From an uncultured Planctomycetia bacterium (lineage in GTDB: Bacteria > Omnitrophota > Gorgyraeia > Duberdicusellales > Duberdicusellaceae): a stretch of DNA of 64,000 nt. Of this stretch, positions 1-64,000 are shown piece after piece; position 1 is the stretch's first letter, and each line of letters opens with the position of its first letter. Location of the stretch: assembly GCA_964634935.1 (NCBI GenBank), contig CAZWJT010000005.1:71128-135127 (forward strand), given 5' to 3'. The notes beneath the pieces are model-generated. The model was not told where the DNA came from, made no database searches, and worked only from the letters and a program-made list of their open reading frames with translations. The translations under genes were made by a program, and so were the position numbers.

Positions 1-304
1 TGGCAAACCCCTTCCGGATAGATAATTGCTGCTTGATGCCCGATAAGAGCGGAAGGCGGCTTCAAAAAAATGATAGGGTTACTTGGTATTTTCATTCCTA
101 ACTCCCGGCAATGATCACGATAGTTTAAACCAACCAACACTATTTTTGAAGGAACAACCGGAGGCAAAAAACAACCGGCTTGTATCTTGAGTTTCCTCTT
201 TCCGACTCTTGGATTTCGGAAAATACTACCCGAGATGGAATAGAAATTTTCCCCTTCAACTGCAACATAAAAGACTTTTTGCTGATACAAAACTCTTGCG
301 ATAT

Positions 305-853
305 TCATGCCAGCCTTCTTTTGAGGTAAAATGCAATTCCCAAGGCGCCGAATGCCATACTGATCTCGAAAATAACAAAAATACCACAGAACAACGGCGA
401 AGGCGTCTGAGCTAAATGCATGCTATGTTTTTTAAAAATGACGTACCGTTCTGGTAACTGAACTACGAAATAGAGGAATTTTTCAAAAAGAGGATAGAGT
501 CCGCCAGCAATCGCGAATAATTTCATAGTTCGATAGGATTTTTTCGTTATAAAAAACATGGCACAAAAGTATAGAGCGGCGACAGAAAGCTGCTTCATCC
601 ACCACTTCGTAACGAGAGGAACGGAAACCCTGTAGAGAAAATCGAAGTGCGGCAGTAAATCAACTAATATGTGAAAAACAGCTCCTGACAAAAAAAGCAA
701 AAGTACGGCCAACGGGTACTGCGAGGGAATAAGAAAGAATGTTCGGATTTTCTTATGAGCAAAAATCGCATCACACATAATTGAAGAAATGGCTACATGT
801 CCAAATACATCCATACCGATTACCAGCGGCAACGTGCATAATAGAATAGGCAA
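305..853 (-). CDS. Polytopic membrane protein of unknown function (possibly a DUF457/YdjM-like metal-dependent membrane hydrolase). The true start is probably the internal Met near 814.
   Basis: Hydrophobic ORF with several predicted TM segments and His-containing N-terminus 'MDVFGHVAI'. It overlaps the VanZ-like ORF by 34 nt if the first Met is used. Confidence 0.3.
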   Translation of the reverse strand: MPILLCTLPLVIGMDVFGHVAISSIMCDAIFAHKKIRTFFLIPSQYPLAVLLLFLSGAVFHILVDLLPHFDFLYRVSVPLVTKWWMKQLSVAALYFCAMFFITKKSYRTMKLFAIAGGLYPLFEKFLYFVVQLPERYVIFKKHSMHLAQTPSPLFCGIFVIFEISMAFGALGIAFYLKRRLA

Positions 854-1200
854 CCGACATGCGCCCCAAAAATATCAAATATATAGTCAACAAAATCTGG
901 GTTCCGGTATGGAATAAACCGTTGCAAAAATTCATCGCAAGCGCCCACGCTGACAATATAGAAAAAAGCGTATACATATCCTTTCAAAAATCCACTTTTC
1001 GAAAAAATCCCGGAATAAGATAAAGCTCGGAACAACAAAAATCCCAGCATCCCATACATCGCCATATGAACAATTTTATCAGTATTGAGGGGAACGCTGA
1101 TTCTTCGAAAAGCGCTGCCAGGAATCGAAGATAAAGCAAAAATACAACCTGTCTGGAAAAAAACAGCGACCCAAGGTTTTCGAATTAAGAATTCCACCAT
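820..1200 (-). CDS. VanZ-like family membrane protein
   Basis: Matches the VanZ-like signature in 'DKIVHMAMYGMLGFLLFRAL' and 'DEFLQRFIPYRNPDFVDYIFDIFGAHVG' (D-E-x-Q...R...D...N/D..G..G). At 126 aa it is typical size for the family. Confidence 0.5.
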   Translation of the reverse strand: MVEFLIRKPWVAVFFQTGCIFALSSIPGSAFRRISVPLNTDKIVHMAMYGMLGFLLFRALSYSGIFSKSGFLKGYVYAFFYIVSVGACDEFLQRFIPYRNPDFVDYIFDIFGAHVGCLFYYARCRW

Positions 1201-1535
1201 CGTTTCTGGAATTCGTGGGGAGAATAAACAATGAGGTAGTTATAAAGGTCTTCTTTGACCTTTTCAGGAATTTTAACAAATGAACAGCCGTATTCAAATC
1301 CAAATTCCCTCTTGTTTTTCCAAACAATTTTTGCCAACGCTTCTTCCATGGGTAAATCGGGAAAGAAAAACCGCACATGAATAACTGTTCCTTCAAGTAA
1401 CTCCTTGGAAGAAACTACTTTCATTCCCCGCATACTGATATCCTTGGTCGAAGAGAAAAATACAGCATCACCGCTATCATTCTGGCCTTCAATCTGAACA
1501 GGAACAGAAAATCGAGGAATCTGGCGTTTCTCCAT
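1185..1535 (-). CDS. Stand-alone PilZ domain protein (c-di-GMP binding)
   Basis: Canonical PilZ motifs: 'RQIPR' (RxxxR) followed by 'DISMRG' (DxSxxG) about 25 aa later. It is 116 aa. Confidence 0.6.
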   Translation of the reverse strand: MEKRQIPRFSVPVQIEGQNDSGDAVFFSSTKDISMRGMKVVSSKELLEGTVIHVRFFFPDLPMEEALAKIVWKNKREFGFEYGCSFVKIPEKVKEDLYNYLIVYSPHEFQKRWWNS

Positions 1536-1602
1536 AAAAAAATTCTAACATACTACCCTGAAAATACAACCCAAATTAATTGCCTATTTTAACCACTAAA
1601 AA

Positions 1603-2835
1603 TTGCTTCTTTCTTATTCTCTGTGCTATAATTTCTTTATGCGTGTAAAGAGAATCTTGTTTTTTGCTTTATTTCTCTTATGTTTGTTTTTTCTGCCTGT
1701 AACCTGCATCCTGCAACCCCAAGCCACCTACGCTGTCTGGACACAACAGATTATTGACAGCTCAGTTGATACCCAAAGCATGTCACTCGATATAGATGCA
1801 AATGGTTTTGTACATATTAGCTATATGAGTACATCAGCCAGTGATCTTAAATATGCCTATTTTAACGGCACAGGATGGAATATACAAACATTGGCAAGCA
1901 CGGGGGCTGTCGGCCAATTCAGTTCACTCACATTAAATACTCAAGGGTATGCCCATATCAGTTATTGTGATGCAACCAACGGAGATCTTAAGTATACTTC
2001 CTTTAATGGAACTGGCTGGACAGTCCAAACAATTGATAGCGCGGGCATAGTAGGAACCTCCACCTCGCTTGCGCTTGACGCTCAGGGATATGCTTCGATA
2101 AGTTACAAAGATGTTACCAATAACGATTTTAAATTCGCTTCTTTCAACGGAACCGGGTGGGTGACCCAGACAGTTGACAGCGCGGGAAATGTTGGTTCTG
2201 ATACTTCTCTTGTTCTTAATTCCCAGGGCTATGCCCAAATAAGTTACTGCGATTTCAGCAATGCTAATCTTAAATTCGCTTCTTTCAACGGAACCGGGTG
2301 GGTGACCCAGACAGTTGACAGCGCGGGAAATGTGGGTACATCTACTTCGCTACTCCTTGATGCTCAAGGATATGCCAATATCAGCTACCATGACTTTGGC
2401 AACTATGACCTTAAATTCGCTTCTTTCAATGGAATCGATTGGAACATTCAGGTAGTTGAAAGCACGGGTAGTGTCGGTTATTATTCTTCTCTTGGTTTTG
2501 ACTCCCAAGGATACGCATATATCAGCTATATTGAAACCGTCGACAGCGTATACAATCTCAAACTTGCTCATTACAATGGAGTTGGATGGAGCATAGAAAC
2601 ACTCTATACGCGTTTGGGATTCTATGGAGGATTGCCCGCTGAATCATCGCTGCATATGCTCGGCGACTATGTTTATGTTGCTTACGGCCAATACGGAGGG
2701 GATCTCGCCTATACAACAAATGCTCCAGCAGGATACGTCTCAGAACCCGCAACAGATACGCTCGGGAAAATACTCCTTTTCTACTTACCGTTCTTTGTGG
2801 TATTTCATCGTAGGGGCACCTGGAAAGAAAAATAG
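1603..2835 (+). CDS. Secreted beta-propeller-like repeat protein with a PEP-CTERM-like C-terminal sorting tail. The start is possibly at Met13 (nt 1639).
   Basis: N-terminal signal peptide 'MRVKRILFFALFLLCLFFLP'. About seven tandem ~47-aa repeats of the form 'ISYxDxxNxDLKFASFNGTGWxxQTVDSAGNVGxxTSLxLxxQGYA'. The C-terminus 'SEPATDTLGKILLFYLPFFVVFHRRG' reads as P-E-P-like, then a TM helix, then an Arg cluster. Confidence 0.55.
   Translation: MLLSYSLCYNFFMRVKRILFFALFLLCLFFLPVTCILQPQATYAVWTQQIIDSSVDTQSMSLDIDANGFVHISYMSTSASDLKYAYFNGTGWNIQTLASTGAVGQFSSLTLNTQGYAHISYCDATNGDLKYTSFNGTGWTVQTIDSAGIVGTSTSLALDAQGYASISYKDVTNNDFKFASFNGTGWVTQTVDSAGNVGSDTSLVLNSQGYAQISYCDFSNANLKFASFNGTGWVTQTVDSAGNVGTSTSLLLDAQGYANISYHDFGNYDLKFASFNGIDWNIQVVESTGSVGYYSSLGFDSQGYAYISYIETVDSVYNLKLAHYNGVGWSIETLYTRLGFYGGLPAESSLHMLGDYVYVAYGQYGGDLAYTTNAPAGYVSEPATDTLGKILLFYLPFFVVFHRRGTWKEK
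1790..2560 (+). repeat. Intragenic tandem repeat array, period 141 nt, about 6 to 7 copies. Two copies share an identical 62-nt core (2131..2192 and 2272..2333).
   Basis: Exact identity of 'aaattcgcttctttcaacggaaccgggtgggtgacccagacagttgacagcgcgggaaatgt' at the two positions, read directly from the sequence. Confidence 0.85.
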
Positions 2836-2955
2836 CTCGTGATGATGAGCTGTACTCCTAACGTCTGACTCACGAACTAACCGACAATCTACGTTAGTTT
2901 ATCAAGGAAACAGCCCCATAACGCTACCATAGAGATTCTGGATTGGAGTTGAAAA

Positions 2956-3861
2956 TTAAAACTTAAATTCAACCCCAGCCTTTATTCCAACATCACGTGA
3001 ATTTTTAAAAAGCGAAAGGAATAATTCTTTGTTGACGCTATTCCTCACCAAGCGAAGCTCAAAAGCGGGTTTTGATGATTTTGCTAAATCTAAGGAGAGG
3101 GTAACTGTATGCTTACCAGGAAAAACTTTACTGATTGAAAAAACAATAGAAGTTTTCCGATGTAAATCACGAATAATAAATTCTATTTCTCGGTCATTTT
3201 TTATCTTCCAATTTCCAAACAATCCAATACGCTTTGATTTACCACTCTCACCTTCAAGGCCTAAGGTAAAATAGATCTTTCGATCATCAACACCCAAAAG
3301 ATTGGTTAAACCGGTCTTAAAACATAAAGCGTGCTTGTCTTTTTCAAGCCAATAGCTGATATGGCTTTCTTGAATCTGCCAGAAACCTTGCAGGATAAAA
3401 GAATGAAGGCTTGTTTCTAAGCGCGTGGTTGTCTTTTTTTCGTAGAAGTAGATTATCTGGTTATTCGCATCAAGTTCCCATGTTCCCTTGAAGAAAAGCT
3501 TATCCGTTTTTTGGTGTTCGCGTTTAACTTCAAAGCAAAAATATTTTTCTTCAAAAACCTGCCAGCGTCCTTTGAGAATAATCCGTCCGATTTTCCGAAA
3601 GAGAGGCGTTGTGCGCTCGAGAAGTTCAAAACACAGCACATTGCTTTTGGCCTTAGTGATCTGTGTAGAAAACGAAATGGTCTTGCCAAAAAGTTGGTTA
3701 TAAGAATGAGCTACTACAAAAATGAGATTAGATGATGAATCTATTTTCCAGATGCCGTTGATTTTCAACAAGTGAGGAATCTGCTCCGAGGGGATAAGCG
3801 GATGAAAGAAAAGGTTATTACCTTCTACGGTAAAAATCCCTTGGGGAAGTTGTTTCGCCAA
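2956..3861 (-). CDS. Hypothetical protein with five internal ~40-aa repeats centred on a G-x-W motif. It is co-directional with, and immediately downstream of, the cimA-lysC genes.
   Basis: The 301-aa ORF starts 4 nt after the cimA stop. Repeated 'INGIWKID / LKGRWQVF / FKGTWELD / LQGFWQIQ / LFGNWKIK' motifs occur. It ends in '...VEFKF' but has no N-terminal signal peptide. Confidence 0.4.
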   Translation of the reverse strand: MAKQLPQGIFTVEGNNLFFHPLIPSEQIPHLLKINGIWKIDSSSNLIFVVAHSYNQLFGKTISFSTQITKAKSNVLCFELLERTTPLFRKIGRIILKGRWQVFEEKYFCFEVKREHQKTDKLFFKGTWELDANNQIIYFYEKKTTTRLETSLHSFILQGFWQIQESHISYWLEKDKHALCFKTGLTNLLGVDDRKIYFTLGLEGESGKSKRIGLFGNWKIKNDREIEFIIRDLHRKTSIVFSISKVFPGKHTVTLSLDLAKSSKPAFELRLVRNSVNKELFLSLFKNSRDVGIKAGVEFKF

Positions 3862-3864
3862 TAC

Positions 3865-5445
3865 TTAAAGTGGTTTTTTCTTGCTTTCCTTAAGAAGTTT
3901 ATATTCGACAGAGTCAAGAAGAGCCTGCCAGGAAGCTTCAATGATATTTTCAGAAACCCCGACCGTTGACCAAACCTCGTTGTTATCCTGAGACTCAATA
4001 AGAACCCTTACCTTGGTAGCTGTTCCGCCTTTTTCTTCCAGCACGCGTACTTTAAAGTCAGTCAGGTGCATTTCGTTAATCACCGGGTATTCATTCTGCA
4101 GAGACTTGCGAAGTGTATTGTCCAAGGCATTCACCGGACCATCTCCTTCGGCAACAGTATAGCGTAATTTTCCTGCAATGCGCAGTTTCAGAGTAGCCTC
4201 ACACAAAAGACGCCCGTCTTCACGCTTTTCAACAATAACCCGGAATCCAAGAAAAGTAAAGAATCTTTTGTGTTTTTTTACATTGCGCTGGATAATCAGC
4301 TTCAGCGACCCTTCAGCCGCTTCAAACTGATACCCATTCCGCTCAAGTTCTTGAACAATTTTATGAATCTTACCGACCTTTGCCGATGTCTTATCAAGCA
4401 GAAGATTAAGGTCTTTGGCCATCATCACAATCGAAGTCTTCCCGGAAACTTCCGATGTCAAAATCCTACGCTTATTGCCGACACGCTTCGGATCAACATG
4501 TTCATAGGCAACCGGGTTCTTTAAAACCGCGTTAATATGCACCCCTCCCTTATGGGCGAAGGCGCTTCTGCCAACATAGGGAAAATTATCCTGATGTTTT
4601 AAGTTACTGATCTCACTGATAAACAGAGAAAGCTCAGTTAATTCCTCCATTTGCTTTGCCGAAATATGCTCATACCCCATTTTCAGTTTTAAATTTGCGA
4701 GAATCGGGATTAAATTCGCGTTGCCGCAACGCTCCCCGTATCCGTTCATTGTACCCTGCACATATACACAGCCTGCCCGTACTGCTTCGAGAGAATTCGC
4801 GACTGCAAGCCCAGTGTCATTGTGGGCGTGAATACCCAAGGGGATTTGCAATACTTCTTGGGCTTTCTGAACAGCCGAAAGAATCTGCCAAGGCATCATC
4901 CCGCCATTCGTATCACAAAAAATAACGGCGTCTGCCCCTGCCTTCTGGGCTGCGGCTATAGTCTTCAACGCATACTCTTGATTCTGAAAAAACCCCTCAA
5001 AAAAATGTTCTGCATCATAAAAAACTTTTCTGCCTTTTTTCTTAAGAAAAGCAATGCTTTCATCAATCATCCTAAGATTTTCTTCGAGAGTCGTCCGCAA
5101 AACATCCTTCACCTGCAGATCCCATGTTTTGCCGAAAAGAGTGATAGACCCAGCCCCTGAAGCCAGAAGACTTAAAAGGTTTTTATCCTGCTCTGGTTTT
5201 ACCCCCGGGTACCTGGTTGAGCCAAAAGCCACAAATTCTGCATGCTTGAGCGGATGTTTCTTGAAATAAGAGAAAAGTTCTTTATCCTTTGGGTTTGAAT
5301 ACGGCCATCCTCCTTCAATAAAATCAATACCGAAATTGTCCAGCTTCTTGGCAATACGGATTTTATCCTCCAAAGAATAGGAAATCCCTTCCGATTGAGC
5401 TCCATCCCGGAGCGTTGTATCATAGAAATAAACCGTTTTCTTCAT
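3865..5445 (-). CDS. cimA: Citramalate synthase / 2-isopropylmalate synthase, long-form LeuA-2 (CimA-type) family. The start is at the internal Met 'MKKTVYFYDTTLRDG'.
   Basis: HMGL-like TIM-barrel motifs 'DTTLRDGAQ' and 'HAHNDTGLAVANSLEAVRAGC'. The ~527-aa length with a C-terminal regulatory domain is typical of the CimA/LeuA-2 group. The first 28 codons of the ORF probably precede the real start. Confidence 0.65.
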   Translation of the reverse strand: MKKTVYFYDTTLRDGAQSEGISYSLEDKIRIAKKLDNFGIDFIEGGWPYSNPKDKELFSYFKKHPLKHAEFVAFGSTRYPGVKPEQDKNLLSLLASGAGSITLFGKTWDLQVKDVLRTTLEENLRMIDESIAFLKKKGRKVFYDAEHFFEGFFQNQEYALKTIAAAQKAGADAVIFCDTNGGMMPWQILSAVQKAQEVLQIPLGIHAHNDTGLAVANSLEAVRAGCVYVQGTMNGYGERCGNANLIPILANLKLKMGYEHISAKQMEELTELSLFISEISNLKHQDNFPYVGRSAFAHKGGVHINAVLKNPVAYEHVDPKRVGNKRRILTSEVSGKTSIVMMAKDLNLLLDKTSAKVGKIHKIVQELERNGYQFEAAEGSLKLIIQRNVKKHKRFFTFLGFRVIVEKREDGRLLCEATLKLRIAGKLRYTVAEGDGPVNALDNTLRKSLQNEYPVINEMHLTDFKVRVLEEKGGTATKVRVLIESQDNNEVWSTVGVSENIIEASWQALLDSVEYKLLKESKKKPL

Positions 5446-5450
5446 GCGCC

Positions 5451-6680
5451 CTATGCTTTTTCGGAAAGATTGAATTCTTTGTGCAAAGCTTGGATTGCAC
5501 GCCGACCATCGGATTTCTTGACGATACAAGAAATACTGATTTCTGAAGTAGAAATCATTTCGATATTAATCTGGTGCTCAAAAAACACCTTAAATACCTT
5601 AGCGGCAACCCCCGGATGCGATTTCATCCCAACTCCCACCACGGAAACTTTAGCGATATCTTGATCGCTCAAAATTTCTGCTGCGCCGATTTTTTTGGAA
5701 ACTTTCCGCATAATTCCTATGGCTTTTTTGAAAGCCGTCTTTTCCACGGTAAAAGAAACATCTGTGGTGCGTTCTTTGCTGACATTTTGGACGATGATAT
5801 CAACGTTTATTGCATTCGAAGCAAGTTCCTTAAAAATATTTGCTGCCATGCCAGGCTTATCGGGAACATTGCAAATTGTGACTTTTGCCTCATTTTCAGT
5901 CAAAGCAAGACCCCGGACTAAAGGATCTTCCAGTGATGGTTTTCTATCCATAATAAGCGTGCCCTCCTTTTTCGTTAAACTTGATCTTACCTCCAATGGT
6001 ACATTATATTTTTTGGCAAATTCAATCGAACGGGTCTGCATCACTTGCGCCCCTAAAGATGCCATCTCAAGCATTTCGTCAAAGCTAATAAGCAGTAGTT
6101 TGCGGGCATCCTTCACGATACGCGGGTCAGCTGTATAAATCCCGTCCACATCGGTATAGATATGGCATGCCTTTGCTTTTAAGGCGTAAGCAAGCGCCAC
6201 TGCCGATAAATCAGAACCACCTCTTCCTAAAGTCGAAATATCGTTGTTTTCAGTGATCCCCTGAAACCCCGTAACCACAACAATTTTTCTCCGGCGCACT
6301 GCCTCTTCAATACGATGAGCATCGATCGCTTTAATCCTTGCTTTTGTGTGAACGGCATCGGTCAGGATACCGACTTGCTGTCCGGTGAAAGAAATCGCTG
6401 AAACCTTTTTCGCTTGTAAGGCGAGCGTTAAGAGTGCAGACGATACTTGTTCCCCGGTGGAGATAAGCATGTCGATTTCCCGTTCGGCTGGACGCGCATT
6501 GACCTGTTCGGCAAGCACTAAAAGATCGTCCGTCGTATCTCCCATCGCCGAAACAACCACAACAGGCGCAAGTCCTGCCTTCTGATACCCCAGAGTAATA
6601 TCTGCGGCGTTACGAATCCGCTCCACATTCGCGACAGAAGAACCGCCAAATTTCAGCACAATAATCTCGTTTTTTGCCAT
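5451..6680 (-). CDS. lysC: Aspartate kinase
   Basis: 'IVLKFGGSSVANVERI' N-terminal kinase motif, 'VVVVSAMGDTTDDL', and C-terminal ACT domains. It is 409 aa. Confidence 0.9.
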   Translation of the reverse strand: MAKNEIIVLKFGGSSVANVERIRNAADITLGYQKAGLAPVVVVSAMGDTTDDLLVLAEQVNARPAEREIDMLISTGEQVSSALLTLALQAKKVSAISFTGQQVGILTDAVHTKARIKAIDAHRIEEAVRRRKIVVVTGFQGITENNDISTLGRGGSDLSAVALAYALKAKACHIYTDVDGIYTADPRIVKDARKLLLISFDEMLEMASLGAQVMQTRSIEFAKKYNVPLEVRSSLTKKEGTLIMDRKPSLEDPLVRGLALTENEAKVTICNVPDKPGMAANIFKELASNAINVDIIVQNVSKERTTDVSFTVEKTAFKKAIGIMRKVSKKIGAAEILSDQDIAKVSVVGVGMKSHPGVAAKVFKVFFEHQINIEMISTSEISISCIVKKSDGRRAIQALHKEFNLSEKA

Positions 6681-6731
6681 CGTTAATCCCTTTTTGTCCT
6701 TACAAACACGATACCTATACTATGAGAACCC

Positions 6732-7937
6732 TTATGGAGTATTGCCATACTTTATAAAATAGCTCATAAGCTGAGTCGCATCTTCAAAAAACAGATTACT
6801 CTGAGCCGCATCTTCCTCCGAAAATCTGCCAGACAAAGATTTTGGGATTCCCGCGCCGGCCATTAGAAATGGAACAGGCTCAGAAGTATGAGTCCCCACG
6901 GATACGGGAGTAAAGTGATCGGGAACTACCAGGATACGAGTATCAGCAAGATCAATCTTATTCAGGATAGTTCCCACTACAAGCTTGTCGATCCGCTCAA
7001 GACAGGCGATTTTCATCCGTAAATCCTTATTGTGTCCTGCTTCATCTGTGGCTTCGATATGCACATACACAAAATCCACTTCTTCCAAGGCAGCAAGCGC
7101 AGCCTGAGCCTTTCCGAGATAATTCGTATCGTAATACCCAGTCGCATTTTCCACTGAAAGAACCCTAAACCCAATGGTTTTCCCCAGCCCCTTAATCAAA
7201 TCAACTGCTGAGATTACCGCACCGTCAATGCCGAATTTGCTCTGGAAAGTTTCCATTTTTGACTGAACACCCTGCCCCCATAGCCAAATCATGTTTGCCG
7301 GGTTCTCGTGTAAATCCACTCGAACCGTATTAATTTCATTCTTTGCCAAGACAGAACGGGAACGTTCCATAAGATCAATGATAAACTGGGAACCTTTGCC
7401 TGAAGGTAAATTTTTCTTAACCAACTGTCCGGTAATATCGTGAGGAGGAAAACACTTCAAAGTATCAAGTTTTTTCTCAACACCGCCTTTTACGACGACT
7501 AAATGCCGGTAACTCACCCCGGGATAAAACTTTACCTCTTCTGTCCCAAGCTGAATATCAAGATTCTGAATCAAGATGCCGGCTTCCTTGGTGGAAATAT
7601 GCCCGGCACTGTAGTCAAAAACCTTCCCGTCAACTTCCGTAATCAAATTACACCTGAAAGCGACATCACCCTGAGCCAGAGTAATCCCCATATTTGCTGC
7701 CTCAAGCGGCGCTCTCCCTGTATAGTGCGTGCGCGGATCATATCCAAGGATCGAAAGATTCGCAACATCGCTTGCCGGAGAAAATCCCTTAGGCACCGTT
7801 AATACCCTTCCAATAACTCCCTGAGAAGTGAGCGCGTGGATATTGACTAAATCGGCTACTTCAAAAGGAGTTTTTCCTCCCAGGCTCTCCTGAGGGTAAT
7901 CTGCCGCCCCGTCTGGAACAATAACGATATATTTCAT
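6732..7937 (-). CDS. Cofactor-independent phosphoglycerate mutase (ApgM/archaeal-type) family protein. Gene context suggests the non-orthologous homoserine kinase role. The start is at the internal Met 'MKYIVIVPDGAADYP'.
   Basis: 'IVIVPDGAADYP' metal-binding N-terminus and 'HIEATDEAGH' motif, characteristic of the ApgM/alkaline-phosphatase superfamily. It sits directly upstream of lysC in the same orientation. Confidence 0.6.
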   Translation of the reverse strand: MKYIVIVPDGAADYPQESLGGKTPFEVADLVNIHALTSQGVIGRVLTVPKGFSPASDVANLSILGYDPRTHYTGRAPLEAANMGITLAQGDVAFRCNLITEVDGKVFDYSAGHISTKEAGILIQNLDIQLGTEEVKFYPGVSYRHLVVVKGGVEKKLDTLKCFPPHDITGQLVKKNLPSGKGSQFIIDLMERSRSVLAKNEINTVRVDLHENPANMIWLWGQGVQSKMETFQSKFGIDGAVISAVDLIKGLGKTIGFRVLSVENATGYYDTNYLGKAQAALAALEEVDFVYVHIEATDEAGHNKDLRMKIACLERIDKLVVGTILNKIDLADTRILVVPDHFTPVSVGTHTSEPVPFLMAGAGIPKSLSGRFSEEDAAQSNLFFEDATQLMSYFIKYGNTP

Positions 7938-8034
7938 ATCTTTCTCGATAAACCTCTTTAAAATATAATAACTATAGCACAAAATTGTGCGTTGTTAAGT
8001 GAAAAATTTAACCTTGCAGAACAAGCTTTGAAGG

Positions 8035-8691
8035 TTATTTTTTTTGAAAAGCACTTTCTATTTTCCTGCGCAAAACCCGGCTATTGGGATACCCGTATTT
8101 CTCTGCTTGAATGATATCATCCAAGGCTCTTGAAAAATTTTCTTCAGTAAAAAAAACAAGGGCTCTCCCGTACCAGGCAGCGGAAAATTCTGGATTGAGT
8201 AACAAAGCTCTGTTGAAATCACTCAGCGCGCTACGGAAATCCTTCTGGTCAAAATACACTAACCCCCGATTATAGGAAACTACGGCGTCTTGAGGATCCA
8301 ACAGCAAAGCATTTGTATAATCAGAAATCGCCGCATCAAAGTTTTTCTTGGCGTGATAAGCAAGACCCCGATTAATAAAAGACTGGGGATGCCGAGGGTT
8401 CAACTTCAAAGAAAAAGTATAGTCAGCGATTGCTTTATCAATCTCGTTTTTCTTATAATAGGCGAGCCCTCGGTTATAGTATGTATAGAAATATCCTGGA
8501 TTGAGTTCAATCGCTTTACTGAACTCGTCGATCGCCTGGTTATATTGCGCTTTGGAAAGATAACGATGGGCACGTTTATATGCTTCGTAGCCTTGGTTTG
8601 GAAAACATCCGTGGAGGAAAAAAGATAAAGCCAAAAACATAGAACATAAATACCTCGTTTGAGCTATATAGTTTCGCCCATGCATACCCAT
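8035..8691 (-). CDS. TPR-repeat lipoprotein
   Basis: Signal peptide with lipobox 'FLHGC'. It contains five to six canonical 34-aa TPR units ('AIxxYxxAIxLNPxxxxAYxNRG'). Confidence 0.7.
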   Translation of the reverse strand: MGMHGRNYIAQTRYLCSMFLALSFFLHGCFPNQGYEAYKRAHRYLSKAQYNQAIDEFSKAIELNPGYFYTYYNRGLAYYKKNEIDKAIADYTFSLKLNPRHPQSFINRGLAYHAKKNFDAAISDYTNALLLDPQDAVVSYNRGLVYFDQKDFRSALSDFNRALLLNPEFSAAWYGRALVFFTEENFSRALDDIIQAEKYGYPNSRVLRRKIESAFQKK

Positions 8692-8774
8692 AAGGGAAAA
8701 TTTTCAATGCGCATCAAAAAGCCGATTCTGGAATGATAAGAATACCAACAAAAATTTCCCATTGCCTTATTCGC

Positions 8775-9413
8775 TTAAGAACCTTGAAACAACCTAAAAA
8801 GCAGACTGATACCCAATAGGATAAATCCTTGAATAAAATCAATAATCGGATCTAACGTGCGGGTAAGAAGTAAAACGATCAGGATAAAAAATCCATATGG
8901 TTCCAGAAGTGCCAGCTGCATTTGGGCCCGGTAAGGCAAAACCCCCATGAGAATCTTTGAGCCATCGAGCGGAGGAATAGGAATCAAATTAAAAGCACCG
9001 AGAATAATATTGATCCGCACCACAATCAATAAAGCCGTATACAAAAAACTATTTTCATAAACCGAGGGAAATTGAATAAAAAAAAGGGCAAAAGTCGCAA
9101 GTAGAATATTCGCGCAACAGCCAGCAAGCGACACACAAATTACCCCGGCACGCCCGTGCCGCAGGTATGAATAATTTACCGGAACTGGTTTTGCCCATCC
9201 AAAGCCCGCAAAAAGGAGCATAAGCGCTCCGATAGGATCAAGGTGGAGTCGTGGATCGAGTGAAAGCCTTCCTGAAACTCTTGCGGTATTGTCCCCGAAA
9301 AGAGACGCTACCCACCCATGAGCGACTTCATGGATAATAATTGAATAAAGTAAAAGTCCGGCAAGCAAAAGAAACATTATCGGATCGCGGAAAAGGATGT
9401 CAATCAAACCCAT
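8775..9413 (-). CDS. Site-2 protease family (M50) intramembrane metalloprotease
   Basis: The 'HEVAHGWVA' HExxH motif lies in TM1 and 'LIPIPPLDGSKIL' is the LDG motif. It is a polytopic membrane protein of 212 aa. Confidence 0.75.
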   Translation of the reverse strand: MGLIDILFRDPIMFLLLAGLLLYSIIIHEVAHGWVASLFGDNTARVSGRLSLDPRLHLDPIGALMLLFAGFGWAKPVPVNYSYLRHGRAGVICVSLAGCCANILLATFALFFIQFPSVYENSFLYTALLIVVRINIILGAFNLIPIPPLDGSKILMGVLPYRAQMQLALLEPYGFFILIVLLLTRTLDPIIDFIQGFILLGISLLFRLFQGS

Positions 9414-9622
9414 AGTTTTCCAATCTTTAATACTCCAATATGACAGGGTGCAGCAGACTCAATTAATTATATGCTTTTTCACATAATCATCAACTGTTTT
9501 GTATTTCCTCAGTCCTAAGGCTGTTTCGCGGCTTCCCCCATAGCCAAAAATCTTTTCCTTGTAATCTTTCCCTTACTCCGATAGAATCATGTGCAAGAAT
9601 ACTATAAAAAAGAAAGTATTTC

Positions 9623-10399
9623 ATGAATCCAATCCCCGCTTTCCTACGCAGCCTAAACCATTTTTCCAACCGTCATTTTTCTCAATGCAACGACATAGAA
9701 CTGCCCCCGCCTTTACTGCGAGAGCGTGTTCATGGCACAATGGACGTACGAAGTTTTATCAAGGTGGGAAGAAATTGCGTTCGAGATTTAACCTTGGTGC
9801 TGCAAAAAAATGGTAAAAATTGGCGTGAATTTCCGATGGTCCTCGATTTTGGCTGCGGCTGCGGCCGGATACTGCGTCACTTAAAAGAGTTTTCTCATCT
9901 CTCCAGGTTTTATGGGATAGACATGGATCGAGAAGCTATCGAATGGTGCCAGAAAAAAATGGGATTTGCTCAGTTTAATACTAATAATCCGCTGCCTCCC
10001 CTAAATCTTCCTCATAAAACATTTGATTTAATCTTTGCTGTCTCTGTATTCACCCACTTGGACGAAAAAGATCAATTTGCCTGGCTTACGGAATTACACC
10101 GCATAGCAAAAGAAAAAGCACTGATACTGATAACAACGGAAGGAAGTCTTATCCCTACAATCGGAAACTACTGCGGCCAGTCGCTTTCGCGGCAAGAAAT
10201 CGAACTCCTGAAAAATAACGGAATCTTTTCAAAAAAACCAGCACCTGAAAGCTACTTTTCCTCCTACGCATCATACTGCCATAGTTATCACACCAAAGAA
10301 TATATCTTTGCGAATTGGCCGAGGTATTTCAACATCACAGACTTTATTCGGCGCGGCCTCAACAATCATCACGATATTACAGTCTTAGAAAAGATCTAA
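9623..10399 (+). CDS. Class I SAM-dependent methyltransferase
   Basis: Motif I 'VLDFGCGCGRILRHL', with an acidic residue at the end of beta2 ('YGIDMD'). Confidence 0.7.
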   Translation: MNPIPAFLRSLNHFSNRHFSQCNDIELPPPLLRERVHGTMDVRSFIKVGRNCVRDLTLVLQKNGKNWREFPMVLDFGCGCGRILRHLKEFSHLSRFYGIDMDREAIEWCQKKMGFAQFNTNNPLPPLNLPHKTFDLIFAVSVFTHLDEKDQFAWLTELHRIAKEKALILITTEGSLIPTIGNYCGQSLSRQEIELLKNNGIFSKKPAPESYFSSYASYCHSYHTKEYIFANWPRYFNITDFIRRGLNNHHDITVLEKI

Positions 10400-10600
10400 G
10401 CCCGGCTTGCATAAGCCCATGCGCGCAAAAGGACAAACAAAATCAAAACTCTGTTACGATTCTATTTTTCGGAAGGTTTCTTTAAAAAACTGCTGTAGCT
10501 CTAGAAATTGAACTCCCCCTCGTGGAAACGCTTGGATATTTCTTCGAAATCTCCTGCGCACATTTCGGGATGATTTTTTAGCCTTTGGCTAAAAAATCTA

Positions 10601-10688
10601 CGGAGAGGCAGGGATTTGAACCCTGGGACCGCTTTTGGCGGTCACACGCTCTCCAGGCGTGCCGATTAAACCACTCTCGCACCTCTCC
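10601..10688 (-). tRNA. tRNA-Ser (anticodon GGA), 88 nt, type II long variable arm, no encoded CCA
   Basis: Manual fold of the reverse complement gives acceptor GGAGAGG/CCTCTCC, anticodon stem CACGC/GCGTG with loop CTGGAGA, a long variable arm and a T-arm CAGGG-TTCAAAT-CCCTG. Confidence 0.8.
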
Positions 10689-10741
10689 GAAAAACCACGG
10701 CAAGCGGTTCAAGAAGCGTTTGTTTCTGAAAAAGGTGGGCG

Positions 10742-10939
10742 TTACTTTAAATTCTTGCGTACTTCCTGTTCAGCCTGAAACCAAAAACTCCAATCATTGC
10801 CGAACGGCTTCCCGGCTTTCTCCCAGAGTTCAAAAGCCTTATTTTGAACCAAAGCGAATATTTCATTCTCACTGATCTTCTTTGATGTAGTGCTTTTTTG
10901 CGGCTTAGACACCACTTTGGACTTTGCTTTTTGGATCAT
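10742..10939 (-). CDS. DUF2934-family small protein
   Basis: The 65-aa protein carries 'EIFALVQNKAFELWEKAGKPFGNDWSFWFQAEQE', matching the DUF2934 consensus (I...AYELWE..G.P.G.D.EDW..AE). It overlaps the start of the first GH57 gene by 4 nt. Confidence 0.55.
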   Translation of the reverse strand: MIQKAKSKVVSKPQKSTTSKKISENEIFALVQNKAFELWEKAGKPFGNDWSFWFQAEQEVRKNLK

Positions 10940-12990
10940 GACACTCCTCCTTTTTTCTCAAGCGAAAGACTAAAATGAAAACTTTTATCACCCAGGTCTT
11001 TTATAAAATAAACGGCGATCTGCTGATAATTCTTCTCGTATCCGGATTCAGAAGAAGAAACTGAATATAGAGGATAAACTAAAATGGAGAAATTTTCAAG
11101 AGAAAATTTAAGAATAATCTTTCTCCACTCATCAACCAGCATAAATTTGGTAACCCGTTCAAAAATATTTTCAGTCTTTAGTGAAAAATTCTGCCCTCCG
11201 GCGTTATAGAAAGCGCTTTCGATTGAGGGAATAAACAGATTGAATTCAATCGCTATTTTCTTATCCTGAAATTCTTTCTGGGCAGCAACCTGATAAGAAA
11301 AATCAATTCTCGGTTCAGCGGAAAAAACCTTAATATCTTTCTTCAATGAAAGAAAAGAGCATGCATTGGCGCAGGTAACTTTTAAGGCAGATTGCGAATG
11401 AACCCAGGAAATATCGTAGAATGTGTTGGCGAAAGAATGAAAATACCTTCCTTCCTGAAATGCCCGCATATCTATCCGTTCAACGATATGATCAAGACAA
11501 GCGGTTTTTTCATACCAGTCATAGATAAGCAGTTTCTCCAATCCATCCTCTTTTGCCCGGGGAGCATCGTGGATCGTAGCAGGCGTACCCTGGGAAGCTT
11601 GTCCGGATTTTTCGAAAAGATGACTATGATAATTTTCTCTGCGCCGGGTCACCGTATTGAGCAAATTAATCGAAAACTCGGGAGCGCTCAGCTCCGTGAT
11701 ACTCCCTGAAAGAGAAGAACACACAAGGTGCAGGGCACGAGTACGCACCATGAGCTCTTCTGCTCCATCAAGGTTGACATCCTTCTTTTCAACAAAAAAA
11801 TCCTGTTTTCCCTTCCGATGAAGCAATGCTTCTGCCTGAATCAAATTCTGATAGACTGCATCGCGTAAATGTCCAAGATAGAAACCCCCGAATACTCCAT
11901 GCCAATACGCGCAGTTGCATTGGGCTTTCCAGAGGTATTCGAAAATAGATTTATCTTTTTTTGCGTCAGCTTCAGAACCAATCTTATCGCTTAAATACAT
12001 CATTTTTTTGTGCATATCGTTAATCCGGGGATATTTATGGAAAAAATTCTTGAAAAAACCTCCCCGCACAAACGGTTCCGCCTGAGGAAATTCCTGTTTT
12101 ACCTTCTGGGATAAATTCCGGTAAATCAAATATTGATCATATTCAAGAACCCATTCCATCATCTCACTATAAGATCCTGTTGGCAGATAAACAATGCCCG
12201 AAGAAGCAAACTGTTCAAGCGCTTCCGCAAAAGTAATCGTTTCAATCCAGCTCTGGTTAGCCTCGAGAAATGCAAAGAAATCATTCAGCCACTTTTTGGT
12301 ATAAACCCAATCGTAAGTATGCGGCCACATACCGAACTTTTCACCATCATCCACCAGGGTAACCAGAACATCACTATCCTGCCGCAGGAATTTTTTCAAT
12401 AGGCCCGCTAATTCTGGTATGGTTGAGAATGGAACTTTGTACCGCAGTGTCTTACAAATTGGAAATACAGAAACCGCGCGACCGCTCTCTTCGGTGGTGT
12501 AGTATCCGAGTATTTCATCGTCAAGAAAACCGCATTGACGGAAATGAGCGTCGTCGACGAGCGTAAACCGCAGGTCGCTCTCGGATAAAACCAATGGTAC
12601 ATCAGGTTGCCAAATCCGCTCCGTAAGCCAAGCCCCCTGGGGCTTTTGTTTAAATTGCTTCGCAATAAACAAATTCATCTTATGAATCTGTGCCAGCTGG
12701 TCTGAGCGAGGAATCACCGAAAGAATAGGCTCATAGTAACCGCTGCTCAAAAACTCAATCTGCTTCTTTGCTCCAAGGTTTTTTAGAATTCCCAACAAAT
12801 CTTCTTTTTTCTGCTCAAGAAGCCAATCAAAAAGACAACCACTGAAATGCACATTGCATTTAACGGAAAAGTTGCGTAAAACCCGGAAAAATGGAAGATA
12901 ACACGTCTGGTAAGCCTGCTCAATGACTGAATCGAAATTTCCTACAGGCTGGTGGTTGTGGACTCCGAAAAGCAGATATACCTTACCCAT
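10936..12990 (-). CDS. Glycoside hydrolase family 57 protein (large form; alpha-glucanotransferase/amylopullulanase-like)
   Basis: N-terminal 'LLFGVHNHQPVGNF' is the GH57 signature (HxHQP). The 684-aa protein overlaps the next GH57 gene by 8 nt. Confidence 0.75.
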   Translation of the reverse strand: MGKVYLLFGVHNHQPVGNFDSVIEQAYQTCYLPFFRVLRNFSVKCNVHFSGCLFDWLLEQKKEDLLGILKNLGAKKQIEFLSSGYYEPILSVIPRSDQLAQIHKMNLFIAKQFKQKPQGAWLTERIWQPDVPLVLSESDLRFTLVDDAHFRQCGFLDDEILGYYTTEESGRAVSVFPICKTLRYKVPFSTIPELAGLLKKFLRQDSDVLVTLVDDGEKFGMWPHTYDWVYTKKWLNDFFAFLEANQSWIETITFAEALEQFASSGIVYLPTGSYSEMMEWVLEYDQYLIYRNLSQKVKQEFPQAEPFVRGGFFKNFFHKYPRINDMHKKMMYLSDKIGSEADAKKDKSIFEYLWKAQCNCAYWHGVFGGFYLGHLRDAVYQNLIQAEALLHRKGKQDFFVEKKDVNLDGAEELMVRTRALHLVCSSLSGSITELSAPEFSINLLNTVTRRRENYHSHLFEKSGQASQGTPATIHDAPRAKEDGLEKLLIYDWYEKTACLDHIVERIDMRAFQEGRYFHSFANTFYDISWVHSQSALKVTCANACSFLSLKKDIKVFSAEPRIDFSYQVAAQKEFQDKKIAIEFNLFIPSIESAFYNAGGQNFSLKTENIFERVTKFMLVDEWRKIILKFSLENFSILVYPLYSVSSSESGYEKNYQQIAVYFIKDLGDKSFHFSLSLEKKGGVS

Positions 12991-14557
12991 GAGGCAGGGA
13001 TGGTAAGCGAACTCCCAGAAGTTTGCTTATTTCTTTGACATAAGAGAAGAATATTTGGGCGAAATCTTTCTTTGAATCTTCAAAAGTATTCCACCAGTTC
13101 CAATCGCTACCCTCGATAATATGCAAATAGTCCTCAATCTTCTTGCGCTTACGTTCGTCAAGCTTTACCTCGCTCAGTTTACGCCGCAATCTGGCGAGAA
13201 TCTCCCAGTTGGTATTATTCTTTTCCGAACCAACCCAAACCCCAAAGTCGCCGTTAATCCATGATCCGGGTGATAAACGCTCAAGACGCTTTGGTTTCTG
13301 CTGCGCGGTATAGCCGGAGATCGTGTTTGACAGAAGCTCAGGATGTTTTTCAATTTCAGCATACAGCGTACTTAAGAACTGCCGTCCGTTGTCTGGATAA
13401 TACTCCCAGGCATTCTCCCCATCCATGGCGATAACTACCCCGGGTTGAGGGTAAATCTTCCCGACATATTCATGGATACGCCGGAAATGACCGACAATAT
13501 CGAAAGCTGCAGCAGAAAGATTCTGCCAGCTATGGTAGCTGAAACCAATTGTATCCGAAAGATTCTTATCACGAAACACGAAGTTCATCGAGTCAAAAGA
13601 ATACGGCTGATAGATGATGTGCCTTTGGCGTTTTAAAAGATCCACGGGAATTTTTGATCCCGCAAGACTCTTAAACAATATGTCCTCATCCGTTGCCAGC
13701 CACCGGAAATTCTTCCCTTGGTAGATAGAAACAACCGCCTCACTGACGCTGCCTTCCGAAGGCCAGGAACCACACGGTGAAGTATGGAAAACTTTTTCTG
13801 CAAGGTTTTTGGCATTTTCTACATGCCACAATGCGTCCTCAGGGAAGGCAAACCTCAGCGAAGGAGCAGTAAGATAAGAAAACTGCTTGGTAATATCCGT
13901 ATCGCAAAGCAAGGGCATAATCGGATGATAATACGGGGTGATACTGATTTCGATTCTTCCTTCCGCGCACAGTTTCTGATAAAGAGGAAAAATCTTCTCC
14001 ATAACATCGTAGTGCTTCTGAAACACGTATTTCTTCTCACTCAGAGAAAAATTCTTCCCTTTAGCAAATATGTGCTGGAGATTCTTATCCTCCTCAATCG
14101 TGAGACTGTGAAACCATACCAGATTAAAATAAACCTGAAGATCAAAAATATCTTGCCTGGAAAACTTGGTGAATTGTTTGCTGAGAAATTTTTGGTAGAG
14201 CTCAAGGTAGCGAGGATACGGTTCAATCATGGTTTTTCGGTTAACTCCGAAAAACCTTTCGAGGATAAATTTTCGTTCAAGGCTTGTGAGAGAAGCCGGG
14301 TCTTTCTGGGAAAGCTTTAAATAGTAATCGGATGCTTTGTTGACGGTGTAATCACGAATCTGCTCAAGCAGAATGCCGGAAAAATTGAAGTTCCCCTTGA
14401 TCGCATGAAAACGTGAAAGCAACAGAGCAAATGGATAGTAATCTTTCACGGCATGCAAGCGTGTCCATGGCAAATAGTAATCCTTGCTATTCACCTTGCG
14501 ATAACAAGGCTGATGCATATGCCAGAGAAAAACTAAATGAGTGCGGCGCGTGTGCAT
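12983..14557 (-). CDS. Glycoside hydrolase family 57 protein (alpha-amylase-like paralog)
   Basis: 'LVFLWHMHQPCYR' GH57 N-terminal signature in a 524-aa protein. Confidence 0.75.
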   Translation of the reverse strand: MHTRRTHLVFLWHMHQPCYRKVNSKDYYLPWTRLHAVKDYYPFALLLSRFHAIKGNFNFSGILLEQIRDYTVNKASDYYLKLSQKDPASLTSLERKFILERFFGVNRKTMIEPYPRYLELYQKFLSKQFTKFSRQDIFDLQVYFNLVWFHSLTIEEDKNLQHIFAKGKNFSLSEKKYVFQKHYDVMEKIFPLYQKLCAEGRIEISITPYYHPIMPLLCDTDITKQFSYLTAPSLRFAFPEDALWHVENAKNLAEKVFHTSPCGSWPSEGSVSEAVVSIYQGKNFRWLATDEDILFKSLAGSKIPVDLLKRQRHIIYQPYSFDSMNFVFRDKNLSDTIGFSYHSWQNLSAAAFDIVGHFRRIHEYVGKIYPQPGVVIAMDGENAWEYYPDNGRQFLSTLYAEIEKHPELLSNTISGYTAQQKPKRLERLSPGSWINGDFGVWVGSEKNNTNWEILARLRRKLSEVKLDERKRKKIEDYLHIIEGSDWNWWNTFEDSKKDFAQIFFSYVKEISKLLGVRLPSLPHG

Positions 14558-16143
14558 TATTTTTTCGCAAACACCGAGAAATCTATTTCGGAGAATATGT
14601 TATTCCTACTTTCCATATTCGCCAAAATATCCTGCCTCGGATTATCATGCCGGTAGAGCCGGGTAAGCGTATGGAAGTTTCGTAAGTGCTCAAGGGTTCT
14701 TTTCTTGGCGTACTCAGTGAATGTGCCTGTTTTCATAATAAAAGCCCAGTCGCTCGATTGCGCCAAGAGAAGTTCTCTGGCCATCTGATTGAGAATGCGC
14801 CGTTTGACCGCTGGAGCCCCGTTCGCCTGCGTAGCAAGATTTGTCATTGTTTCACAGGCACGATGCAAATGAGGATAAACCCAATCATTGGAACCATTTA
14901 ACCAAACCTCGCTGTATCCTTTCCAGCCCCAGCTTGACGCTGCAGGACGAATCACCTGATTTTTCGGATAGAGTTTCAGATATCCCATTGGAGTAATTAA
15001 TTTTATATCCGACTGGTCGTAGTGCATTTTCTTAATTAAAAAATAGAGAAAATCAACTCCTTCAAACCACCAGTGTCCATATAATTCGGCATCGTAAGGA
15101 GAAAGAATGATCGGTTCACGGCCAAGACGCGACTGTAAGTATTCAACCTGCCGTTGGCGGTTAAACATAAAGTTCCCGGCATGATCAGCCGCCTTCGAAA
15201 GAGCAACATTGTAATCGTATGGTTCCTTTATCGGAGATTCACCGGTAATTTTGTGATATTTGATCCCTGTGAAGATCCTCACTCCATCAGCAGCGACATA
15301 AGGACGAATATAGTTAAAATCCAGATCAAATCCAATGTCACGATAATATTCGCGATAATTATAGTCGCCTGGATATCCTTCAATCGAACTCCAAACGCTC
15401 TTGGAGCTTTCGTGGTCGCGCCCGAACACGGCAACCCGGTTAGGGGTGTAATATCCGGAGTAAACCCCGAATTTTGGACGGGGACGCGCGAAGAGTACTC
15501 CGTGGGTTTCAAGAATAAAAAATTTGATTCCCTCTTCTTTCAAAAATTTATCGACCCCTTCAAAATAACCGCATTCAGGAAGCCAGATTCCGTTTGGATT
15601 CCGCCCAAAATATTTACGGTATGAATTTACTCCAACGCGTATCTGCGCCCGCACTGCCTCATCCTGAATACTCAGAAGAGGCAAATATCCATGGGTTGCT
15701 CCGCAGGTAATAATTTCAAGATGCCCGCTCTCCTGAAGACTTTTGAATTGCCCCAGAATATCCCGCGACCACTTGTGAAATACCAAATCCTTGCTGTGCG
15801 CAAAGCGATGATAATACATCTGCGCCAACTTATAGAATTCCGGAGACCAACGGTTCCTTTCAATTTCCTTCTCGGACAGCTCGATCATCTTGTCGAGGTA
15901 GGCACCATAACGGCTCACCAAGAGTTCGTCGGCAAGCATATTGCAGAGCGAAGGAGAAACATTGATCGTTACCGCGAAACTCACTCCTTCGCTTCGCAGA
16001 GAAAAGAATTTATCGAGTAAAGGGATATAGGTTTCAGTAAGAGCTTCGAAAAACCAGCGCTCTTCAAGAAACTCCTCGTATTCGGGATGCCGGACAAAAG
16101 GCAGATGCGCGTGCAAAACAATTGAAAGATATCCTTTTGGCAT
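14557..16143 (-). CDS. GH57-type 1,4-alpha-glucan branching enzyme (GH57 catalytic domain plus DUF1957-like C-terminus)
   Basis: 'YLSIVLHAHLPFVRHPE' is typical of GH57 branching enzymes. At 528 aa it matches Thermus/Thermococcus-type GH57 GBEs in size. Confidence 0.7.
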   Translation of the reverse strand: MPKGYLSIVLHAHLPFVRHPEYEEFLEERWFFEALTETYIPLLDKFFSLRSEGVSFAVTINVSPSLCNMLADELLVSRYGAYLDKMIELSEKEIERNRWSPEFYKLAQMYYHRFAHSKDLVFHKWSRDILGQFKSLQESGHLEIITCGATHGYLPLLSIQDEAVRAQIRVGVNSYRKYFGRNPNGIWLPECGYFEGVDKFLKEEGIKFFILETHGVLFARPRPKFGVYSGYYTPNRVAVFGRDHESSKSVWSSIEGYPGDYNYREYYRDIGFDLDFNYIRPYVAADGVRIFTGIKYHKITGESPIKEPYDYNVALSKAADHAGNFMFNRQRQVEYLQSRLGREPIILSPYDAELYGHWWFEGVDFLYFLIKKMHYDQSDIKLITPMGYLKLYPKNQVIRPAASSWGWKGYSEVWLNGSNDWVYPHLHRACETMTNLATQANGAPAVKRRILNQMARELLLAQSSDWAFIMKTGTFTEYAKKRTLEHLRNFHTLTRLYRHDNPRQDILANMESRNNIFSEIDFSVFAKK

Positions 16144-16144
16144 A

Positions 16145-17275
16145 TTATTTCTCGGTTCTTTCTACGACTGGAGTAATCGTAATCGTGTCGATTTTGTCAG
16201 AAGAAGTTGCGGATATCGGAAATTCAAATTTTCCCTTTGGAAGATACTGGCGAAAACTGAAAGTTCCGTCATGGCGGAGCGGGGTTTGCTTGCCATGAAC
16301 AGTCAGAGTAGCATCTGGCTTAGTTCTGCCATAGACGATAAGTTCCGTATGCACCTCTAAGAAAAACTCTCTTTCCTTGGCTTTCTTCGAAGGCACAAAC
16401 GATGACATTCCGGAAGCGCCGAACGAAGAAATCTGCCGTTTAAATACTTCTTCAAACTTTCTCCGGCGTTCAAGAGAACTGCGACCTAAATCATAGAGAC
16501 CAAGTATCCGGAAATACTCCTCGTCGGGTAAAACCCACTCTTCATCAATAAGATCAGAAATTCCAAAATAAGGGGTCGAGACGATATTCGAACGACAAAT
16601 CATATAGAATTTTCCGCTGGCGGTTAGAAAACCGATATCAACACAAAAACTATTTTCGGGGTTTTCCACGTTGATATACCAATTTTGCGCAACATCGCCG
16701 ACTACAATATCAAAATAACTCTTGGCATTCAACCCATCGAAATGAGCAACGCCGGTCACATTGTATACGCGCAACGCCTTCCGGATATCGGTTCGTTCGT
16801 GTTGAGGAATGCTCTCGAAAACTTCGCGTTCGTGTTCGGCGGAAATATCCCAATAGGTATGAAGCCACCAAGGATCTCGTACTAAAAGCACAATACGGTT
16901 ATCCTGGTAGCGATACGGCAGATCCACGGAAACTTCTTTTTGTTCCTGAGCGCTCGTTTCGTATTTTGCGCTCTCAGCGTGCATCTTATTATTGAGCATG
17001 CCCGGGATTGTCTCTTCACGGATTAAATTTTCCCGCAAAGCAGAAGACGCTGGTTTGCCTTTGGCTATAACTTTTTTTCCTTGAGAGATAGAACGAACCT
17101 TCTGAACAAAAGAAGTTATCTTTTTCTTGGTTGCTTTCTTGTTGTCGGCTGGTTTGTTTGCAGAAGCTCGAGCAGTTTTTTCTATGATTTTTCCAAGTAG
17201 CGAAGTTGATTTCTTTTTTGAGGAAGCACTTGCTTTTTTTGAAGAAAATCCAAATACTCCGCCTTTTTTCATCAT
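16145..17275 (-). CDS. DUF4912-domain protein with a K/S/A-rich low-complexity N-terminus (GH57-associated partner)
   Basis: 'LLVRDPWWLHTYWDI' motif. The N-terminal ~110 aa are Lys/Ser/Ala-rich and likely disordered. The gene is immediately upstream of, and co-directional with, the GH57 genes. Confidence 0.55.
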   Translation of the reverse strand: MMKKGGVFGFSSKKASASSKKKSTSLLGKIIEKTARASANKPADNKKATKKKITSFVQKVRSISQGKKVIAKGKPASSALRENLIREETIPGMLNNKMHAESAKYETSAQEQKEVSVDLPYRYQDNRIVLLVRDPWWLHTYWDISAEHEREVFESIPQHERTDIRKALRVYNVTGVAHFDGLNAKSYFDIVVGDVAQNWYINVENPENSFCVDIGFLTASGKFYMICRSNIVSTPYFGISDLIDEEWVLPDEEYFRILGLYDLGRSSLERRRKFEEVFKRQISSFGASGMSSFVPSKKAKEREFFLEVHTELIVYGRTKPDATLTVHGKQTPLRHDGTFSFRQYLPKGKFEFPISATSSDKIDTITITPVVERTEK

Positions 17276-17407
17276 TCTCCCCCCGCCTTATTTTGTAGGT
17301 TATTTGAAAGATATAGTGATAGTATCATTCCTCATTTTAAAAGTCAAGAAATTTGTGCCCTGGAATACCTTCCTTTATAGATAGGTTATATATAATTTTA
17401 TATAATA

Positions 17408-18025
17408 CTATATAAGCGGCTTCCGGCTACAAAAAGACTCTTTTAAGGTTGCTACATCTGTGTGTTCGATCTGTCTCCCTAATGGAATTCCAAGAGCAAT
17501 CCGTGACATCTTCATTGCGTACTGTGAAAATTTATCTTTCAGGAAAAGAGCTGTAAGCTGTCCTTCATTATCAGACCCAGTAGCAATAACTAGTTCTTTA
17601 ATTTCTCCTTTTGCAATCCTATTTTCCAACATTCTTACATCCATTGCTTCCGGGGTCCTCCCCTCTAATGGCGAAATTCCTCCCAAAAGAACAAAATAAA
17701 GACCCTGGAATACGCCCGTTCGCTCAATAGCAAGAATATCCCGCGGATGCTCAACAACGCAAACAACTGATTTATCCCTTTTGGAATCCCGACACAATGC
17801 GCATATAGGTTCCAGAGAAAAGTTATTACAAAGAGTGCAAGGCTTGATCACTGATCTCGTTTTCCGGATAAGCTCAGAAAGACCTTCAGAAAAACCGTTC
17901 CTCGACTCCACGAGATAGAAAGCAATCCGCTCAGCGCTCCTGCGCCCTACTCCTGGTAAAAAACTCAGCGCATCGATTAATTTTTCTAAAACTTCCGGAT
18001 AGACACCCATCTTACCGTCACCCAC
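17408..18025 (-). CDS. recR: Recombination protein RecR
   Basis: HhH motif 'LSFLPGVGRRSAERIAF', C4 zinc finger 'CTLCNNFSLEPICALC' and a Toprim domain with 'DxD'. It lies directly downstream of dnaX. Confidence 0.85.
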   Translation of the reverse strand: MGDGKMGVYPEVLEKLIDALSFLPGVGRRSAERIAFYLVESRNGFSEGLSELIRKTRSVIKPCTLCNNFSLEPICALCRDSKRDKSVVCVVEHPRDILAIERTGVFQGLYFVLLGGISPLEGRTPEAMDVRMLENRIAKGEIKELVIATGSDNEGQLTALFLKDKFSQYAMKMSRIALGIPLGRQIEHTDVATLKESFCSRKPLI

Positions 18026-18028
18026 ACA

Positions 18029-19732
18029 TTAGTAAACTACCTCGCCTCCAAAAGTATCAATCACATTATTCAGTGTTTTCTTGGAAACCTCATTCGTGTT
18101 GTCGGGTTTCTTTTTCTCTAAAACATCCTTGGAGAGCATATAGCGTATTCCGATGTCTTTTCCTGTGCAGCGCGCCAGAATATCTTCGACTAATTTTTTA
18201 TTCTCTCGCTTCTCCAGACTCTCTCTGTGTAAGGAACAACCGAGAGGAAAACCAACAATAATGTGATTTTTCTCCACACCCAATACATCTCCCTCCCGGA
18301 GGAAAGTACCGATGGAGATCTTCGCCTTTTCCACCTCCAAAAGCACCTGTTCCCAAATACTCTTGATCTCATCCACTTTGAGCGCCAGATGCTCTTTCGC
18401 TTCTCGGTCAGGAATTTCCGGAAACCCTTCTTTTGGCTCTTGAACAATAACGTTTTTTTTCGTCCGAAAAAGCTCATCAGCAATACCGTGGAAATCATCC
18501 GCAGTAATTTCTTTCCCGTAAGATGTTTTCTCCTGAGCATGCTCTTGCCCGGGTAAAAATTTAGCGGTTTTGAGCTCTGGGGTTTTCGGATTTTCTTTTG
18601 GAACAGAACCAGAAAGTTCAGCACAGGTTAAGCGTATGAGGGCTACTTCGAGAGGAATCCGGAAAGAATCGATATTCCGAGCGTTCTTGTAAATCTCCAA
18701 GAAACATTCCATACAGTTCAACAAAAAACCTGCCTGTACACTTTGACTTAAGCTGTTCATATGCTTTTTTGTTTCCGGAGAGATGCCCACATGTGAGTTA
18801 AAAACTTTTACGGCGATTTTTGCACAGAGGAGCTGGCGGAAAAATTCAAGCAGCGATTTCAAAAAACTATCAAAATCGCGTCCCTGATGAATCAGCTCCT
18901 CCACCATTTCCAGGCATGCCTTGGTGTCTTTTTGAATAATCCGCCGAGACATTTCGAACAGAAGCTTCTCGTCAATTATTCCCAACATTTCAAAAACTTC
19001 AGGCAAAGACGCGCCGCTCAACAATGATGGGACTAACTGATCAAATAAAGATTCTGCGTCGCGGATACTTCCTCCAGAATTGGCCGCAATCGTCGCTGCT
19101 ATTGTTTCATCAACCCGGATATTTTCTTTCTGGGCTATAGCCATCAATTGCCGGACAATTTTCTCCTGTTCCACGAGTTGAAAGTTAAATTTTTGGCACC
19201 GCGAAAGAATAGTCAGCGGTAGCTTGTTCGGCTCGGTAGTCGCAAAAATAAATTTAACGTGCAGGGGAGGCTCCTCCAATGTTTTTAAAAGCGCATTAAA
19301 TGCGGGCTCAGTAAGCATATGCACCTCATCGATAATGTAAATCTTATACCGGCTCAAAGAAGGTGCTAAATGAATATTCTCCCGAAGGGTTCTTATTTCA
19401 TCGATGCCCCGGTTCGATGCTCCATCGATCTCAATAACATCAAGCGCATTCCCTTGTTGGATACTGGCACAGCTGGGACATGTACCGCATGGCTTCACTG
19501 AAGGCTTCTGAAACGTTTGACAGTTCAATGCTTTAGCCACAATCCGAGCAACCGTGGTTTTACCAACGCCTCTTGGACCAGCGAAAAGATATGCGTGGTA
19601 AATTCTCCCGCTTTGAATCGATTCGGATAAAGTCCTAACGATAGCTTCTTGGCCAATAACTTCAGAAAAATCCTGGGGTCTATACTTGCGGGCAAAAACC
19701 AAATAATTCACGAAACCATCCTTCCTCTGCAT
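18029..19732 (-). CDS. dnaX: DNA polymerase III subunit gamma/tau
   Basis: Walker A 'GPRGVGKTT', zinc module 'CGTCPSCASIQQG' and 'SRCQKF' sensor motif. It is 567 aa. Confidence 0.9.
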   Translation of the reverse strand: MQRKDGFVNYLVFARKYRPQDFSEVIGQEAIVRTLSESIQSGRIYHAYLFAGPRGVGKTTVARIVAKALNCQTFQKPSVKPCGTCPSCASIQQGNALDVIEIDGASNRGIDEIRTLRENIHLAPSLSRYKIYIIDEVHMLTEPAFNALLKTLEEPPLHVKFIFATTEPNKLPLTILSRCQKFNFQLVEQEKIVRQLMAIAQKENIRVDETIAATIAANSGGSIRDAESLFDQLVPSLLSGASLPEVFEMLGIIDEKLLFEMSRRIIQKDTKACLEMVEELIHQGRDFDSFLKSLLEFFRQLLCAKIAVKVFNSHVGISPETKKHMNSLSQSVQAGFLLNCMECFLEIYKNARNIDSFRIPLEVALIRLTCAELSGSVPKENPKTPELKTAKFLPGQEHAQEKTSYGKEITADDFHGIADELFRTKKNVIVQEPKEGFPEIPDREAKEHLALKVDEIKSIWEQVLLEVEKAKISIGTFLREGDVLGVEKNHIIVGFPLGCSLHRESLEKRENKKLVEDILARCTGKDIGIRYMLSKDVLEKKKPDNTNEVSKKTLNNVIDTFGGEVVY

Positions 19733-19848
19733 TCAAAAGACATCGCCCATAAAATAATCTTTTTCGACAAGAATCATATTTAAACGAGGAGGTGAGAGAG
19801 AAATTTTCTATTGCCCTATTGTATCCTTTCAAGAACAAAAAACAAGCA

Positions 19849-21750
19849 CTATCTTTTCTGGAAACACGCTTGCATCTTCTTACGAAGAAGTGCCTGTGCG
19901 GAAGAATCTCGGCTTAAGCGGAAAAATCTATGGGTGTATTCCAGAAACAACTTGCAATCACCCTGACTCTCAGCAATAAGCCCAAGAGCCAGATAGACAA
20001 GCGGCGAGAGCGCCTCGCCCTGATAAAATGACTTCTCCAACAATTCTTTTGCGCGTCGGTAATCACGCTGGTTAAAAAAATAAAGCCCTCCAAGCATGTT
20101 GGCCCGGCGGGAATGCGCGGAAAACTGCAATAACCGATTAAGCTCAGAAACCGCCTGGGGATAAGCCTCAAGCTGAGACAAAATTGCCGCATCGTTCAAA
20201 AATGGCTTCAAAATCCGGTAGGCATACTGAACACGGGATGGAAAACGATCGACCCTGGCAAAAATAACATGGTAATCATCCCAATAGAGCACCATAAACC
20301 GAGGATCTTCATCGAGAAATTTCCAAATGGAATATAAGCCATTTCGTGGATAAGTAAGAATAAAATAATCGATCGCATGCTTTGCAATGATTCTTTCAAG
20401 ATCTTCTTTGCTGCGCCCAGCAGTTACATAATCCTCGACGAAAAATTTTGGAGGATAACAGTCGATGACTCTTCCATCGATAAATACCTTTCGTTCAGGA
20501 TAAGCATTCCAAATCAAATAGCTTCCGAGATCAAGCTGGTTGAACATGTTCCCTTGGATATCAGCCTGCCTGAGAAACGAGACTACCCCCTTGATATCCC
20601 GCGAGGGGTGAATTCCAAAACCAAACTTTCTCTGCAGAAAACCGGTCTGATAGCCAAAGAATGCGACCCAAATCGAACCAAAAAGTCCAAGAAACGTTAT
20701 GATGAGAAATATTTTTTTGTCCTGTAGAAAACGAAAGGAAAATCTTCCTCTGCTTTCCGGAGAAGAATACTGTGCGTACGCCGCATAAAATACCACTAAA
20801 ATCCCATAACAAGCCGACGGAATGAAACGTACCGCGCGCAGAGAAAGCACAGAAAATAAAACCAGAAGAAACCAGGAATGGAGGCGTATTCTGCGGAAGT
20901 TGGCGAAAAACCATACGACTACGCAGAAAAGAAGAAAGAAATACAGGATAACATAAGGCATACTTAAATACATACGCTGGAAAGGAGACATCCACTCATA
21001 GATAAACTGTCTTTGGTTATAAAAGTTATCGAAGAAAAAACGCAATGGCTCAAGATAAACAAAAACCCCGGAAGGATTCATACAGGCGGCAAGACAGGTT
21101 GCGAAAAAACAAAGATAGTAAGAACGAGGGATTTCTTTTCGTGCAAACAATCTGCTTACAAAAAAGAATAAAAAAATCCCAGCCCCAAGAATAGCGGAAT
21201 AATTCATATTGGCCCACAGAATCTGCACCAGAGGTAAACCATACAGGAAGCGCGTCGGTCGCACTTCAGCAATAAAAAGCGTGCAGAGAAAAAAAGTCAT
21301 AAAGAAATCAGCAAAAATATGGGGACGCTCTATGAAGCGTTCGGCGCAGATAAATGCCCCGAAAAACAAAAGCAAATAGGAAAAAAAGTTATAAAAACGC
21401 AGTAGTATAAGAAATCGCGCGATTATAAGAAAAATTCCAAGCACCACGAGAAACTTGAACAGAATCAGACCAGTTATACCAGCCCATTGGTAAATAAGAT
21501 AAAAAACGACTTGCCCAAGCCATTCAACATTAATCCATACCGAAGCAGGACGCGTAAATGAAAAGGGGTCGCTCGTCAAAATCTTTCCTTCTCGGAAAAT
21601 GAACTCTCCAGTCTTCAGGTGTGTCCCAATATCGTCACTTTGGACGGGAAATATCGAGAGAACAAAAATAAAAAGAGCAAGAACACATATAGAAAAAACT
21701 GTTAAACCGTAAAAAGAACGGTCGCGATCACAAGATTGAACAATATTCAT
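19849..21750 (-). CDS. Polytopic membrane protein with C-terminal TPR repeats; GT-C-like (PMT_2/ArnT-type) glycosyltransferase candidate
   Basis: At least 10 predicted TM helices, with a 'QSDDIGTH' acidic motif in the first extracytoplasmic loop as in GT-C enzymes. The C-terminal ~150 aa are TPR-like ('AKELLEKSFYQGEALSPLVYLALGLIAESQGD'). Confidence 0.4.
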   Translation of the reverse strand: MNIVQSCDRDRSFYGLTVFSICVLALFIFVLSIFPVQSDDIGTHLKTGEFIFREGKILTSDPFSFTRPASVWINVEWLGQVVFYLIYQWAGITGLILFKFLVVLGIFLIIARFLILLRFYNFFSYLLLFFGAFICAERFIERPHIFADFFMTFFLCTLFIAEVRPTRFLYGLPLVQILWANMNYSAILGAGIFLFFFVSRLFARKEIPRSYYLCFFATCLAACMNPSGVFVYLEPLRFFFDNFYNQRQFIYEWMSPFQRMYLSMPYVILYFFLLFCVVVWFFANFRRIRLHSWFLLVLFSVLSLRAVRFIPSACYGILVVFYAAYAQYSSPESRGRFSFRFLQDKKIFLIITFLGLFGSIWVAFFGYQTGFLQRKFGFGIHPSRDIKGVVSFLRQADIQGNMFNQLDLGSYLIWNAYPERKVFIDGRVIDCYPPKFFVEDYVTAGRSKEDLERIIAKHAIDYFILTYPRNGLYSIWKFLDEDPRFMVLYWDDYHVIFARVDRFPSRVQYAYRILKPFLNDAAILSQLEAYPQAVSELNRLLQFSAHSRRANMLGGLYFFNQRDYRRAKELLEKSFYQGEALSPLVYLALGLIAESQGDCKLFLEYTHRFFRLSRDSSAQALLRKKMQACFQKR

Positions 21751-22094
21751 AGCGGGAAAACGTTCTTTAAAAGATAATATTCTTCTCCCAAAGAAAATGC
21801 GACCACTGACACGATATCAAAACGAAAGTTCTTGTCTGGCTTTCTGCGAGCATAAGAAACAGCCACTCTTTTGATTCTTTCTTCCTTTTGTCTATCTACG
21901 GCTTGTGCGGGAAAAAATTTGTAGCGCGAACTCCGCCCTTTCACTTCAACAAAACAGATAGTTCCCTGATCTTCCGCCACAATGTCTATCTCGCCAAATC
22001 GAGTTCGTAGATTGCGCTCGAGAATTCGATAGCCTTTCCGCTGTAAAAATAAACAGGCATAATCCTCAAAAAGCTTTCCTGCTTTCTGACTCAT
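21747..22094 (-). CDS. yraN: YraN family (UPF0102) endonuclease-like protein
   Basis: 'LQRKGYRILERNLRTRFGEIDIVAEDQGTICFVEVKGR' is the YraN/PD-(D/E)xK-like core. It is 115 aa and sits downstream of rnhB as in many genomes. Confidence 0.75.
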   Translation of the reverse strand: MSQKAGKLFEDYACLFLQRKGYRILERNLRTRFGEIDIVAEDQGTICFVEVKGRSSRYKFFPAQAVDRQKEERIKRVAVSYARRKPDKNFRFDIVSVVAFSLGEEYYLLKNVFPL

Positions 22095-22699
22095 AAGAAA
22101 TCCTCCGGTTTCACTGGCTTTTGCCCGCAGGAAAAAGTACGCCGATGAATCCTTGAAAAACCATTCTTTTCGATTGCGTGGTAATGTTCAGGCGTAGGAT
22201 ATCCCTTATGCCGGACAAAACCCCACTGTGGATACAAGCGATCGTACCCACACATAATTCTATCGCGGAGAACCTTAGCCAGAATTGAAGCAGCGGAAAC
22301 CTCAGGGATAAAATCATCAGCATCAACAATAGAGCGCGCATGGATTGGAAGGCCTGTCTGGAAAAGGGGACCGTCAACAAGAAAAACAACATCCGAGATA
22401 GCAATATTTGTTTTTTCTAGAAATTTACGAATTGCCTTGTGAAACGCAGAATAGGTTGCTTGAAGAATATTTTCAGAATCAACAATCCGGTGGTCAACGA
22501 GGCCAAAAGAATAAAAAGCAGTGTTACAAATCTTCGGGAAAAGTGTTTGCCGTTGTTGGGGAGAAAGTTTTTTGGAGTCGCGAACCGTAAAATCAGGTAA
22601 ACGACGGAAACACACACAAGCAGCGACAACCGGACCGGCAAGCGGACCACGGCCTGCTTCATCGAGCCCGGCTATGAATCTGAATTTCCGAGGGATCAC
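22091..22699 (-). CDS. rnhB: Ribonuclease HII
   Basis: 'GLDEAGRGPLAGPVV' N-terminal active-site motif in a 202-aa protein. Confidence 0.9.
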   Translation of the reverse strand: MIPRKFRFIAGLDEAGRGPLAGPVVAACVCFRRLPDFTVRDSKKLSPQQRQTLFPKICNTAFYSFGLVDHRIVDSENILQATYSAFHKAIRKFLEKTNIAISDVVFLVDGPLFQTGLPIHARSIVDADDFIPEVSAASILAKVLRDRIMCGYDRLYPQWGFVRHKGYPTPEHYHAIEKNGFSRIHRRTFSCGQKPVKPEDFL

Positions 22700-22767
22700 A
22701 AGCGAAAAGTGCTCAAAATTGTTTCCGGGAGAATCTTACGCTCCTGAATGAAACCGAGCAGTGCTCG

Positions 22768-23115
22768 TTAAACTACGTTCGCTTTTTTCCCTGCTTTTCC
22801 GCGCAGATAGTATAAGCGGCTTCTCCGAGGCTGACGTTTTGCGTTCTGCACCAATTCAATTCGCTCCAAATTCGGAGAATACAAAGGAAAGGTAATTTCC
22901 ATCCCTTCTCCATACGAAGTTCGGCGCACCGTAAAAGCCCGACGGTTCATCTCTGACTGCATCTTAATCACGATGCCCTCAACGGTATGAGTACGCTCTT
23001 TATCCCCTTCTTTTATCTTATAATCCACCCGGATCGTATCCCCTACCCGAAATTCAGGGAAACTCTTTCCATACTCTTTTTGTGCCTGACGTTCAAAATC
23101 AACCAATTTATTCAT
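22768..23115 (-). CDS. rplS: 50S ribosomal protein L19
   Basis: 'FRVGDTIRVDYKIKEGDKERTHTVEGIVIKMQ' is strongly L19. It is 115 aa. Confidence 0.9.
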   Translation of the reverse strand: MNKLVDFERQAQKEYGKSFPEFRVGDTIRVDYKIKEGDKERTHTVEGIVIKMQSEMNRRAFTVRRTSYGEGMEITFPLYSPNLERIELVQNAKRQPRRSRLYYLRGKAGKKANVV

Positions 23116-23292
23116 ATTATCCTCCTCTATAAACTTATTGTTTTGCTTTTAAGTGGATATTACTATACCAAAATAAATCATTAATGCAATATCCTTGCAT
23201 AAAAATAATTTTATGATAATATAACACCCACCAGAGAGAATGAAAGCAGTATCCGCTTCCGTCCCAAGGTAAGAAGAAAAAACCAAGAAATT

Positions 23293-24231
23293 ATGATCAA
23301 AAAAACAAAAACAATCAAGCTAAAAGACCCCATTCTCATTGCCTGTTGGCCGGGAATGGGAGAAGTCGCTATAAAATCAGGTATTTTCTTACGAGATACC
23401 CTGGGATTCAAAGAATTTGCCGAGATCCAAAATTCTGGGCTTTTTGAACCAGCGGGAATTATGGTAGAAAACGGGATTATCTCTATGCCAGATTTTAAAG
23501 AGGGCATCTTCTACCATTGGCGGGGCAAAAAGAAAGACATTGTCCTCTTTCTTGCGGAAATTCAACCAGCTTTGGATAAAGGCTACGTATTCTCGAAAAA
23601 AATCATTGAATTCGCTCGATCCTTGAAAATAAAGACAGTCATCACTTTCGCAGCAATGCCTTCTCCGATAGAACATACGCAGCCGACAGTAACCTGGGTA
23701 GCGGCAACAGAAAAAAATATCCTTCAAGAATGCACGCGATATGGAGCTAAAGCGGTTAAAGAAGGACAGATCAGCGGCCTCAATGGACTCTTAATTGGCG
23801 TGGCGCGCGAAAAAAGAATGAAAGGATTCTGTCTCTTGGGGGAAATTCCGCTCTATACTATTCAGATAGAAAATCCAAAAGCCTCCAAGGCTGTTTTAGA
23901 GATTGTTTCCAAATACCTCGGCATAGATCTGGAACTCTCCTCATTTGACCAAAAAGCCCAATATATCGATCAAGAAATCAACAAATTAATCGGTTATCTT
24001 AAAGGCGAAAACCCAACAGCCACACCCTTAAGCGAAGACGATATCACGAAGATAAAAAATGAGCTTGCCCGCCTGACTCGGCTCCCTGCTTCAATTGAAG
24101 AGAAAATAGAAGATTTATTTAAGAAATCACACCAAGAAGCGCGGTATTCAACTGAGCTCAAAAAACTACTTGACGATTGGGGAGTTTACAAAAAATACGA
24201 AGACAGGTTTCTAGATCTTTTCCGCAAATAA
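23293..24231 (+). CDS. PAC2 (proteasome assembly chaperone 2)-family protein
   Basis: N-terminal 'KLKDPILIACWPGMGEVAIKSG' resembles the PAC2/DUF75 N-terminal motif. It is a lone plus-strand gene of 312 aa. Confidence 0.45.
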   Translation: MIKKTKTIKLKDPILIACWPGMGEVAIKSGIFLRDTLGFKEFAEIQNSGLFEPAGIMVENGIISMPDFKEGIFYHWRGKKKDIVLFLAEIQPALDKGYVFSKKIIEFARSLKIKTVITFAAMPSPIEHTQPTVTWVAATEKNILQECTRYGAKAVKEGQISGLNGLLIGVAREKRMKGFCLLGEIPLYTIQIENPKASKAVLEIVSKYLGIDLELSSFDQKAQYIDQEINKLIGYLKGENPTATPLSEDDITKIKNELARLTRLPASIEEKIEDLFKKSHQEARYSTELKKLLDDWGVYKKYEDRFLDLFRK

Positions 24232-24253
24232 CAATTTAATACTCCCTCACCTT

Positions 24254-25411
24254 TTACCGCTTTTCCAGAATAACCAATGTTTCGACATGGGCAGTATGTG
24301 GGAAAAAATCAAACGGCTGGATAAGAACTATCTTGTAATGCAATCTAAATTCTCTTAAATCTGCCGCGAGGGTCTGAGGGTTACATGAAGAATAAAAAAT
24401 AGTCTGAGGAGCAATCTCTACTATCCGACGTGCTATTCGATACGACATCCCTGAACGAGGAGGATTTAGTAAAACTATATCGAAATTTCTCCGCCAGGCA
24501 TTGAGATTTTCAAAAAGCACTCTCCGCGCATCGCCCTGGATAAATGTAATATTACCCAGTCCGTTCGCCCGGGCATTTTCCCGAGCATTCTCTATGCCGC
24601 AAACATCAACCCCTATTACCGAAGAAACACACTGCGCCAGAAATAACCCCAAGCCGCCGATTCCACAGAAAAGATCTAAAACTGTTCGGTGAGGAATATT
24701 TTGCACATAGGAAGCAACCTTTTGGTAAAAAAAAGAGAGTATCGAACAATTTACCTGAAAGAATGAGAATGGATAGATTTTGTATGTAACCCCGAGAATA
24801 TTTTCTTGAATGCATCTTGCCCCGTACATAAGCACACTTTCCTCTGCGACGACAGCATCGGAAAAAGAATCGCTTTTTGTCCAAAGAAGAGATCGAATAT
24901 CTCCGTGAAGCTTCAACCCAAGGAGCCGGCGTTGAAGCTCGGAAGAATCGAATGTCGATTGCGAAGTAGTGACTATATTGATAAGAAGCTCTCTGTGTTC
25001 CTGAGCGGTACGGATCACTAAGTATCGTAAAAACCCTTTCCGCGTAAAGTTATCGTAAACAGACAAGCCATAATCACGGACAAAATCGCCAAGAGTTTGG
25101 AGTATCGGCTTCAGATCCGGAGAGAAAATATTGCAGGCCAAAGCGCTTACGATCTGCCGTTCACTTCCCTTCCGGTGAAACCCGATAACGCATTGGCCAT
25201 CCACGTATCCGAAACTTAATTCAATTTTGTTCCGATATTCGTACTGCCGAAACGACGGGATAATCGGCATAACGGAAATGCCTTCTTCTTGCTGAAAAAA
25301 ACCATCTACGATCTTTTGCTTATGGGCTAATTGTTCAGCGTACGGCATGCCCTGGAAAACACAACCTCCGCATGATCCTGCCTGGGGACAACTATTGATA
25401 AGGGGAAACAT
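24254..25411 (-). CDS. 23S rRNA (uracil-C5)-methyltransferase, RlmC/RlmD (RumA/RumB) family
   Basis: N-terminal Cys cluster 'CPQAGSCGGC' (Fe-S), SAM motif 'VLDLFCGIGGLGLFLA' and C-terminal catalytic Cys region. No TRAM domain is present, which favours the RlmC type. Confidence 0.7.
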   Translation of the reverse strand: MFPLINSCPQAGSCGGCVFQGMPYAEQLAHKQKIVDGFFQQEEGISVMPIIPSFRQYEYRNKIELSFGYVDGQCVIGFHRKGSERQIVSALACNIFSPDLKPILQTLGDFVRDYGLSVYDNFTRKGFLRYLVIRTAQEHRELLINIVTTSQSTFDSSELQRRLLGLKLHGDIRSLLWTKSDSFSDAVVAEESVLMYGARCIQENILGVTYKIYPFSFFQVNCSILSFFYQKVASYVQNIPHRTVLDLFCGIGGLGLFLAQCVSSVIGVDVCGIENARENARANGLGNITFIQGDARRVLFENLNAWRRNFDIVLLNPPRSGMSYRIARRIVEIAPQTIFYSSCNPQTLAADLREFRLHYKIVLIQPFDFFPHTAHVETLVILEKR

Positions 25412-25437
25412 TGATTAATGCGGCATGCAGAAAAAAC

Positions 25438-26337
25438 TCACTGGTCGCTATACCCTAATTCCGTGAGAATTCTTGGCTTAGACTGCCAGTCACGCACAAC
25501 CTTCACCGTCAAATCAAGAAAAACCTTTTTTTTCATGATATCCTCGATATCCTTCCGAGAAAGTATGCCAACTTGTTTTACCCGCTCTCCGGATTTTCCA
25601 ACAACAATCGGCTTTTGCGATTCTTTTTCAATATAGATCATTGCCTTAATATATAATACGTTTCCCTTGTCGGTAATTTCCTCAGTCTTTACTGCCACGG
25701 CATGGGGTAGCTCTTGCCGCAACATCGAGAAAAGTTTCTCACGGATAATGTCGGAAATTCTAAATTCCAAGGAGAAATCCGTGAGTTGATCTTTTTCATA
25801 GAACGGATCACCCTCCGGAAGAGACTCCAAAAGCGCCGATTTCAGCTCTCCAACATTCTGCCCGGACAACGCTGAAATAGGGATAAAATACTTAATCAGG
25901 TTTTTATTTTCGATCTTTTCCTTGCAAAGATCTACATAGAGAGAAAGATAATCGGTCGACCGGTCTATTTTATTCAGAGCCACAATTGTCGGGATGTTTA
26001 GTCTTGAGATGAGTTGCACTATTTTTTGCTCTTCCTGCAGGGGAAAGCGGGCAACATCAGCGACATATAAAACTATATCGCAATATTCGAGCGATTTCTT
26101 AGCCAAGCTATTAAGATGTGAAGACAGGTGATGAGAAAACTCATGCATACCCGGAACATCAACAAAAATCATCTGGTACTGTTCAGTAGTCAAAATACCC
26201 CGAACCATATGCCTGGTAGTCTGGGGGACAGAAGAAACTATACTGATTTTCTGCCCAACCAGTTGATTCACCAAGGTTGACTTACCCACATTTGGCCTGC
26301 CGAGAAGCGTGATAAAACCACACTGAAAATTACCCAT
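25438..26337 (-). CDS. era: GTPase Era
   Basis: G1 'GRPNVGKST', G3 'DVPG' and G4 'NKID' motifs, plus a C-terminal KH domain. It is 299 aa. Confidence 0.9.
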   Translation of the reverse strand: MGNFQCGFITLLGRPNVGKSTLVNQLVGQKISIVSSVPQTTRHMVRGILTTEQYQMIFVDVPGMHEFSHHLSSHLNSLAKKSLEYCDIVLYVADVARFPLQEEQKIVQLISRLNIPTIVALNKIDRSTDYLSLYVDLCKEKIENKNLIKYFIPISALSGQNVGELKSALLESLPEGDPFYEKDQLTDFSLEFRISDIIREKLFSMLRQELPHAVAVKTEEITDKGNVLYIKAMIYIEKESQKPIVVGKSGERVKQVGILSRKDIEDIMKKKVFLDLTVKVVRDWQSKPRILTELGYSDQ

Positions 26338-27475
26338 TTTCTCCTATCGTATGATCAAGTTCGCATAAAAAATCCTTCAGCACCCGCACTCCCAGGAAAA
26401 CATTCTTAACTGCCACATACTCGTCGCTTGCATGCGCGGTTGCACGACTGCCGAATCCAAACGCACAGCCGCATATTCCACGCTGAGCAAGATAAGTGAT
26501 CACGGTCGCTCCCTTACTGATGAGCGGCTTAAAACCAATCTGATGAGCCCGCAAGACCCGCTGAAACGTCCGCATCAAAATATTGCCCTTCTCCAACTGA
26601 ATGGACGGTTGATACGCCAAGACAGAAAATCTGCACGAAATGGCGTTTCGACGCACAATATCTCTCACCCGCCGGATCACGTCTTTTTTTCTTTGAGAAA
26701 AAAAACGTATATCAATTTCGGCCTTACAGGCATCCGCAACAATATTCACCTTTTCCCCGCCTTGAATTCTCCCAAAATTGACAGTCATGGCCTTTGTGGG
26801 ATCTTTTTCTCGGTATAACTTTTCAAGTTCCTTTATCTCTGACAAAATCTTCAGCATTTCCTCGATCGCGTTTCTTCCTCGTTCGGGATAAGCCCCGTGC
26901 GCTTTCTTTCCTGCGACTTCCAGTTCGATGTGAAGCAAAGCTTTCTGCCCATAAACTACTTCGAATTCATCACAATCAAGAACGACTCCATAATCGATCT
27001 TCCCAAGCCGAGGAAGAAGAGGAATAATCCCCAAAGCATTCCCTGTTTCTTCATCAGCTGAAGCAGCGAGAATAACATCAAGATTTTCAAGCTTTCCTTT
27101 TTCTTCGCGCAACTGCATAAGCGCCTCTGCGGCAACTGCAACATTAACTTTGCAATCCGTAGCTCCCCTTCCATAAACACGTCCTCTTTGAACAAACCCG
27201 CTGAAAGGATTGACGGTCCATTTATCGCCAGCGGGAACCGTGTCCAGATGGGGCGTTAACAAAATCTTTTTTCTATGGGTTTTCGAAGGAAAAGCAGCAA
27301 TGAGATTTGAACGGTGTTTCTTAAATTCAAGAATTTTGCATGAAAACCCTCCTGACCGAAGAAACGCTCGTAAATACCTCGCTACCTTTTCTTCATTCCC
27401 AGGAGGATTTTCCGAATTTATCCTCACTAAGGATGTTAAAATGGAAATTACGCGCTCTTTTTTATTCATGATCAC
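26330..27475 (-). CDS. M20 family metallopeptidase (ArgE/DapE-type deacylase)
   Basis: 'LTPHLDTVPAGDKWTVNPFSG' and 'GRGATDCK' are M20 metal-binding motifs. It overlaps era by 8 nt. Confidence 0.75.
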   Translation of the reverse strand: MIMNKKERVISILTSLVRINSENPPGNEEKVARYLRAFLRSGGFSCKILEFKKHRSNLIAAFPSKTHRKKILLTPHLDTVPAGDKWTVNPFSGFVQRGRVYGRGATDCKVNVAVAAEALMQLREEKGKLENLDVILAASADEETGNALGIIPLLPRLGKIDYGVVLDCDEFEVVYGQKALLHIELEVAGKKAHGAYPERGRNAIEEMLKILSEIKELEKLYREKDPTKAMTVNFGRIQGGEKVNIVADACKAEIDIRFFSQRKKDVIRRVRDIVRRNAISCRFSVLAYQPSIQLEKGNILMRTFQRVLRAHQIGFKPLISKGATVITYLAQRGICGCAFGFGSRATAHASDEYVAVKNVFLGVRVLKDFLCELDHTIGENG

Positions 27476-29495
27476 AGGAAAAATCGGTAACTTCTAATTC
27501 TGGGTTCAACGGGTTAAACCCCTTGTAAGCCAGAATGTAGTATGCAGTTGAAGAAACAGCCCCCGTCGTTGTACCAGAAGGAGTCCTCCAGCCGTGCCCA
27601 GTATCTACATTACCAGAAGAAGCATACGGAAGACAACCTCTTCCTTGGCCGGAAGCCGAGGGCGATGAAACTACCATCTTTATCAACTCATTCAAGTATT
27701 TCTCGGCTAATAAACAGTACCGTCGTGATTGTTCCAAATTTCCTTTTTGAGAATGAAAATAAGCCATAATCTTGAAAGCAAGAATCATTTGTGCCGTCCA
27801 CTCCCCAGAAACCACTCCGCCGCGAGCACTGTGCATACTTCGAGAGAAGTCGAAACCTTCGAGCGGAATTTTTTTGTTTTGAGTCTCAAAAAAAGTACTT
27901 ACTTTGCATTTCTGGATTGCAAACTCGATAATCGCATCGGGATCCATCCCGCACCCGAGAAGAATTTCTGGCCCAACCGCTGTAATCGACCACGCGTAGG
28001 TATCCGTAGCTATGGTCGCATCACCTTTCCCGCGATTCACCGGAATGTGCCCTTTGGTATAAGAATAGGCGCGCAACCAGTTAAGAACATCTTTCTTTGC
28101 GCGGCTTGAGCGAGCATCTTTGAGAAAAAATTCAAGCTGAAGTAAAAAAGCGTACGCATCAAGATTGTGTTCGGTAGCATACCAGTTTACTTCTGGCCCG
28201 CCCCGGATTCCTCCTTCGGCATCCTGAACGGTAGTAAGAAACTGGAATACCCCACGGGCCAATTCAAGGTATCTTTTATCCCGGGTCACAGACCAATAAC
28301 GCAAAGCAGCAAGACCAATCCAAATATTTGGCCCGCTGTGAACAATGTATTCGCAAGGATCCCCCGTTCGAGCATCATACGCGTTCATAAAACCATCTTT
28401 GTGTTTTTTAGCTGTGGAAAGGTAAAATTTCAATATTTTTTCTGCTGAAACGGTATCGTTATAGAGCAAAAATACAAAGACCGCTAAAGATTGATCGTAG
28501 CTAAAAGCCCAGTTCTCCAGGGTTTCATCACCCTCAAAACTCACAACCAGTCCTGTTTTTTGATTCTGATGACGCTTAATCCAGGAATACATTGCCTGCA
28601 CGCTTCGCTCATTGAATTGTTGCTTCTGGCCGGCCAGGACTCCGATGCGCTCAGTCTCTTGGGCAAGAAATGAATTTTCTTTCTGAAGCTCTTGACGCAG
28701 ATAACCATTCTCTCGCTGAAGCACTGCGATCTGCTTCTTCAGATTTTCCGCCTGCTCTTTGGTCTTTTGGATCTGCAAGACAACTTCTTGAACATCTGAA
28801 TCCATCGCGTGCAAAGATCGCTCTTTCTTCTGAAGCTGCTCATAATCTTGCATTAAAAGGCTATGCTCATATTGCAAATTATGCACCGTATTGTTTATTT
28901 TTCTTATCCGGTCATCAAGCAACCGTACAACAGTTTTCGATTGCGTAAGATATTTTTCTTGCAAACCAATCTCTTCATTTAAATTCGCTAAAACCCTCAC
29001 TAAGTTGCGGTTTGCCAAAACAACGCCACGGTTCCACATAAGCGTAGAAACTAGGAACATAAAAAGAACAACGACACACCCGATAATAAAACGGGGAATA
29101 AGAATTTTAGTCCACGTAAAGTTGAGAAGCATGCCAAGATCTCTTGGCTGAATATTTTGGAACATAAGTCCAAACTCATATCGAAAACCCTCGATGGTCT
29201 CATCCTTCCAAGAAACTAAAGCTTCCGCATGCAGCATCTGTCCAGTAAATGGAAGATGCATCGTGAGCTGAAAGCTGGTTTTCCCTGGCTCGATAAAATC
29301 CCAGAGTTGTCTCGGGAACGACAAACAACGCAATCGGATACCTCCACGCGAAACGTCAAAGGTAAATCCAGAAAAACTGGTTGTTTTCTTTTGAATGCCT
29401 ACAACCCTACATTCAACCGGAATGGCACTGCGGATACGCAGAAATTTTCTTCGGTCAAAGGCTGTTGATTTTTTACGCCTGAACACGCTCAACAT
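27462..29495 (-). CDS. PilZ domain, TM segment, coiled-coil and six-hairpin (alpha/alpha)6 glycosidase-like domain fusion protein
   Basis: N-terminus: 'RRKFLR' (RxxxR) and 'DVSRGG' (DxSxxG), a canonical PilZ. One TM helix ('LIPRFIIGCVVVLFMFLVSTLMW') is followed by a ~150-aa heptad-rich region. The C-terminal ~400 aa carry aromatic-rich helical-hairpin motifs ('SYDQSLAVFVFLL', 'TEHNLDAYAFLL', 'TAYYILAY') typical of (alpha/alpha)6-barrel glycoside hydrolases or epimerases. Confidence 0.5.
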   Translation of the reverse strand: MLSVFRRKKSTAFDRRKFLRIRSAIPVECRVVGIQKKTTSFSGFTFDVSRGGIRLRCLSFPRQLWDFIEPGKTSFQLTMHLPFTGQMLHAEALVSWKDETIEGFRYEFGLMFQNIQPRDLGMLLNFTWTKILIPRFIIGCVVVLFMFLVSTLMWNRGVVLANRNLVRVLANLNEEIGLQEKYLTQSKTVVRLLDDRIRKINNTVHNLQYEHSLLMQDYEQLQKKERSLHAMDSDVQEVVLQIQKTKEQAENLKKQIAVLQRENGYLRQELQKENSFLAQETERIGVLAGQKQQFNERSVQAMYSWIKRHQNQKTGLVVSFEGDETLENWAFSYDQSLAVFVFLLYNDTVSAEKILKFYLSTAKKHKDGFMNAYDARTGDPCEYIVHSGPNIWIGLAALRYWSVTRDKRYLELARGVFQFLTTVQDAEGGIRGGPEVNWYATEHNLDAYAFLLQLEFFLKDARSSRAKKDVLNWLRAYSYTKGHIPVNRGKGDATIATDTYAWSITAVGPEILLGCGMDPDAIIEFAIQKCKVSTFFETQNKKIPLEGFDFSRSMHSARGGVVSGEWTAQMILAFKIMAYFHSQKGNLEQSRRYCLLAEKYLNELIKMVVSSPSASGQGRGCLPYASSGNVDTGHGWRTPSGTTTGAVSSTAYYILAYKGFNPLNPELEVTDFSCDHE

Positions 29496-30579
29496 GCTTC
29501 AATCTTTCTCCCAGAGGAGGGTGGGTATAGAAAAAAAACTTAACGAGCCGGGAAGGGTGGGCGTCTGAGAAATTAACTCTCCCAAGTTTCTGGAGGGCTG
29601 CGATGAATGCCGCGGGATTGCGGGAAAGTTTTACAGCGTACTTATCCGCAGCAAACTCAAGCTTTCTGCGGAACGCATTGGAAATGGGAAGCCAAAAAAG
29701 AGAACAAAAAGAAAAAACAAGGGCAAAAATAGGAAAATTCAACACATGCGTGTACGGCAAGAAAGAAAGTTTCTCAATGACCGCCTGGAATAAAATATAC
29801 GAGCATCCAAAAATCAAGAAAGCCCCGGCGGCTTCGAAAACCAAACACCGGAATTCATCGCGTTTCTTAAAATGACCTATCTCATGGGCACAAACTGCCT
29901 GTATTTCTTGAGGAGAAAAACCTGTAAGAAGAGTATCGGCAAGCATCAGTTTCTTGCTTTGCCCTAAACCAACAACGGCAGCATTAGCTTTTTTTGTTTT
30001 GTGAGAAACTCGTATTTTATAGATATCCTTGAGATCCAAAGAAGCAGTGGCAGCAAGTAACAAAAGTTCCTGCCGAAGCGTCCCCTTTTCCAGAGGCGCA
30101 TAAGGATAAAATATCGGGATAAGAACAAGCGGAGCGATATAGGAAATAAAAATCCCGATAAACACCCAGAGAATCCAAAGATACACCCAACCAAAGGGTA
30201 ACGGTAAGAACACATAGAGACCAAAAAAACCAAGACTAAAGAATAATCCTTGGAGTAGAAAGCGCTTGCAGTAATCAAGAAACCATGTCTTTTTTGTCTG
30301 TGTATTAAGACCAAAGTCTTCTTCTAGACGGAAATTCTCCAAGAAATCAAGAGGAAGAAAAATCAGAAAAACGCAGCAATAGAATAAAAGGGCGTAGCGG
30401 TAATAAGAAAAAAAACTCGACAGCACCACGGGAAAAAACACGCCTCCTGTGACATAAAAAAGAGAGATAGCATGAAAAATAAACAAAAAACCGCACCAAA
30501 GAATCAACCTTGCAACCACGCAATAAATTTTGAGGCGCTGATAGTTTTTTTCCGGAGAAAACATATTATACTGCTTCAC
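29473..30579 (-). CDS. M48 family (Ste24/HtpX-like) membrane zinc metalloprotease
   Basis: Multi-TM N-terminal half, HExxH 'CAHEIGHFKKRD', and a downstream Glu in 'EFAADKYAV'. Confidence 0.75.
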   Translation of the reverse strand: MKQYNMFSPEKNYQRLKIYCVVARLILWCGFLFIFHAISLFYVTGGVFFPVVLSSFFSYYRYALLFYCCVFLIFLPLDFLENFRLEEDFGLNTQTKKTWFLDYCKRFLLQGLFFSLGFFGLYVFLPLPFGWVYLWILWVFIGIFISYIAPLVLIPIFYPYAPLEKGTLRQELLLLAATASLDLKDIYKIRVSHKTKKANAAVVGLGQSKKLMLADTLLTGFSPQEIQAVCAHEIGHFKKRDEFRCLVFEAAGAFLIFGCSYILFQAVIEKLSFLPYTHVLNFPIFALVFSFCSLFWLPISNAFRRKLEFAADKYAVKLSRNPAAFIAALQKLGRVNFSDAHPSRLVKFFFYTHPPLGERLKHVERVQA

Positions 30580-30949
30580 AGACGCGCACTGGCCGGGATA
30601 CTTTTTGCAAGAAACCCTGAAAACGATCGTCTTTTTTCAGATTATCAAGATCCTTATCTTGAAGCATATACTGAATATCATCGTACCCAAAAACAAAAGA
30701 TTTGGTTAGATGCCGCAATGATTGATCTATGTTTTTCAAAAGAGCATGGCTACACGCAATATTATAGTGTACGAGAGGATCGCAAGGATGCAACTGTGAA
30801 AGCATCGTATCGATTTTAAGCCCCTCCTCGTAGAAACCGTTCTCCGTATAAGCATTTCCCAGGCAAACCAATGCCTCAAAGAAAGGACGGTCCTGAACAA
30901 CCCCCTCATAGAAACGAATTGTAAAATTCTTTCTCCTATGTGTTTTCAT
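30566..30949 (-). CDS. Small TPR-like helical protein, hypothetical
   Basis: The 127-aa helical protein has TPR-like 'YNIACSHALLKNIDQSLRHLTKS' and overlaps neighbours on both sides by a few nt, consistent with an operon. Confidence 0.4.
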   Translation of the reverse strand: MKTHRRKNFTIRFYEGVVQDRPFFEALVCLGNAYTENGFYEEGLKIDTMLSQLHPCDPLVHYNIACSHALLKNIDQSLRHLTKSFVFGYDDIQYMLQDKDLDNLKKDDRFQGFLQKVSRPVRVCEAV

Positions 30950-33326
30950 CTTTCTCCAGGATAATTTGCTGTTTTAAACTGTCTAAAATGCGTTCAACCA
31001 CGTTTTTAAACTGAGGGTATTCTCCTCTGGTGACTTCGCGTCGGTGAATCGTCATCACTTGTAAAAATTGTACCATACTCTCTTTGTGTGTATAGAATAT
31101 TTTTAGAGAAACCCATGGACTGACAATATCAACAAAATCTGGCAGATATTTCACTTTTAAATTCCCCGGCAGATGAACGTCAGCGCTAATGCGCATCGTA
31201 TAAAGACCCTTTAAAGAAACCGGATATTTTCTATCATCTTTCGAAAGATACGAAGCATCTAATACGTTTTCGGAAAGCAAGGGCAACACCCTGAGTCCCT
31301 TAACTTTACTCAGCAGCGCTGAAGCATCAAACACATAACGGATAAAAGGAGATTCTGTCAGCGCCTCTTCCCCCCGTATCTTAAACTCTTTCATCGTCGC
31401 AACAGAAGATAGAGTACGCATTTTTTCTTGCAGATCCTCTTCAACAAGAGTAATCGGCGTATGTTGCAAATACAATCGCCTGATCGCGGAATAAAAACCG
31501 CTCGATTCAATGGTGCGGGTAACTCGAGCAGTTTCATCGTGTTTCATCGCGATATCCGTATGAATCGAAAGGCTATTCTGTGATAAAACCGGTGTATTCA
31601 CAATCAATGGTTTTTCCTTGGTGCAAATAAGCACAGAACGGCCCTGATCCGCAAGAGGTAAATCACCAAAGGAGACGGTTGAAGCTGTGGGATCCATAAA
31701 AATAAAAGAATCTTTAATCTTTACACACGCAATAGCATGATTAAAATACAAGCAAGGAAAATCCTCAACAAGATTATAGGCTTCCTCCGTTGGAATAAGC
31801 ACGGGATACGCCTCAATACCCACGCTCTTCAGTAAAGCGACTAAAAGAATCGCTTGATCCTTACAATCACCGTACTTGTTTAAAAACACGTCTTCCGCCG
31901 TATGCGGCTCATACCCACCCTTCCCGTATTCTACGGCAACATAGCGAATCTGCTGTGCGCAGAATTCATAGATTTTTCTCGCCCGGTCGCGTTCATTCTC
32001 GATGCCCGCGATCAGTTCTTTTACTTTCACTTTCATCATGGGAGTAAGCGTAAGTTTCTCGGAAATTAAAGCATTCCACCATTGGAAGATTTCATCCCAC
32101 GAAGTGAAGGTCGAGATAACAAGCGCTGGATTTACCAAAGAAGAAGCAACCATTTCTGCTTCTGGTAGAAACTGAGGAATATTTTCCATTTCCCATGTAA
32201 AACAGAGCTTGCCATTTTGGATTGATTTCTTTGGCTCAAGCGTCATATGCTCGGGGAGATATTCCGGATGTATGATTTTGAACGAAACAGGTTTTGTCTC
32301 AGGCACCTCAAGCTTCAATGATGCCTTTTGAACAGGATAATTTTCTTGGACATTGTAGATCAATGAGAAATCCTTACCATTGACCAATGAAGAGCGGTAA
32401 AACCTTGCCCTATATTCGACAACGCAGTTTTTGCTGACTTCCGGCATCGAAATAATTCTCACTCGAACATTGCTATACAAAGGAAAATTAAGATATTTCG
32501 AAACATCTCGAATATTTTCTTTCCCGGCGTAAACAACTCTACCTTCGGGGGTGATCGTCCGGGCAAATTCAAGCTCAACCCTCTCATAGGTTGAATCGTA
32601 TTCAAGCGCAATCTCTCCCCATTCTTCTTTGCCTTTCTCTTTGACTATCTTAACCGCCGCGTGAACAGTCGAAAGCATGGTATTCTCTTCTGAAACCTGT
32701 ATGAATTCATCAGAAAAAAGAACCACTGCGGACGCATCAGGGACGGATTCTGAAGCAGGAGCAGCAGTAATAACTTTCTTCAGAGAACTGGGTAGCTCTT
32801 CCTGGGCCAGAGTCGCCTTAATCCCTTGAATACGCTCACGAGCAAGCGCTTGATATGGATCAGAACCTACGGTTTTGTACACCTCTAACGCCTTCCCAAA
32901 AAGGTTTTTTTCCTCGAGAGTAACCCCATAGAGATAGAGTGCTTCTGGGTCAGAAAATTTTTCGACCTTTTCGAAAATCTCGAGAGCCCCCGTAAAATCA
33001 TTGAGACGAGCCAAGGTTTTACCGAGAAGCATCAAAGCGGTATTATCTTTTATTCCGGCAAGAAGCGGCTTGATTTTCTGGTAATCTCGATTGGAGTAGT
33101 AAAAATCTGCGCACTCGATCTTCAGCGATGGATCACCGGGAGCAGAAAGAATGGCTTTTTGGTAAGCCTTTTCTGCTTGCGCATAAAGAATGTTTGTTTG
33201 TTGGGCAAGAGTTTTCGCAGAGTGATCACGCGAAAAACATCCTGGAAGAAAAAGAATAAAAACAACAAAAAATATCCTAAAAGATATCTTCATTGCCTCT
33301 GGAGAAATCGCCCAATGCGCATACAA
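30936..33326 (-). CDS. DUF3857/transglutaminase-like cysteine protease-fold protein with N-terminal TPR region (secreted or lipoprotein)
   Basis: Signal/lipobox 'FILFLPGCF'. The transglutaminase core 'KYGDCKDQAILLVALLKSVGIEA' (G-D-C...) has downstream His and Asp. Its 796-aa size matches DUF3857-TGc-DUF3858 architectures. The start is likely the internal Met near 33293. Confidence 0.6.
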   Translation of the reverse strand: MYAHWAISPEAMKISFRIFFVVFILFLPGCFSRDHSAKTLAQQTNILYAQAEKAYQKAILSAPGDPSLKIECADFYYSNRDYQKIKPLLAGIKDNTALMLLGKTLARLNDFTGALEIFEKVEKFSDPEALYLYGVTLEEKNLFGKALEVYKTVGSDPYQALARERIQGIKATLAQEELPSSLKKVITAAPASESVPDASAVVLFSDEFIQVSEENTMLSTVHAAVKIVKEKGKEEWGEIALEYDSTYERVELEFARTITPEGRVVYAGKENIRDVSKYLNFPLYSNVRVRIISMPEVSKNCVVEYRARFYRSSLVNGKDFSLIYNVQENYPVQKASLKLEVPETKPVSFKIIHPEYLPEHMTLEPKKSIQNGKLCFTWEMENIPQFLPEAEMVASSLVNPALVISTFTSWDEIFQWWNALISEKLTLTPMMKVKVKELIAGIENERDRARKIYEFCAQQIRYVAVEYGKGGYEPHTAEDVFLNKYGDCKDQAILLVALLKSVGIEAYPVLIPTEEAYNLVEDFPCLYFNHAIACVKIKDSFIFMDPTASTVSFGDLPLADQGRSVLICTKEKPLIVNTPVLSQNSLSIHTDIAMKHDETARVTRTIESSGFYSAIRRLYLQHTPITLVEEDLQEKMRTLSSVATMKEFKIRGEEALTESPFIRYVFDASALLSKVKGLRVLPLLSENVLDASYLSKDDRKYPVSLKGLYTMRISADVHLPGNLKVKYLPDFVDIVSPWVSLKIFYTHKESMVQFLQVMTIHRREVTRGEYPQFKNVVERILDSLKQQIILEKDENT

Positions 33327-34435
33327 GCTTCCTTGAGTAGGTCAAACTCTTGAGCAAACGATATGCGGACATAATCGTTGTATGCCTGACCAAACGCATT
33401 ACCAGGCACAACAGCAACTTTTTCAGCCTTGAGTAATTTACTGGCAAAATCCAGCGAAGAAAAACCCGAACGTTTGATAGAAGAAAAACAATAAAATGCA
33501 CCCTGAGGCGGAAGTGTTGTCATTCCTATCTCATTGAGTTTCTCAACGATAAAATTCCTCCTCCGCCGGTATTCACGCATCATATCAAAAACTCGCTTCT
33601 GAGAATGGAGAGCTTCAACAGCCCCGATTTGCGCAGTAATCGGAGCACAGAGCATAACGAAAGAATGAATTTTTGTCATCGCATCGATAACCGGAGATGG
33701 AGCGCAAGCAAAGCCTACGCGCAGACCGGTCATCGCATAATTTTTTGAGAATCCTCCCAAATAAATTGTTTTTTCACGAGCACCAGGAAAAGCCGCAAAA
33801 GGAGTATGAGGAAAATCGAAACTCAGCTGGTCGTACACTTCGTCGGAAATAATAAGCGTATCTTCTTTCCGGAGTATTTCCCAGAGAATACGCAATTCCT
33901 TCTTGGTATAGGAAACTCCCGTAGGATTCGCCGGATAGTTGAGAATAATCGCTTTCGGTTTCTGTTTCAGCAATACCTTGAGTTTCGCGGGATTGATTTT
34001 AAACTGTTCTTCTTGGGTGGTACACAAATCAAGTACCTGGCCACCAGCAAGTTCAACATCAGCGGAATACGCGACATACGACGGCCGGACGACAATAACC
34101 TTATCTTGCGGATCAAGAATGGCCCGAAGCGCAAGATCAAGAGCTTGACTTACTCCGACGGTTATGAGAATTTCACGCTCGGCATTATAGCGTAAACCGT
34201 AAGTTTTCTTAAGAAAAACCTCGAGCTCCCGTCTTAAGCGAAGAAGTCCCTTGTTTGACGTATAGGAAGTAACCCCTTCTTCCAATGAAGAAATAACTTT
34301 CTCCCGGATATTCCAGGGTGTTACAAAATCAGGCTCGCCGACCCCCAATGAAATTACATCTTCCATCCCCAGCACGAGATCAAAAAAAACTCGGATCCCG
34401 GAAGGCGGAAGACTCGATACTTTTTTCGCTATCAT
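33290..34435 (-). CDS. Class I/II pyridoxal-phosphate aminotransferase (aspartate aminotransferase-like)
   Basis: PLP-lysine region 'LGGFSKNYAMTGLRVGFA'. The 381-aa protein shows N-terminal 'GEPDF' and 'NPTG' motifs. Confidence 0.8.
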   Translation of the reverse strand: MIAKKVSSLPPSGIRVFFDLVLGMEDVISLGVGEPDFVTPWNIREKVISSLEEGVTSYTSNKGLLRLRRELEVFLKKTYGLRYNAEREILITVGVSQALDLALRAILDPQDKVIVVRPSYVAYSADVELAGGQVLDLCTTQEEQFKINPAKLKVLLKQKPKAIILNYPANPTGVSYTKKELRILWEILRKEDTLIISDEVYDQLSFDFPHTPFAAFPGAREKTIYLGGFSKNYAMTGLRVGFACAPSPVIDAMTKIHSFVMLCAPITAQIGAVEALHSQKRVFDMMREYRRRRNFIVEKLNEIGMTTLPPQGAFYCFSSIKRSGFSSLDFASKLLKAEKVAVVPGNAFGQAYNDYVRISFAQEFDLLKEACMRIGRFLQRQ

Positions 34436-34445
34436 AGTGCTTCAA

Positions 34446-34928
34446 TCAATAGGTAATATTCAGCCGCTTGTTAGTTGAGACTTTTTTAAAAACAACTCCG
34501 TCTTCTTTATACTTCTTCAAAAGAAAGTGCGTAGCCGTCCCCCGCACAGAAGGTAACGGAGAAAGTTTCTCGGCAACAAAACTCGCTACCGTATGAATAT
34601 CTTTCCCCTCAACGATGACTAAAATATCGTACGTTCCCGAAACCAAATAACAGTTTTTCACTTCAGGAAACCGGTAAATTCTTTCGGCAATTGCCTGGAA
34701 ACCAACATCTTTCTCGGGCGTAACCTGCACTTCTATAAGCGCCATGACTGATTTGTGATTCTCAAGGCTTGATCGATCTACGATCGTCTTATACTTAACG
34801 ATTACTCCTTTTTTCTCATATTGCTTAATTCGGCGGTTTACTTCCTTTTCGCTCAACCGTGTTAACTTAGCAATCTCTCGATCGGAAATCCTCGCGTTAT
34901 TTTCTAAAATCTCAAGAATCTCGTCCAT
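34446..34928 (-). CDS. Lrp/AsnC family transcriptional regulator
   Basis: HTH 'NARISDREIAKLTRLSEKEVNRRIK' with a C-terminal RAM domain. It is 160 aa. Confidence 0.85.
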   Translation of the reverse strand: MDEILEILENNARISDREIAKLTRLSEKEVNRRIKQYEKKGVIVKYKTIVDRSSLENHKSVMALIEVQVTPEKDVGFQAIAERIYRFPEVKNCYLVSGTYDILVIVEGKDIHTVASFVAEKLSPLPSVRGTATHFLLKKYKEDGVVFKKVSTNKRLNITY

Positions 34929-34991
34929 ACATCCTCCTCTTTCATCTTACCGACAGATCAAAAAGATGGCATACGTTTCACTCCAAATTCA

Positions 34992-35071
34992 TGCCGGGAG
35001 AGGGATTTGAACCCTCACGCCGAAGCATACGCCCCTCAAACGTATGTGTCTGCCAATTCCACCATCCCGGC
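34992..35071 (-). tRNA. tRNA-Leu (anticodon GAG), 80 nt with an 11-nt variable arm, no encoded CCA
   Basis: Manual fold of the reverse complement gives acceptor GCCGGGA/TCCCGGC, anticodon stem TACGT/GCGTA (one G-U) with loop TTGAGGG, and T-arm GAGGG-TTCAAAT-CCCTC. Confidence 0.6.
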
Positions 35072-35133
35072 TTTGAATCGAGTTAAATTATAGCATAGAT
35101 TATTGAGAATGCAATTGAAGCGAAAAAAGAGTC

Positions 35134-35481
35134 CTATGAAGCGGTCGCGGAAGAATCTTCAGGTATAATAAAGTCAACTTTCACGCAAATCCGAAATAAC
35201 TCAGAAAACATCCTCTTAATCCAAACAACTTGCCCGGTCTGGCGAATATTGGGAAAATCCCCTTTTGAACAAAGCCATATTTCCACTTTATCACCGACAA
35301 AGAACAATTTTGCGCTCTCCACGTAAACATTGCTCTCTTTGACTGCAACACACCTGCCACCACTTTCAAAGTCTTTACTTAAATTACGCAGACTTATACT
35401 CGTGCGTACATCCAAAAAGTCTGATACCCCCTGGATACTCATCATCTTTTTCTGCTGTACTCTATTATCCATAGTCTGCAA
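35134..35481 (-). CDS. Small PilZ-like (degenerate) protein, co-transcribed with the giant gene
   Basis: The 115-aa protein starts 3 nt after the giant ORF stop. 'RTSISLR ... DFESGG' resembles PilZ RxxxR/DxSxxG with shifted spacing, and a beta-barrel-like hydrophobic pattern follows. Confidence 0.3.
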   Translation of the reverse strand: MQTMDNRVQQKKMMSIQGVSDFLDVRTSISLRNLSKDFESGGRCVAVKESNVYVESAKLFFVGDKVEIWLCSKGDFPNIRQTGQVVWIKRMFSELFRICVKVDFIIPEDSSATAS

Positions 35482-35483
35482 AA

Positions 35484-38400
35484 CTATTCAACAACATTCT
35501 GTCTGATGCGCTCCGGTTCCAAAAAATGAGAAAGTGAAGCGATTGGCTGAATCTGAACAATGAGAAAAGTGAATCCTTGAATATGCTCAAAGTGTTCACC
35601 AAGCTTATTCCCTAAAATGCTATTTTTCTGATTGAGCGATAACGATCTAAAATCAATACCGCCGGTATCGGAAGTTTGCCCTCTGCGTTCCTGGGAAATA
35701 ATCTTGCCTGAACTTAAGTTTTGGATAAAAGTATCGTATGCTTCTCGCACTACCCGACCATCATTCATCCGGTAAATAATCCACTTCATCGCGTTACGAC
35801 CATCTACCTCGGCGGAAACAATTGCGGCATAGTTAAAATTTTCGATTGCTTTTGCCATAGCATCGGCTGATTGTGCCGAAGTATACGTATCAGCGTATCC
35901 ATAAACCCTTTCTGAGTCGTCATGCCAAGGATGCGTAACAGCGGTCACACCCAAAGCAAATGTGATATCTGGTGGCCGCGAGGTCTGGTCGTGATTGATC
36001 TCAGCAGCCATAATCCGAACGTTCATCCCTCCCGGGGAAAGCGCAGTTTCCAGCTCAGAAAGATTGAAGTCTCGGGGCACAAAGAATACAATCTCATCTC
36101 CACCGTCTTGATTGATGATAACCGCTGACCCGCGAAGTCCAACTTCGCTTATGAAGTTTTCCTCGGGTATTGTCTGCCGTAGAATACCGATGAGCGTTTC
36201 CACCTTCTCTCGCATAGTACTTTTCACGAAATCATCTGCCTGAACCATCTCGTGAATAGCGACTTGCTCTTTATCCTGGACATCCTGGTCAATGACGGCA
36301 AGATAATTCTGATGGGCTTGAATGAGATTACCTTGAATCATCGCCCAAAAGCCTTTTACGTCAGCCGCCACTACTCTGCCTCCGTTCTGAGAAAGACGAT
36401 ATGCTTCACGATGAAATTGCTCAGATGAGGTGATGGTTCTGTTCTTTGGATTTGTTTCAATGAGAATAACTGCTTCTTGGAAAAGCGTAATATATTCACC
36501 AAATGTATCCGGAGGAGCCCTAGTCCGCAAAGCCTCCAAACCCTCGAGCACCCGTAGAATCCTCTGACTCTCCTGTTCAATATTGGCGCCAAGCCAGTTC
36601 TTAGGGTAGTCGAAAAGATCAAGAATATCCAAGTACTGCTTAAGCTGAAGCTGTGTACCTGCAAGGTGCGCATGAGCTTGCCCTCTTACCGCCTTCATCT
36701 TCTCTTCAGAAGGAGCCTCTTGAGGCCGCAAGCCCAAAGATTCACGCAGAGATTCAGCCTGCATAACGAATTGATCGAAAGTGTCCAGAGAAAAAATAGC
36801 TCCACGGATTTTATTGCCCAAATCACTGCTTATTTTAGCAATCTTTGCTGCCTGAAGTGCCTGAATATCAGCTAGAATGCGCGCCTGATTTGTAGGTTTT
36901 TTCACTGCCAAACTTACCCCATAGTTCGCCCTGAATTGAAAAGTACTGAGCGCTTCATAGTTCGAATATTCATCGTGAACAAAACGGTTCATTTCATGAG
37001 CAAGGTCCTGAATAACCCGCTCAAGTGCTTGGAGCAACAGTTCTGGATTACCCATAAACCTGCTCTCAAATACGGATTTTTTAATCACAAACTTGTCTTG
37101 CTTATAGTCAGAAGAAATTCTTTGCTCTTCGGAGCTGATAATCCCTGATTTCCGCAAGAGCTCAAGGAGAGTCATTTGGCGGTGTAATATAACCGCATCG
37201 TTTTCGGGCATACTGAGAATCTTATTGAGTAATTTTATGTCCTGCTGATTAAAAACCAATACGGAATCACCTTCTTGAACCTGCCGAATCAAAGCAACTA
37301 CCGGGTTTTGGGAAATTATCCTCTGGCTCATCTCCCCGAGCGTCTGAATATCCCCCTTGGTAAGTGGCCTGCGCATCATTAATGCTGAGAGGACATGGGT
37401 TACCCGAATCCCAAACTCATTGAATTTGTGGATACCAACAACAATACGATCAACAGCGCTTCTGCGTTGGGTATCTTTTCGTTGCTCATGCTCCACTCGC
37501 CTTTCTCCTGGCTTGACAGTGCTGCGTGGCTGTCGATGCCGCGCAAGAGTCTCAAATATGCTTTCAATATAGGTCTGGTAAATCCGGGCCAACTCTCTTC
37601 CTCTGTCGAATCTATCGAGCGGTAATTCGACCGTTCCGCGTACAATATCATCAAACACTCTGTGTGTTGCTTTTTGTTTACTCTGGGAAAACAACCAGTC
37701 AAAATAGGAATTGTCGTCTTCGTCCTCATGGAAAACCACAGCAGCCAAGTTTGCTTCTAGATCAGAAACATCGACTGTGGAAATGACCTCAGAGAACAAA
37801 GCAACATCTGCGCGCGCCTGAGCAGACATTGACAATCCCTCGACGATACGGTGCAGAACATAGAGCATAAACAAGTATTCGGGGGTTTGACGAACTTTCC
37901 CCTGGATAAGCTCAGTGAGATAGTGAAAATCTTCTCCAAAAAGTTGTTCCAACTGCCGAGGGTCAGCCGCTCTTAAAAAACTATCGATCGCTCCTTGCGC
38001 TTTCCCGGGCCACCGTTGAAGCATTTCTGCAACAAGTCGTTGCTCGGCAAGGTAAGTGCTTGAAACTTGACTTACAAGCCACTGAATTTCATCATCGATG
38101 CCGGCAAGAATCATTAATCCAGAGCTGGTTATATCTTTTCTTTCAAGGAGCATTTCCCGAATAGCTGGATTTGATCGGCACAGCTGTTCTGTGATCTGAC
38201 CAGCTTGGCGCTCAACAGTCGCCTCCTCAAAAATACTAAATAAGCCGACCAGCTGTCTATTCTTACTGCTATTGTCATATCGGCCTTGGCTGAACTGTTT
38301 ATGGAGCGCCTCGTGAATTAATGTTTTAGTGATTACCAGCGGATCTTCCAAATCGCTTGAAATAAGCACGATATAAGAAAAACCTCCCCGTCCATTGGGA

Positions 38401-41400
38401 ATACTGAGAATCATACCCTGCGCGGAAAAACCAAGAAGATCAGCCGCCCAAGAATCGCGAGAAACAAAAACTACTTGCTCTACGTCAAGCATATCTTCCG
38501 AATAACTGCGCAATACCTGATTAATAGCGTCAATTAAAAAAGCCTGTTTTTCCGATGCCATACGTACCGCCTGTGAATCAACGCCATGCAGAGCAGCAAG
38601 AAAACTGCGCACTCCACCATCCATATCCATTCTCTCTTGCACGCTGCTTACGATCATTTTTCTTTCGTCCAACAATTGTCGATGCCGATCCAGAGTATCC
38701 TGTAATGTCTTAATCACCCTCGGGTCTCCGTTATGCTTTTGTTCCCGGTTTAAATCTTTCTTGGTTCTTTCGATTGCAGAGGATAATCGGGAAAGATACC
38801 GGGCCAATATCCCATGGACATATTCTTTCTCGTGAGAAGAAACAGGATAAGAACCAAGCCTCTCTCCCCCGAGATCCTCCCGATCAACTCCTATACCCTG
38901 GCCCCACCCCAATCCTAAGGCTAACCCGACAAGCAAAGCCTGCCGGTTTGTAAAACCAAATTCTCTCTGCAAAACAGATAATTCTTCCTGAGGATCTTTT
39001 ATGCCAAAATTTTGAGGATGATCTCTCAGGCGCATTAAAGCAAGACGCATCCCGGCTGTAGACGGATCTTCACCAACCCGGCTCAGTATGTGCGCGGCAA
39101 TCGCACCCCAGTCGGTTAAGCCCGACTGCACCAAGGATAACTTTGTTGCGTTGAAATCCGACATAAGTTCCTGGATGAATCCCAATTCCCCGGAAATAAG
39201 CTTGCCTTGTACTTTTTGTTCTTTTGCGATAAGCAGGATGCTATCTTCTAAGGCCTGACGAGCTATTCCCATAGGCGATTGCTTTGTGATGTGCAAAAGC
39301 CTTCTTACTTGTGCCGGCGAAAGAATGATGCGCGCCTTCGGTAACGACCGGGTAAACATCAAGGAAACCTCTCGGTATACAGAAGGGCGCACGGAAGATT
39401 CTAAAATATCAAAAACATGGTCTACAAATCGTGGATGGCTACGAAAAATCCTGGGGAGCACTTTCGGCAGATGTATCGGTGACTGAGCCATCGCATGCAC
39501 AATAATCTTAGCTTCTCTTTTCCCGATGGGCACACTGTACATGACAAATATTTCTTCCAGTTTCTCGGCAATGACCGAACGAACAAAATCCGCAAATTGC
39601 CCTTTATGCCCGCTTATCTCTTTCAATTTATTTACAAGATACAAAAATTCTTTTTCCGGAGGATTATCAGAACGAATAACATCTTTCCGCTCCTGAATTG
39701 CTTGAGCCAAAGAAAGCAGCTTCATGTTTTGTGTCTCGCTCCGGATATATTGTGTCAAGAACCTATCGCTTTCACCAAAAACATACCGCTGAACTGCCCG
39801 CAAAAGATAATGGGGATTATTCTTGTCGCGTAAAGCGATTCTTAAAGATTCTCCATTGATTTTAATCCGAGCGATTTCCCTACCGCGGGCACTCATCACT
39901 ATTTCCCCGCTCACTGCATCGTTTTTATGAAAAATCCTCCCCATCCCCAGGGCGTTCAGAAAGGCAGGGAATGCTCCTCGAAAATGCAACGTAAGCAGAT
40001 TCGCTGCCACCAAATACTCAAAAAGCTCATGAAGATACGCGATAGTCTTTATATCCTGGGTTGCGGATCCGGTGGGAGCTAGGTTACCAAAGATTGCGAT
40101 AAAATTATTCTCGATTGAAACAAACCCGAATAAATCATCTACAAGAGAATCGAAGGTATACAGAGAAGGTCTCCGTTCCTCAGGAAGGTCGCGAAAAATA
40201 TTGAGAAGCGAAGTCAGTAAATCCTGCTTTTCTTTACTGAATCCGAAAAACTCAATATTCTGGATAATCCGCTCAAGATCAATCTTTCCTTTTTTACCCA
40301 ACGGGAGAACCTGCTCCTTGCCTGATTGGGTAATAAGCGTGATATTTTCTCCGGTAAAAATTTTAAACGCCTTCACGCGTTTCCCCATCTGCGGCAGCTT
40401 ATCCTCTGTTTGTTCATCAGCTCGACCAGAAGTAATCGGGGCGACATTAACCCGGACTACCGAAGCCTTACCGGGAATATTTGGCGGAACAGACGACGGA
40501 CGTAACATCTGTGGCATTTTGGTAAAATCAGCACCCCCGGAGTAATACCGACGCTTCACTGTCCGCCCAGTATGGTTGTCGTATTCGGATTTAATGTAGT
40601 TATAGATTCCCTTCTTGAATGCCTCGAGATACAGCTGATATATTTTTTCTTTTGCCGCGGTGTCTACAATATCGATCCCGGAAATCTTCTCTTTGTTGAT
40701 ATACCCGGTATAGACACTTTCTTTAAGTTTATTTTTGAACCAGACTGCCAGAATAAGCGAAGAATAAATTTGCCGGAGCCTGGCAAAATTCCTTCCAGAA
40801 TTGATCTCCTGTTCTATCTGAGGAAGAAGAATCTCGCGAACCATCCGGGATGAAATCCTATTCACCTGACTGATGGTTTGATCATTGAGAGAACTTTCGT
40901 GCTTAATGTAGCTTCGATTATTCTGCAAAGCTCGGTAATCTTCTTCCAGCATTGCCTTCAGCGAGGATTCACCGATGAGCGCCGTTGTCCCTTCCTCATA
41001 CACAGAAACTGAACCTGGAATAATCCAAATCTTGTTGAAGGTATTCACTGGGATATTTTCTGCTTGAATAACCCGGTAAATCTCTTGATATGTTTTTTTC
41101 CAGAAAGCTCGTCCTAATTCGGCCTCAGGATACGTAAGAGACGCTAAAAGTTGTTTTAACACATAGTCTTGCGAAAGTAGGTCTCTGCCTAAATCCGTTC
41201 CGCTGAGAGCGTGCGGCGCCACGCGATCTTGTTCGTATGGAGAAAGATTGACCCAAAGGTTCTCTTCGGGAATCGTAAGTCCGGCAAGAAAATACTTAAT
41301 CAACAGTTCAGCTTCTTCACGCAACATACCGCTCGAGGCGTCAGCAAGGTCATGCGAAGAAAGGATAAATTCAAGTTCGAACGGCTTGTCTGGATTGATC

Positions 41401-41603
41401 CGGATACCCGCCAGAGTGGGTAAAGAATAGTGTGCCGACATATCCACTAGAGTCGCGGGGCGCGGAACATCGATGGCTTCGGCAAATGAGTTTATCTGGT
41501 ATGAATGAAAGGCTCGCTGCGAAACAAATGTGCTGAAAACAAATATGCAGACAATTACCAGCCCCATTGCCCTGATTGAAGCATTTCCTTTTCTTCCGAC
41601 CAT
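35484..41603 (-). CDS. Giant protein (2,039 aa): N-terminal signal/anchor, long mostly helical body with an internal HExxH zincin-like motif, and a C-terminal GGDEF-like (GGDEI) domain
   Basis: Uninterrupted 6,120-nt ORF. The N-terminus 'MVGRKGNASIRAMGLVIVCIFVFSTFV' is a signal peptide or signal anchor. 'LIHEALHKQF' followed by 'FEEATVE' about 25 aa later lies at nt 38301..38315. The C-terminal ~180 aa align along their length with diguanylate cyclase domains: 'LAVIDQDVQD' vs DxD, 'NQDGGDEIVFFVP' vs RYGGEEFvvilP, 'ITFALGVTAV' vs tvSiGva, 'ADAMAKAIENFNYAAIV' vs AD.ALY.AK..GRN.v. Confidence 0.6.
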   Translation of the reverse strand: MVGRKGNASIRAMGLVIVCIFVFSTFVSQRAFHSYQINSFAEAIDVPRPATLVDMSAHYSLPTLAGIRINPDKPFELEFILSSHDLADASSGMLREEAELLIKYFLAGLTIPEENLWVNLSPYEQDRVAPHALSGTDLGRDLLSQDYVLKQLLASLTYPEAELGRAFWKKTYQEIYRVIQAENIPVNTFNKIWIIPGSVSVYEEGTTALIGESSLKAMLEEDYRALQNNRSYIKHESSLNDQTISQVNRISSRMVREILLPQIEQEINSGRNFARLRQIYSSLILAVWFKNKLKESVYTGYINKEKISGIDIVDTAAKEKIYQLYLEAFKKGIYNYIKSEYDNHTGRTVKRRYYSGGADFTKMPQMLRPSSVPPNIPGKASVVRVNVAPITSGRADEQTEDKLPQMGKRVKAFKIFTGENITLITQSGKEQVLPLGKKGKIDLERIIQNIEFFGFSKEKQDLLTSLLNIFRDLPEERRPSLYTFDSLVDDLFGFVSIENNFIAIFGNLAPTGSATQDIKTIAYLHELFEYLVAANLLTLHFRGAFPAFLNALGMGRIFHKNDAVSGEIVMSARGREIARIKINGESLRIALRDKNNPHYLLRAVQRYVFGESDRFLTQYIRSETQNMKLLSLAQAIQERKDVIRSDNPPEKEFLYLVNKLKEISGHKGQFADFVRSVIAEKLEEIFVMYSVPIGKREAKIIVHAMAQSPIHLPKVLPRIFRSHPRFVDHVFDILESSVRPSVYREVSLMFTRSLPKARIILSPAQVRRLLHITKQSPMGIARQALEDSILLIAKEQKVQGKLISGELGFIQELMSDFNATKLSLVQSGLTDWGAIAAHILSRVGEDPSTAGMRLALMRLRDHPQNFGIKDPQEELSVLQREFGFTNRQALLVGLALGLGWGQGIGVDREDLGGERLGSYPVSSHEKEYVHGILARYLSRLSSAIERTKKDLNREQKHNGDPRVIKTLQDTLDRHRQLLDERKMIVSSVQERMDMDGGVRSFLAALHGVDSQAVRMASEKQAFLIDAINQVLRSYSEDMLDVEQVVFVSRDSWAADLLGFSAQGMILSIPNGRGGFSYIVLISSDLEDPLVITKTLIHEALHKQFSQGRYDNSSKNRQLVGLFSIFEEATVERQAGQITEQLCRSNPAIREMLLERKDITSSGLMILAGIDDEIQWLVSQVSSTYLAEQRLVAEMLQRWPGKAQGAIDSFLRAADPRQLEQLFGEDFHYLTELIQGKVRQTPEYLFMLYVLHRIVEGLSMSAQARADVALFSEVISTVDVSDLEANLAAVVFHEDEDDNSYFDWLFSQSKQKATHRVFDDIVRGTVELPLDRFDRGRELARIYQTYIESIFETLARHRQPRSTVKPGERRVEHEQRKDTQRRSAVDRIVVGIHKFNEFGIRVTHVLSALMMRRPLTKGDIQTLGEMSQRIISQNPVVALIRQVQEGDSVLVFNQQDIKLLNKILSMPENDAVILHRQMTLLELLRKSGIISSEEQRISSDYKQDKFVIKKSVFESRFMGNPELLLQALERVIQDLAHEMNRFVHDEYSNYEALSTFQFRANYGVSLAVKKPTNQARILADIQALQAAKIAKISSDLGNKIRGAIFSLDTFDQFVMQAESLRESLGLRPQEAPSEEKMKAVRGQAHAHLAGTQLQLKQYLDILDLFDYPKNWLGANIEQESQRILRVLEGLEALRTRAPPDTFGEYITLFQEAVILIETNPKNRTITSSEQFHREAYRLSQNGGRVVAADVKGFWAMIQGNLIQAHQNYLAVIDQDVQDKEQVAIHEMVQADDFVKSTMREKVETLIGILRQTIPEENFISEVGLRGSAVIINQDGGDEIVFFVPRDFNLSELETALSPGGMNVRIMAAEINHDQTSRPPDITFALGVTAVTHPWHDDSERVYGYADTYTSAQSADAMAKAIENFNYAAIVSAEVDGRNAMKWIIYRMNDGRVVREAYDTFIQNLSSGKIISQERRGQTSDTGGIDFRSLSLNQKNSILGNKLGEHFEHIQGFTFLIVQIQPIASLSHFLEPERIRQNVVE

Positions 41604-41807
41604 CGTTTTAGAAATTTGTTATAAAATGTTTACCCCGGACGCCTCTTTTTTAGCTATAACCGTTTATACTATATATATAGGTACAGCCCAGGTATACCAT
41701 ATAGGAAGTGGTAAAAACTACTGTAATTGGAGGTATTTACAATAAGCCTGAAAGCGGTTTCAGAAAAGGAACGACCGAGGAATACAAAATAAAACAGATG
41801 GAAAAAT

Positions 41808-42923
41808 TTAAGGGTTGAATTGTTCGAGGACTAAAAGATGTTCTTTGGGATTTAACTTAACCGTGAAATGCTTCAGGAAACTCATTCCTAAGAGACCATC
41901 TTCTGGCATTGGTTCAGCTTGTTCTAAAACTGCAGCGAGAACATTGTTGACTTCGGCATCCCCAAGCTTAACATTCCTGAGAATGACCTGCTTTGCCTTC
42001 ACGGTTCTCCCGTCAGCAAGAATAGCCTGCATCTCTTCTTTTTCCTCCGCAAGATTAATGTTCAGTTTCTCGGCTAAGTCACGCGATAATAAAACCATTG
42101 CGGCTCCCGTATCCAAAACAAACCGTCCTCGAACCGAATGGTTCAGTAATACTTCGACGATAATACTTGCCCCTGTTTGATCATACACAACGACTTCCCG
42201 GTTAAAATCATTCTCCATCTTTTCAAGATGCTCTTTTGCCGATTCAAAAAATAACCTCATCTGGTTGTCAATCTGTTCATGCTTCAGTCCGGAAAACCGC
42301 TCCATAAGTTTTTTCCGAAACAGGGCAAGTTCATTTGTATAGTTAAAAATCTGTTTTTCGAATCGCTTTATTTTATCGTTCGATTCTGCGATTGTATACT
42401 CATGAATCCTCACCTGGGCGTTTAGGTTATTCATCTCAGTCACCAGATTATTATATAATTCAATGTTTTCTGCCGGATTTTTCACTGCCGCGACTTGCTC
42501 GCTTACTTCAATAAGGCGCTTCTTAAGCTCATCTGTTTTTTGCTCTAAGACTGAGAGGCTTCCCTGAGAATCATCTTTATCCTTTTTGGCCTCAACGGCA
42601 AGGGTGCGCGCCCGTTCAAGCTTACGAAACTCAGCAGCAAGATCCTTCAGTTTAAACGGAGTGTATTCCGGACGTGAAAAATATTTCTTTCTCCAGTTTC
42701 GTTCTAAACGCTCCTGAAGCACATACGGATATCTATCAATCCGTTCAACCTCTTCTTTCTTAATATGCATAGTGCCGCAACCAATATTCACAACAATTGC
42801 TTTTTCTGTTTCACGCTCGATAATCCCCTCAATCTGTCCTTTATTCGTAAGATAAACCATATCGGCAAAAACCTGGAACTGAAAATACCCCAAGAAAAAG
42901 AAGATTAAAAATAATCGGCCCAT
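41808..42923 (-). CDS. Signal-peptide protein with central coiled coil and C-terminal retropepsin-like (clan AA) aspartic protease domain
   Basis: 'RGRFVLDTGAAMVLLSRDLAEKL' contains the D-T-G-A catalytic motif, followed by 'LLGMSFLKHF', as in the bacterial retropepsin-like family. The N-terminus is hydrophobic ('MGRLFLIFFFLGYFQFQVFA'). Confidence 0.6.
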   Translation of the reverse strand: MGRLFLIFFFLGYFQFQVFADMVYLTNKGQIEGIIERETEKAIVVNIGCGTMHIKKEEVERIDRYPYVLQERLERNWRKKYFSRPEYTPFKLKDLAAEFRKLERARTLAVEAKKDKDDSQGSLSVLEQKTDELKKRLIEVSEQVAAVKNPAENIELYNNLVTEMNNLNAQVRIHEYTIAESNDKIKRFEKQIFNYTNELALFRKKLMERFSGLKHEQIDNQMRLFFESAKEHLEKMENDFNREVVVYDQTGASIIVEVLLNHSVRGRFVLDTGAAMVLLSRDLAEKLNINLAEEKEEMQAILADGRTVKAKQVILRNVKLGDAEVNNVLAAVLEQAEPMPEDGLLGMSFLKHFTVKLNPKEHLLVLEQFNP

Positions 42924-42954
42924 GGGTTCCTTTTTTCCTATTGATCTGAAATAC

Positions 42955-44868
42955 CTAGATTTCAGCGACTACCACCGTGACATCGTCATGTTGAATAGTA
43001 TTCCGCGAAAAAAACAATAAACGTTCCTTGAGCGAAAATGCCACATCTGCTGCCCGCAACCCGGAAAATGCATTGGCATAATCGAGAAAACGGTGAGGCC
43101 CAAATTCCTGTTGGGCTCTATTGCGCGCTTCCGTTACCCCATCGGTATAAAATATGAATTTGTCGCGGGGTGCGATGTTATCAAATGTATTGTCACGGTA
43201 TGCGTAGTTTTCTATAACACCGAGAGGAATACCGGAATCTAGAGAAAGATATTTACTTGAAAGTTTATTGGTATCGCAGTACACCGGACTGCTGTGGCCA
43301 GCAGACGCGCAAATACAAGTCCGTTTGGAAAAATCAAAAACAGCATACAGCGCAGTGACAAAACGACCTTTCAACCTCCCGGACAGTTCATGGTTTAAAA
43401 GAGTCAGTACTTTTGCCGGGGAAGACTCTTGTCTGGCGTAGATACGAAATAAAGAAAGCGTTTGCGCCATAATCAAAGATGCGGGCACTCCTTTACCGGC
43501 GACATCACCGATAAAAATTCCCGAGGCATGTTCGTTAAAAATAACAAAATCATAAAAATCACCGGCAACGAATTTTGCAGGTAGGAAAAATACTTCAACC
43601 TGGAATTGTTTTGAAGGAGCGTCTTCCAGGGGAAGAAATGAACTTTGGATTTCGCGCGCGACGACGAGTTCTTTTTCTAAGGCCCCCCTCCGGCGCACTT
43701 CTTGGGCAGCTTTCAGCAGCGCTGAACAAAAAAATAAAGCCGCAAGCGTGCTGGTTGGGGTAAAAACTAAAATCCACAACCCGGTAAACGCAAACAACAA
43801 AAATGCGAGCGTTGCGTAACCAAAAATGAGCAGAAAAAGGTACTGAATTCCCTTCCGTAATGAACAAGCTAAGAAAACAATCCAGCCTAGAAGAAGAAAC
43901 CCTGAACAAAGCAGAAAATTCCATACCTCGCCGATCTGGACAAGAAATTTTCCAGTCATCAGATTATGGAAGATGTTCGCCTGAAGCCCAACCAGAGGAT
44001 AAAGAACGCCAACCGGTGTAGGACGTAAATCGGAAGTGCCGACCGCGGTTAAACCGATAAAACAAACTTTGCCTTGCAGCTGCGTTAAATCAAAGCTTGG
44101 CTTCTTTCCTTTCAATACAGCTTGATGGCTCCGCAAAATCTCAAGATAGGAAGTGTGGGTAAAAGTACGCGTGAAATCCCCAGCGTAATTTACCAGAAAA
44201 GTGCCTTTATAAACCGGCACAGATATTTTACCATCTAAAAAGATTCTGTTCTGGCCGACAACAATCTTTTCCGGATTGGCCTGTAAAATATCACAAGCAA
44301 CTCTTGCTCCAAGCGGCAGATAGGTTTTCCGGCCTTGGGAGAGAAGAAAGGGAAGCCGACGTATTTTCCCGTCTCGATCAACTGAGACATTGATATGGCC
44401 GCTTGCCACTGCCGAAGAAGCAATTTTTTCTTCCGAAACCAGAGCGAATTCTGAAGATGATTGCGAAGATGAGGCTTTCTCCACCTGAAAAACAACCGGG
44501 AGATAAACATTTTTGGCTTTCTGAAAAGCAGAAATAAGTAAGTTGTCGTAGGCGGTTTTCTCAGAAAAAACCATGTCAAAAACAATGGCTTGAGCCTTAT
44601 AGTGCGAAAGAATATCTACAATGGAAGCGTGAAAATCACGGGGGATCGGCCATGAGCCGAGTTTTTTCAAGCTTTCTTCGGAAATCTCAACGAGAACGAC
44701 CCGGGAAGAAGAAACTCCTGGCGGACGGAGAGAAAAGAACCAATCAAAAATAAATAACTCATATTGCTCAAAAGGCCTGCAAAAAACAAGATATCCAACA
44801 ACAAGGATAAAAAAGATGCCAATAACGATATTGCGTACTGATTGGCTTAAAGACAGGAAAAGCTTCAT
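42955..44868 (-). CDS. CHASE2 extracytoplasmic sensor, TM region and PP2C/SpoIIE-family serine phosphatase
   Basis: N-terminal TM, then a ~300-aa periplasmic CHASE2-like region, four TM helices, and a C-terminal 'GDVAGKGVPASLIMAQ' and 'FYTDGVTEA' PP2C/SpoIIE core. Confidence 0.65.
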   Translation of the reverse strand: MKLFLSLSQSVRNIVIGIFFILVVGYLVFCRPFEQYELFIFDWFFSLRPPGVSSSRVVLVEISEESLKKLGSWPIPRDFHASIVDILSHYKAQAIVFDMVFSEKTAYDNLLISAFQKAKNVYLPVVFQVEKASSSQSSSEFALVSEEKIASSAVASGHINVSVDRDGKIRRLPFLLSQGRKTYLPLGARVACDILQANPEKIVVGQNRIFLDGKISVPVYKGTFLVNYAGDFTRTFTHTSYLEILRSHQAVLKGKKPSFDLTQLQGKVCFIGLTAVGTSDLRPTPVGVLYPLVGLQANIFHNLMTGKFLVQIGEVWNFLLCSGFLLLGWIVFLACSLRKGIQYLFLLIFGYATLAFLLFAFTGLWILVFTPTSTLAALFFCSALLKAAQEVRRRGALEKELVVAREIQSSFLPLEDAPSKQFQVEVFFLPAKFVAGDFYDFVIFNEHASGIFIGDVAGKGVPASLIMAQTLSLFRIYARQESSPAKVLTLLNHELSGRLKGRFVTALYAVFDFSKRTCICASAGHSSPVYCDTNKLSSKYLSLDSGIPLGVIENYAYRDNTFDNIAPRDKFIFYTDGVTEARNRAQQEFGPHRFLDYANAFSGLRAADVAFSLKERLLFFSRNTIQHDDVTVVVAEI

Positions 44869-44875
44869 CGCATCT

Positions 44876-45850
44876 TCAGAAATTATACTGAAGGCTGCAG
44901 GAGATTATATTTTCTGAATATTCCTGGAAATGATCATTAGAAACATTTTGTTTATACGTATATGAGATATCGAGAGCCTGCGCTGAATTAATCATGTATT
45001 TTACTCCGGATGTCGCGGAATACAGTTTATCTCTCTGGATAAACCCACCCGCTGTCACCTGGCGGGATGTATAATTCTTCTTCTGAAACGAAAAATCGGT
45101 AAGCAGCGTCCACCGCGGAGTTAAGAAATGGCGTAATCCGACTTGCCCAAAATATGCTTTATAATCATAATAATCTTGAAAGCGAGCATTTGAATCATTC
45201 AGAAAAAGCTTTGTCCTACCGATAAGCAGGTTTTTCTTATCCAGATTCCCCCTCAATTCATACCCAAGCGTATGCTTCCGATCAAAACGCGTCTTCTCTT
45301 GATATGCAGTCGCGGTACCATCTAACGCGTACGCATTCAAGTAATCCTTCATACCATAGTGCCAGAAAATTCTCTGAGATAATTTCGGGGTAAGCCTGTG
45401 ACGTATGTAAAAAAATGGTTCATGAATAATATTGTTCCCTTCCCGATTCTCAGGAAAATAAAGGAATTTGAAATCATATCCAGTGCCGAGAGTAAAATCG
45501 CCAATACGCTTATGTAAGCCAAGTTCTAAGTTCTGCCACAGGGAACTTGCGTCGACAACTTCCGAATAATTCGTATAATCACCCGAATAAAGTATCCGGA
45601 GGTTGGTTGTAGGACATAATTTCAAGGAATATGCTTGAGCAAAAGAAATCTTCTCGAATACATCTCCTTCGCGTTCCTGATCCAAACGGACATTACTATC
45701 GAACCCTGTCGATAAGCCCCATTGCGTGCGCGAGAACATATTAAAAGATTTCTGCGCTTCCGGCCGCTGAGCCTTTTCCTCAACAAGCGAAAGAGCAAAA
45801 ACACTCAAGGGAGCACAGATTATAATAAGAACCATTAACGCTTTTTTCAT
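44876..45850 (-). CDS. Outer-membrane beta-barrel protein (unknown family)
   Basis: Signal peptide 'MKKALMVLIIICAPLSVFA', amphipathic beta-strand periodicity, and a C-terminal '...CSLQYNF' aromatic terminus typical of OMPs. Confidence 0.55.
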   Translation of the reverse strand: MKKALMVLIIICAPLSVFALSLVEEKAQRPEAQKSFNMFSRTQWGLSTGFDSNVRLDQEREGDVFEKISFAQAYSLKLCPTTNLRILYSGDYTNYSEVVDASSLWQNLELGLHKRIGDFTLGTGYDFKFLYFPENREGNNIIHEPFFYIRHRLTPKLSQRIFWHYGMKDYLNAYALDGTATAYQEKTRFDRKHTLGYELRGNLDKKNLLIGRTKLFLNDSNARFQDYYDYKAYFGQVGLRHFLTPRWTLLTDFSFQKKNYTSRQVTAGGFIQRDKLYSATSGVKYMINSAQALDISYTYKQNVSNDHFQEYSENIISCSLQYNF

Positions 45851-45907
45851 AGTTTCCCTCCCCTATAAAAACTTGTTATATTACAGCAAAAAACTGTATT
45901 TGTAATT

Positions 45908-46747
45908 TTAATATTCGTTTTCCTCTTCTTCCTCTTCCTCTTCTTCTTCCTCTTCTTCCTCTTGTTCCTCTTCTTCCTCTTCTTCTTCCTCTTCTTGCAA
46001 CTGCAAACGCTCATCATCTTGAGTTTCACGCAAATCCTCTTTCCGAGTGTCCTCTGTTTCAGAAGAAAAATCTTCATCGGAAGTATCTGGATCGCTGGTT
46101 AAAAGAGCAAGAAAAGCATCCCATGCTTTCTGTTGTTCTTCAGAAAGAGGAAATGGGGGTCGTAAATTTCCCTGATCGTCAGAAGAAATACAGAAGCCCT
46201 CTTGAATAACCTGTTCTTCATCCTTAATTGACCGGATAAAAATCTGGTCTTCAAAACAACAGATCGTAGCTCCCTTTTTGTCAGAAGAAGCCCCTAATCC
46301 TGTACCGCGAACTCCAGCTATCGCGACTGGAGTTTCCAGAGTAAACTCTTCCCCTGCCGGAATATCGTCGATTAATGAAAAAACACGCCCGCTCTTTAAA
46401 ACAATGGCTCCGGGAATAAGATTAGCAACAATAAGGTGCGAGTTTTCTCCAATCTGAACTTTGTTGGCTTGCTCCATTCCAAACTCCAGGATACACTCTG
46501 CGTTCTCCCCAGTCCTAATTTCTCCCCGGGAAGAAAGAACACCCCCTATTGCGGCAGGAATAAAATCAGAATCAGTCACATCTTTTACCGTAACTACTCC
46601 TTTGGTATGCGTGATTTTTGCGGTTTGAGCATCCGCCTTGCTTCCAAAAGACAAACACAACACAACAATAAGAAAAATACTTATCCGGCGCATAAGTCCC
46701 TCCTTATTTAAAACTATTTTCGTTCTTTGCGATAGAGTAATTTCCAT
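45908..46747 (-). CDS. FecR-domain secreted protein with C-terminal poly-Glu tail
   Basis: Signal peptide. 'TKGVVTVKDVTDSDFIPAAIGGVLSSRGEIRTGENAECILEFGMEQANKVQIGENSHL' matches the FecR/PF04773 beta-sandwich pattern. The C-terminal ~30 residues are almost pure Glu. Confidence 0.55.
   Translation of the reverse strand: MEITLSQRTKIVLNKEGLMRRISIFLIVVLCLSFGSKADAQTAKITHTKGVVTVKDVTDSDFIPAAIGGVLSSRGEIRTGENAECILEFGMEQANKVQIGENSHLIVANLIPGAIVLKSGRVFSLIDDIPAGEEFTLETPVAIAGVRGTGLGASSDKKGATICCFEDQIFIRSIKDEEQVIQEGFCISSDDQGNLRPPFPLSEEQQKAWDAFLALLTSDPDTSDEDFSSETEDTRKEDLRETQDDERLQLQEEEEEEEEEEQEEEEEEEEEEEEEENEY
45915..46000. repeat. Imperfect (TTC/CTC)n trinucleotide microsatellite, ~85 nt, encoding the poly-Glu tail on the minus strand
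   Basis: Read directly: 'ttcctcttcttcctcttcctcttcttcttcctcttcttcctcttgttcctcttcttcctcttcttcttcctcttctt'. Confidence 0.9.
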
Positions 46748-47346
46748 GGGTGGCGCTTCAAATCAGCGCTCATTTCCTCAATATTCTGTGAAGTTGACTC
46801 AAAATTCTTCAACATTTGAGAAAGCGTAGTCTTATTCTCGGAAACAGTAAGGTTCAGGTTTGTGGAAAGAATTTTAACTTCGTCGATTAAGCTTTCGACT
46901 TTTTTTGAAATCACCAAAGCCTCTTCCATGATCGCATCAAGATCCTGCATGCTTACGCCTTGAAGAATTTCTCCGGGCATAATAAATTGCTCCCCTGTGT
47001 GACTTGCAATCTGGATATACTTTTCGCCCATCAAACCTAAGGTCTTTATCGATACCTTGGCCCCTTTGCGAATTTGCGCCTTTTTTTCAATCCAAAGCTT
47101 AAGTTTAATAAAAGTCTTATCTTCCTGGTAGACCGGCTCAATACCGTCTACCTTACCAACCGTAAGACCGTTGAGCATTACGGGCGCTTTGTCTTCCAAA
47201 CCGGAAATTTCATCAAAAATGACGAATATCGAATACCCTTCCTGCTTTAGGGGTAACTTACCTGTTTTTACGGTAATGTAACCAAGCGTTATGATAGCAA
47301 GAAGAATGAGAAATCCTGCCTTGAATTCATTCGAATAGTTCTTCAT
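46714..47346 (-). CDS. mlaD: MlaD (MCE-domain) periplasmic component of phospholipid ABC transporter
   Basis: N-terminal TM followed by an MCE domain ('VKTGKLPLKQEGYSIFVIFDEISGLEDKAPVMLNGLTVGKVDGIE'). It is 210 aa. Confidence 0.8.
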   Translation of the reverse strand: MKNYSNEFKAGFLILLAIITLGYITVKTGKLPLKQEGYSIFVIFDEISGLEDKAPVMLNGLTVGKVDGIEPVYQEDKTFIKLKLWIEKKAQIRKGAKVSIKTLGLMGEKYIQIASHTGEQFIMPGEILQGVSMQDLDAIMEEALVISKKVESLIDEVKILSTNLNLTVSENKTTLSQMLKNFESTSQNIEEMSADLKRHPWKLLYRKERK

Positions 47347-47354
47347 GTGTCCTC

Positions 47355-48167
47355 CTAAGCAGTTAAGTCTTTTAATAAACTATCGTCTTCACGATAAAAA
47401 TCAATCGGGCCCTCTGCCAACCCATTAATGAATTGCTGAATCACCTGGTTCTTAGAATGCTTCAGTTCTTGCGGGGTCCCTATCTCGACAATTTTCCCCT
47501 GATAGAGCATAAGCGCCCTGTCCGCAATACGGAAAACACTCTGCATATCGTGAGTCACTACAATAGAAGTAATGAGCAGTTTTTTACTTAAATCAAGAAT
47601 GAGTTTATCAATGATCCCACCGACTACTGGATCAAGCCCAGAAGTAGGTTCATCATAAAAAACAATATCTGGATCTAAAGCAATCGCCCGAGCTAAACCT
47701 ACACGCTTACGCATGCCCCCAGAAATCTGTGATGGATAATATTGCTCAAAACCGCGAAGACCGACGAGCGAAAGCTTCATTTTGACGATAATCTTGATGA
47801 TGCTTTCTGCTAAATGCGTGTGCTCGCGAATAGGCAAAGCAACATTTTCCTCTACCGTAAGAGAATCAAGAAGCGCGGAATATTGGAAAAGCATGCCGAA
47901 AGACTTTCTCACTTCTTCCAATTCATTCTGAGTATGGTTTGTGATATCTTTTCCCTTAATAAGAATTCGGCCGGAATCAGGGGTAAGAACACCGGTCATC
48001 AGTCTTAAAAGCGTGCTTTTCCCAGAACCAGAACATCCCATGATCACAAAAATCTCGCCGCATCGTATATCAAAACTTACGTTATCGATAACCGGACGAC
48101 CGGAAAGAATCTTGGTAACATTTTGGAAAGAAATCACGGTCTCAGCAGTACATTTTTTCTCGTTCAT
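47355..48167 (-). CDS. mlaF: MlaF ABC transporter ATP-binding protein (start probably the internal Met at 48167; the ORF extends to 48209)
   Basis: Walker A 'GCSGSGKST', signature 'LSGGMRKRVGLARA' and Walker B 'VFYDEPTSGLD'. Confidence 0.85.
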   Translation of the reverse strand: MNEKKCTAETVISFQNVTKILSGRPVIDNVSFDIRCGEIFVIMGCSGSGKSTLLRLMTGVLTPDSGRILIKGKDITNHTQNELEEVRKSFGMLFQYSALLDSLTVEENVALPIREHTHLAESIIKIIVKMKLSLVGLRGFEQYYPSQISGGMRKRVGLARAIALDPDIVFYDEPTSGLDPVVGGIIDKLILDLSKKLLITSIVVTHDMQSVFRIADRALMLYQGKIVEIGTPQELKHSKNQVIQQFINGLAEGPIDFYREDDSLLKDLTA

Positions 48168-48169
48168 AC

Positions 48170-48958
48170 TTACATTTTTGAAAAATAAAATATTCCTGTC
48201 AACACGCAATCAGCAAGAATAATAAGAATAAAGCTGGTAACAACGCTCTTTGTCGTTGCCTTGCCTACCCCTTCAGCTCCACCTTTGGTATTCAGCCCCT
48301 CAAAACAGCCGACCAAAGCTATAATCATCGCAAAAACAAATGCCTTGGTAAGCCCGGTAAAAATATCTTTAAGTTCCAAATATTTGAAGGTTGTTTGGAG
48401 ATAGAGATCGGGACTGAGGTGGAGACTATTCACGCCCACAAGAAAGCCGCCGAGAATCCCAGAGATATTACCGATTATCGTCAATGAAGGAAGCATGATA
48501 AAAAGAGCGACAAACCGCGGAACCGCGAGGAAACGAACAGGATTGATTGCCATGATTTCAAGAGCCTCAATTTGTTCGGTAACTTTCATCGTCCCAAGCT
48601 CAGCTGCGATTGCAGAACCCACTCGCCCGGCAACAACCAATGCCGTGAGCACCGGGCTTAATTCCCGACAAAGCGAAATGGCGACCAGCGAAGCAACATA
48701 AAGAACCCCTCCCATTTTCTGCAATTGGTAAGCGGTCTGCATCGCAAGAACAATCCCGGTAAAAATCGTAACAAAAAAAACGATCACCAGAGAACGGTTG
48801 CCTGAAAAAACAAGCTGGGCAGCGATATTTTCGCGCATGGAGGATGTCCTTTTCACGAAACTTAACCCAATCCAGTAAAAAATCTGCCCCAAGAGAACTG
48901 ACATTTTCTGGGCAGTAACAAAAAAATCAAGAAAAATTCTCCCGATATATACTATCAT
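48170..48958 (-). CDS. mlaE: MlaE ABC transporter permease
   Basis: Five to six TM helices with 'VALVGCFEGLNTKGGAEGVGKATT', typical of MlaE/TTG2B permeases. It is 262 aa. Confidence 0.8.
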   Translation of the reverse strand: MIVYIGRIFLDFFVTAQKMSVLLGQIFYWIGLSFVKRTSSMRENIAAQLVFSGNRSLVIVFFVTIFTGIVLAMQTAYQLQKMGGVLYVASLVAISLCRELSPVLTALVVAGRVGSAIAAELGTMKVTEQIEALEIMAINPVRFLAVPRFVALFIMLPSLTIIGNISGILGGFLVGVNSLHLSPDLYLQTTFKYLELKDIFTGLTKAFVFAMIIALVGCFEGLNTKGGAEGVGKATTKSVVTSFILIILADCVLTGIFYFSKM

Positions 48959-48961
48959 TCT

Positions 48962-49294
48962 TTAAAAATTCTTTTTTGCGGTTTCAAGATCGTTCACAAT
49001 AGTAAAAATTGTGTCGAGTTTGGTAACTTCAAAAATATTCTTCACTTGAAAACTCATCCCGCACAGTTTCATAATCCCTTGTATCTTTTTTATTCTCTGG
49101 AGCATCTCAATCAAAGTGGCAAGCCCGGAACTATCGATATACGAAACGTGGGCAAAATCGACAATTACCTTTTTAGCGTCTTGTCGAATCAATCTATCAA
49201 AAAATTTTCTGAGCTCCGGAGATGTGCTGATATTGATTTCTCCGGAAACCGCACAAATACTTATGTCGTTTTCTTTTATCTCTTTCATCTCCAT
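48962..49294 (-). CDS. STAS-domain protein (anti-sigma-factor antagonist / MlaB-like)
   Basis: 'VDFAHVSYIDSSGLATLIEML' STAS core with a conserved Ser in the 'DSSG' phosphorylatable position. It is 110 aa. Confidence 0.7.
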   Translation of the reverse strand: MEMKEIKENDISICAVSGEINISTSPELRKFFDRLIRQDAKKVIVDFAHVSYIDSSGLATLIEMLQRIKKIQGIMKLCGMSFQVKNIFEVTKLDTIFTIVNDLETAKKNF

Positions 49295-49312
49295 CGAATA
49301 CCTCCCTTACAC

Positions 49313-49777
49313 TTATCTTTCTGTCGTCGGTTGAACTGAATCCGCCGTAGTCCCGCGGAGCACCTTACTCATTCGTATTCTACTTCCGCCTTCAAGAAAT
49401 TCCACGCGATCCATGAGTTTTTCAATCAAATACACGCCCCTTCCTGAAGTCCGCATGAGATTATTACCCTGCGTTGGATCAAGAATTTTTTCTCTACAGA
49501 AACCGTGTCCTTGATCTTTGATTTCGATTTCAAGGACTTTCTCGCCTCCGCCAATCTGCACCTCCCAGGAAAGCTCCTCCTGTTTTTTATTTCCATGCAC
49601 AATAGCGTTGACAATCGCCTCCTGTAGAGCGGTTCTAATCAAAAAAACCTCTTGTTCATTAGGGGAATTTGACTGCAGGATTGAGTTCATTACTGTTTCA
49701 ACAAAGCAAGAAACTTTTGTGATAATTGAGGGAAAAATAAACTTTACTGGTTGTGGCATACTTGCTCTATGCGGCAC
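49313..49777 (-). CDS. RsbW/SpoIIAB-like anti-sigma factor serine kinase (GHKL ATPase)
   Basis: N-box 'ALQEAIVNAIVHGN' and G-boxes 'DQGHGF' and 'GRGVYLI'. It is 154 aa. Confidence 0.75.
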   Translation of the reverse strand: MPHRASMPQPVKFIFPSIITKVSCFVETVMNSILQSNSPNEQEVFLIRTALQEAIVNAIVHGNKKQEELSWEVQIGGGEKVLEIEIKDQGHGFCREKILDPTQGNNLMRTSGRGVYLIEKLMDRVEFLEGGSRIRMSKVLRGTTADSVQPTTER

Positions 49778-49786
49778 AAAGAACGA

Positions 49787-50098
49787 TTAACGCTTCGTTC
49801 TTAATTTTATTTGCTGTTCGAGCTTTTTGATTTCTGTGCAGTAAGAAGCTATCTCTTTACTCTCTGCCCAACTTGCTTTTGCAGTAGAGGCGATTTTTTT
49901 GCCCAGCTGATAGTACAATTGTTCTTTCTTCACCTGCAGGACGAGGGTTTCAGCTTTTTTCGCGCTTTTCTCCGAAAAATCCTTTAAGTATTCTTCCCCT
50001 TTTTTAAGAATCTTTGAAGTTTCTTTGGAGAAAACTTCTAAATCATTCTTGGCGGTAGGCCACAGTTTCTCAATATTCTTCTGAAGGTCGCCTTTCAC
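49787..50098 (-). CDS. Small helical or coiled-coil hypothetical protein (phasin-like?)
   Basis: The 103-aa Lys/Glu-rich helical protein has no diagnostic motif. Confidence 0.3.
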   Translation of the reverse strand: MKGDLQKNIEKLWPTAKNDLEVFSKETSKILKKGEEYLKDFSEKSAKKAETLVLQVKKEQLYYQLGKKIASTAKASWAESKEIASYCTEIKKLEQQIKLRTKR

Positions 50099-50322
50099 TC
50101 TCGTCTCCTGTTCGATAAAAACAAATAACCTGCAATTAGTATATAGTGTTTCTTATAAAATGCAAGAAAACACTCAAAACAAAAATATCCGGGCTGAAGT
50201 CATCGGCAGCAAGGAGCTTAAAAAGCTGATTTTCCTGTCGTTTTTGCGCCTCTCCTGCCAAAATTGGCCTTGAACAGCAGAAGGGTGTTTGTATTCAAAT
50301 TCCTTGGGAATGAGATAAAGAA

Positions 50323-51150
50323 TTAAAGGAATTGATCTTTTTCGACGATCGCTGTCTCCAGAATGTGTGAAATACGGAAAGTGCGTTCTTCGTTATTTCT
50401 CAAGCAGAATGCAACAAGATACGTCTTTTCTTGACGAATCTCTATCTTCTTTGGCACGATATCCCTCTCGGAAAGAAATCCTCCGTTTGATGCCAGATAT
50501 TTGATATGTACTGTTTTCTGTCGCTGGATAGCCTGATCGAAAAGAGAAATTTTCTCCTGCTCAAGCTTTGACCGTTGTGAAACCCCAAAAACAGACAAAA
50601 GCTCTTCCAGCGAAACAATGCCGCTTTTCTCTAAGAATGGTAAAAAATGCAGAAATATTTCTCCGGTCACCCGGGCATCAAAAAGTGCGCGATGGAATTG
50701 AGGCGTAACCATATGGAGTTGGTTACTCACATGCTGTAAATTATAGCGGGTGAGTCCCGGTAAGTAGGTACGAGCCATAGCAATGACATCAACGGCGTGA
50801 TTTACAGGAAAATCAGTCCCTGTCCTTCTCAATTCTTCGCGCAGAAAACCAAGGTCAAAGCCGATATTATACCCAAGCAACACCGCATTGCCCAAAAACC
50901 CGCGGAAGTTCTCCCAAATTTCCCCGAAAAAAGGGGCTGAAACAACATCTTGGTCGGATATTCCATGAACACGGGTTGCCTCGTCAGGAATAGAACGCCC
51001 AGGATTGACTAGAGTGGAGAAGGTCTCGGAAATAGTTGCTCCCCTGATCCGAACAGCCGCCAGTTCACATACTGAATGTTCCCCAGGAAGAATTCCGGTT
51101 GTCTCAAAATCAAATACAACAAACTCTGTATCTTTGACTGCTTGAATCAT
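50323..51150 (-). CDS. DEDDh 3'-5' exonuclease (DnaQ/epsilon-like) with ~100-aa C-terminal extension
   Basis: Exo I 'VVFDFETTG', Exo II 'LGYNIGFDLGFL' and Exo III 'HRALFDARVTGEIF' motifs. Confidence 0.75.
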   Translation of the reverse strand: MIQAVKDTEFVVFDFETTGILPGEHSVCELAAVRIRGATISETFSTLVNPGRSIPDEATRVHGISDQDVVSAPFFGEIWENFRGFLGNAVLLGYNIGFDLGFLREELRRTGTDFPVNHAVDVIAMARTYLPGLTRYNLQHVSNQLHMVTPQFHRALFDARVTGEIFLHFLPFLEKSGIVSLEELLSVFGVSQRSKLEQEKISLFDQAIQRQKTVHIKYLASNGGFLSERDIVPKKIEIRQEKTYLVAFCLRNNEERTFRISHILETAIVEKDQFL

Positions 51151-51656
51151 ATATCGAGCGTGGAGAGAATCCGCTTTGACGCCTTAATAGCGGAAGACGC
51201 GGAATCGACTTTTTGAACTCCCGGAATGTCCCATGTTTCAATGCCTATCACTTTTTTCCCCTCACTCAGTGCGAAAGAAAGCTCAGACAAAGTACCACAT
51301 TCACCCGCGATGGCAATAAGCACATGGCAGGCCCGAACAATGAGAAAATTACGAGCATAACCTAACCCGGTCGGAATACCTACGGTAAGATACGCATTGG
51401 CGTCTTTACCGTCAGGGCTCGGTAAAATCCCGATGCAGATTCCTGATAACCTCCGCGCACCTCTGCATGCTGCCTCCATTACGCCTCCTCTTCCCCCGCA
51501 GATAAGCACCCAGCCTTCTTTGGCAATTAACTCGCCAACTTCTTCGGCAATCTTGGCGATTGCCTTGGTGCAAACATGACCTCCAATCACTCCGATGTTA
51601 ATCTTACTCCCCAACATATTTAACAACGATCTTTCTGGATCTCTTCCGGGTATCAA
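51147..51656 (-). CDS. TIGR00725/LOG-like (SLOG) Rossmann-fold protein
   Basis: 'IGVIGGHVCTKAIAKIAEEVGELIAKEGWVLICGGRGGVMEAACRGA' matches the LOG/TIGR00725 GGGxGxME-type core. The start is probably an internal Met, and the ORF overlaps the next one by ~50 nt. Confidence 0.55.
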   Translation of the reverse strand: MIPGRDPERSLLNMLGSKINIGVIGGHVCTKAIAKIAEEVGELIAKEGWVLICGGRGGVMEAACRGARRLSGICIGILPSPDGKDANAYLTVGIPTGLGYARNFLIVRACHVLIAIAGECGTLSELSFALSEGKKVIGIETWDIPGVQKVDSASSAIKASKRILSTLDI

Positions 51657-52020
51657 ACTCTAAGAATATGATTTGCTGCCATGTCCCCAGTTCAAGTGTC
51701 CCGTTCGTCACAGGAAAAGTCAAACTGGTGCCTAAAAGAGTGGAACGCAGATGAGAAAACCCATTCGCATCTCCCCATGTCTGATCGTGCGCATACGATT
51801 TATCTTGTGGAATAATCTTGTTCAGCAGCATTGTAAGGTCGCTGACTAATGCTGGCTCATATTCCAACGTGGTAAGCGCTGCCGTTGAACCAATCACGCT
51901 TATACAGACGATCCCTTCCTTGGCAGAATGTTTATTCAGTATATTCTGAATATTCTCAGTAATATCAAGAATATCTGACGGCCTTGTAGTGAGGGAAAAA
52001 TATTCGGTAAGAACCCGCAT
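51604..52020 (-). CDS. YjbQ/UPF0047 family protein
   Basis: The 138-aa protein with 'EGIVCISVIGSTAALTTLEYEPALVSDL' and 'HLRSTLLGTSLTFPV' matches the YjbQ family in pattern and size. Confidence 0.55.
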   Translation of the reverse strand: MRVLTEYFSLTTRPSDILDITENIQNILNKHSAKEGIVCISVIGSTAALTTLEYEPALVSDLTMLLNKIIPQDKSYAHDQTWGDANGFSHLRSTLLGTSLTFPVTNGTLELGTWQQIIFLEFDTRKRSRKIVVKYVGE

Positions 52021-52343
52021 TACTTGATAATCGAACCCGGAGCGATTGGACGATCAAGAGTCAGAAGCGCAATTGAATCTTCTGTGCTTGCGGCAAGAAT
52101 CATTCCCCGAGATTCAACTCCCCGGAGCATCTTCGGTTCAAGATTCTCCAAAAGAACAACCGCTTTGCCGATGAGTTCTTCTTTCGCATACCCGCGCTTA
52201 ATACCCGCTACTACCTGAGTTTCGCGGTCACCAAGACTAACTTTAATCACATAGAGCCTATCGGCATTCGGATGTTCCAAAACTTCCTGTATGGTCCCGA
52301 CACGCAATTCAAGTTTTAGAAAATCATCGTAGGTTATATTCAT
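52020..52343 (-). CDS. CsaA-like tRNA-binding (Myf/EMAPII-fold) protein
   Basis: 'LELRVGTIQEVLEHPNADRLYVIKVSLGDRETQVVAGI' is an OB-fold tRNA-binding domain signature. It is 107 aa. Confidence 0.65.
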   Translation of the reverse strand: MNITYDDFLKLELRVGTIQEVLEHPNADRLYVIKVSLGDRETQVVAGIKRGYAKEELIGKAVVLLENLEPKMLRGVESRGMILAASTEDSIALLTLDRPIAPGSIIK

Positions 52344-52361
52344 AGAAAAACTCCTTTCTTA

Positions 52362-53306
52362 TCATGGCAGTCTCTTCATGATCTTCCGAAAATACGGGAT
52401 GGTTTTCTGCAAACCATCAGCAAGCGATACTACGGGATTCCACTGAAAAAGCTGCTGCGCCTTTGTAATATCTGGTTTCCGCTTTTTTGGGTCATCTTCC
52501 GGAAGAGGCAGAAGTTTGATCTGCGATATCCCTCCGGTCATTTGTTGAATAAGCAATGCTAATTCCTGAACGGTGAATTCAGTAGGATTGCCTAAATTCA
52601 CTGGTCCCGGGTAATCAACGCCCATAGAACGGACAATCCCTTCAATCAAGTCATCGACGTAACAGAAAGAACGAGTTTGGCTGCCAGAACCATAGACAGT
52701 AATATCTTCACCTTGGACTGCCTGAGTAATAAAATTTGAAATTACCCGGCCATCATTCACCCGCATAAAAGGTCCGTAGGTATTAAAGATCCGGATTACC
52801 CGAGTATTAATTTTATGTTGGCGAAAATAAGCAAAAGTAAGGGCTTCTGCGGCCCGCTTTGCTTCATCATAACAACTCCGGACTCCGATCGGATTAACAT
52901 TCCCCCAGTATTCTTCCGGCTGAGGGTGTACTTGAGGATCCCCATAGACTTCGGAAGTCGAGGCAAGAAGAAAATGAGCTTTTTTTTCCTTGGCGATACC
53001 AAGACAATTATGAGTCCCCAAAGTCCCCACTTTCAGGGTTTTTATGGGATAGTCAAGGTAATCCTTCGGAGAGGCAGGAGAAGCGAAATGCAAAACCCAA
53101 TCAATGGCGTCGTTTAGATATAAAGGATTGGAAATATCGTGTTCAATAAACGTAAAGCGGCTCTGTCCGGATAAATCACGAATATTATCGAATGTACTGG
53201 TAATGAAATTATCTATCCCTATCACTTTATAACCATCGGCCAGAAGCCGGCGGCTTAAGTGTGAGCCGATGAAACCACTGCAGCCGGTCAGAAGAACTGT
53301 TTTCAT
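52362..53306 (-). CDS. uxs: UDP-glucuronate decarboxylase (UDP-xylose synthase)
   Basis: '[13 protein letters not shown]' Rossmann motif, '[38 protein letters not shown]' with the YxxxK catalytic motif, and length 314 aa are all characteristic of UXS. Confidence 0.8.
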
Positions 53307-54268
53307 CTCTTCGCAGCAAACTGTTGTTGAAACCAGGAAACAGTCCGCGATAAACCTTCTTCGAAGCTGATCTGTTTTTTCAAGCCTAAAACGAGCCTGA
53401 GTTTACGGGTATCCGCCTGCGTTTTATAGACGTCCCCCCGACGAACAGCAAGATAACGCGGGGTAACCTTTGTGCCAATAATTTTCTGCAATGCTGAAAA
53501 CAAACCATTCACTGAATACGGCTTTCCTAACGCAACATTGAAAATCTCGCCTTCAATCTTTTCTTTAGAAAGCGCTAGGATATTCGCCGTAACTACATTC
53601 TCAATATAAGTAAAATCTCTCTCTTGGGTCCCATCTCCGTAAATCGGCGGCCGTTCCTTACGCAGAAGAGTGGTGATAAATTTTGGCACAACTACGGCGT
53701 ATTGATTTTCAAGGGATTGCCGCGGACCAAAAACATTAAAATACCGCAAGCCAACCACGCCTAATTTATAGAGCTTACTAAAAAGATACCCGTAGTGTTC
53801 ACAAAGAAGCTTGGTCGCCGCATAGGGAGAAACCGGCTTCGGCAGGTCTGTTTCCCTCTCGGGAAAATCAGTGCGGTCGCCATACACGGAACTGGAAGAA
53901 GCAAAAACAACTCTTTTTACGCGCGCAGTTTTTGCTTCAAGCAATAAATGGAAAGTCCCGGTGACATTCACATCATGATACTCTTCCGGGCATTCCACAG
54001 ATTTTGGAACACTCCGAAGGGCCGCTTGGTGACAAACAAACTCTGTTCCTCGCAGCAGTTTCGCCAGAACTTTCCGGTTTCGGATATCCTCCCGAACCAT
54101 CGTAACACGGGAACAACAACCCGCTAAATTTTCTTCTTTACCGGTGTATAAATTATCAAGAACCGTTACTTTCGCCCCATACTCAAGAAGTTTTTCGACA
54201 ATATGCGAACCAATAAAACCACATCCTCCGGTCACAAGAATTTTCTTACCTTTTAACATACCACTCAT
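53303..54268 (-). CDS. NAD-dependent nucleotide-sugar 4-epimerase (TviC/WbpP-like)
   Basis: '[19 protein letters not shown]' and '[11 protein letters not shown]' (YxxxK). It is adjacent to a TviB/WbpA-like dehydrogenase. Confidence 0.65.
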
Positions 54269-54280
54269 GACTTTTAAAAA

Positions 54281-55582
54281 TTATAGCTTGATTATATTCG
54301 CACTCTTTACCGAGTAGACATTTCGTGTATCAAAAATAACTCTGCTATTTTTCTGAAGAAAAGAATAATCAACCCCTGAGTGGTCTGTAACCAATATAAC
54401 ACAATCAAGGTTTTTCAGTAACTTCTTTGAGAGAGGCTGCGAAGAAAGTTTAAGACCGTTGATATCAAGATAAGGGATGAGCGGATCGTTATAGAAAATA
54501 TCCGCCTGCTGCGCTTTGAGCAGCTCAAGGATATCTAAAGCCGGCGATTCACGTAAATCCTTCACATCCCGCTTATAGGTTACGCCTAAAACGAGAATTT
54601 TCTTTGATTGGAGCGTAGCGGAACTTAAGATCTGTTTTATTCTTTCAACGACGTAGAAAGGCATATAACGATTTGTGAATGACGCAAGATCGATCATTTT
54701 TGTCTTAAAACCTACCTGCTTTGCTTTCCAGGAAAGATAGAGCGGGTCTTTTGGGATACAGTGTCCTCCAATTCCCGGTCCAGGATAAAATGGCATGAAA
54801 CCAAATGGTTTCGTTTTTGCCGCTTCAATCACCTCCCAAACGCTAATCTTGAGCTTTGAGCATAACATTGCAAATTCGTTAATCAAACCAATATTTACCA
54901 AACGAAAAGTATTCTCCAGGAGTTTAACAGTCTCAGCGGTTTCTATGGAAGAAACTCCGACGACTTTCTTGATAATCTTCGAATAGAGCAACTGAGTAAG
55001 CATCCGGGAATTTTCTCCGATTCCGCTTACAACTTTCGGTATTTTTGCGAGTGGATAACGCTTATTGCCCGGATCAATACGCTCAGGAGAAAAACTCAGA
55101 AAAAAATCCCTTTCTTCACAAAATCCTGATTTTCGCAAAAGTGGAAGGATGACCTCGCGTGATGTTCCAGGATAGGTTGTACTCTCAAGAATGATAAGCT
55201 GAGGAGGATGCAAGTACTTGCGGATCATTTGGGAAGCGTGAATAATATAAGAAATGTTCGGGGTCTTTACTTTTCGAAGCGGAGTTGGAACGCAAATCAG
55301 GATGACCTCGGAATCTTTGATAATCTCAGGAGAAGTGGTCGGCTTAAAAATTCCTTTTTTGATATACCCAAGGATCTCCCGCGAGTTCGTATCAGTGATA
55401 TATTCTTTGCCCTGATAGAGAGCTTCTATCCGGGCGGAATTTGTGTCATATCCATAGACAAAGAAGCCTCGCTTGGCAAACTCAAGCGCCAAAGGCAATC
55501 CCACATACCCCATCCCGATAACGCAGAGCTTTACGGTCTTCTTTTGAATCTTGTGTTGCAAAGAAACAGCGGCTTCTATCAT
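54281..55582 (-). CDS. UDP-N-acetyl-D-glucosamine/mannosamine 6-dehydrogenase family (TviB/WbpA/WecC-like)
   Basis: 'KLCVIGMGYVGLPLALEFA' N-terminal NAD fold and 'GPGIGGHCIPKD' catalytic Cys motif in a 433-aa protein. Confidence 0.65.
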   Translation of the reverse strand: MIEAAVSLQHKIQKKTVKLCVIGMGYVGLPLALEFAKRGFFVYGYDTNSARIEALYQGKEYITDTNSREILGYIKKGIFKPTTSPEIIKDSEVILICVPTPLRKVKTPNISYIIHASQMIRKYLHPPQLIILESTTYPGTSREVILPLLRKSGFCEERDFFLSFSPERIDPGNKRYPLAKIPKVVSGIGENSRMLTQLLYSKIIKKVVGVSSIETAETVKLLENTFRLVNIGLINEFAMLCSKLKISVWEVIEAAKTKPFGFMPFYPGPGIGGHCIPKDPLYLSWKAKQVGFKTKMIDLASFTNRYMPFYVVERIKQILSSATLQSKKILVLGVTYKRDVKDLRESPALDILELLKAQQADIFYNDPLIPYLDINGLKLSSQPLSKKLLKNLDCVILVTDHSGVDYSFLQKNSRVIFDTRNVYSVKSANIIKL

Positions 55583-55583
55583 G

Positions 55584-56903
55584 CTATCCTCCTAACGCAA
55601 TATAGGTAAAACCTAAGGTCTCAAGAGTGTGCCGATCGTAAAAGTTTCTCCCGTCAGCAACGAAAGGAAAACGCATTGTCTTTTTAATCGCTTTAAAATT
55701 CAGCTTTCTAAATTCATCCCAATCGGTTAAAAGCGCCAAACAGTCAGCTCCAGCCAGAACTTCTTCTGGCGAGGTAAAAAACTCAACGCCATCAACAACT
55801 GTCTTTGCTTTTTCCATTGCCTGAGGATCATAAGCGGCAATCTTTGCCCCTTCTTTCTTGAGCAACTCAATGATCTCAAGCGCCGGTGAATCACGAATAT
55901 CATCTGTGTGCGGCTTGAAAGAAAGCCCCAAAACACCGATCTTTTTCCCTTTAAGAATCCAGAGAACTTCTTTAATCTTGGAAACAAAATGAACACGCTG
56001 TGCATGATTAATATTTTTTACTTCTTCCAAAAGCTTAAAATCATACCCAACTTCTTGAGCCAGATGCAAGAACGCATCGACGTCTTTTGGAAAACAACTC
56101 CCCCCAAATCCAATCCCGGCATCAAGAAACTTCCTGCCAATCCGCTCGTCTAAACCCATTCCCAGAGCAACCTGCTTAATGTCTGCCCGAGTATACTCAC
56201 AAATCCTCGATACCGCATTGATAAAGGAAATTTTTGTCGCCAAGAATGAGTTTGAGGCATGTTTGATAAGTTCTGCGGTATTAATATCGGTCACAATAAG
56301 TGGAGCTTCCATTAACCGGTACAAATTACGTAATATCTTCTCTGCCTTTTCTGTTTCTACCCCGATAACGATCCGGTCCGGATGAAGAAAATCATAAACT
56401 GCTCTGCCTTCGCGCAGGAATTCCGGATTTGAAGCAATATCGAATTTACTGCCCGGCGGGGCGTATCGACGTATGGTCTCCTTTATCTTAAGACCTGTTT
56501 TCGCGGGTACGGTCGACTTCTCAACAATGAGCTTGTAAGCAGTGAGATTCTTGGCTATTTGTTGAGCAACGTTTTCCAGGGCGCTTAAATCGGCTTCTCC
56601 GTTAGCGAGCGGCGGCGTTCCGACTGCCAGAAAAATTATCTCTGCCTCTCTTACCCCTTCGGCAATGTGCGAAGTAAACCGGAGTAATTTTTTTTGGACG
56701 GCTGTTTTAATAATTGGTTCAAGCCCTGGCTCGTAATTTGGAATCTTTTTTTCTTTCAGTAATTTTATCTTACGCTCATCGCTATCAACGCAGATAACCG
56801 TATGTCCTAGTTTAGCAAAACAACCCGCAGCTACTAAACCGACATAACCAGCCCCGATTACGCAAAGCGAGTATGACTTTTTTTGAGTACTTTGGACAAC
56901 CAT
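55584..56903 (-). CDS. ugd: UDP-glucose 6-dehydrogenase
   Basis: 'LCVIGAGYVGLVAAGCFA' and 'GIGFGGSCFPKD' catalytic Cys motif in a 439-aa protein. Confidence 0.85.
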   Translation of the reverse strand: MVVQSTQKKSYSLCVIGAGYVGLVAAGCFAKLGHTVICVDSDERKIKLLKEKKIPNYEPGLEPIIKTAVQKKLLRFTSHIAEGVREAEIIFLAVGTPPLANGEADLSALENVAQQIAKNLTAYKLIVEKSTVPAKTGLKIKETIRRYAPPGSKFDIASNPEFLREGRAVYDFLHPDRIVIGVETEKAEKILRNLYRLMEAPLIVTDINTAELIKHASNSFLATKISFINAVSRICEYTRADIKQVALGMGLDERIGRKFLDAGIGFGGSCFPKDVDAFLHLAQEVGYDFKLLEEVKNINHAQRVHFVSKIKEVLWILKGKKIGVLGLSFKPHTDDIRDSPALEIIELLKKEGAKIAAYDPQAMEKAKTVVDGVEFFTSPEEVLAGADCLALLTDWDEFRKLNFKAIKKTMRFPFVADGRNFYDRHTLETLGFTYIALGG

Positions 56904-56909
56904 GAAGAA

Positions 56910-59018
56910 TTAACTTTCCGATTCTTGAGGACCTTTGTATGACTTACGGAAATCAACGCCTATTTCTGGGAAGGCTTTGATGCGGAAGGCAACCCAATAG
57001 GTAAATTCGCGCTCTTCTTCGCCTTGGTCATGATTGATATCAACACCAAAATCCATCTCCCAGCAATGCAAGTCACGGGTAAGAAAATATTGCTGACGCT
57101 CCAATTCCCCTGTTTTTGTTTCAAAGCGGTGATAGGTATGAAATTTCCATTTCGGACTTAACGTGTAATCAAAGCTCGTTGTAAACTGGGAAGATTCTTC
57201 ACGCGCGTAGCGATGCCCTAGGCTAAATTCGTACAAGGCACCCTTGAAAGCAACATCAGAAAGCATTTCGGTGATCGCGCGCTCTGGAACATTATATGTA
57301 GCTTTATTTTTGAGTGCGATCCAGCTAGAAGCGAACGGTTGGAACTCGAAATCAGAAGTCAGCTCCCGCAGATAGCTTCCTTTATCTTCCTGCAGAAAAT
57401 AGTAGTTTGCCGCGGGAGCAAAGTAAATCATATCCCAAACACTGTCTCCGTTCTTTGCCTGGAGTTTATTGTTTAACGTAAGCGTAAGTTTATGCTCTCT
57501 ATTCAAAACATCAATATCATCAAAATAAAGTATCCGGGAAGAACTCACTGACGGCCGATGCACATAACTATACTGGGCAGTCGGCGTAATCGTATGCTTA
57601 AATTTCTCCACCTTTAACCCGAAAATGTCAAACCCATAGTCAAAAATCTTATATATTTTTGTGCTTAATTCCACCCCAGTATCAAAAATGGTGCGGATAA
57701 GTTTTTCCCTGCCTGAAACATCTTTTGAGTATACCGTTTCTCGAATTCCAGCATACGGTTTTACATTCAGCCAGGCGAATTTATTCTGATATGAAAGCGT
57801 GTTATGGCTGTCAAAGCGCACAACATCATTATCGATTGCTGAAGAAGCGTTTTTCCGGGTAAGATTTGAGAAAGATGAGGTGGAGCTCACGTAAAAATTA
57901 CTCACCCCAATCGGACGACTGAACACATCGAGTTTCACCTCAGGCAAATATTCAGTCTGAGTAACAAACTTGTTGAAACGCTTCTGAGCGTTTAACGATA
58001 CTGTGGAATACCCGAGAGAACGCTGGAGAAGCATATATGACAATGGTTGATTATCCCGCTCATACTCCCGGTAGAAATAATCTTTCATAAAATCCCGATC
58101 GGAAAACTTGTGAAGCTCAAGATGTAAGTTCGTTTTCGGGTCAATATCCCAAAAATGGCGCAGTTGGATCTTGTAACGATTGTGTCCGGTATCAGTCAAC
58201 TCATCGAATGATGTCCCGGCTTTGTCATTGATGTAGTATAACTTCAGTAAACCATTGCCAAAATTCTTGCTGTCGATTTTGTGAGTGATGCCCCGCCCAA
58301 ATCCTTTCCGTGAATAATAATCGAGGTGGAGCCTGCCCTTAAACTCTTCATTAAAGTAATACCTCCAGGCAGAAAGCATATACATGCCCATATCATCGTC
58401 TCGACCAGGACTTAAAGTTACCCGGGGACGATTCTCGTTCAAAGGTTGCAAGAAAAATGGAATATAAAACACGGGTAATTTTCCGATTCTCAAAAATACA
58501 TGCCGAGCAACCATCTTATCGCCCGGATAAAACAATACCTGCTTAGCCGTAAAACGATAATGAGGAACATCGAGATCGCAGGTCGTAAAATACCCGTTCT
58601 GCATCATGTATTTTTTGTCCGAAACCTTCTCAGCATTCACCGCCCATGCGTAAAACGGGCTTGAATGGATTTTCATCTCGATAATCTGGGCAGTCCTGTT
58701 CTTAAAATCATAGCTGACTTTGGTCCCGTAAATATCCCCTTTGGAATGTTCAATTTTTACGTTACCTTCAAGCTCAGCAGTTGTATCCTGATTATTCACT
58801 GAAGCTTTATCGCATGTGACAGTGATATCCCGATAGGTGATTTTTACGTGTCCCTGCGCCTCCATCCGTTGAGCCTCACTGTTGTAAAAAACATTGTCAC
58901 CGTTCACTACAACTGGAAATTTTTCTTGGGTTGGCGCAGCACCATCAGCGTAAATTCCAAAAAAAGATACGAAAAATAAAATACCGAGAAAGAAAAGAAT
59001 GCGCATCCGCTTATCCAT
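56910..59018 (-). CDS. lptD: LPS-assembly protein LptD (OstA family)
   Basis: Signal peptide, an N-terminal OstA-like beta-jellyroll ('[26 protein letters not shown]'), a large C-terminal beta-barrel region, and length 702 aa. Confidence 0.6.
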
Positions 59019-59670
59019 TCGCTAAACAATGGTTGAGTGTTGCCCAATCGTTCAGAAACTTTTTAATACCAGCGTCGGTTAAAGGATGTTTCAAGAGCTG
59101 AGCAATAACTTTAAAGGGAATTGTTGCCACTTCAGCGCCAAGCCGCGCCGCCTCAAGAACATGAATCGGATGGCGGATTGAAGCAACAATGATTTCAGTG
59201 GAAAATTTGTAGTTGGCAAAAACCTGCCGGATATCAGCAATCAATTTCATCCCTTCGGCTGAAACATCATCTAGTCTCCCCACGAAAGGAGACACGTAGG
59301 TTGCCCCCGCCTTCGCAACCAAGAGAGCCTGGAGTGGAGAAAAGCAAAGAGTAAGATTCGTCTTGATGCCCTGCTCGGTAAGAATTTTTGTTGCTTTCAG
59401 CCCTTCTTCGGTAACCGGAATCTTAATGACGATGTTCCCGGCTATCTGAACCAAAGTTTTTGCTTCCTGAATGATTCCCGCACACTCGGCGCTGATTACC
59501 TCAGCGCTGACCGGACCTTTGACAATTGCGCAGATTTTCATAAGTTGCTTTTCAGGAGCCGTTTTCTCAAGGGCAAGAAGCGTAGGATTGGTGGTTACCC
59601 CGTCTAAAACACCAAGGTCATTTGCCTTTTTAATCTCGTCAATATTTGCAGTATCAATAAAGATTTTCAT
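59011..59670 (-). CDS. Transaldolase / fructose-6-phosphate aldolase (short Fsa/TalC type)
   Basis: '[32 protein letters not shown]' with Schiff-base Lys region 'IVIKIPVT'. It is 219 aa. Confidence 0.85.
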
Positions 59671-59781
59671 TTATTTGTGGCTGGTGAAGAATCAATATGG
59701 GATATACTATATCTTAAATTACAAAAAAAGTAAATATAAAAATAAGCCTAAAAATGGCGTAGATAATTTCCGGTTTTTGGG

Positions 59782-59787
59782 TATAAT
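59782..59787 (+). promoter_or_regulatory. Candidate -10 hexamer TATAAT 11 nt upstream of tRNA-Leu(CAG)
   Basis: The 'gggtataataaaatcttct' sequence lies immediately upstream of the tRNA 5' end. The -35 is weak. Confidence 0.3.
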
Positions 59788-59797
59788 AAAATCTTCT

Positions 59798-59882
59798 GCG
59801 GAAGTGGCGGAACTGGCATACGCGCAGGTCTCAGAAGCCTGTGTCGCAAGACTTGAGGGTTCAAATCCCTCCTTCCGCACCA
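59798..59882 (+). tRNA. tRNA-Leu (anticodon CAG), 85 nt, CCA encoded
   Basis: Manual fold gives acceptor GCGGAAG/CTTCCGC, anticodon stem CAGGT/GCCTG with loop CTCAGAA, long variable arm, T-arm GAGGG-TTCAAAT-CCCTC, and 3' ACCA. Confidence 0.8.
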
Positions 59883-60004
59883 GTTATCATTTTCATTTCA
59901 AAATGGAAAAAAAACCCGGTTGTTTTGACGTTAAAAATATCCGCTTGATTTCCAACCTGCTGCGAAGAATAATTCTTTACCGCCAGCTGCATCAAAAATC
60001 TTCC

Positions 60005-60029
60005 TCTCTCTTAGCATTTTAAAGAGAGA
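60005..60029 (-). terminator. Candidate rho-independent terminator for the alpha/beta-hydrolase gene
   Basis: An 8-bp stem tctctctt/aagagaga with a 9-nt loop is followed on the minus strand by 'GGAAGATTTTT'. Confidence 0.35.
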
Positions 60030-60043
60030 AACCACGACAAACA

Positions 60044-61171
60044 TCATGGCTCGTCGGTGACATGCAACTCTTGAACAGCCACCCCATCGCTCCATACCCC
60101 CATAGAACGCTGCTTTGGCGTATTGCCTAAGGCATATTCCTGGTCCTTGCCGAAAAAAGCTGCCCCATAAAGCCCGTCAAAGAGCTTCCAAAGGCCATAA
60201 TAGTCAAGAGCATTGACCGAACATTTCCCGCGATTCACGGCGTTGTGCAAATAATCCAGCCTGTGATCAGCTTCAGTCTTCCTTTGCGCAAGGCGTTGTC
60301 GAATTTTTGGTCTTGCATAAGACTCTTGCCTATTCCGCAGTCCGCCAGTTTTTTTCTTCTGCTCTACATTATATGCCTCGTTGACTGCGACGGGGGCGAA
60401 ATGATCCGCCTCTAATGCCGGTACCCCATGAGCATCTGAAACCATCACCACAAAGTCTTTTTGATGTAGAGGAATCTGTCTAGCTCCTTTGAATATCTTT
60501 TTAGCATCTACATCTTGAACAACCTGATCATGATCACCCACCACAACTAATAAAAGCGTGTCCGAAGTAATAGAACTAAGATCGTCGAGCGGGATTGCAA
60601 CACGTTCGCTCTTTGCCCACGTCTTACCGGGCTGCACGCACATAATGGCTTTAGGGACAGGTAAACCTGCGCTGGCAGCAAGGGCTGCCATATTAGCGGT
60701 AATCAACCCACCCGCCGAATGCCCAAGTATGGCAAATTTCTCCATATCTGGCTGTACATATCTTTTGACATCGGCTCTCATGCACTCAAGAGCATTTTTA
60801 ACCGCCGCGATTGCGTTCGGAGTTATCTTGTTCGTCGGATACCGCCATTCTTCTTCATCTTGATAAACGGGATAAACAACGATATTGCCCCGGCGCACAA
60901 GGTGTTCAATCCAGGCTCCGTATGTTGCCGGATTGGTCCCACCCCATCCATGGTTGAAAACGATAAGCGGTGCCTGTGCCGGCTTAGGATCGTCCGGTTC
61001 GAAGATCCAGCTTTTCGTATCTCCTTGACCGCATGCGCTCTTGGTAACGACTCGATGATGATATACGCTTCCGCCCGGTTCTGAGGTTTTCGGTTGAGAC
61101 GGAGGCACTGCAGCATAAGCACCCTGCCCAATCAACAACACTACAGTTGTGACCATCATCCTTTTCGTCAT
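60044..61171 (-). CDS. Secreted alpha/beta-hydrolase fold esterase/lipase
   Basis: Signal peptide 'MVTTVVLLIGQGAYAA' and nucleophile elbow 'GHSAGG' (GxSxG). It is 375 aa. Confidence 0.6.
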   Translation of the reverse strand: MTKRMMVTTVVLLIGQGAYAAVPPSQPKTSEPGGSVYHHRVVTKSACGQGDTKSWIFEPDDPKPAQAPLIVFNHGWGGTNPATYGAWIEHLVRRGNIVVYPVYQDEEEWRYPTNKITPNAIAAVKNALECMRADVKRYVQPDMEKFAILGHSAGGLITANMAALAASAGLPVPKAIMCVQPGKTWAKSERVAIPLDDLSSITSDTLLLVVVGDHDQVVQDVDAKKIFKGARQIPLHQKDFVVMVSDAHGVPALEADHFAPVAVNEAYNVEQKKKTGGLRNRQESYARPKIRQRLAQRKTEADHRLDYLHNAVNRGKCSVNALDYYGLWKLFDGLYGAAFFGKDQEYALGNTPKQRSMGVWSDGVAVQELHVTDEP

Positions 61172-61196
61172 TATGGCATCCTCCTGTCGGTTTGAT

Positions 61197-62321
61197 TTAC
61201 TTCTGTCTTAAAGCCTGCCCTTCTATTTTCTGAATCAGCATCTTCCCGAGCCGTTGGCCGGGTAGCTCAACAAGCCGGTACGTAACATAAGAAACTCCGA
61301 TACAAATAAAGAGAGCGAGAATAAACCGGGGGATACAATCAAGCGGATTTCCGGGAATAAAATTAACTAACCCGGATTGCTGCAAAAAATAATACACCAT
61401 GTCCTGTACAAGATATATGCTGAAACTAATTCTTCCGACAAACACCGTAAATCTATTCACAAAGAATTTTACCGGAAAGCGGAAAAGGGTAAAAACAAAA
61501 AAAGCAAGACCAATGCTCCGAGAAAAATGCTGAGAAAAAATATGAAATCCTCCGGGTTGAACAAAGACAACCGCACTGAGAATAAGCCAGAAACGCCAGG
61601 ACAATTGTTGCCCTTTATTGGACACAGCCTGTTGAGCCCGTATGACATGGAACAGGGTTACCCCAAGAAGAAAAACCGGCAACTGGGCGGGGAAAAAAAA
61701 GTACAGGTATTCACCCCAAAAATGCTGGTTTGGTATCGGAGGATACCGATAGAGAAAAGTTACTAAAACCTTGGCAAAAAACCCGGAACCAATTGCCCAC
61801 CAAAAAGCCTTTGATAGCGTAGTGATCGTCCGGAACAAAAAAGGCAAAGTCAGATAAAACATCATTTCAACCGCGATTGACCATCCCCCAGGAACAATGC
61901 TGTTTATCCAGTAGGGGTTGATGCCATTTAAAAAAGTTACGGTGCTGAGAATATTCCAAATTCCAATATATGGGGTATCATTCAGCCAATAGCGGGGACC
62001 GAAGCCATAGAGTAAAAGGTATCCGAATACCGCCAAGTAGAACAGCGGAGCGATGCGGAAAAATCTACGGATAAAAAAGTTTATGAATGGATGCTTCTCT
62101 TTCTTCCGGCGGCTCTCAAGCGAAAAAAATAAAGTAAGAGCGCTGACGATGTAAAAAAGCTGAACCCCCAGCCCTCCGCTGAAAACAAGAAAACTGAACC
62201 AATCTGGATAGGTATTGTCCCCATACTGCCGGGTATGAGCAAAGACAACAAGCATGATTGCCCATCCACGTAATGCATCAATATAGGGAAATTTTTGAAG
62301 ATCAACCTCGTTGCCGTTCAT
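61197..62321 (-). CDS. Acyltransferase family 3 (OatA-like) membrane O-acyltransferase
   Basis: A 10-TM protein with N-terminal 'FPYIDALRGWAIMLVVFAHT', characteristic of PF01757. Confidence 0.7.
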   Translation of the reverse strand: MNGNEVDLQKFPYIDALRGWAIMLVVFAHTRQYGDNTYPDWFSFLVFSGGLGVQLFYIVSALTLFFSLESRRKKEKHPFINFFIRRFFRIAPLFYLAVFGYLLLYGFGPRYWLNDTPYIGIWNILSTVTFLNGINPYWINSIVPGGWSIAVEMMFYLTLPFLFRTITTLSKAFWWAIGSGFFAKVLVTFLYRYPPIPNQHFWGEYLYFFFPAQLPVFLLGVTLFHVIRAQQAVSNKGQQLSWRFWLILSAVVFVQPGGFHIFSQHFSRSIGLAFFVFTLFRFPVKFFVNRFTVFVGRISFSIYLVQDMVYYFLQQSGLVNFIPGNPLDCIPRFILALFICIGVSYVTYRLVELPGQRLGKMLIQKIEGQALRQK

Positions 62322-62458
62322 AAAAGATTTTGACTAAAAGAACCATGCGGAAGAAAAATATCCCAGCGTTATTATACACTCATCGTGCATTTCTCCTATG
62401 GATTTTTTCCTATTTTATTGCACTTTGCGGAGAATAAAACATACAGTATAATATTTTT

Positions 62459-63478
62459 GTGGATATTCGGATAAACCGTGCGCTCACAAAATTACAAGGA
62501 GTAGCCGCTTATCTTTTTACCATTCTCAGTTTATGCCTTGTGAATCTCTTCATGCCTTCTGCGCCAAAAATAAAGATTGCGCAAACTCCTGACTTTAGAA
62601 CAGAAAAAGACATCCTCGCTGAATTAACCAAGAAAATTGGCCAGCACCAACATGCCTCTTTTGAGTTTATCGTCGATATGCTGGCAATCCTGTTGATTAC
62701 GGTGATCGCTATCGGCACTATCCTGGATGTAGCGTATCTCAAGAAAATCCGAACAGAGAAAAAGCCAGCCCTTGCGGGACTACTTCCGGGTATCTCAGGA
62801 AAAGAATTTCTGCGGATTACTTCCATCACCATGCTTTTCTACACGATTCTCAAGCTCACGGTAAACTTTTTGGCCGCCTCCCCGGGTCAAATGGTCGGAG
62901 TAACACTCTTGATTAATTTATTTTTCCAGGGCGCAATTCTCTGTACGCTGATACGTTATACAACAATCAACACTCTAAGATTACGCGCGCGGGAAATACT
63001 CAAAAAACCATTTTTGGTTTTTAAGGCATATCTCATGTGCATTCCCTTCCTCTTTTTGGCACTTCTCGCTACGAATCTACTTACAAAAATACTGAAAATA
63101 CCTTTTAGTCCTCAGGCAGCTGTACAATTTCTTTCAGAGGTACGACACAATCCATTCTTTACCGCAGTGATGGTAACCCAGATTGTTCTGATCGGGCCGT
63201 TCCTTGAAGAATTATTGTTCCGAGGAATACTCTATCGTTTTCTGCGTTCTCGGTTTTCTCTGTCATTCTCAATTTTTGTAAGCGCGGTTGCTTTTGGACT
63301 TTTGCACACGCATTTGTTCTCATTCCTGCCAATCGTCGTTCTGGGAGGAGCTCTCGCATATCTTTATGAAAAAACAGAGAACCTCATCTTCCCTGTTGCT
63401 TTCCATGCTCTGCATAACCTGGTGAACCTGGGAATACTGATGTTACTTGAACGATTTATGAAGGCTTTCGTCCTGTAA
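62459..63478 (+). CDS. CPBP-family (CAAX/Abi) intramembrane glutamic endopeptidase
   Basis: 'GPFLEELLFRG', 'FGLLH' and 'FHALHN' motifs on consecutive TM helices. It uses a GTG start. Confidence 0.75.
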   Translation: MDIRINRALTKLQGVAAYLFTILSLCLVNLFMPSAPKIKIAQTPDFRTEKDILAELTKKIGQHQHASFEFIVDMLAILLITVIAIGTILDVAYLKKIRTEKKPALAGLLPGISGKEFLRITSITMLFYTILKLTVNFLAASPGQMVGVTLLINLFFQGAILCTLIRYTTINTLRLRAREILKKPFLVFKAYLMCIPFLFLALLATNLLTKILKIPFSPQAAVQFLSEVRHNPFFTAVMVTQIVLIGPFLEELLFRGILYRFLRSRFSLSFSIFVSAVAFGLLHTHLFSFLPIVVLGGALAYLYEKTENLIFPVAFHALHNLVNLGILMLLERFMKAFVL

Positions 63479-63486
63479 GCGCGGAA

Positions 63487-64000
63487 TCAGGAATTGATAA
63501 TATCACGAAAATCCAAGGGTAACCCTAACATCTCTTTGGCGCTCTTAATCCGCTGGTAGATAAATGGATGCGTTCTAAAGTACTCCATCGGGCGGGCGGG
63601 TTCTTTTTTATGCACTTCTTCAAGCTTGGTGAATACCCCGAGGCTTGCTTCCGGTTGAAAACCTGCTTTTTTGGCATATTCGATACCGAGCTTATCCGCA
63701 AGCAGTTCATCTTCCTGCGCATAACCGCTTAAAACCGTTGCCAAAGCTAAGGTAATCCCCTGAGGCAATCCTCCAGTCGAAGGAGCCTGCGTGCTGGCAA
63801 TCATTAAAATATTGTAACCCAGAACTGCCTGCAGTCTTTTAATCGCATGCCGAGCGACAACATGCGCTACTTCATGCCCAAGCACAAAAGCAACCTCGTC
63901 ATCGCTTTCGAGGATATCCAAAAGTCCTTTGTGGATATACACAAACCCACCTGGAAGGCTAAAGGCATTCTTCTTCTCGTCATGAATCACATAAAAACGA
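63487..64000 (-). CDS. M48 family peptidase (BepA/YfgC-like), N-terminally truncated by the window edge
   Basis: HExxH 'LGHEVAHVVARH' with 'GGFVYIHKGLL'. The ORF runs off the end of the window. Confidence 0.65.
   Translation of the reverse strand, partial: RFYVIHDEKKNAFSLPGGFVYIHKGLLDILESDDEVAFVLGHEVAHVVARHAIKRLQAVLGYNILMIASTQAPSTGGLPQGITLALATVLSGYAQEDELLADKLGIEYAKKAGFQPEASLGVFTKLEEVHKKEPARPMEYFRTHPFIYQRIKSAKEMLGLPLDFRDIINS

What the first reader, a model, noticed from the sequence alone, without database searches (positions are those of the whole stretch)
10742..17275. Tandem triplet of divergent GH57 genes with DUF4912 and DUF2934 partners and no GT or phosphorylase nearby
Three consecutive paralogous GH57 proteins are translationally coupled with 8-nt and 1-nt overlaps. 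One is a large 684-aa form, one is HMHQP amylase-like, and one is an LHAHLPF branching-enzyme type. Upstream is a DUF4912 protein with a ~110-aa Lys/Ser/Ala-rich disordered N-terminus, and downstream a 65-aa DUF2934 protein. DUF4912 is recurrently a neighbour of GH57 branching enzymes. The biochemical role of DUF4912 is, to my knowledge, unknown. Three GH57 paralogues together suggest a complete GH57-only alpha-glucan remodelling set (branching, disproportionation, debranching or amylase) without glgA, glgC or glgP in the cluster. The basic disordered tail on the DUF4912 protein could bind polyanions or the glucan.
Basis: partly seen in the sequence, partly recalled or inferred. Interest (0 to 1): 0.55.

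Follow-up and report, generated by a model that had tools for sequence, protein, structure and literature searches.

The report
Overlooked partner gene of GH57 branching enzymes
A five-gene glycogen-processing operon begins with an uncharacterised protein (DUF4912) whose gene sits directly before the GH57 branching-enzyme gene in every bacterial lineage sampled, including enzymes already studied alone in the test tube, so it is probably a missing partner of that enzyme.

Summary
On the minus strand, 10742-17275 holds five tightly coupled genes with junctions of +1, -1, -8 and -4 nt. They encode a DUF4912 protein, a GH57 branching enzyme (GBE), a GH57 amylopullulanase, a GH57 4-alpha-glucanotransferase and a 65-aa DUF2934 protein.

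The three GH57 proteins belong to three old subfamilies and are not recent duplicates. The 64-kb window has no glgA, glgC or glgP.

The main result concerns the first two genes. DUF4912 followed by a GBE is a fixed two-gene module in 86 of 87 loci found from the DUF4912 side; the one exception is cut by a contig end. It also holds in 5 of 5 loci found from the enzyme side: a Thermotoga contig whose enzyme is 99% identical to AmyC, Kosmotoga pacifica, Petrotoga olearia, Halobacteroides halobius and one Thermotoga-like contig.

All 75 measurable partner GBEs are the "loop-less" class. That class is 92% of the family, has weak activity in vitro, and its in vivo role is unsettled.

DUF4912 is an FN3-like beta-sandwich. 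Its N-terminus is either polybasic and disordered or a Rho_N helix-extension-helix.

I infer a non-catalytic adaptor or activator of the GBE, possibly tethering glycogen to the nucleoid as PhaM does for PHB granules. No experiment supports this yet.

The parts
17319..17347 (-). Promoter-like site (TTGACT, 17-nt spacer, TACTAT with an upstream TG) in the 132-nt recR-DUF4912 spacer. It is followed by a strong Shine-Dalgarno-like GGCGGGGGGAG before the ATG at 17275.
   Evidence: Consensus scan and sequence. This is a pattern match only. The region as a whole has no more promoter-like matches than shuffled sequence.
16931..17275 (-). DUF4912 protein residues 1-115: polybasic Lys/Ser/Ala-rich disordered tail, with no signal peptide.
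   Evidence: 27 K/R against 9 D/E, net +18. pLDDT is below 45. In 346 homologues with a tail of at least 30 aa, 91% are net positive and the median is +14.5, while the folded remainder has a median of -3.
16541..16924 (-). DUF4912 domain (residues 118-245): a seven-stranded FN3-like beta-sandwich with one helix. It carries the family's conserved aromatic motifs RDPWWLHTYWD and NWYINV.
   Evidence: PF16258, 116.9 bits against a cut-off of 29.4. The domain model has pLDDT 88 and pTM 0.80. The top 50 Foldseek PDB hits are almost all FN3 or FN3-type receptor domains and none is a CBM.
16148..16540 (-). DUF4912 protein residues 246-376: a low-confidence helical linker (246-299) and a C-terminal Ig-like beta-sandwich (300-376) resembling glucodextranase domain B.
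   Evidence: pLDDT is 84-96 for residues 300-376. Homologues give sub-threshold PF09136 hits. This domain is absent from the short Thermotogota and Halanaerobiales forms.
14557..16143 (-). GH57 alpha-glucan branching enzyme of the AmyC (loop-less) class. Nucleophile Glu is in WLPECGY (15565-15585) and acid/base Asp is in PYDAELYGHW (15070-15099). The BE_C domain is at 14569-14871. A class-specific conserved insertion lies at about 15250-15342.
   Evidence: Pfam. Aligns over essentially its whole length with only short gaps to T. maritima AmyC 2B5D, E 6e-152. [quoted passage not shown] Conservation of the insertion is.
12983..14557 (-). GH57 amylopullulanase-type enzyme (AaApu-like). Nucleophile Glu is in WPSEGS (13748-13765), acid/base Asp is in AMDGENAWEY (13400-13429), and CSR-5 ends in WW (13091-13114).
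   Evidence: Best PDB sequence hits are the Aquifex aeolicus AaApu entries (8ZYI/9IHT and variants), E about 4e-89, with the equivalents of E256 and D352 conserved. The WW signature is described in PMC6037648.
10936..12990 (-). GH57 4-alpha-glucanotransferase (T. litoralis type). Nucleophile Glu is in WLTERI (12613-12630) and Asp is in VDDGEKFGMW (12325-12354), with the diagnostic Lys. The middle and C-terminal domains are at 11821-12060 and 11008-11781.
   Evidence: PF03065, PF09094 and PF09095. 1K1W, E 4e-118. The Lys-23 signature is described in PMC6037648.
10742..10939 (-). DUF2934 small protein: a basic Ser/Lys-rich N-terminal tail plus the conserved helical motif NKAFELWEKAGKPFGNDWSFWFQAEQE. 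It is the last gene of the operon.
   Evidence: PF11154, 34.8 bits against a cut-off of 22. Across 1.34 Mb of window and related loci, all 38 DUF2934 ORFs are the terminal gene of the GH57 operon. 37 of 39 complete extended operons end with it.

Best explanation
The region is a self-contained, probably co-transcribed and translationally coupled operon for cytoplasmic alpha-glucan (glycogen) processing. It sits in a genome that is most likely Candidatus Omnitrophota.

Three enzymes from three different GH57 subfamilies supply three activities:
- an AmyC-type loop-less branching enzyme (branching);
- an AaApu-type amylopullulanase (endo-hydrolysis and debranching);
- a T. litoralis-type 4-alpha-glucanotransferase (chain disproportionation).

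Glucan synthesis (GlgC, GlgA) is encoded elsewhere in the genome.

The first gene product, the DUF4912 protein, is a dedicated non-catalytic partner of the branching enzyme. I infer the following mechanism. Its FN3-like domain, and in long forms a second Ig-like domain, docks onto the branching enzyme and/or the nascent glucan. Its N-terminal polybasic tail, replaced or preceded in other lineages by a Rho_N helix-extension-helix module, binds a polyanion, most plausibly the nucleoid. The protein would thus position, and possibly activate, an enzyme that is feeble on its own. This would resemble PhaM, which activates PHB synthase and ties PHB granules to DNA.

The terminal DUF2934 protein accompanies the degradative GH57 enzymes and is probably a small basic adaptor or modulator.

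What is shown: the gene content, the subfamily assignments, intact catalytic residues, the near-universal DUF4912-GBE adjacency, the loop-less class of every measurable partner enzyme, the fold, and the conserved positive charge.

What is inferred: physical binding to the enzyme, glucan binding, polyanion or nucleoid binding, and activation.
For: Anatomy, coupling and Pfam assignments.

Subfamily assignment and catalytic residues.

DUF4912 followed by a GBE:
- 79 of 80 Omnitrophota genome loci; the exception ends at a contig end.
- 7 of 7 further loci with unrelated flanking genes. Named sources are Hydrogenedentota, FCPU426 and Poribacteria; two loci resemble proteins annotated Ozemobacteraceae and two are unassigned.
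- Median spacer is about 9 nt.

The reverse test started from AmyC-type enzymes. It found DUF4912 immediately upstream in Kosmotoga pacifica, a Thermotoga-like contig, a contig whose enzyme is 99% identical to T. maritima AmyC, Petrotoga olearia and Halobacteroides halobius.

Glycogen context: H. halobius has GT5 synthase, DUF4912, GBE, GlgP. L062 has amylopullulanase, 4-alpha-glucanotransferase, a HIT/GalT-like gene, DUF4912, GBE, an NTP-transferase-PGM fusion and a GT5 synthase.

All 75 measurable partner enzymes have AmyC-type spacings and so lack the loop and the beta5-beta6 strands. PMC9291813 reports this class as 92% of GH57 GBEs, with very low or no branching in vitro and an unknown in vivo role. 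The papers on AmyC, P. mobilis and K. pacifica never mention the upstream gene.

Fold.

The polycationic tail is conserved in charge but not in sequence. Rho_N appears as the alternative N-terminal module.

Histone-like or helix-hairpin-helix DNA tethers are the known solution for PHB and polyphosphate granules. The 2025 review of the field does not mention glycogen at all (PMC13052382).

A class-specific, highly conserved insertion in the partner enzymes could serve as a docking site.
Against: - There is no direct evidence of a protein-protein complex. No DUF4912-GH57 fusion appears among the roughly 360 listed homologues.
- The fold search returns generic FN3 domains. It does not distinguish protein binding from glucan binding, and no carbohydrate-binding module is among the top hits.
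- Exposure of the conserved aromatic residues could not be checked, because the tools return no coordinates.
- Basic disordered tails can have other roles, such as RNA binding or solubility.
- The short Thermotogota forms lack the second beta-sandwich, so part of the window protein is dispensable for the core function.
- Only the best-scoring part of a family of at least 7273 clusters was sampled. Cyanobacterial DUF4912 proteins were not examined.
- To my knowledge, which I did not test here, the loop-less GH57 of M. tuberculosis (Rv3031) sits in a different cluster without DUF4912. If so, the partnership is not universal for the class.
- Whether this genome encodes a glucan synthase was not testable.
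Confidence: 0.6

Rival explanations
1. DUF4912 is a free-standing alpha-glucan-binding granule protein, acting as a carbohydrate-binding module in trans. It coats or organises glycogen but does not bind the branching enzyme. The genes are adjacent only because both products act on the same polymer.
For: It has a beta-sandwich fold, as all starch-binding modules do, and a cluster of invariant Trp and Tyr residues. GH57 GBEs have no CBM48 of their own (Pfam). It lies inside glycogen operons.
Against: The top 50 structural matches are almost all FN3 or FN3-type receptor domains, which typically mediate protein-protein contacts, and none is a CBM. The adjacency is specifically to the GBE, with a median gap of about 9 nt, even where no other glucan gene is nearby (32 pair-only loci). 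That pattern is more typical of subunits than of pathway neighbours.
Confidence: 0.2
2. The DUF4912-GBE pair does not work on storage glycogen. It makes or remodels another alpha-glucan or glucoside, as proposed for loop-less GH57 'GBEs' in general.
For: PMC9291813 argues that loop-less enzymes are not true glycogen branching enzymes and belong to pathways not yet identified. The pair often stands alone without any glycogen gene within 10 kb.
Against: In the window the pair is fused into one operon with an amylopullulanase and a 4-alpha-glucanotransferase. In H. halobius and L062 it sits between a GT5 glycogen synthase and GlgP or GlgC-like genes. T. maritima AmyC does introduce branches into amylose (PMC6616209; PMC9291813). 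Omnitrophota MAGs are inferred to synthesise glycogen (PMC8542988).
Confidence: 0.12
3. DUF4912 is a nucleic-acid-binding regulator that controls expression of the downstream GBE gene, acting through its Rho_N-like or histone-like N-terminus. It is not a partner of the enzyme.
For: It carries a Rho_N module or a polybasic tail at the N-terminus. It is always the gene upstream of the GBE. A metagenomic study called cyanobacterial members 'Rho-like' (PMC13613805).
Against: It has no Rho RNA-binding or ATPase domain (Pfam). The conserved core is the FN3-like domain, not the N-terminal module, which is swapped or nearly absent in some lineages. Tight translational coupling implies near-stoichiometric synthesis, which is unusual for a regulator.
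Confidence: 0.06
4. The GH57 triplet is a recent local amplification, and the flanking DUF genes are there by chance.
For: None, beyond the shared Pfam family PF03065.
Against: The three GH57 proteins are barely alignable to each other and each matches a different characterised subfamily. The full five-gene order recurs in 20 other complete loci, and the four-gene version in 16.
Confidence: 0.01

Closest known systems
Thermotoga maritima AmyC (PDB 2B5D), a loop-less GH57 glycogen branching enzyme
   Same: The window's GBE aligns with it over essentially its whole length with only short gaps (528 against 528 aa, E 6e-152). It has the same CSR signatures, the same two deletions (no beta5-beta6, no flexible loop) and the same conserved insertion. 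A DUF4912 gene lies 4 nt upstream of an enzyme 99% identical to AmyC.
   Different: AmyC has only ever been studied alone. The Thermotoga partner is a short form (Rho_N-like plus DUF4912 domain). It lacks the polybasic tail and the second beta-sandwich of the window protein.
Aquifex aeolicus GH57 amylopullulanase AaApu (PDB 8ZYI, 9IHT)
   Same: The 524-aa middle gene matches it at E about 4e-89 across the whole catalytic module. The equivalents of E256 and D352 and the WW end of CSR-5 are conserved.
   Different: AaApu is a hyperthermophile enzyme studied for starch saccharification. Here the homologue lacks a signal peptide and is embedded in an intracellular glycogen operon. Its activity is untested.
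Thermococcus litoralis 4-alpha-glucanotransferase (PDB 1K1W)
   Same: It has the same three-domain architecture (PF03065, PF09094, PF09095), E 4e-118, and the Lys-23 signature.
   Different: The window protein is bacterial and operon-linked to a GBE and an amylopullulanase. Its last roughly 95 residues fall outside the PDB alignment.
Classical glgBXCAP-type glycogen operons
   Same: Both co-locate branching, debranching and chain-processing functions for one storage polymer. Relatives (H. halobius, L062) add a GT5 synthase, a GlgC-like gene and GlgP to the same cluster.
   Different: All three glucan-active enzymes here are GH57 rather than GH13 or GH77. There is no synthase, pyrophosphorylase or phosphorylase within 64 kb. 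Two conserved non-catalytic proteins are present.
PhaM, PhaF and PhaH (PHB granules) and AlgP (polyphosphate granules)
   Same: These have a two-part design: one end binds the granule or its synthase and the other binds DNA non-specifically through a histone-like Lys-rich tail or a helix-hairpin-helix. PhaM also activates its enzyme (PMC13052382; PMC3556143). DUF4912 proteins show the same alternative between a polybasic tail and a helix-extension-helix on a constant folded core.
   Different: There is no sequence or fold relationship. DNA binding, enzyme binding and activation are all untested for DUF4912. The resemblance is of design only.
Plant PTST proteins (Protein Targeting To Starch); from my own knowledge, not tested here
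   Same: They are non-catalytic adaptors that bring a glucan-active enzyme to its polymer.
   Different: PTSTs use a coiled coil plus CBM48. DUF4912 has an FN3-like fold and no detectable CBM.

Membership tests
GH57 (all three enzymes) | Five conserved sequence regions, with the catalytic Glu in CSR-3 and Asp in CSR-4 | tested here: met
   PF03065 at E 4e-39 to 3e-52. CSR strings were located in each protein. GBE: HAHLP, GHLEII, WLPECGY, PYDAELYGHW, AQSSDWAFI. Amylopullulanase: HMHQP, GRIEIS, WPSEGS, AMDGENAWEY, EGSDWNWW. Glucanotransferase: HNHQP, KQIEFL, WLTERI, VDDGEKFGMW, AQCNCAYWH.
GH57 alpha-glucan branching enzyme | Sequence fingerprints: Cys after the nucleophile, Leu at logo position 23, Phe followed by a non-aromatic residue at positions 35-36, and a C-terminal BE_C domain | tested here: met
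   ECGY, DAELYG and DWAFI are present. PF09210, E 2e-35. Criteria come from PMC6037648 and PMC6616209.
'True' (highly active) GH57 GBE as defined in PMC9291813 | A flexible loop of 17-22 aa over the cleft, plus the beta5-beta6 strands | tested here: not met
   Spacings are 11 and 39 aa, as in AmyC. [quoted passage not shown]
GH57 GBE | Branching (alpha-1,6 transfer) activity | not testable with these tools
   Requires an enzyme assay.
GH57 amylopullulanase (AaApu type) | Full-length similarity to a characterised amylopullulanase, the catalytic dyad, and WW at the end of CSR-5 | tested here: met
   E about 4e-89 over residues 5-505, with equivalents of E256 and D352 and with DWNWW. Dual alpha-1,4 and alpha-1,6 hydrolysis was not tested.
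GH57 4-alpha-glucanotransferase | Lys at logo position 23, and the middle and C-terminal beta-sandwich domains | tested here: met
   DDGEKFG is present. PF09094 at E 2e-33 and PF09095 at E 1e-44. 1K1W at E 4e-118.
DUF4912 (PF16258) | Pfam model score above the gathering cut-off | tested here: met
   116.9 bits against 29.4. There is no NCBIfam model and no sequence relative in the PDB.
DUF2934 (PF11154) | Pfam model score above the gathering cut-off | tested here: met
   34.8 bits against 22. All 37 operon-terminal homologues match.
Rho_N (PF07498) helix-extension-helix | Pfam match at the N-terminus | tested here: not met
   The window protein gives no hit. Many homologues do, some above and some below the cut-off.
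Starch- or glycogen-binding CBM | Sequence or fold match to a CBM family, plus a surface aromatic platform | tested here: inconclusive
Nucleoid-tethering granule proteins (PhaM- or AlgP-like design) | Non-specific DNA binding, plus binding to the granule or its enzyme | not testable with these tools
   Only the composition is known: net +18 in the window protein, and a median of +14.5 in 346 homologues.

The most novel reading that the evidence does not exclude
DUF4912 proteins are the missing subunit of the loop-less GH57 branching enzymes, which make up 92% of the family. They bind the enzyme, perhaps at its class-specific conserved insertion, and switch on or redirect its branching activity. 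Through their histone-like tail or helix-extension-helix module they also anchor nascent glycogen particles to the nucleoid. This would be the first dedicated organising or activating protein for bacterial glycogen, the counterpart of PhaM for PHB.
Probability: 0.2. Interest if true: 0.8.

Novelty: new variant of a known kind. Interest (0 to 1): 0.62.

Why it matters
GH57 branching enzymes are widespread. Yet the great majority (the loop-less class, including T. maritima AmyC, the Petrotoga and Kosmotoga enzymes, and the M. tuberculosis enzyme) show little or no branching activity in vitro. Their physiological role has been declared an open question (PMC9291813).

In every lineage sampled here, which did not include M. 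tuberculosis, these enzymes are encoded immediately after one conserved uncharacterised gene, usually translationally coupled to it. That gives the question a concrete handle: co-express the pair and measure activity.

If the protein is an activator or adaptor, published kinetic data on these enzymes describe an incomplete system. Industrial use of GH57 GBEs for starch modification could benefit.

If it also tethers glycogen to the nucleoid, it would add glycogen to the short list of bacterial storage inclusions with a known positioning factor.

If it does neither, the operon is still a clean example of an all-GH57 glycogen-processing cluster in an uncultured phylum, which is of modest interest.

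Tried and rejected
- PDB sequence search with the DUF4912 protein found nothing. NCBIfam has no model for it, for the amylopullulanase-type enzyme, for DUF2934 or for the 633-aa neighbour.
- tblastn of the DUF4912 core against 72,556 plasmids gave no match.
I did not repeat it with a narrower query.
- Recurrent neighbours beyond the five genes: all-against-all clustering of 1168 ORFs from 83 loci found nothing present in more than 21 loci, and no glycogen gene.
- tblastn with E. coli Glg proteins hit only L062, apart from one marginal GlgB match in L048 (E 8e-4).
- DUF2934 links to dikinases: Pfam DUF7067 matched 11 of 37 members, best E 3e-4 and below the cut-off, and a PEP synthase segment in the PDB matched at E 0.1. 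Both are too weak to use.
- A natural DUF4912-GH57 fusion was looked for in the domain columns of about 360 listed homologues. None was seen.
- Complex prediction was not attempted.
- Co-evolution analysis was judged underpowered with about 90 pairs and confounded by shared phylogeny.
- Recent duplication of the GH57 genes was rejected.

Full report
**1. What is there**

On the minus strand, five ORFs run head to tail from 17275 to 10742. Pfam assigns them as follows:
- DUF4912, 376 aa: PF16258, E 8e-34.
- GH57 with the branching-enzyme C-terminal domain BE_C, 528 aa.
- GH57 alone, 524 aa.
- GH57 with the middle and C-terminal domains of 4-alpha-glucanotransferases, 684 aa.
- DUF2934, 65 aa: E 1e-8.

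The junctions read from the sequence are TAAtATG, TAATG, ATGGGTAA and ATGA. These correspond to a 1-nt spacer and overlaps of 1, 8 and 4 nt. The 132-nt gap to the upstream recR gene contains a sigma-70-like TTGACT-17-TACTAT site and a strong ribosome-binding site. This is only a pattern match. A tRNA-Ser gene follows the last ORF.

None of the five proteins has a signal peptide, so the system is cytoplasmic. Upstream lie recR and dnaX, a 633-aa ORF with no family hit, and a UPF0102 gene. These are not conserved next to the operon in relatives.

The closest homologues of the DUF4912 protein (up to 58% identity) are all from Candidatus Omnitrophota MAGs. The exact protein is on record from a single unnamed 184,768-bp contig.

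**2. The three GH57 enzymes are three subfamilies**

Pairwise BLASTP among them gives at best E 2.5e-5 over 95 residues. Each has a different closest characterised relative.

*The 528-aa protein.* It matches T. maritima AmyC (2B5D) at E 6e-152, over essentially its whole length with only short gaps. [quoted passage not shown] It carries the branching-enzyme fingerprints ECGY, DAELYG and DWAFI.

*The 524-aa protein.* It matches the Aquifex aeolicus amylopullulanase AaApu at E about 4e-89. The equivalents of catalytic E256 and D352 and the WW end of CSR-5 are present.

*The 684-aa protein.* It matches the T. litoralis 4-alpha-glucanotransferase at E 4e-118 and has the diagnostic Lys in DDGEKFG.

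**3. No synthase or phosphorylase nearby**

Pfam scans of every ORF of at least 150 aa in the 64-kb window found no GT5 or GT4 synthase, NTP-transferase, GT35, GH13 or GH77. tblastn with E. coli GlgA, GlgC, GlgP, GlgX and GlgB found nothing in the window.

This concerns gene placement, not pathway. Two loci show the same genes beside synthesis and phosphorolysis genes:
- Locus L062 runs amylopullulanase-like GH57, 4-alpha-glucanotransferase, a HIT/GalT-like gene, DUF4912, GBE, an NTP-transferase-phosphoglucomutase fusion, then a GT5 glycogen synthase.
- Halobacteroides halobius has GT5 synthase, DUF4912, GBE, GlgP.

Omnitrophota MAGs in general are inferred to make glycogen (PMC8542988). Whether this particular genome encodes a synthase could not be checked.

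**4. The conserved unit is DUF4912 followed by the branching enzyme**

*From the DUF4912 side.* A scan of one genome per species found 341 relatives, and the best 80 loci were kept. In 79 of them a GH57 GBE follows DUF4912 directly. The exception is cut 24 bases after the gene. Seven further loci show the same pair with entirely different flanking genes. Their homologues were chosen from other lineages: Hydrogenedentota, FCPU426, Poribacteria, two close to proteins annotated Ozemobacteraceae, and two unassigned.

*Architectures over the 87 loci.*
- Pair only: 32.
- Pair plus amylopullulanase, glucanotransferase and DUF2934, as in the window: 20.
- Pair plus amylopullulanase and DUF2934: 16.
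- The remainder are rare variants or truncated by contig ends.
- The median spacer between DUF4912 and the GBE is about 9 nt.

*From the enzyme side.* I rebuilt the AmyC sequence from the alignment and searched with it. I then looked up the genomic context of its relatives. A DUF4912 gene lies immediately upstream in all five cases:
- Kosmotoga pacifica, with an 8-nt overlap;
- a Thermotoga-like contig;
- a contig whose enzyme is 99% identical to AmyC and shares a 90% cluster with the T. maritima MSB8 protein;
- Petrotoga olearia;
- H. halobius.

Clustering of all neighbouring ORFs found no other gene recurring in more than 21 of 83 loci.

**5. Every partner enzyme is of the loop-less class**

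PMC9291813 divides GH57 GBEs by a flexible loop and the beta5-beta6 strands. It reports that 92% of 2497 sequences lack both. These enzymes have very low or no branching activity on amylose, and the paper states that their in vivo substrate "remains to be established".

I measured the two diagnostic spacings. Of 78 GBEs encoded next to DUF4912, 75 gave AmyC-type values (11 and 39-40 aa). The loop-bearing enzymes give 26-28 and 49-51 aa. The other three escaped the pattern match but have the same length.

These enzymes also share an insertion that loop-bearing GBEs lack (window GBE residues about 268-298). It is as conserved as the catalytic regions: 0.81-0.85 against a mean of 0.71.

The papers that characterised AmyC, the P. 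mobilis GH57 enzyme and the K. pacifica enzyme do not mention the upstream gene. In the held literature DUF4912 occurs in two papers only, neither about glucans. A search for DUF1957, the old name of BE_C, found nothing linking the two families.

**6. What the DUF4912 protein looks like**

The AlphaFold model with a 41-sequence alignment shows four regions:
- residues 1-110: disordered;
- about 121-238: a confident all-beta domain;
- 246-299: a low-confidence helical linker;
- 300-376: a second confident beta-sandwich.

A domain-only model (pLDDT 88, pTM 0.80) has seven strands and one helix. Its top 50 PDB matches are almost all fibronectin type III or FN3-type receptor domains, with target-normalised TM up to 0.69, and none is a carbohydrate-binding module.

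The C-terminal sandwich gives sub-threshold matches to glucodextranase domain B in homologues.

The family is large: 7273 clusters at 50% identity with E up to 1e-3.

Across phyla the constant part is the FN3-like domain, with invariant Y123, P135, Y141, W142, Y200, G215, S229, N230, P235 and W247. The ends vary:
- The short Thermotogota and Halanaerobiales forms (222-261 aa) lack the second sandwich. The three Thermotogota forms give sub-threshold Rho_N-like matches at the N-terminus; the H. halobius form gives none.
- Many long forms have Rho_N plus a long basic, Pro-rich linker.
- The Omnitrophota forms have only a polybasic tail.

The charge of the tail is conserved although its sequence is not. 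In the 346 of 378 homologues with a tail of at least 30 aa, 91% are net positive and the median is +14.5. The rest of the protein has a median of -3. The window protein has +18 over 115 residues.

**7. DUF2934**

A profile built from the window protein finds 38 small ORFs in 1.34 Mb of window and loci. Every one is the last gene of the GH57 operon, after the glucanotransferase or after the amylopullulanase. Of 39 complete operons that extend beyond the GBE, 37 end with it. It never accompanies the bare pair.

All these proteins combine a basic Ser/Lys-rich tail with the motif RAYxxWExxGxPxGxDxxxWxxAE. I found nothing that identifies its function. Weak resemblances to dikinase segments are not significant.

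**8. How it most likely works**

*Shown.* This is an operon of three intact GH57 enzymes of complementary specificity with two non-catalytic proteins. The first of these is genomically locked to the loop-less branching enzyme across distant phyla.

*Inferred.* The DUF4912 protein is a partner of the enzyme. Near-universal adjacency and tight coupling, even where no other glucan gene is near, favour a physical or strictly stoichiometric relationship over mere pathway membership. The FN3-like fold suits docking to a protein, though glucan binding by the conserved aromatic residues is not excluded.

The interchangeable N-terminal modules are a histone-like polybasic tail or a helix-extension-helix. 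This mirrors the design of the proteins that tie PHB granules (PhaM and PhaF with histone-like domains, PhaH with a helix-hairpin-helix) and polyphosphate granules (AlgP) to the nucleoid. PhaM additionally activates its synthase (PMC13052382). That 2025 review does not mention glycogen at all.

I therefore propose an adaptor that positions, and possibly activates, the GBE at nascent glycogen, with the nucleoid as scaffold.

My confidence is about 0.85 that DUF4912 is functionally tied to the GBE in alpha-glucan metabolism. It is about 0.35 for direct binding or activation, and about 0.2 for the full tether-plus-activator model.

**9. Rivals**

- A free glucan-coating protein, acting as a CBM in trans, is the main alternative (0.2).
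- A role for the pair in a non-glycogen glucan, as suggested for loop-less enzymes, is weakened by the operon contexts in the window, L062 and H. halobius (0.12).
- A nucleic-acid-binding regulator of GBE expression fits the N-terminal modules. It does not fit the conserved FN3 core or the coupling (0.06).
- Recent duplication or chance is refuted.

**10. Limits**

- Only the best-scoring part of the DUF4912 family was sampled. Cyanobacterial members, described elsewhere as "Rho-like" (PMC13613805), and loop-bearing GBEs were not examined.
- The look-up quotas were exhausted.
- The organism's complete gene set is unknown.

**11. Verdict**

The enzymes themselves are ordinary members of known subfamilies.

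The noteworthy element is the conserved, unstudied DUF4912 partner of the loop-less GH57 branching enzymes. It turns an acknowledged open question about these enzymes into a simple experiment.

Novelty: a new variant of a known kind, namely a glycogen gene cluster with two conserved accessory proteins of unknown function. Interest: 0.62.

Noticed in passing
window 19849-21750 (-): A 633-aa ORF lies between the UPF0102/YraN-like gene and dnaX. It has no Pfam or NCBIfam match.
   Followed up: no
window 35484-41603 (-): A 2039-aa ORF has no Pfam family at E up to 1e-5. Large unannotated proteins have been reported in Omnitrophota; a bioRxiv paper on giant genes surfaced.
   Followed up: no
window 15250-15342 (-), GBE residues about 268-298: This insertion is specific to AmyC-type loop-less GBEs and absent from loop-bearing GBEs. 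It is as conserved as the catalytic regions in 81 DUF4912-associated enzymes. It is a candidate docking surface for the partner.
   Followed up: partly
window 10742-10939 (-) and 36 homologues in loci L001-L072: 11 of the 37 operon-terminal DUF2934 proteins give sub-threshold Pfam hits to DUF7067 of plant alpha-glucan water dikinase (best E 3e-4). The family profile's best PDB hit is a PEP synthase segment (9DAE residues 687-711, E 0.1). Neither is significant.
   Followed up: partly
L062 6034-7068 and 9773-12256: In the one relative with a complete glycogen operon, a HIT/GalT-like gene (DUF4921/DUF4931 hits) sits just before DUF4912. The sugar-1-phosphate nucleotidyltransferase is fused to a phosphoglucomutase (827 aa).
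   Followed up: no
L088 2489-4954 and 1-65: An additional 821-aa GH57 with DUF3536 and a GH13 alpha-amylase lie within 6 kb of the DUF4912-GBE pair in an ENA metagenome contig.
   Followed up: no
L043 9456-9926 and 20 other Omnitrophota loci: A protein of about 156 aa with a signal-peptide-like N-terminus and no Pfam match lies directly upstream of DUF4912, on the same strand, in 21 loci of one subclade.
   Followed up: partly
window 10600-10689 (-): ARAGORN calls a tRNA-Ser(GGA) immediately downstream of the operon. The Rfam scan at gathering threshold does not list it.
   Followed up: no
L029 17330-18544 and 9 other loci: A GH1 family glycosidase recurs 4-7 kb downstream of the five-gene operon in 10 Omnitrophota loci.
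   Followed up: no

Follow-up and report, generated by a model that had tools for sequence, protein, structure and literature searches.

The minus strand of the 64,000-nt window (the whole stretch of DNA analysed here) carries an open reading frame (27462..29495; ATG start, stop codon at 27462–27464) whose 677-aa product joins an N-terminal PilZ domain, a single transmembrane (TM) helix, a heptad stalk and a C-terminal (alpha/alpha)6 barrel. We read this protein, with a probability of about one half, as an N-in c-di-GMP receptor that would control a putative periplasmic glycan-cleaving or glycan-modifying domain, and we infer its activity, substrate and gating from the evidence below. The order of domains given in the original prediction was borne out by Pfam, hydrophobicity, an AF2 model (pLDDT 90.7, pTM 0.82) and Foldseek, and the product is best read as a predicted type II (N-in, C-out) inner-membrane protein. 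In a database search one entry (P0001) was 100% identical and over 1000 homologues were recovered, and among the papers searched none dealt with a PilZ-TM-stalk-barrel fusion, in keeping with the earlier claim that the architecture is undescribed. If the reading is true, an internal c-di-GMP signal may control the cutting or remodelling of surface glycan.

A PilZ domain, one membrane helix and a periplasmic stalk

The PilZ domain (residues 14–126; 29118..29456, minus strand) matched Pfam PF07238 with an E-value of 6e-8 and 33.4 bits, above the gathering score (22.5), its beta-strands lying at 26–115 in the AF2 model. A PilZ match was found in 46 of 50 homologues, and the family profile matched YpfA of B. 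subtilis (5vx6), a solved c-di-GMP receptor, at E=2e-5. Both c-di-GMP-binding motifs are present at coordinates confirmed via translation: RxxxR as R16-K-F-L-R20 (29436..29450, minus strand), with R16 and R20 each in 117/119 homologues (the other two rows are gaps), and [D/N]xSxxG as D47-V-S-R-G-G52 (29340..29357, minus strand), with D/N47 and G52 in 119/119 and residue 49 being S, G or A. The family-wide conservation of these motifs agrees with the textbook PilZ domain (RRKFLR and DVSRGG) described earlier, and the domain is best read from its sequence as a canonical c-di-GMP receptor that would bind the nucleotide. GGDEF domains and pilZ genes have been reported in Omnitrophota; no GGDEF or EAL motif was found within the 64,000-nt window, which counts against the c-di-GMP reading.

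The single TM helix (residues ~131–155; 29031..29105, minus strand) is continuous with the helix leaving the PilZ domain, sits inside an unbroken helix 117–231 in the AF2 model, reaches a Kyte-Doolittle maximum of 2.76 and is the sole hydrophobic stretch in 119/119 homologues. The domain before it has a net charge of +8.5, and the flanking K+R count is 4.1 on the N side versus 3.3 on the C side. Stand-alone barrel paralogs bear signal peptides or lipoboxes, which further supports a C-out orientation. These indicators uphold the proposed single-pass N-in/C-out topology and place the PilZ domain in the cytoplasm, not in the periplasm. Mla and porin genes are encoded in the window and a periplasm therefore exists.

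The periplasmic heptad stalk (residues 156–308; 28572..29030, minus strand) was modelled by AF2 as an antiparallel helical hairpin made of helix 117–231 and a return helix 236–308 (pLDDT mostly >90), with the tip at 232–235. Its hydrophobic periodicity is 3.5 residues, its length across the family ranges from 117 to 151 residues in ~7-residue steps, and all of this length variation maps to residues 215–243, i.e. the predicted tip. The helicity and periodicity of the ~150-aa stalk thus stood as first described, whereas a straight rod gave way to the hairpin. The hairpin is possibly an artefact of monomer modelling, as the stalk might in fact form a coiled coil of two parallel helices from a dimer.

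A six-hairpin barrel with conserved carboxylates

The C-terminal domain of ~365 aa consists, in the AF2 model, of 12 alternating helices over about residues 296–660, the first barrel helix being the end of the stalk (296–308) and the six-hairpin barrel proper covering residues ~309–662 (27510..28571, minus strand). The best 50 Foldseek matches in the PDB were all carbohydrate-active (alpha/alpha)6 enzymes (E 2e-9 to 6e-7), among them KfIG, a GH15 enzyme (E 1.8e-9), and MmpH (target-normalised TM-score 0.70–0.72), with GH76 and AGE/cellobiose epimerases also among the nearest solved folds and the AGE-type epimerases scoring almost on par with the hydrolases. The neighbours of the modelled barrel are thus the glycoside hydrolases and sugar epimerases that the original prediction had named; assignment to a single named family did not follow. 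For the “aromatic hairpin motifs” noted earlier, Pfam matches of the query are only sub-threshold, and no Pfam model covers the barrel.

By sequence, the family profile reached a GH76 structure (6u4z) at E=1.2e-5 over a span of two hairpins, and weak Pfam GH76 matches, sub-threshold or marginal, occurred in 20/50 members, the query itself giving none at E<=0.1. In HMMER alignments to 6u4z, 4mu9 and 6shd, the “DD” of GH76 falls opposite G388-P389, within S387-G388-P389-N390 (28326..28337, minus strand). Membership of GH76 was rejected because the catalytic Asp-Asp is replaced by this Gly-Pro pair, which is invariant in the family. As the one family-specific catalytic comparison that was feasible, this outcome also counts against the enzyme reading. 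The barrel is best read as an uncharacterised family within the six-hairpin glycosidase/epimerase superfamily.

The sole C-terminal Pfam match of the query was to Prenyltrans (E=9.8e-5), JGI annotates a single homologue as “prenyltransferase beta subunit” and a profile search listed LanKC at E=0.24, all of which would fit a non-glycan (alpha/alpha) toroid of the prenyltransferase, terpene cyclase, LanC or thioester-domain-like kind. We consider this very improbable; of the two refuting outcomes named in the original prediction, such a toroid and a periplasmic PilZ domain, neither was indicated by the analysis. The Prenyltrans score is 22.3 bits against a gathering score of 26.5, with no individually passing domain and matches in 2/50 members, and the LanKC E-value is non-significant. 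No such fold, including LanC and terpene cyclase, appeared among the best 50 Foldseek matches, and the predicted extracytoplasmic location would keep the barrel apart from substrates such as prenyl diphosphates or lanthipeptides. Conservation of Cys530 and Cys621 is confined to the PilZ-linked subfamily and drops under 70% across the wider family, and no CxEQ thioester-type motif was seen on reading the 677-aa translation.

An invariant set, Y333, D334, E442, D498 and E565, lies at inner-helix ends, each of the four carboxylates standing at the N-terminus of an alternate (inner) helix in the AF2 model. D334 (28494..28496), a candidate catalytic carboxylate that forms the Y333-D334 pair on inner helix 1, is invariant in A1, A2 and A4 and 95% conserved among distant homologues that lack PilZ. 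E442 (28170..28172; inner helix 3, E-H-N-L-D motif 442–446), D498 (28002..28004; inner helix 4, A-T-D-T-Y motif) and the candidate catalytic base E565 (27801..27803; inner helix 5, E-W-T motif), all on the minus strand like D334, are invariant in A4 and kept in 98%, 95% and 97% of these homologues, respectively. MmpH uses Asp47 as acid and Glu262 as base; by analogy of sequence offset, D334 could correspond to the former and E565 to the latter.

The barrel could instead be a periplasmic sugar epimerase or isomerase (like AGE, cellobiose-2-epimerase or C5-epimerase), or else a polysaccharide lyase that attacks a polymer on its way through, in which case c-di-GMP would control glycan modification and not cleavage. 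Cellobiose, glucose and GlcNAc 2-epimerases and YihS isomerases occupied Foldseek ranks 5–50 with E-values within 10–100 fold of the top hydrolases, some members gave weak Pfam GlcNAc_2-epim and C5-epim_C matches, and in the PilZ-linked subfamily His443 and His634 are invariant and His386 near-invariant. AGE enzymes use His pairs. However, these histidines are unconserved in the wider family, unlike the four carboxylates, and characterised AGE-type enzymes are cytoplasmic, with mono- or disaccharides as substrates; as for a lyase, no polysaccharide lyase was among the best 50 Foldseek matches. An epimerase, isomerase or lyase appears unlikely and a hydrolase is tentatively preferred, although the closeness of the AGE-type scores counts against a firm choice of chemistry.

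Genomic context and distribution

Relatives of the protein were found in 435 species genomes, almost all from Omnitrophota, and the gene is a phylum-wide Omnitrophota orthologue group, not a one-off fusion. Barrel paralogs exist as secreted stand-alone forms and within giant proteins; some adjoin a sugar ABC transporter and a PilZ gene and others a GH113 gene. A GH76-like fold has been described in Omnitrophota giant proteins.

With the gene on the minus strand, the operon order given in the original prediction is reversed, M48 lying upstream and M20 and era downstream. Immediately upstream, and overlapping the start of the PilZ gene by 23 nt, is a Ste24-like M48 membrane metalloprotease (29473..30579, minus strand; Peptidase_M48 8.4e-26, M48_N 1.2e-10), followed by a small TPR protein of 127 aa without signal peptide (30566..30949, minus strand; weak TPR matches). 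Both are occasional neighbours, M48 occurring in 6/58 related loci and the small TPR gene upstream in 13/58. The persistent neighbour, absent from the original prediction, encodes a TPR-DUF3857-transglutaminase-core-DUF3858 lipoprotein (30936..33326, minus strand; DUF3857 2.4e-30, Transglut_core 2.1e-11), likely starting at an internal ATG (MKISF...LPGC). In 47/58 related loci it is the next gene upstream on the same strand, frequently with an overlap; its Cys488/His530/Asp545 triad is invariant in 55/55, and most orthologues have a lipobox. Immediately downstream (14-nt overlap) is an M20 ArgE/DapE-family deacylase (26330..27475, minus strand; Pfam M20 and M20_dimer; TIGR01910 212.8 bits, just below the cut-off of 217.6), a gene found at most 3 kb downstream in 46/67 loci. 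Counting against the favoured reading, the operon itself holds no glycosyltransferase or exporter and sits amid housekeeping genes (aminotransferase, era, rumA), so that inertia may explain some of the synteny, and the adjacent transglutaminase-like gene is missing from 11/58 loci.

The lipoprotein raises the possibility of a LapD/LapG-like switch, in which the barrel would be mainly a non-enzymatic, c-di-GMP-controlled docking or sequestering module and its target the co-encoded transglutaminase-like cysteine protease lipoprotein cleaving a surface protein or adhesin. The conserved adjacency and triad are consistent with this, as are the predicted periplasmic location of both barrel and lipoprotein and the precedent of LapD-LapG, where a c-di-GMP receptor controls a transglutaminase-like protease across the membrane. 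The barrel carboxylates are, however, equally kept in secreted stand-alone and giant-protein paralogs without such a neighbour, which suggests that the barrel has a ligand-binding or catalytic site of its own. The neighbour is also missing in 11/58 loci and belongs to another family than LapG (PF01841 with DUF3857/3858), and the receptor is a PilZ domain versus the degenerate EAL of LapD, so that such a switch seems improbable, about as much so as an epimerase.

Somewhat less probable again is an Alg44-like arrangement, with the PilZ-stalk part as a co-polymerase or periplasm-spanning scaffold of an exopolysaccharide or secretion apparatus, the hairpin extending to a partner that is in the outer membrane or bears TPRs, and the barrel removing stray polymer as an AlgL-like housekeeping enzyme. 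The modelled sequence of PilZ, single TM and periplasmic alpha-hairpin is the layout of Alg44 and membrane-fusion proteins, the conserved neighbouring lipoprotein bears TPRs, and Wzy_C, PMT_2/TMEM260, GT4 and ABC2 genes lie within 8 kb in some loci. Yet this set of polysaccharide genes varies between loci, no GT2 synthase, porin or exporter was consistently adjacent across related loci, and the AF2 model shows none of the beta-domains of membrane-fusion-protein type that Alg44 has.

Proposed mechanism and comparison with known systems

In the favoured reading, that of a c-di-GMP receptor governing a periplasmic glycan-active barrel, the helix leaving the PilZ domain would pass unbroken through the TM segment into the coiled-coil stalk, which most likely folds back as a ~11-nm hairpin and would thereby hold the barrel close to the periplasmic surface of the inner membrane. 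The invariant polar residues, together with subfamily His, Arg and Asp residues, are predicted to lie on the loop-rich barrel face, which would be the sugar-binding side as in such enzymes. The most likely role of the barrel is to cleave or otherwise modify a glycan or glycoconjugate, either in the cell envelope or on an attached surface, the leading guess being an inverting hydrolase of the MmpH and clan GH-L type in which D334 would serve as acid and E565 as base. Binding of c-di-GMP to PilZ probably alters barrel activity, oligomeric state or partner contacts by inside-out signalling through the rigid helix and stalk and, in most Omnitrophota, the protein may act jointly with the co-transcribed periplasmic lipoprotein, with which we infer a functional link.

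Alg44, the Pseudomonas alginate co-polymerase, has a PilZ domain, a TM helix and a periplasmic membrane-fusion-protein-like domain. It shares the N-terminal cytoplasmic PilZ, the one TM and the alpha-helical hairpin in the periplasm, and offers the clearest precedent in polysaccharide biology for a c-di-GMP signal taken into the periplasm by a PilZ protein with a single membrane pass. Its periplasmic part, however, consists of non-enzymatic beta-domains and cooperates with the Alg8 synthase from the same operon, whereas here a 365-aa enzyme-like barrel occurs without an adjacent synthase. In BcsA, the cellulose synthase, a PilZ domain bearing the RxxxR and DxSxxG motifs is likewise fused directly to a carbohydrate-active catalytic module and c-di-GMP gates glycan chemistry, but the C-terminal PilZ and the GT2 are both cytoplasmic and gating is via an active-site loop, whereas here the membrane separates the receptor from the putative enzyme. 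The LapD-LapG system of Pseudomonas fluorescens shares a cytoplasmic receptor, a periplasmic output and an adjacent gene for a transglutaminase-fold Cys-His-Asp enzyme; it differs in signalling from a degenerate EAL via HAMP to a small non-enzymatic periplasmic fold, with LapG being a DUF920/C93 protease, in place of the PilZ domain, six-hairpin barrel and TPR-DUF3857-PF01841-DUF3858 lipoprotein seen here.

Among enzymes, the GH76 alpha-1,6-mannanases (Aman6 of B. circulans, 4D4A; B. thetaiotaomicron, 6U4Z) share the (alpha/alpha)6 fold and are the only family detectable by sequence for the barrel (14–15% identity in Foldseek), but besides the replacement of Asp-Asp, the aligned stretch offers no GH76 equivalents of the invariant carboxylates of the barrel. 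AGE superfamily members (N-acylglucosamine and cellobiose 2-epimerases, YihS) have the same fold (Foldseek E 6e-9 to 6e-7) but are cytoplasmic small-sugar enzymes with a catalytic His pair, the barrel histidines being kept only in the PilZ-linked subfamily. The best structural matches are the endo-alpha-1,4-mannosidase MmpH and clan GH-L (GH15 KfIG, 5Z3A; GH125); MmpH and KfIG are inverting (alpha/alpha)6 hydrolases in which a carboxylate serves as acid and a Glu as base. Identity to these enzymes is only 10–13%, without a sequence-level match, the possible catalytic equivalence is suggested by sequence offsets, and they are soluble proteins, cytoplasmic or secreted, none with the PilZ domain, TM helix or stalk that the barrel carries here.

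Distribution and gene neighbourhood

The coordinates of the original prediction correspond to a single ORF on the minus strand, at 27462–29495, with an ATG start and 677 aa. A protein search recovered a publicly deposited protein that is 100% identical and lies on a 184-kb contig, and an 18-kb Logan contig retrieved for this protein showed the same gene order as the window. More than 1000 matches were returned; the best 120 were all full-length (635–789 aa, 37–46% identity), came nearly all from Candidatus Omnitrophota MAGs and were labelled “PilZ domain-containing protein” or “hypothetical”, occasionally “GH76 protein” or “prenyltransferase beta subunit”. When one genome was searched per GTDB species, 435 proved to carry a relative; Omnitrophota account for nearly all of the best 80, the exceptions being a few bins under the labels Planctomycetia, Margulisiibacteriota or Deltaproteobacteria. 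The PilZ-barrel gene is near-universal in Omnitrophota, a phylum of uncultured, host-dependent nanobacteria, so a role in the biology of the envelope or in attachment to the host is likely, neither of which is well understood in these bacteria.

On the minus strand, the genes run from an aminotransferase through a TPR-DUF3857-transglutaminase-like protein, a small TPR protein and an M48 protease to the PilZ-barrel gene, followed by M20 (ArgE/DapE), era and a RumA-like methyltransferase; the original prediction had upstream and downstream reversed, placing M20 and era before the gene and M48 after it. Successive genes overlap by 8–37 nt, the only gap being 26 nt before the final methyltransferase gene, and an AsnC-family regulator gene lies 10 nt upstream of the aminotransferase gene. 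A scan of 23.5–35.6 kb gave no clear signal, with counts at or near shuffle expectation for promoter-like sites (16 vs 18.9±4.2) and terminator-like sites (19 vs 13.2±3.6), so it is only from the overlapping stop and start codons that we infer a single transcription unit. Rfam revealed no c-di-GMP riboswitch in the window, where it found only two tRNA genes (34992–35071, minus; 59798–59879, plus), and a motif scan of the window ORFs found no GGDEF, EAL or HD-GYP.

Synteny was counted over 80 fetched loci. The transglutaminase-like gene was the most persistent neighbour, lying directly upstream on the same strand in 47/58 loci; M20 was found within 3 kb downstream in 46/67, while a small TPR gene and M48 were upstream in 13/58 and 6/58, respectively. 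In the 11 loci with no adjacent transglutaminase-like gene, the upstream position was taken by HypD/HypF or by LPG-synthase-C with an RNase T-like exonuclease. At one relative's locus (L003, 9964–12780) M20 is replaced, directly 3′ of the PilZ-barrel gene, by a gene for a Peptidase_M1 + Omp85 fusion of 938 aa. The 789-aa homologue P0061 was not counted as a true M48 + PilZ fusion, having only ~110 extra residues; the simplest explanation is a frameshift, or a merged gene call, where the two genes overlap by 23 nt.

The transglutaminase-like gene (30936–33326, minus) encodes a large lipoprotein with TPR, DUF3857, transglutaminase core and DUF3858 regions. A Cys488/His530/Asp545 triad was invariant in 55/55 orthologues and most had a lipoprotein signal, which argues for a periplasm-facing cysteine enzyme that is probably active. 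Translation probably starts 11 codons after the listed TTG, at the ATG of MKISF...FLPGC, a sequence with a lipobox. Full-text searches found no literature on the function of this DUF3857-transglutaminase partner.

Other features of the window were also recorded. Just upstream of the AsnC and aminotransferase genes, beyond the tRNA gene at 34992–35071, an ORF of 2039 aa (35484–41603, minus) showed no Pfam match at E≤1e-3 and may encode a large surface protein typical of Omnitrophota. A CHASE2-SpoIIE (PP2C phosphatase) sensor adjoins a retropepsin-like aspartyl protease-domain protein (gag-asp_proteas/Asp_protease_2) at 41808–44868 (minus), an unusual pairing. Three consecutive GH57 genes (10936–17275, minus), one of the 4-alpha-glucanotransferase type, one plain and one for a branching enzyme with BE_C, precede a DUF4912 gene in what resembles a compact gene set for alpha-glucan/glycogen metabolism. 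Nucleotide-sugar genes at 52365–55591 (minus) encode a UDP-glucose/GDP-mannose dehydrogenase and two NAD-dependent epimerase/dehydratases, and genes predicted to make surface-glycan precursors are thus present ~25 kb from the PilZ-barrel gene. GC skew was negative in every 2-kb bin of positions 1–64000 and nearly all long ORFs were on the minus strand, so the window lies within one replichore, its genes strongly co-oriented.

PilZ domain, stalk and membrane topology

The N-terminal PilZ domain (PF07238, residues 14–126) scored above threshold in Pfam (E=6e-8, 33.4 bits vs a gathering score of 22.5) and was matched by 46/50 homologues. Both motifs quoted in the original prediction were found, R16-K-F-L-R20 as the RxxxR motif on the N-terminal arm and D47-V-S-R-G-G52 (D47/S49/G52) as the [D/N]xSxxG motif on the PilZ barrel. 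In an alignment of 119 sequences, R16 and R20 were kept in 117/119, and D/N47 and G52 each in 119/119, with S, G or A at position 49. An AF2 model, run on the query with this alignment (mean pLDDT 90.7, pTM 0.82), gave six PilZ strands (26–32, 40–48, 52–57, 74–80, 87–100 and 105–115; pLDDT mostly 84–95), and together with a profile alignment to solved YpfA this indicated the six-stranded beta-barrel of PilZ. Because the contact residues are kept in the family and the family profile matches the solved c-di-GMP receptor YpfA/MotI (5vx6, E=2e-5), the domain likely binds c-di-GMP. Elsewhere in the window, an ORF of 633 aa (19849–21750, minus) contains an RxxxR...DxSxxG-like string that may be due to chance; it had no Pfam match, and the gene was also called on the Logan contig (L001, 9964–11865), with no Pfam record.

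A hydropathy scan placed the sole membrane-spanning segment at ~131–155, and a single TM was found in 119/119 sequences, in agreement with the one helix originally proposed after PilZ. The segment is part of an unbroken helix in the AF2 model (117–231), which is followed by a turn (232–235) and a return helix (236–308). The heptad-rich character already ascribed to the stalk was borne out by a hydrophobic periodicity of 3.5 residues and by the modelled helices; Pfam, and likewise NCBIfam, returned coiled-coil noise in the query. Across the family the stalk measured 117–151 residues, its lengths differing by multiples of ~7, and since all length gaps fall within residues 215–243, the predicted hairpin tip, a helical hairpin fits the stalk. 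The model is that of a monomer, and a parallel dimeric rod is a conceivable alternative to the hairpin.

Four observations agree on an N-in topology. Across the 119 sequences, the domain before the single TM had a mean net charge of +8.5 and the TM-flanking K+R averaged 4.1 on the N side vs 3.3 on the C side; barrel paralogs that lack PilZ have a signal peptide or lipobox at their start; a receptor for a nucleotide must lie in the cytoplasm; and the window encodes MlaE, a MlaF-like ABC ATPase, MlaD and a putative beta-barrel porin (BBP2_2) at 44876–48961 (minus), so that a diderm envelope with an outer membrane and periplasm exists and the barrel can be called periplasmic. These indicators place PilZ in the cytoplasm, as originally held, and give no prediction of a periplasmic PilZ.

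The C-terminal barrel and its family

The C-terminal domain is modelled as an (alpha/alpha)6 barrel of twelve alternating helices (296–308, 332–344, 348–361, 387–404, 407–423, 441–458, 461–477, 497–507, 519–530, 564–583, 587–605 and 647–658). All 50 PDB matches listed by Foldseek were carbohydrate-active (alpha/alpha)6 enzymes, in keeping with the glycosidase- or epimerase-like six-hairpin reading first made from the sequence. The top matches, the GH15 isomaltose glucohydrolase KfIG (5z3a-f, E 1.8e-9) and the endo-mannosidase MmpH (7qsj, TMt 0.70–0.72), together spanned E 2e-9 to 2e-8 and TMt 0.63–0.72; cellobiose, glucose and GlcNAc 2-epimerases and YihS were also among the 50, as were the GH76 mannanases 6y8f, 7nl5, 4v1s and 4boj (E 1e-7 to 6e-7, TMt 0.61–0.65, 14–15% identity). 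The predicted fold is closest to clan GH-L-like inverting hydrolases (GH15, GH125, MmpH). LanC and terpene cyclase folds, the non-glycan toroids against which the original reading was set, were absent from the 50 matches listed, as were prenyltransferase folds. This toroid alternative was rejected, the query giving only a sub-threshold “Prenyltransferase alpha-alpha toroid” match in Pfam (411–486, 22.3 bits vs a cut-off of 26.5), with Prenyltrans matched in only 2/50 members and LanKC at a non-significant E=0.24 in a profile search. A thioester-domain reading of the barrel was likewise considered and rejected.

GH76 was the only family detectable by sequence. The C-terminal profile matched 6u4z (GH76) at E=1.2e-5 across two hairpins, and weak Pfam GH76 matches were seen in 20/50 homologues (best E 2.5e-6), yet the query itself had no GH76 (PF03663) match in Pfam at E≤0.1. 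The distant, PilZ-less homologue P0175 was marginal (26.6 bits vs a cut-off of 25.9, with no single stretch passing). GH76 enzymes carry a consecutive catalytic Asp-Asp (nucleophile and acid/base) before a conserved Trp helix. In HMMER alignments this pair (6u4z YDDNVW, 6shd IDDMEW) lay opposite G388-P389, or S387/P389, and G388-P389 is invariant in the family, so that in mechanism the protein is no GH76 enzyme. Assignment as a GH76 alpha-1,6-mannanase was therefore rejected; the fold fits, but the query gives no such Pfam match and Gly-Pro replaces the catalytic Asp-Asp. A profile of the broader family, built from diverse members, gave no sequence match to MmpH, GH15 or GH125.

The barrel appears to define a carbohydrate-active family with no model in the Pfam copy searched, and the output domain represents an unclassified carbohydrate-active-like family. 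The barrel profile, run with HMMER against 1.84 billion cluster representatives, matched 1783 clusters at E≤1e-3, of which 215 reached E≤1e-30. Among the best 148 of the 1783, 53 had the PilZ-linked architecture, 42 were short stand-alone proteins, 33 had other multidomain architectures and 15 were giant (≥1500 aa); no Pfam gathering threshold was reached by any of ten PilZ-less relatives scanned. The family also occurs in secreted proteins.

Six-hairpin enzymes bind substrate on the face formed by the inner-helix N-termini and the outer-to-inner loops. Alignment of 27 diverse members showed S319, Y333, D334, G388, E442, D498, G547 and E565 to be invariant, with D334, E442, D498 and E565 95–98% conserved in 62 distant homologues; E382, D446, R488, D492, D549, R558, D631 and H634 were invariant in the subfamily. 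In the AF2 model, all of these lie at inner (alternate) helix N-termini or in long outer-to-inner loops. The barrel is probably a hydrolase, and an epimerase or lyase is possible. AGE and cellobiose 2-epimerases have a catalytic His pair at inner-helix ends family-wide; here, invariance of His443 and His634 is confined to the PilZ-linked subfamily, and both fall below 70% in wider homologues. In MmpH, the acid is Asp47, in the loop before the second helix, and the base is Glu262 (PMC9883506). By offset comparison only, D334 and E565 lie 38 and 269 residues from the barrel start, similar to this pair, a lead that makes them the candidate acid and base by analogy.

The main rival to an enzymatic role is that the barrel serves as a regulated docking site for the transglutaminase-like enzyme next to it, after the logic of LapD/LapG. 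That enzyme's gene is the neighbour most often kept; however, the same polar site is conserved in barrel paralogs with no transglutaminase-like neighbour.

Stand-alone paralogs adjoin a sugar ABC transporter and a soluble di-PilZ gene, or GH113. In the locus L088 (40–5253), the gene of a secreted, lipobox-bearing stand-alone paralog precedes those of a soluble tandem di-PilZ protein and of a CUT1-type sugar ABC transporter (SBP_bac_1 and two permeases), which is a second, independent association of the barrel family with PilZ and carbohydrate uptake. This PilZ gene was rejected as a split (Rosetta-stone) version of the fusion, lacking TM and stalk. The arrangement matches that described in a preprint on Omnitrophota giant genes, which reports pilZ genes and sugar-uptake systems downstream of giant genes, a GH76-like fold in giant proteins, and GGDEF domains in the phylum. 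Here the barrel was found inside giant proteins of Omnitrophota, sometimes in several copies (representatives P0182, P0188, P0204, P0223 and P0266; 3000–7900 aa). Pfam was uninformative on giant proteins with the barrel, showing HTH, radical SAM and TPR domains. Two of the five representatives had, besides the barrel, recognisable HTH or radical SAM/B12-binding/TPR domains, odd for secreted enzymes.

Proposed function and known PilZ systems

The best-supported reading is an N-in c-di-GMP receptor coupled to a periplasmic glycan-active barrel, whose substrate, chemistry and gating we infer. The signal would pass along the continuous helix and stalk to the barrel. A more far-reaching proposal, to which we give little better than one chance in five, is a phylum-wide “inside-out” module of Omnitrophota in which the single-pass PilZ receptor exerts direct control over a periplasmic glycan-cleaving enzyme from a new GH family and, with the transglutaminase-like lipoprotein, remodels the cell surface or a host/prey-contact glycoconjugate, as an attachment or predation switch in ultra-small epibionts. 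If true, no earlier case would exist in which c-di-GMP controls an extracytoplasmic glycosidase from across the membrane via PilZ. The PilZ-TM-rigid stalk-barrel arrangement would bring the breakdown or editing of glycans beyond the cytoplasm under c-di-GMP control and offer a compact model for passing a second-messenger signal across a membrane through a single helix.

Known PilZ effectors either act in the cytoplasm, as do BcsA, YcgR and MrkH, or have a periplasmic scaffold without enzymatic function, as in Alg44. The original prediction held the architecture to be undescribed, and full-text searches, whose scope did not take in the main PilZ-architecture survey (Galperin & Chou), found no description of PilZ fused to a periplasmic glycosidase-like domain.

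We would place the protein with the PilZ effectors of polysaccharide biology, and its closest layout is that of the Alg44-type PilZ co-polymerase, with which it shares PilZ, a single TM and a periplasmic helical hairpin, the latter as modelled here. Alg44 has periplasmic membrane-fusion-protein-type beta-domains and an adjacent GT2 synthase, whereas the periplasmic barrel described here is all-helical, with no glycosyltransferase adjacent to the gene in the window or the other four loci inspected. The LapD receptor is a degenerate GGDEF-EAL protein with HAMP, and its partner protease LapG belongs to the BTLCP/DUF920 family; here, in contrast, the receptor is PilZ and the neighbour matches PF01841, DUF3857 and DUF3858 rather than the LapG family. 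What is shared with LapD/LapG is the general logic only, a c-di-GMP receptor adjoining a periplasmic Cys-His-Asp transglutaminase-fold enzyme.

What the first reader, a model, noticed from the sequence alone, without database searches (positions are those of the whole stretch)
35134..41603. Giant 2,039-aa protein combining a signal/anchor N-terminus, a helical body, an HExxH motif and a C-terminal GGDEF-like domain, with a PilZ-like gene downstream
An uninterrupted 6.1-kb ORF is by far the largest gene in the window. I recognise no family for its first ~1,700 residues. Its C-terminal ~180 aa align motif for motif with diguanylate cyclases, reading GGDEI instead of GGDEF and lacking the RxxD I-site. 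The gene 3 nt downstream encodes a small PilZ-like protein. Together they look like a self-contained c-di-GMP module embedded in a giant protein of otherwise unknown function. The two genes are flanked by a tRNA-Leu and an Lrp regulator on the downstream side and a retropepsin-like protease on the upstream side. The N-terminus is either a cleaved signal peptide or an N-in signal anchor, so the compartment of the GGDEF-like domain is unresolved. Cytoplasmic placement would fit cyclase activity, whereas periplasmic placement would argue for a degenerate, non-catalytic role. This is the best candidate for an undescribed system in the window.
Basis: partly seen in the sequence, partly recalled or inferred. 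Interest (0 to 1): 0.85.

Follow-up and report, generated by a model that had tools for sequence, protein, structure and literature searches.

The report
Omnitrophota bookended carrier protein, cyclase payload
The 2,039-residue gene is real and belongs to a very large, so far undescribed family of Omnitrophota proteins that carry different enzymes between a conserved front module and a conserved tail tag; in this copy the cargo includes a structurally confirmed but very divergent GGDEF-type nucleotide cyclase, while the proposed PilZ partner is only weakly supported.

Summary
One uninterrupted, evenly coding 2,039-aa ORF (35484-41603, minus strand) is followed by a small ORF, tRNA-Leu and Lrp, with a retropepsin-like gene upstream. 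HExxH and GGDEI are present and RxxD is absent.

Residues 1-360 (Sec-type signal plus a ~320-aa module with no PDB fold match) and a ~60-aa C-terminal tag (GGID...GFxPVIxxIxP) define an Omnitrophota-restricted paralogous family. It has more than 1,400 protein clusters and at least 587 loci, often in tandem. The middle is swapped among glycolytic enzymes, kinases, methyltransferases, M48 proteases and others.

Giant Omnitrophota genes with GGDEF domains and downstream pilZ are already published. I found no description of the bookend architecture. Its function (sorting or docking of exported payloads) is inferred only.

The parts
35484..41603 (-). Whole gene, 2,039 aa plus stop codon. Member of the Omnitrophota 'bookended' modular protein family.
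41478..41603 (-). Residues 1-42: basic n-region (MVGRKGNASIRAM), hydrophobic core (GLVIVCIFVFSTFV) and a possible SFA|EA cleavage site. This is a Sec-type signal peptide or an N-in signal anchor.
   Evidence: Hydropathy scan. In the family, 165 of 168 N-termini have a K/R-rich n-region (median 4 K/R, 0 D/E) followed by a hydrophobic core. Whether it is cleaved was not tested.
40524..41477 (-). Residues ~43-360: the conserved N-module. Its motifs are WVNLSPYE, QDYxLKQ, TFNKxWIxP, NFxxLRQIY and YFSGG.
   Evidence: It is 40-54% identical to the N-termini of all 119 listed homologues. Alignment A1 has 46 invariant columns. The AF2 model has pLDDT 73 and pTM 0.71. There is no structural or sequence relative in the PDB, and no Pfam or NCBIfam family.
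39564..40346 (-). Residues ~420-680: a second recurrent module of unknown function, shared with a few family members.
   Evidence: BLAST matches to P0002 (query 52-646, and again 419-626 against subject 1068-1230), P0046, P0049 and P0050. tblastn match to L016 at residues 456-678.
38301..38315 (-). HEALH (residues 1097-1101), inside an orphan stretch (~680-1400) with no detectable homologue.
   Evidence: The expected number by chance is 0.078. Its significance is unresolved.
35709..37403 (-). Residues 1401-1965: a recurrent 565-aa 'palm module' found in 22 other representative large proteins. All of those that carry a source name are Candidatus Omnitrophota.
   Evidence: Exhaustive HMMER search, E down to 1e-92. 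Source names. Alignment A2. AF2 model with pLDDT 81.7 and pTM 0.81.
36789..37286 (-). Residues ~1440-1605: a possible first, degenerate palm-like domain. Its motifs are VFNQxxIKxLN, YKQDKFVI, YGVSL and ADIQALQAAKIA.
   Evidence: This is inference only. It rests on the beta-alpha-alpha-beta-beta-alpha-beta-alpha-beta order in the model and on motif resemblance in the A2 consensus. hhalign of this half against the second half, and Pfam scans, are not significant.
35829..36401 (-). Residues ~1735-1925: a GGDEF / class-III-cyclase-type palm domain. D1748 sits at the end of a strand, GGDE 1834-1837 sits in a beta-hairpin, and R1863 and K1918 are also conserved.
35514..35672 (-). Residues ~1978-2030: the conserved C-terminal tag, TGGIDFRSLSLNQ...HIQGFTFLIVQIQPIASLSHFLE.
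   Evidence: A tag is present in 169 of 176 family sequences, with consensus GGID[LF]..~30 aa..G[FL]x[PF]xIxxIxP..[ND]LPx[FL]LG. It co-occurs with the N-module in essentially all complete ORFs. pLDDT is low in the model.
35134..35481 (-). Small downstream ORF of 103-115 aa depending on the start codon. It is a candidate degenerate PilZ-like protein.
   Evidence: Pfam PF07238 E=0.014, below the cut-off. hhalign against 5 local PilZ proteins gives probability 39%. PDB PilZ chains 3dsg and 4f48 match at E~1.2-1.6. There is no homologue in 5.8 billion proteins by word search. The coding score is positive.

Best explanation
The gene encodes one member of an Omnitrophota-specific, highly paralogous family of modular 'bookended' proteins.

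Shown:
- Every complete member has a Sec-type N-terminal signal followed by the same ~320-aa N-module.
- Every complete member ends with the same ~60-aa C-terminal tag.
- The 400-3,000 residues between them are interchangeable payloads. Examples are triose-phosphate isomerase, enolase, PGK, PGM, PPDK, M48+UbiB, methyltransferases, kinases, DnaJ and helicases.
- In this member the payload ends with a 565-aa module that also occurs in other Omnitrophota large proteins. Its core folds as a GGDEF / class-III-cyclase palm domain.
- In that domain the first metal-binding Asp (D1748), the GGDE hairpin (1834-1837) and R1863 are invariant, and the late Lys (K1918) is nearly so.

Inferred:
- The palm domain is a working nucleotidyl cyclase or transferase. 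Its product is not determined: c-di-GMP is possible, and another cyclic or linear nucleotide is equally open. A preceding degenerate palm-like half may act as its pseudo-dimer partner.
- The signal peptide sends the whole chain through Sec.
- The N-module and C-tag are sorting, docking or assembly elements. They would be recognised by machinery or structures encoded elsewhere, and would place the payload in the envelope or 'coat', or deliver it to a prey or host cell.
- The small downstream ORF may be a degenerate PilZ-type partner, but this pairing is local and not a conserved property.
For: Family and bookends:
- 1,405 protein clusters match at E<=1e-3 among the 8,000 candidates scored, and the shared part is always residues ~1-360 at both N-termini.
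- At least 587 loci occur in species-representative genomes. Nearly all are labelled Omnitrophota, and some genomes contribute 4-6 of the best 80 loci.
- The C-tag is in 169 of 176 members. The N-module and tag co-occur, apart from ORFs cut by locus ends.
- 123 family ORFs lie in 80 loci, so tandem copies are common, and there is no other conserved neighbour.
- Payload diversity comes from the precomputed Pfam lists.

Sec-type N-terminus: 165 of 168 members.

Palm module:
- 22 representatives match, with E down to 1e-92.
- The AF2 model has pLDDT 81.7.
- D348, G434-G435-D436-E437 and R463 are invariant and K518 nearly invariant in A2 numbering.
- GGDE sits between strands 430-433 and 437-442, and D348 ends strand 343-349 of the model.
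- One homologue (P0143) has a cNMP-binding domain directly in front of the module.

Literature:
- Omnitrophota long proteins mix such enzyme domains. GGDEF domains and downstream pilZ genes are reported for the giants.
- 94% of long Omnitrophota proteins carry a signal peptide or TM helices.
Against: - No sequence method places the domain in PF00990.
- The PleD guanine-reading Asn has no clear equivalent; a Gln occupies about that position. The Arg before GG is replaced by Gln or Asp. So diguanylate cyclase activity is not implied.
- An exported location has no obvious NTP supply. Many family payloads (PGK, radical SAM, DnaJ, HTH, helicase) are cytoplasmic-type, which argues against a periplasmic workplace.
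- The roles of the N-module and C-tag rest only on position, conservation and co-occurrence. There is no fold match, no conserved partner gene nearby and no confident model of the tag.
- In this particular protein the hydrophobic core is ~15 residues away from the putative cleavage site, so it may be an uncleaved anchor.
Confidence: 0.5

Rival explanations
1. A membrane-anchored diguanylate cyclase faces the cytoplasm. It makes c-di-GMP that is read locally by the PilZ protein encoded just downstream, forming a self-contained second-messenger module.
For: - The palm fold is closest to GGDEF domains, and GGDE is invariant.
- The small ORF gives three independent weak pointers to PilZ.
- A canonical PilZ-domain protein lies elsewhere in the window (27462-29495, E 6e-8), so the organism probably uses c-di-GMP.
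- West-Roberts et al. report small pilZ genes after most Omnitrophota giant genes and GGDEF domains inside many of them.
- PilZ ORFs with canonical motifs lie near family genes in L011, L015, L029 and L082.
Against: - All PilZ evidence for this ORF is below threshold, and both binding motifs are degenerate.
- The ORF has no homologue elsewhere.
- No PilZ lies downstream in 3 of 3 palm-module homologue loci. One lies directly downstream in only 1 of 53 family loci.
- The charge distribution around the N-terminal helix predicts that the body is exported, not cytoplasmic.
- GGDEF cyclases need two active sites facing each other. Here there is one conserved site plus a degenerate half.
- The guanine-specifying residues are not evident.
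Confidence: 0.2
2. The palm domain is a degenerate, non-catalytic nucleotide-binding or protein-interaction domain, like the GGDEF domains of LapD or FimX. The protein would then be a receptor or scaffold rather than an enzyme.
For: - Sequence divergence is extreme: there is no Pfam hit even for isolated domains.
- An extracytoplasmic location would lack substrate.
Against: Degenerate GGDEF domains normally lose the GG[DE]EF acidic pair and the first Asp. Here D1748, GGDE and R1863 are invariant and K1918 nearly invariant across homologues that are only 22-40% identical overall. That is the pattern expected under selection for catalysis.
Confidence: 0.2
3. The bookended proteins are not exported. 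The N-terminal helix is a membrane anchor and the payloads work on the cytoplasmic face. The family would then be a membrane-tethered enzyme scaffold, with the N-module and C-tag as assembly interfaces.
For: - The payload types need ATP, SAM, NTPs, Fe-S clusters or DNA (PGK, PPDK, radical SAM+B12, DnaJ, response regulator+HTH, DEAD/SNF2 helicase).
- The 2026 preprint reads TM-only long Omnitrophota proteins as membrane-anchored with the bulk on the cytoplasmic face.
- In this protein AF2 draws one long helix over residues 7-44 and the cleavage site is not obvious.
Against: - 165 of 168 N-termini have a strongly basic n-region before the hydrophobic core, and none of the acidic or neutral N-tails expected for N-out anchors.
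- Many have A-x-A-type sites just before the conserved module.
- There is no second hydrophobic segment to bring the chain back.
Confidence: 0.25
4. The long ORF is an assembly or frameshift artefact that joins several genes.
For: None was found. The only argument is that the middle 1,000 residues have no homologue.
Against: - The identical protein occurs in two independent assemblies.
- Coding potential is uniform in one frame.
- The N-module sits at the N-terminus and the C-tag at the C-terminus, exactly as in about 170 relatives.
Confidence: 0.02

Closest known systems
Omnitrophota long or giant multi-domain proteins: 'Archaeovorins' (West-Roberts et al. 2023, bioRxiv 10.1101/2023.11.21.568195), Seymour et al. 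2023 (PMC10066038), and the 2026 complete-genome preprint (10.64898/2026.06.07.730766)
   Same: - Same phylum.
- Signal peptide or membrane association.
- Mosaic of otherwise cytoplasmic enzyme domains (glycolytic enzymes, PPDK, PGM, methyltransferases, glycosyltransferases, HEAT).
- GGDEF domains reported in many giants.
- Small pilZ genes reported directly downstream of most giants.
- N-terminal regions said to lack identifiable domains.
   Different: - This protein is 2,039 aa, not more than 30,000.
- It has a single hydrophobic segment instead of many TM helices.
- It has no SecA-DEAD domain.
- No type II/IV secretion-like locus lies next to it in the window; the neighbours are Mla, LptD and sugar-nucleotide genes.
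- The conserved N-module and the C-terminal tag that define its family are not mentioned in those papers.
GGDEF diguanylate cyclases (Pfam PF00990; for example PleD, DgcZ, WspR)
   Same: - An Asp at the end of the first strand.
- GGDE in the beta2-beta3 hairpin.
- A conserved Lys in the last helix.
   Different: - No profile-level sequence similarity.
- No RxxD I-site.
- The Arg before GG is replaced.
- The guanine-specifying Asn is not evident.
- A ~25-residue helical insertion follows the first helix.
- The domain is embedded in a 565-aa module, possibly with a degenerate second palm half.
- The protein carries an export signal.
Class III adenylyl/guanylyl cyclases and other palm-domain nucleotide enzymes (GTP cyclohydrolase III, Cas10/mCpol)
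   Same: - The 'D-[IV]-x-G-F' motif at the first metal-binding Asp resembles the class III 'F-x-D-I-x-G-F-T' motif (recalled from memory).
- A catalytic domain paired with a degenerate one in a single chain would resemble the mammalian C1-C2 arrangement.
   Different: - GGDE rather than the class III 'IGD' second-metal motif.
- No sequence-level match.
- The pseudo-dimer arrangement is inferred, not shown.
Secretion and sorting systems that use terminal signals: T9SS C-terminal domains, T1SS C-terminal signals with N-terminal retention modules (LapA-type adhesins), and dockerin/cohesin systems
   Same: - A Sec signal plus a conserved short C-terminal element on very diverse cargo, as for T9SS substrates.
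- Conserved elements at both ends of a large variable protein, as for LapA-type adhesins.
- LapA retention is itself c-di-GMP controlled. These comparisons come from general knowledge, not from a test here.
   Different: - No NCBIfam or Pfam sorting-domain model matches.
- The tag is shorter than a T9SS CTD and has no TM helix or basic tail like the exosortase or sortase tags.
- T1SS substrates lack Sec signals.
- No dedicated transporter gene is linked.
PilZ domain proteins (PF07238), including non-binding PilZ of Xanthomonas (PDB 3dsg, 4f48)
   Same: The small ORF gives weak matches over the central strands: DFESGG...VGDKVEIWL...GQVVWIKR.
   Different: - The score is below Pfam's cut-off.
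- RxxxR and DxSxxG are not intact.
- There are no homologues.

Membership tests
GGDEF diguanylate cyclase (PF00990) | Match to the family profile above Pfam's gathering score | tested here: not met
   There is no hit at E<=10 on the whole protein, on tiles or on isolated domain pieces. Only 1 of 19 homologues reaches E=0.73. A profile of A2 against PDB sequences finds nothing.
GGDEF diguanylate cyclase (PF00990) | Palm (beta-alpha-alpha-beta-beta-alpha-beta) nucleotidyl-cyclase fold | tested here: met
   [not shown]
GGDEF diguanylate cyclase (PF00990) | GG[DE]EF signature with both acidic residues, plus the first metal-binding Asp | tested here: met
   GGDEI lies at 1834-1838. G434, G435, D436, E437 and D348 (A2 numbering) are invariant in 19 homologues. 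Their positions in the hairpin and at the strand end agree with the model.
GGDEF diguanylate cyclase (PF00990) | Guanine-specifying residues (PleD N335 and D344) and the Arg preceding GG | tested here: inconclusive
   By eye on A2, a conserved Gln (Q1757) lies near the Asn position and 'ADD' (1789-1791) may stand for the Asp. The residues before GG are Q/E or D, not R. No structure-based residue alignment was available.
GGDEF diguanylate cyclase (PF00990) | RxxD allosteric I-site five residues upstream of GGDEF (optional in the family) | tested here: not met
   The sequence upstream is LRGSAVIINQD-GGDEI.
GGDEF diguanylate cyclase (PF00990) | Synthesis of c-di-GMP from GTP | not testable with these tools
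   This needs an enzyme assay.
PilZ domain (PF07238): the small downstream ORF | Profile match above the gathering score | tested here: not met
   16.1 bits against a cut-off of 22.5, E=0.014.
PilZ domain (PF07238): the small downstream ORF | RxxxR and [DN]xSxxG c-di-GMP-binding motifs | tested here: not met
   The sequence has RVQQK (only if a start upstream of the called ATG is used) and DFESGG. Local bona fide PilZ ORFs carry both motifs.
PilZ domain (PF07238): the small downstream ORF | Six-stranded beta-barrel fold | not tested
Indirect evidence: hhalign probability 39% to 5 local PilZ proteins, and PDB PilZ chains at E~1.2-1.6.
Omnitrophota bookended family (defined here; not in Pfam or NCBIfam) | N-terminal Sec-type signal followed by the conserved ~320-aa N-module | tested here: met
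   40-54% identity over residues 1-360 to all 119 listed relatives, with E down to 1e-118. n-region and h-region pattern.
Omnitrophota bookended family (defined here; not in Pfam or NCBIfam) | C-terminal GGID...G[FL]x[PF]xIxxIxP tag within about 70 residues of the end | tested here: met
   Residues 1978-2030 align with the tag of 168 other members.
Archaeovorin-type giant proteins (West-Roberts et al. 2023) | More than 30,000 aa, numerous TM helices, a SecA-DEAD domain, and an upstream type II/IV secretion-like locus | tested here: not met
   The protein is 2,039 aa with one hydrophobic segment. It has no SecA or other Pfam domain. The neighbours are a retropepsin-like gene, CHASE2-SpoIIE, a porin-like gene, Mla, LptD and sugar-nucleotide genes.
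Zincin metalloproteases (HExxH) | HExxH in a conserved catalytic helix plus a third zinc ligand | tested here: inconclusive
   There is a single HEALH at 1097, with Glu residues 28-29 positions later. About 0.08 such motifs are expected by chance. There is no profile hit and no homologue to test conservation.

The most novel reading that the evidence does not exclude
The N-module and C-tag are a phylum-wide address or connector code. It lets Omnitrophota export cytoplasmic-type enzymes and dock them on the cell surface or 'coat', or deliver them into prey. The cargo would include a near-complete set of glycolytic enzymes and this nucleotide cyclase. The proteins might be joined head-to-tail, with the C-tag of one binding the N-module of the next, into non-covalent equivalents of the phylum's covalent giant proteins. 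At least two further bookend classes with different N- and C-termini share the same palm payload. That would point to several parallel sorting or assembly systems exchanging cargo modules.
Probability: 0.15. Interest if true: 0.9.

Novelty: new variant of a known kind. Interest (0 to 1): 0.6.

Why it matters
Omnitrophota are ultra-small, probably predatory or parasitic bacteria. Their long mosaic proteins are an acknowledged puzzle: it is not known why enzymes that need ATP, SAM or NTPs sit behind export signals.

This locus shows that a large share of the 1-3.5 kaa proteins obey one simple grammar: signal, N-module, any payload, C-tag. That grammar gives a concrete handle for experiments. Tagging or deleting the bookends, or looking for their binding partners, could show where these enzymes work and how they get there.

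The locus also adds a cyclase-type palm module that profile methods miss. Second-messenger enzymes in this phylum, and in other candidate phyla, are therefore probably under-counted.

For the specific claim of a cyclase plus PilZ pair, the result is sobering. The fold is there, but the conserved partnership is not.

Tried and rejected
- **Sequence profiles for GGDEF.** I tried Pfam and NCBIfam on the whole protein, on four tiles and on isolated domain pieces. I also tried a profile of 19 homologues against PDB sequences. Nothing reached significance. Only the structure comparison worked.
- **Homologues of the body.** A word-based search with residues 400-2039 found nothing. tblastn of residues 361-2039 against 83 loci gave one weak match.
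- **Homologues of the small ORF.** None were found.
- **Internal duplication of the palm module.** hhalign of the first half against the second half was not significant. HMMs of each half against all ORFs of the loci found only the known homologues.
- **Defence-system reading of the cyclase.** There were no PADLOC hits for the giant protein or the small ORF.
- **Conserved partner genes next to family members.** None were found. The apparent clusters were antisense shadow ORFs.
- **Extreme C-terminal 'LSx' motif.** It is present in only 52 of 176 members, so it is not a family feature.
- **AT-skew peak at 20-22 kb.** It is explained by a Phe-rich polytopic membrane protein.
- **Literature.** Searches for a described conserved N- or C-terminal element in Omnitrophota found nothing relevant.

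Full report
**1. The observation**

The minus-strand ORF 35484..41603 is 2,039 codons long with no stop. It is the largest ORF in the window by a wide margin; the next largest is 796 aa. The identical protein is on record from an NCBI contig of 184,768 bp and from an independent Logan assembly.

A codon-usage log-odds score trained on 25 other genes of the window is positive and even along the whole gene. It is 0.13-0.22 per 300-codon tile, against about -0.23 off-frame. The gene is therefore real and not a frameshift fusion.

It has one hydrophobic segment (residues ~8-27), one HExxH (HEALH, 1097) and one GGDEI (1834) without an upstream RxxD.

The small ORF behind it (35134..35481) can start at a TTG 2 nt after the stop, or at in-frame ATGs giving 112 or 103 aa. 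The public gene call uses the 103-aa form. It scores as coding.

**2. What the protein belongs to**

A search of 5.8 billion proteins returned 1,405 clusters at E<=1e-3 among the 8,000 candidates scored. The best 120 are 1,100-3,400 aa long, and those that carry a source name come from Candidatus Omnitrophota MAGs.

BLAST against these shows that the shared part is always query residues ~1-360(-410), matched to the N-terminus of the hit at 40-54% identity. Beyond residue ~650 nothing matches except one protein, P0027.

The hits' precomputed Pfam domains are strikingly diverse. They include triose-phosphate isomerase, enolase, phosphoglycerate kinase, phosphoglucomutase, PGI, both phosphoglycerate mutase types, FBP aldolase/phosphatase and PPDK. 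They also include transketolase, isocitrate lyase/malate synthase, M48 peptidase+UbiB, SAM methyltransferases and Ser/Thr kinase+PP2C. Others are DnaJ, FHA, DEAD/SNF2 helicase, radical SAM+B12, response regulator+HTH, GNAT, HEAT, glycosyltransferases and inteins.

Reading the C-termini revealed a second conserved element. It is a ~60-aa tag, GGID[LF]...(about 30 aa)...G[FL]x[PF]xIxxIxP..[ND]LPx[FL]LG, lying a median of 69 residues from the end. It is present in 169 of 176 family sequences. The query has it: TGGIDFRSLSLNQ...HIQGFTFLIVQIQPIASLSHFLE, residues 1978-2030.

Of the best 80, 55 are labelled Omnitrophota, Omnitrophica or Aceula. Another 23 are auto-labelled 'uncultured Planctomycetales' or 'Planctomycetia' MAGs. 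One is labelled Elulimicrobium and one Bacteroidales. Several genomes contribute 4-6 of the top 80.

In those loci, HMMs of the two elements hit 102 ORFs (N-module) and 74 ORFs (tag), with 65 having both. Almost every single-element ORF is one cut by a locus end, an N-run or a frameshift. In all, 123 family ORFs lie in the 80 loci, so tandem copies are common. No other gene family is a recurrent neighbour.

Neither Pfam-A (2025) nor NCBIfam 20 has a model for either element. The three Omnitrophota papers I read do not describe them, and a full-text search for such a description found nothing relevant.

**3. The N-terminus**

In 165 of 168 members with a complete N-terminus, a basic n-region (median 4 K/R, 0 D/E) precedes a hydrophobic core. 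Many members then have A-x-A-type sites (VRA|Q, FAQ, AYA|E) just before the conserved 'LPxP...LKGxKxxPxNPF' start of the module. This is the classical Sec signal-peptide layout. By the positive-inside rule the chain behind it is translocated.

In the query the core is ~15 residues from the best candidate site (SFA|EA), and AF2 draws one helix over residues 7-44. An uncleaved N-in anchor therefore remains possible.

**4. The payload of this member**

Residues ~420-680 recur in a few relatives. Residues ~680-1400, which include the HExxH, are orphan. One HExxH is not far above chance (0.078 expected), so I leave it unresolved.

An exhaustive HMMER search with residues 1401-2039 found 22 representative proteins (E down to 1e-92) that share residues 1401-~1965. 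All those with source names are Omnitrophota.

These proteins are 900-6,265 aa long and mostly do not belong to the query's family. One group starts '...QQTGFAQVASVELN...FRPLHLRSISY' and ends '...ILRMEEES...L[VI]VLxSGxS'. Another starts '...FEAPIDFASL' and ends '...A[LI]xA[IV]xxAA'. The same payload module is thus used by at least three classes of large proteins, each with its own pair of termini.

The alignment (A2, 19 sequences, 22-40% identity to the query) has very few invariant columns. They include D1748, G1834-G1835-D1836-E1837 and R1863, and K1918 is nearly invariant.

The AlphaFold model is good (pLDDT 81.7, pTM 0.81). It places D1748 at the end of a strand and GGDE in the hairpin between two strands.

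- PleD and DgcZ at 12.1, among others.
- GTP cyclohydrolase III at 13.1 and class III adenylyl cyclases at about 12.
- mCpol at 11.5, Cas10 at 10.8 and Y-family polymerases at about 10.

The fold claim is therefore confirmed, although every sequence-profile test fails.

The pattern of invariant residues is what one expects of an active palm-domain enzyme, not of a decayed receptor domain. The features that make a GGDEF domain a diguanylate cyclase in particular are not evident. These are the guanine-reading Asn/Asp, the Arg before GG, and two equivalent active sites brought together. I therefore call it a probable nucleotidyl cyclase or transferase of undetermined product.

From the order of secondary-structure elements and from motif resemblance, I suspect a degenerate palm domain in the first half of the module. 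The motifs are VFNQxxIKxLN...ND, YKQDKFVI, YGVSL and ADIQALQAAKIA. It could pair with the active domain as in C1-C2 cyclases. This is inference only, because profile comparisons do not support it.

One homologue has a cyclic-nucleotide-binding domain immediately before the module. That fits a cyclic-nucleotide theme.

**5. The PilZ question**

The small ORF gives three weak pointers:
- Pfam PilZ at E=0.014, which is 16.1 bits and below the 22.5 cut-off.
- The non-canonical PilZ proteins of Xanthomonas among the top PDB hits, at E~1.2-1.6.
- hhalign probability 39% against five bona fide small PilZ proteins collected from the family loci.

Its motifs are RVQQK (present only with an upstream start) and DFESGG, instead of RxxxR and DxSxxG. 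It has no homologue in the database.

Directly downstream PilZ genes are not a property of the family. They occur in 1 of 53 surveyed loci, and PilZ ORFs lie somewhere nearby in 4 loci. They are also not a property of the palm module: 0 of 3 homologue loci have one, and two of those have CutA1-DsbD-thioredoxin instead.

West-Roberts et al. do report small pilZ genes after most giant Omnitrophota genes and GGDEF domains in many of them. The idea therefore has precedent in the phylum. For this locus it remains a possibility, not a finding.

A canonical PilZ-domain protein (677 aa, E 6e-8) lies 6 kb away in the window.

**6. How it most likely works**

Shown: the bookend architecture and its scale, the Sec-type N-terminus, and the palm fold with conserved catalytic-type residues.

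Inferred: the signal takes the chain through Sec. The N-module and C-tag are the only parts under strong purifying selection across a family whose middles are freely exchanged, and they strictly co-occur. They probably serve as sorting, docking or assembly elements recognised by components encoded elsewhere. The payload then acts in the envelope or 'coat', or in a prey or host cell.

The main difficulty is that many payloads, this cyclase included, need cytoplasmic substrates. That either favours delivery into another cell or challenges the export reading. The 2026 preprint meets the same contradiction for the giants. I give the combined explanation a confidence of 0.5. The rival readings are a cytoplasmic cyclase-PilZ pair, a dead receptor domain, a cytoplasmic-face scaffold and an artefact.

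**7. Novelty and score**

Long mosaic proteins of Omnitrophota, their GGDEF domains and neighbouring pilZ genes are published. The N-module/C-tag grammar, its size, the tandem arrays, and the sharing of one payload module among several bookend classes appear to be undescribed in the libraries and papers available to me.

I rate the finding as a new variant of a known kind, with interest 0.6. The locus nevertheless opens a testable route into an open question about this phylum.

Noticed in passing
P0123-P0142; in the window the shared part is 35709-37403: The same 565-aa palm module sits in at least two other classes of large Omnitrophota proteins. Each class has its own conserved N-terminus ('...FAQVASVELN...FRPLHLRSISY' or '...FEAPIDFASL...') and its own conserved C-terminus ('...ILRMEEES...VVLxSGxS' or '...ALxAIGxAA'). 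This suggests several parallel bookend systems that exchange cargo modules.
   Followed up: partly
Loci L004, L012, L022, L041, L045, L049, L057, L060-L062, L069, L070, L074: Family genes often lie in tandem. There are 123 family ORFs in 80 loci, for example a second member 13 nt after the first in L070. Some members run past 3,700 aa at the locus edge, so the family may grade into the giants.
   Followed up: partly
Homologue list (for example P0007, P0013, P0034, P0062): Roughly 30 of the 119 listed family members carry central-carbon enzymes behind the export-type N-terminus, sometimes several in one chain. One example has enolase + TIM + PPDK. Whether these are the genome's only copies was not checked.
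   Followed up: no
P0012 and P0103: Two family members carry an intein-splicing domain (PF14890) in their payload.
   Followed up: no
window 27462-29495 (-): A 677-aa protein has a significant N-terminal PilZ domain (E 6e-8) and an otherwise unannotated body. It is a canonical c-di-GMP receptor candidate 6 kb from the giant gene.
   Followed up: no
window 41808-42923 (-): The upstream 371-aa protein combines a coiled-coil/SMC-like stretch with a C-terminal retropepsin-type aspartic protease (TIGR02281). It also hits the PADLOC candidate-defence model PDC-M08B (E 4e-9). It is not a conserved neighbour of the family.
   Followed up: partly
L085 and L087: Two palm-module proteins of another bookend class share a conserved neighbourhood. 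GH77, ATP_bind_3, RmuC and Cu-oxidase_4 lie upstream. CutA1, a DsbD-like TM protein and thioredoxin lie downstream, which are envelope redox functions.
   Followed up: no
L086, protein P0143 residues 963-1043: A cNMP-binding domain lies directly N-terminal to a copy of the palm module that reads a canonical GGDEF (EEMGGDEFSLII).
   Followed up: no
L011 5376-6073; L015 8963-9386; L029 4326-4749; L082 7928-8288: Small stand-alone PilZ genes with intact RxxxR and DxSxxG motifs lie within a few kb of family genes in 4 loci, two of them in tandem in L011. This is more than nothing but far from a rule.
   Followed up: partly
window 19849-21750 (-), AT-skew peak at 20-22 kb: The strongest AT-skew in the window coincides with a Phe-rich 633-aa polytopic membrane protein with no Pfam hit. 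It probably reflects a composition effect of TTY codons.
   Followed up: yes
Loci L029, L034 and others, opposite strand of the N-module: Long antisense 'shadow' ORFs overlap the conserved N-module coding region in 32 loci. They cluster as if they were a family but are almost certainly non-coding by-products of the conserved sense sequence.
   Followed up: partly
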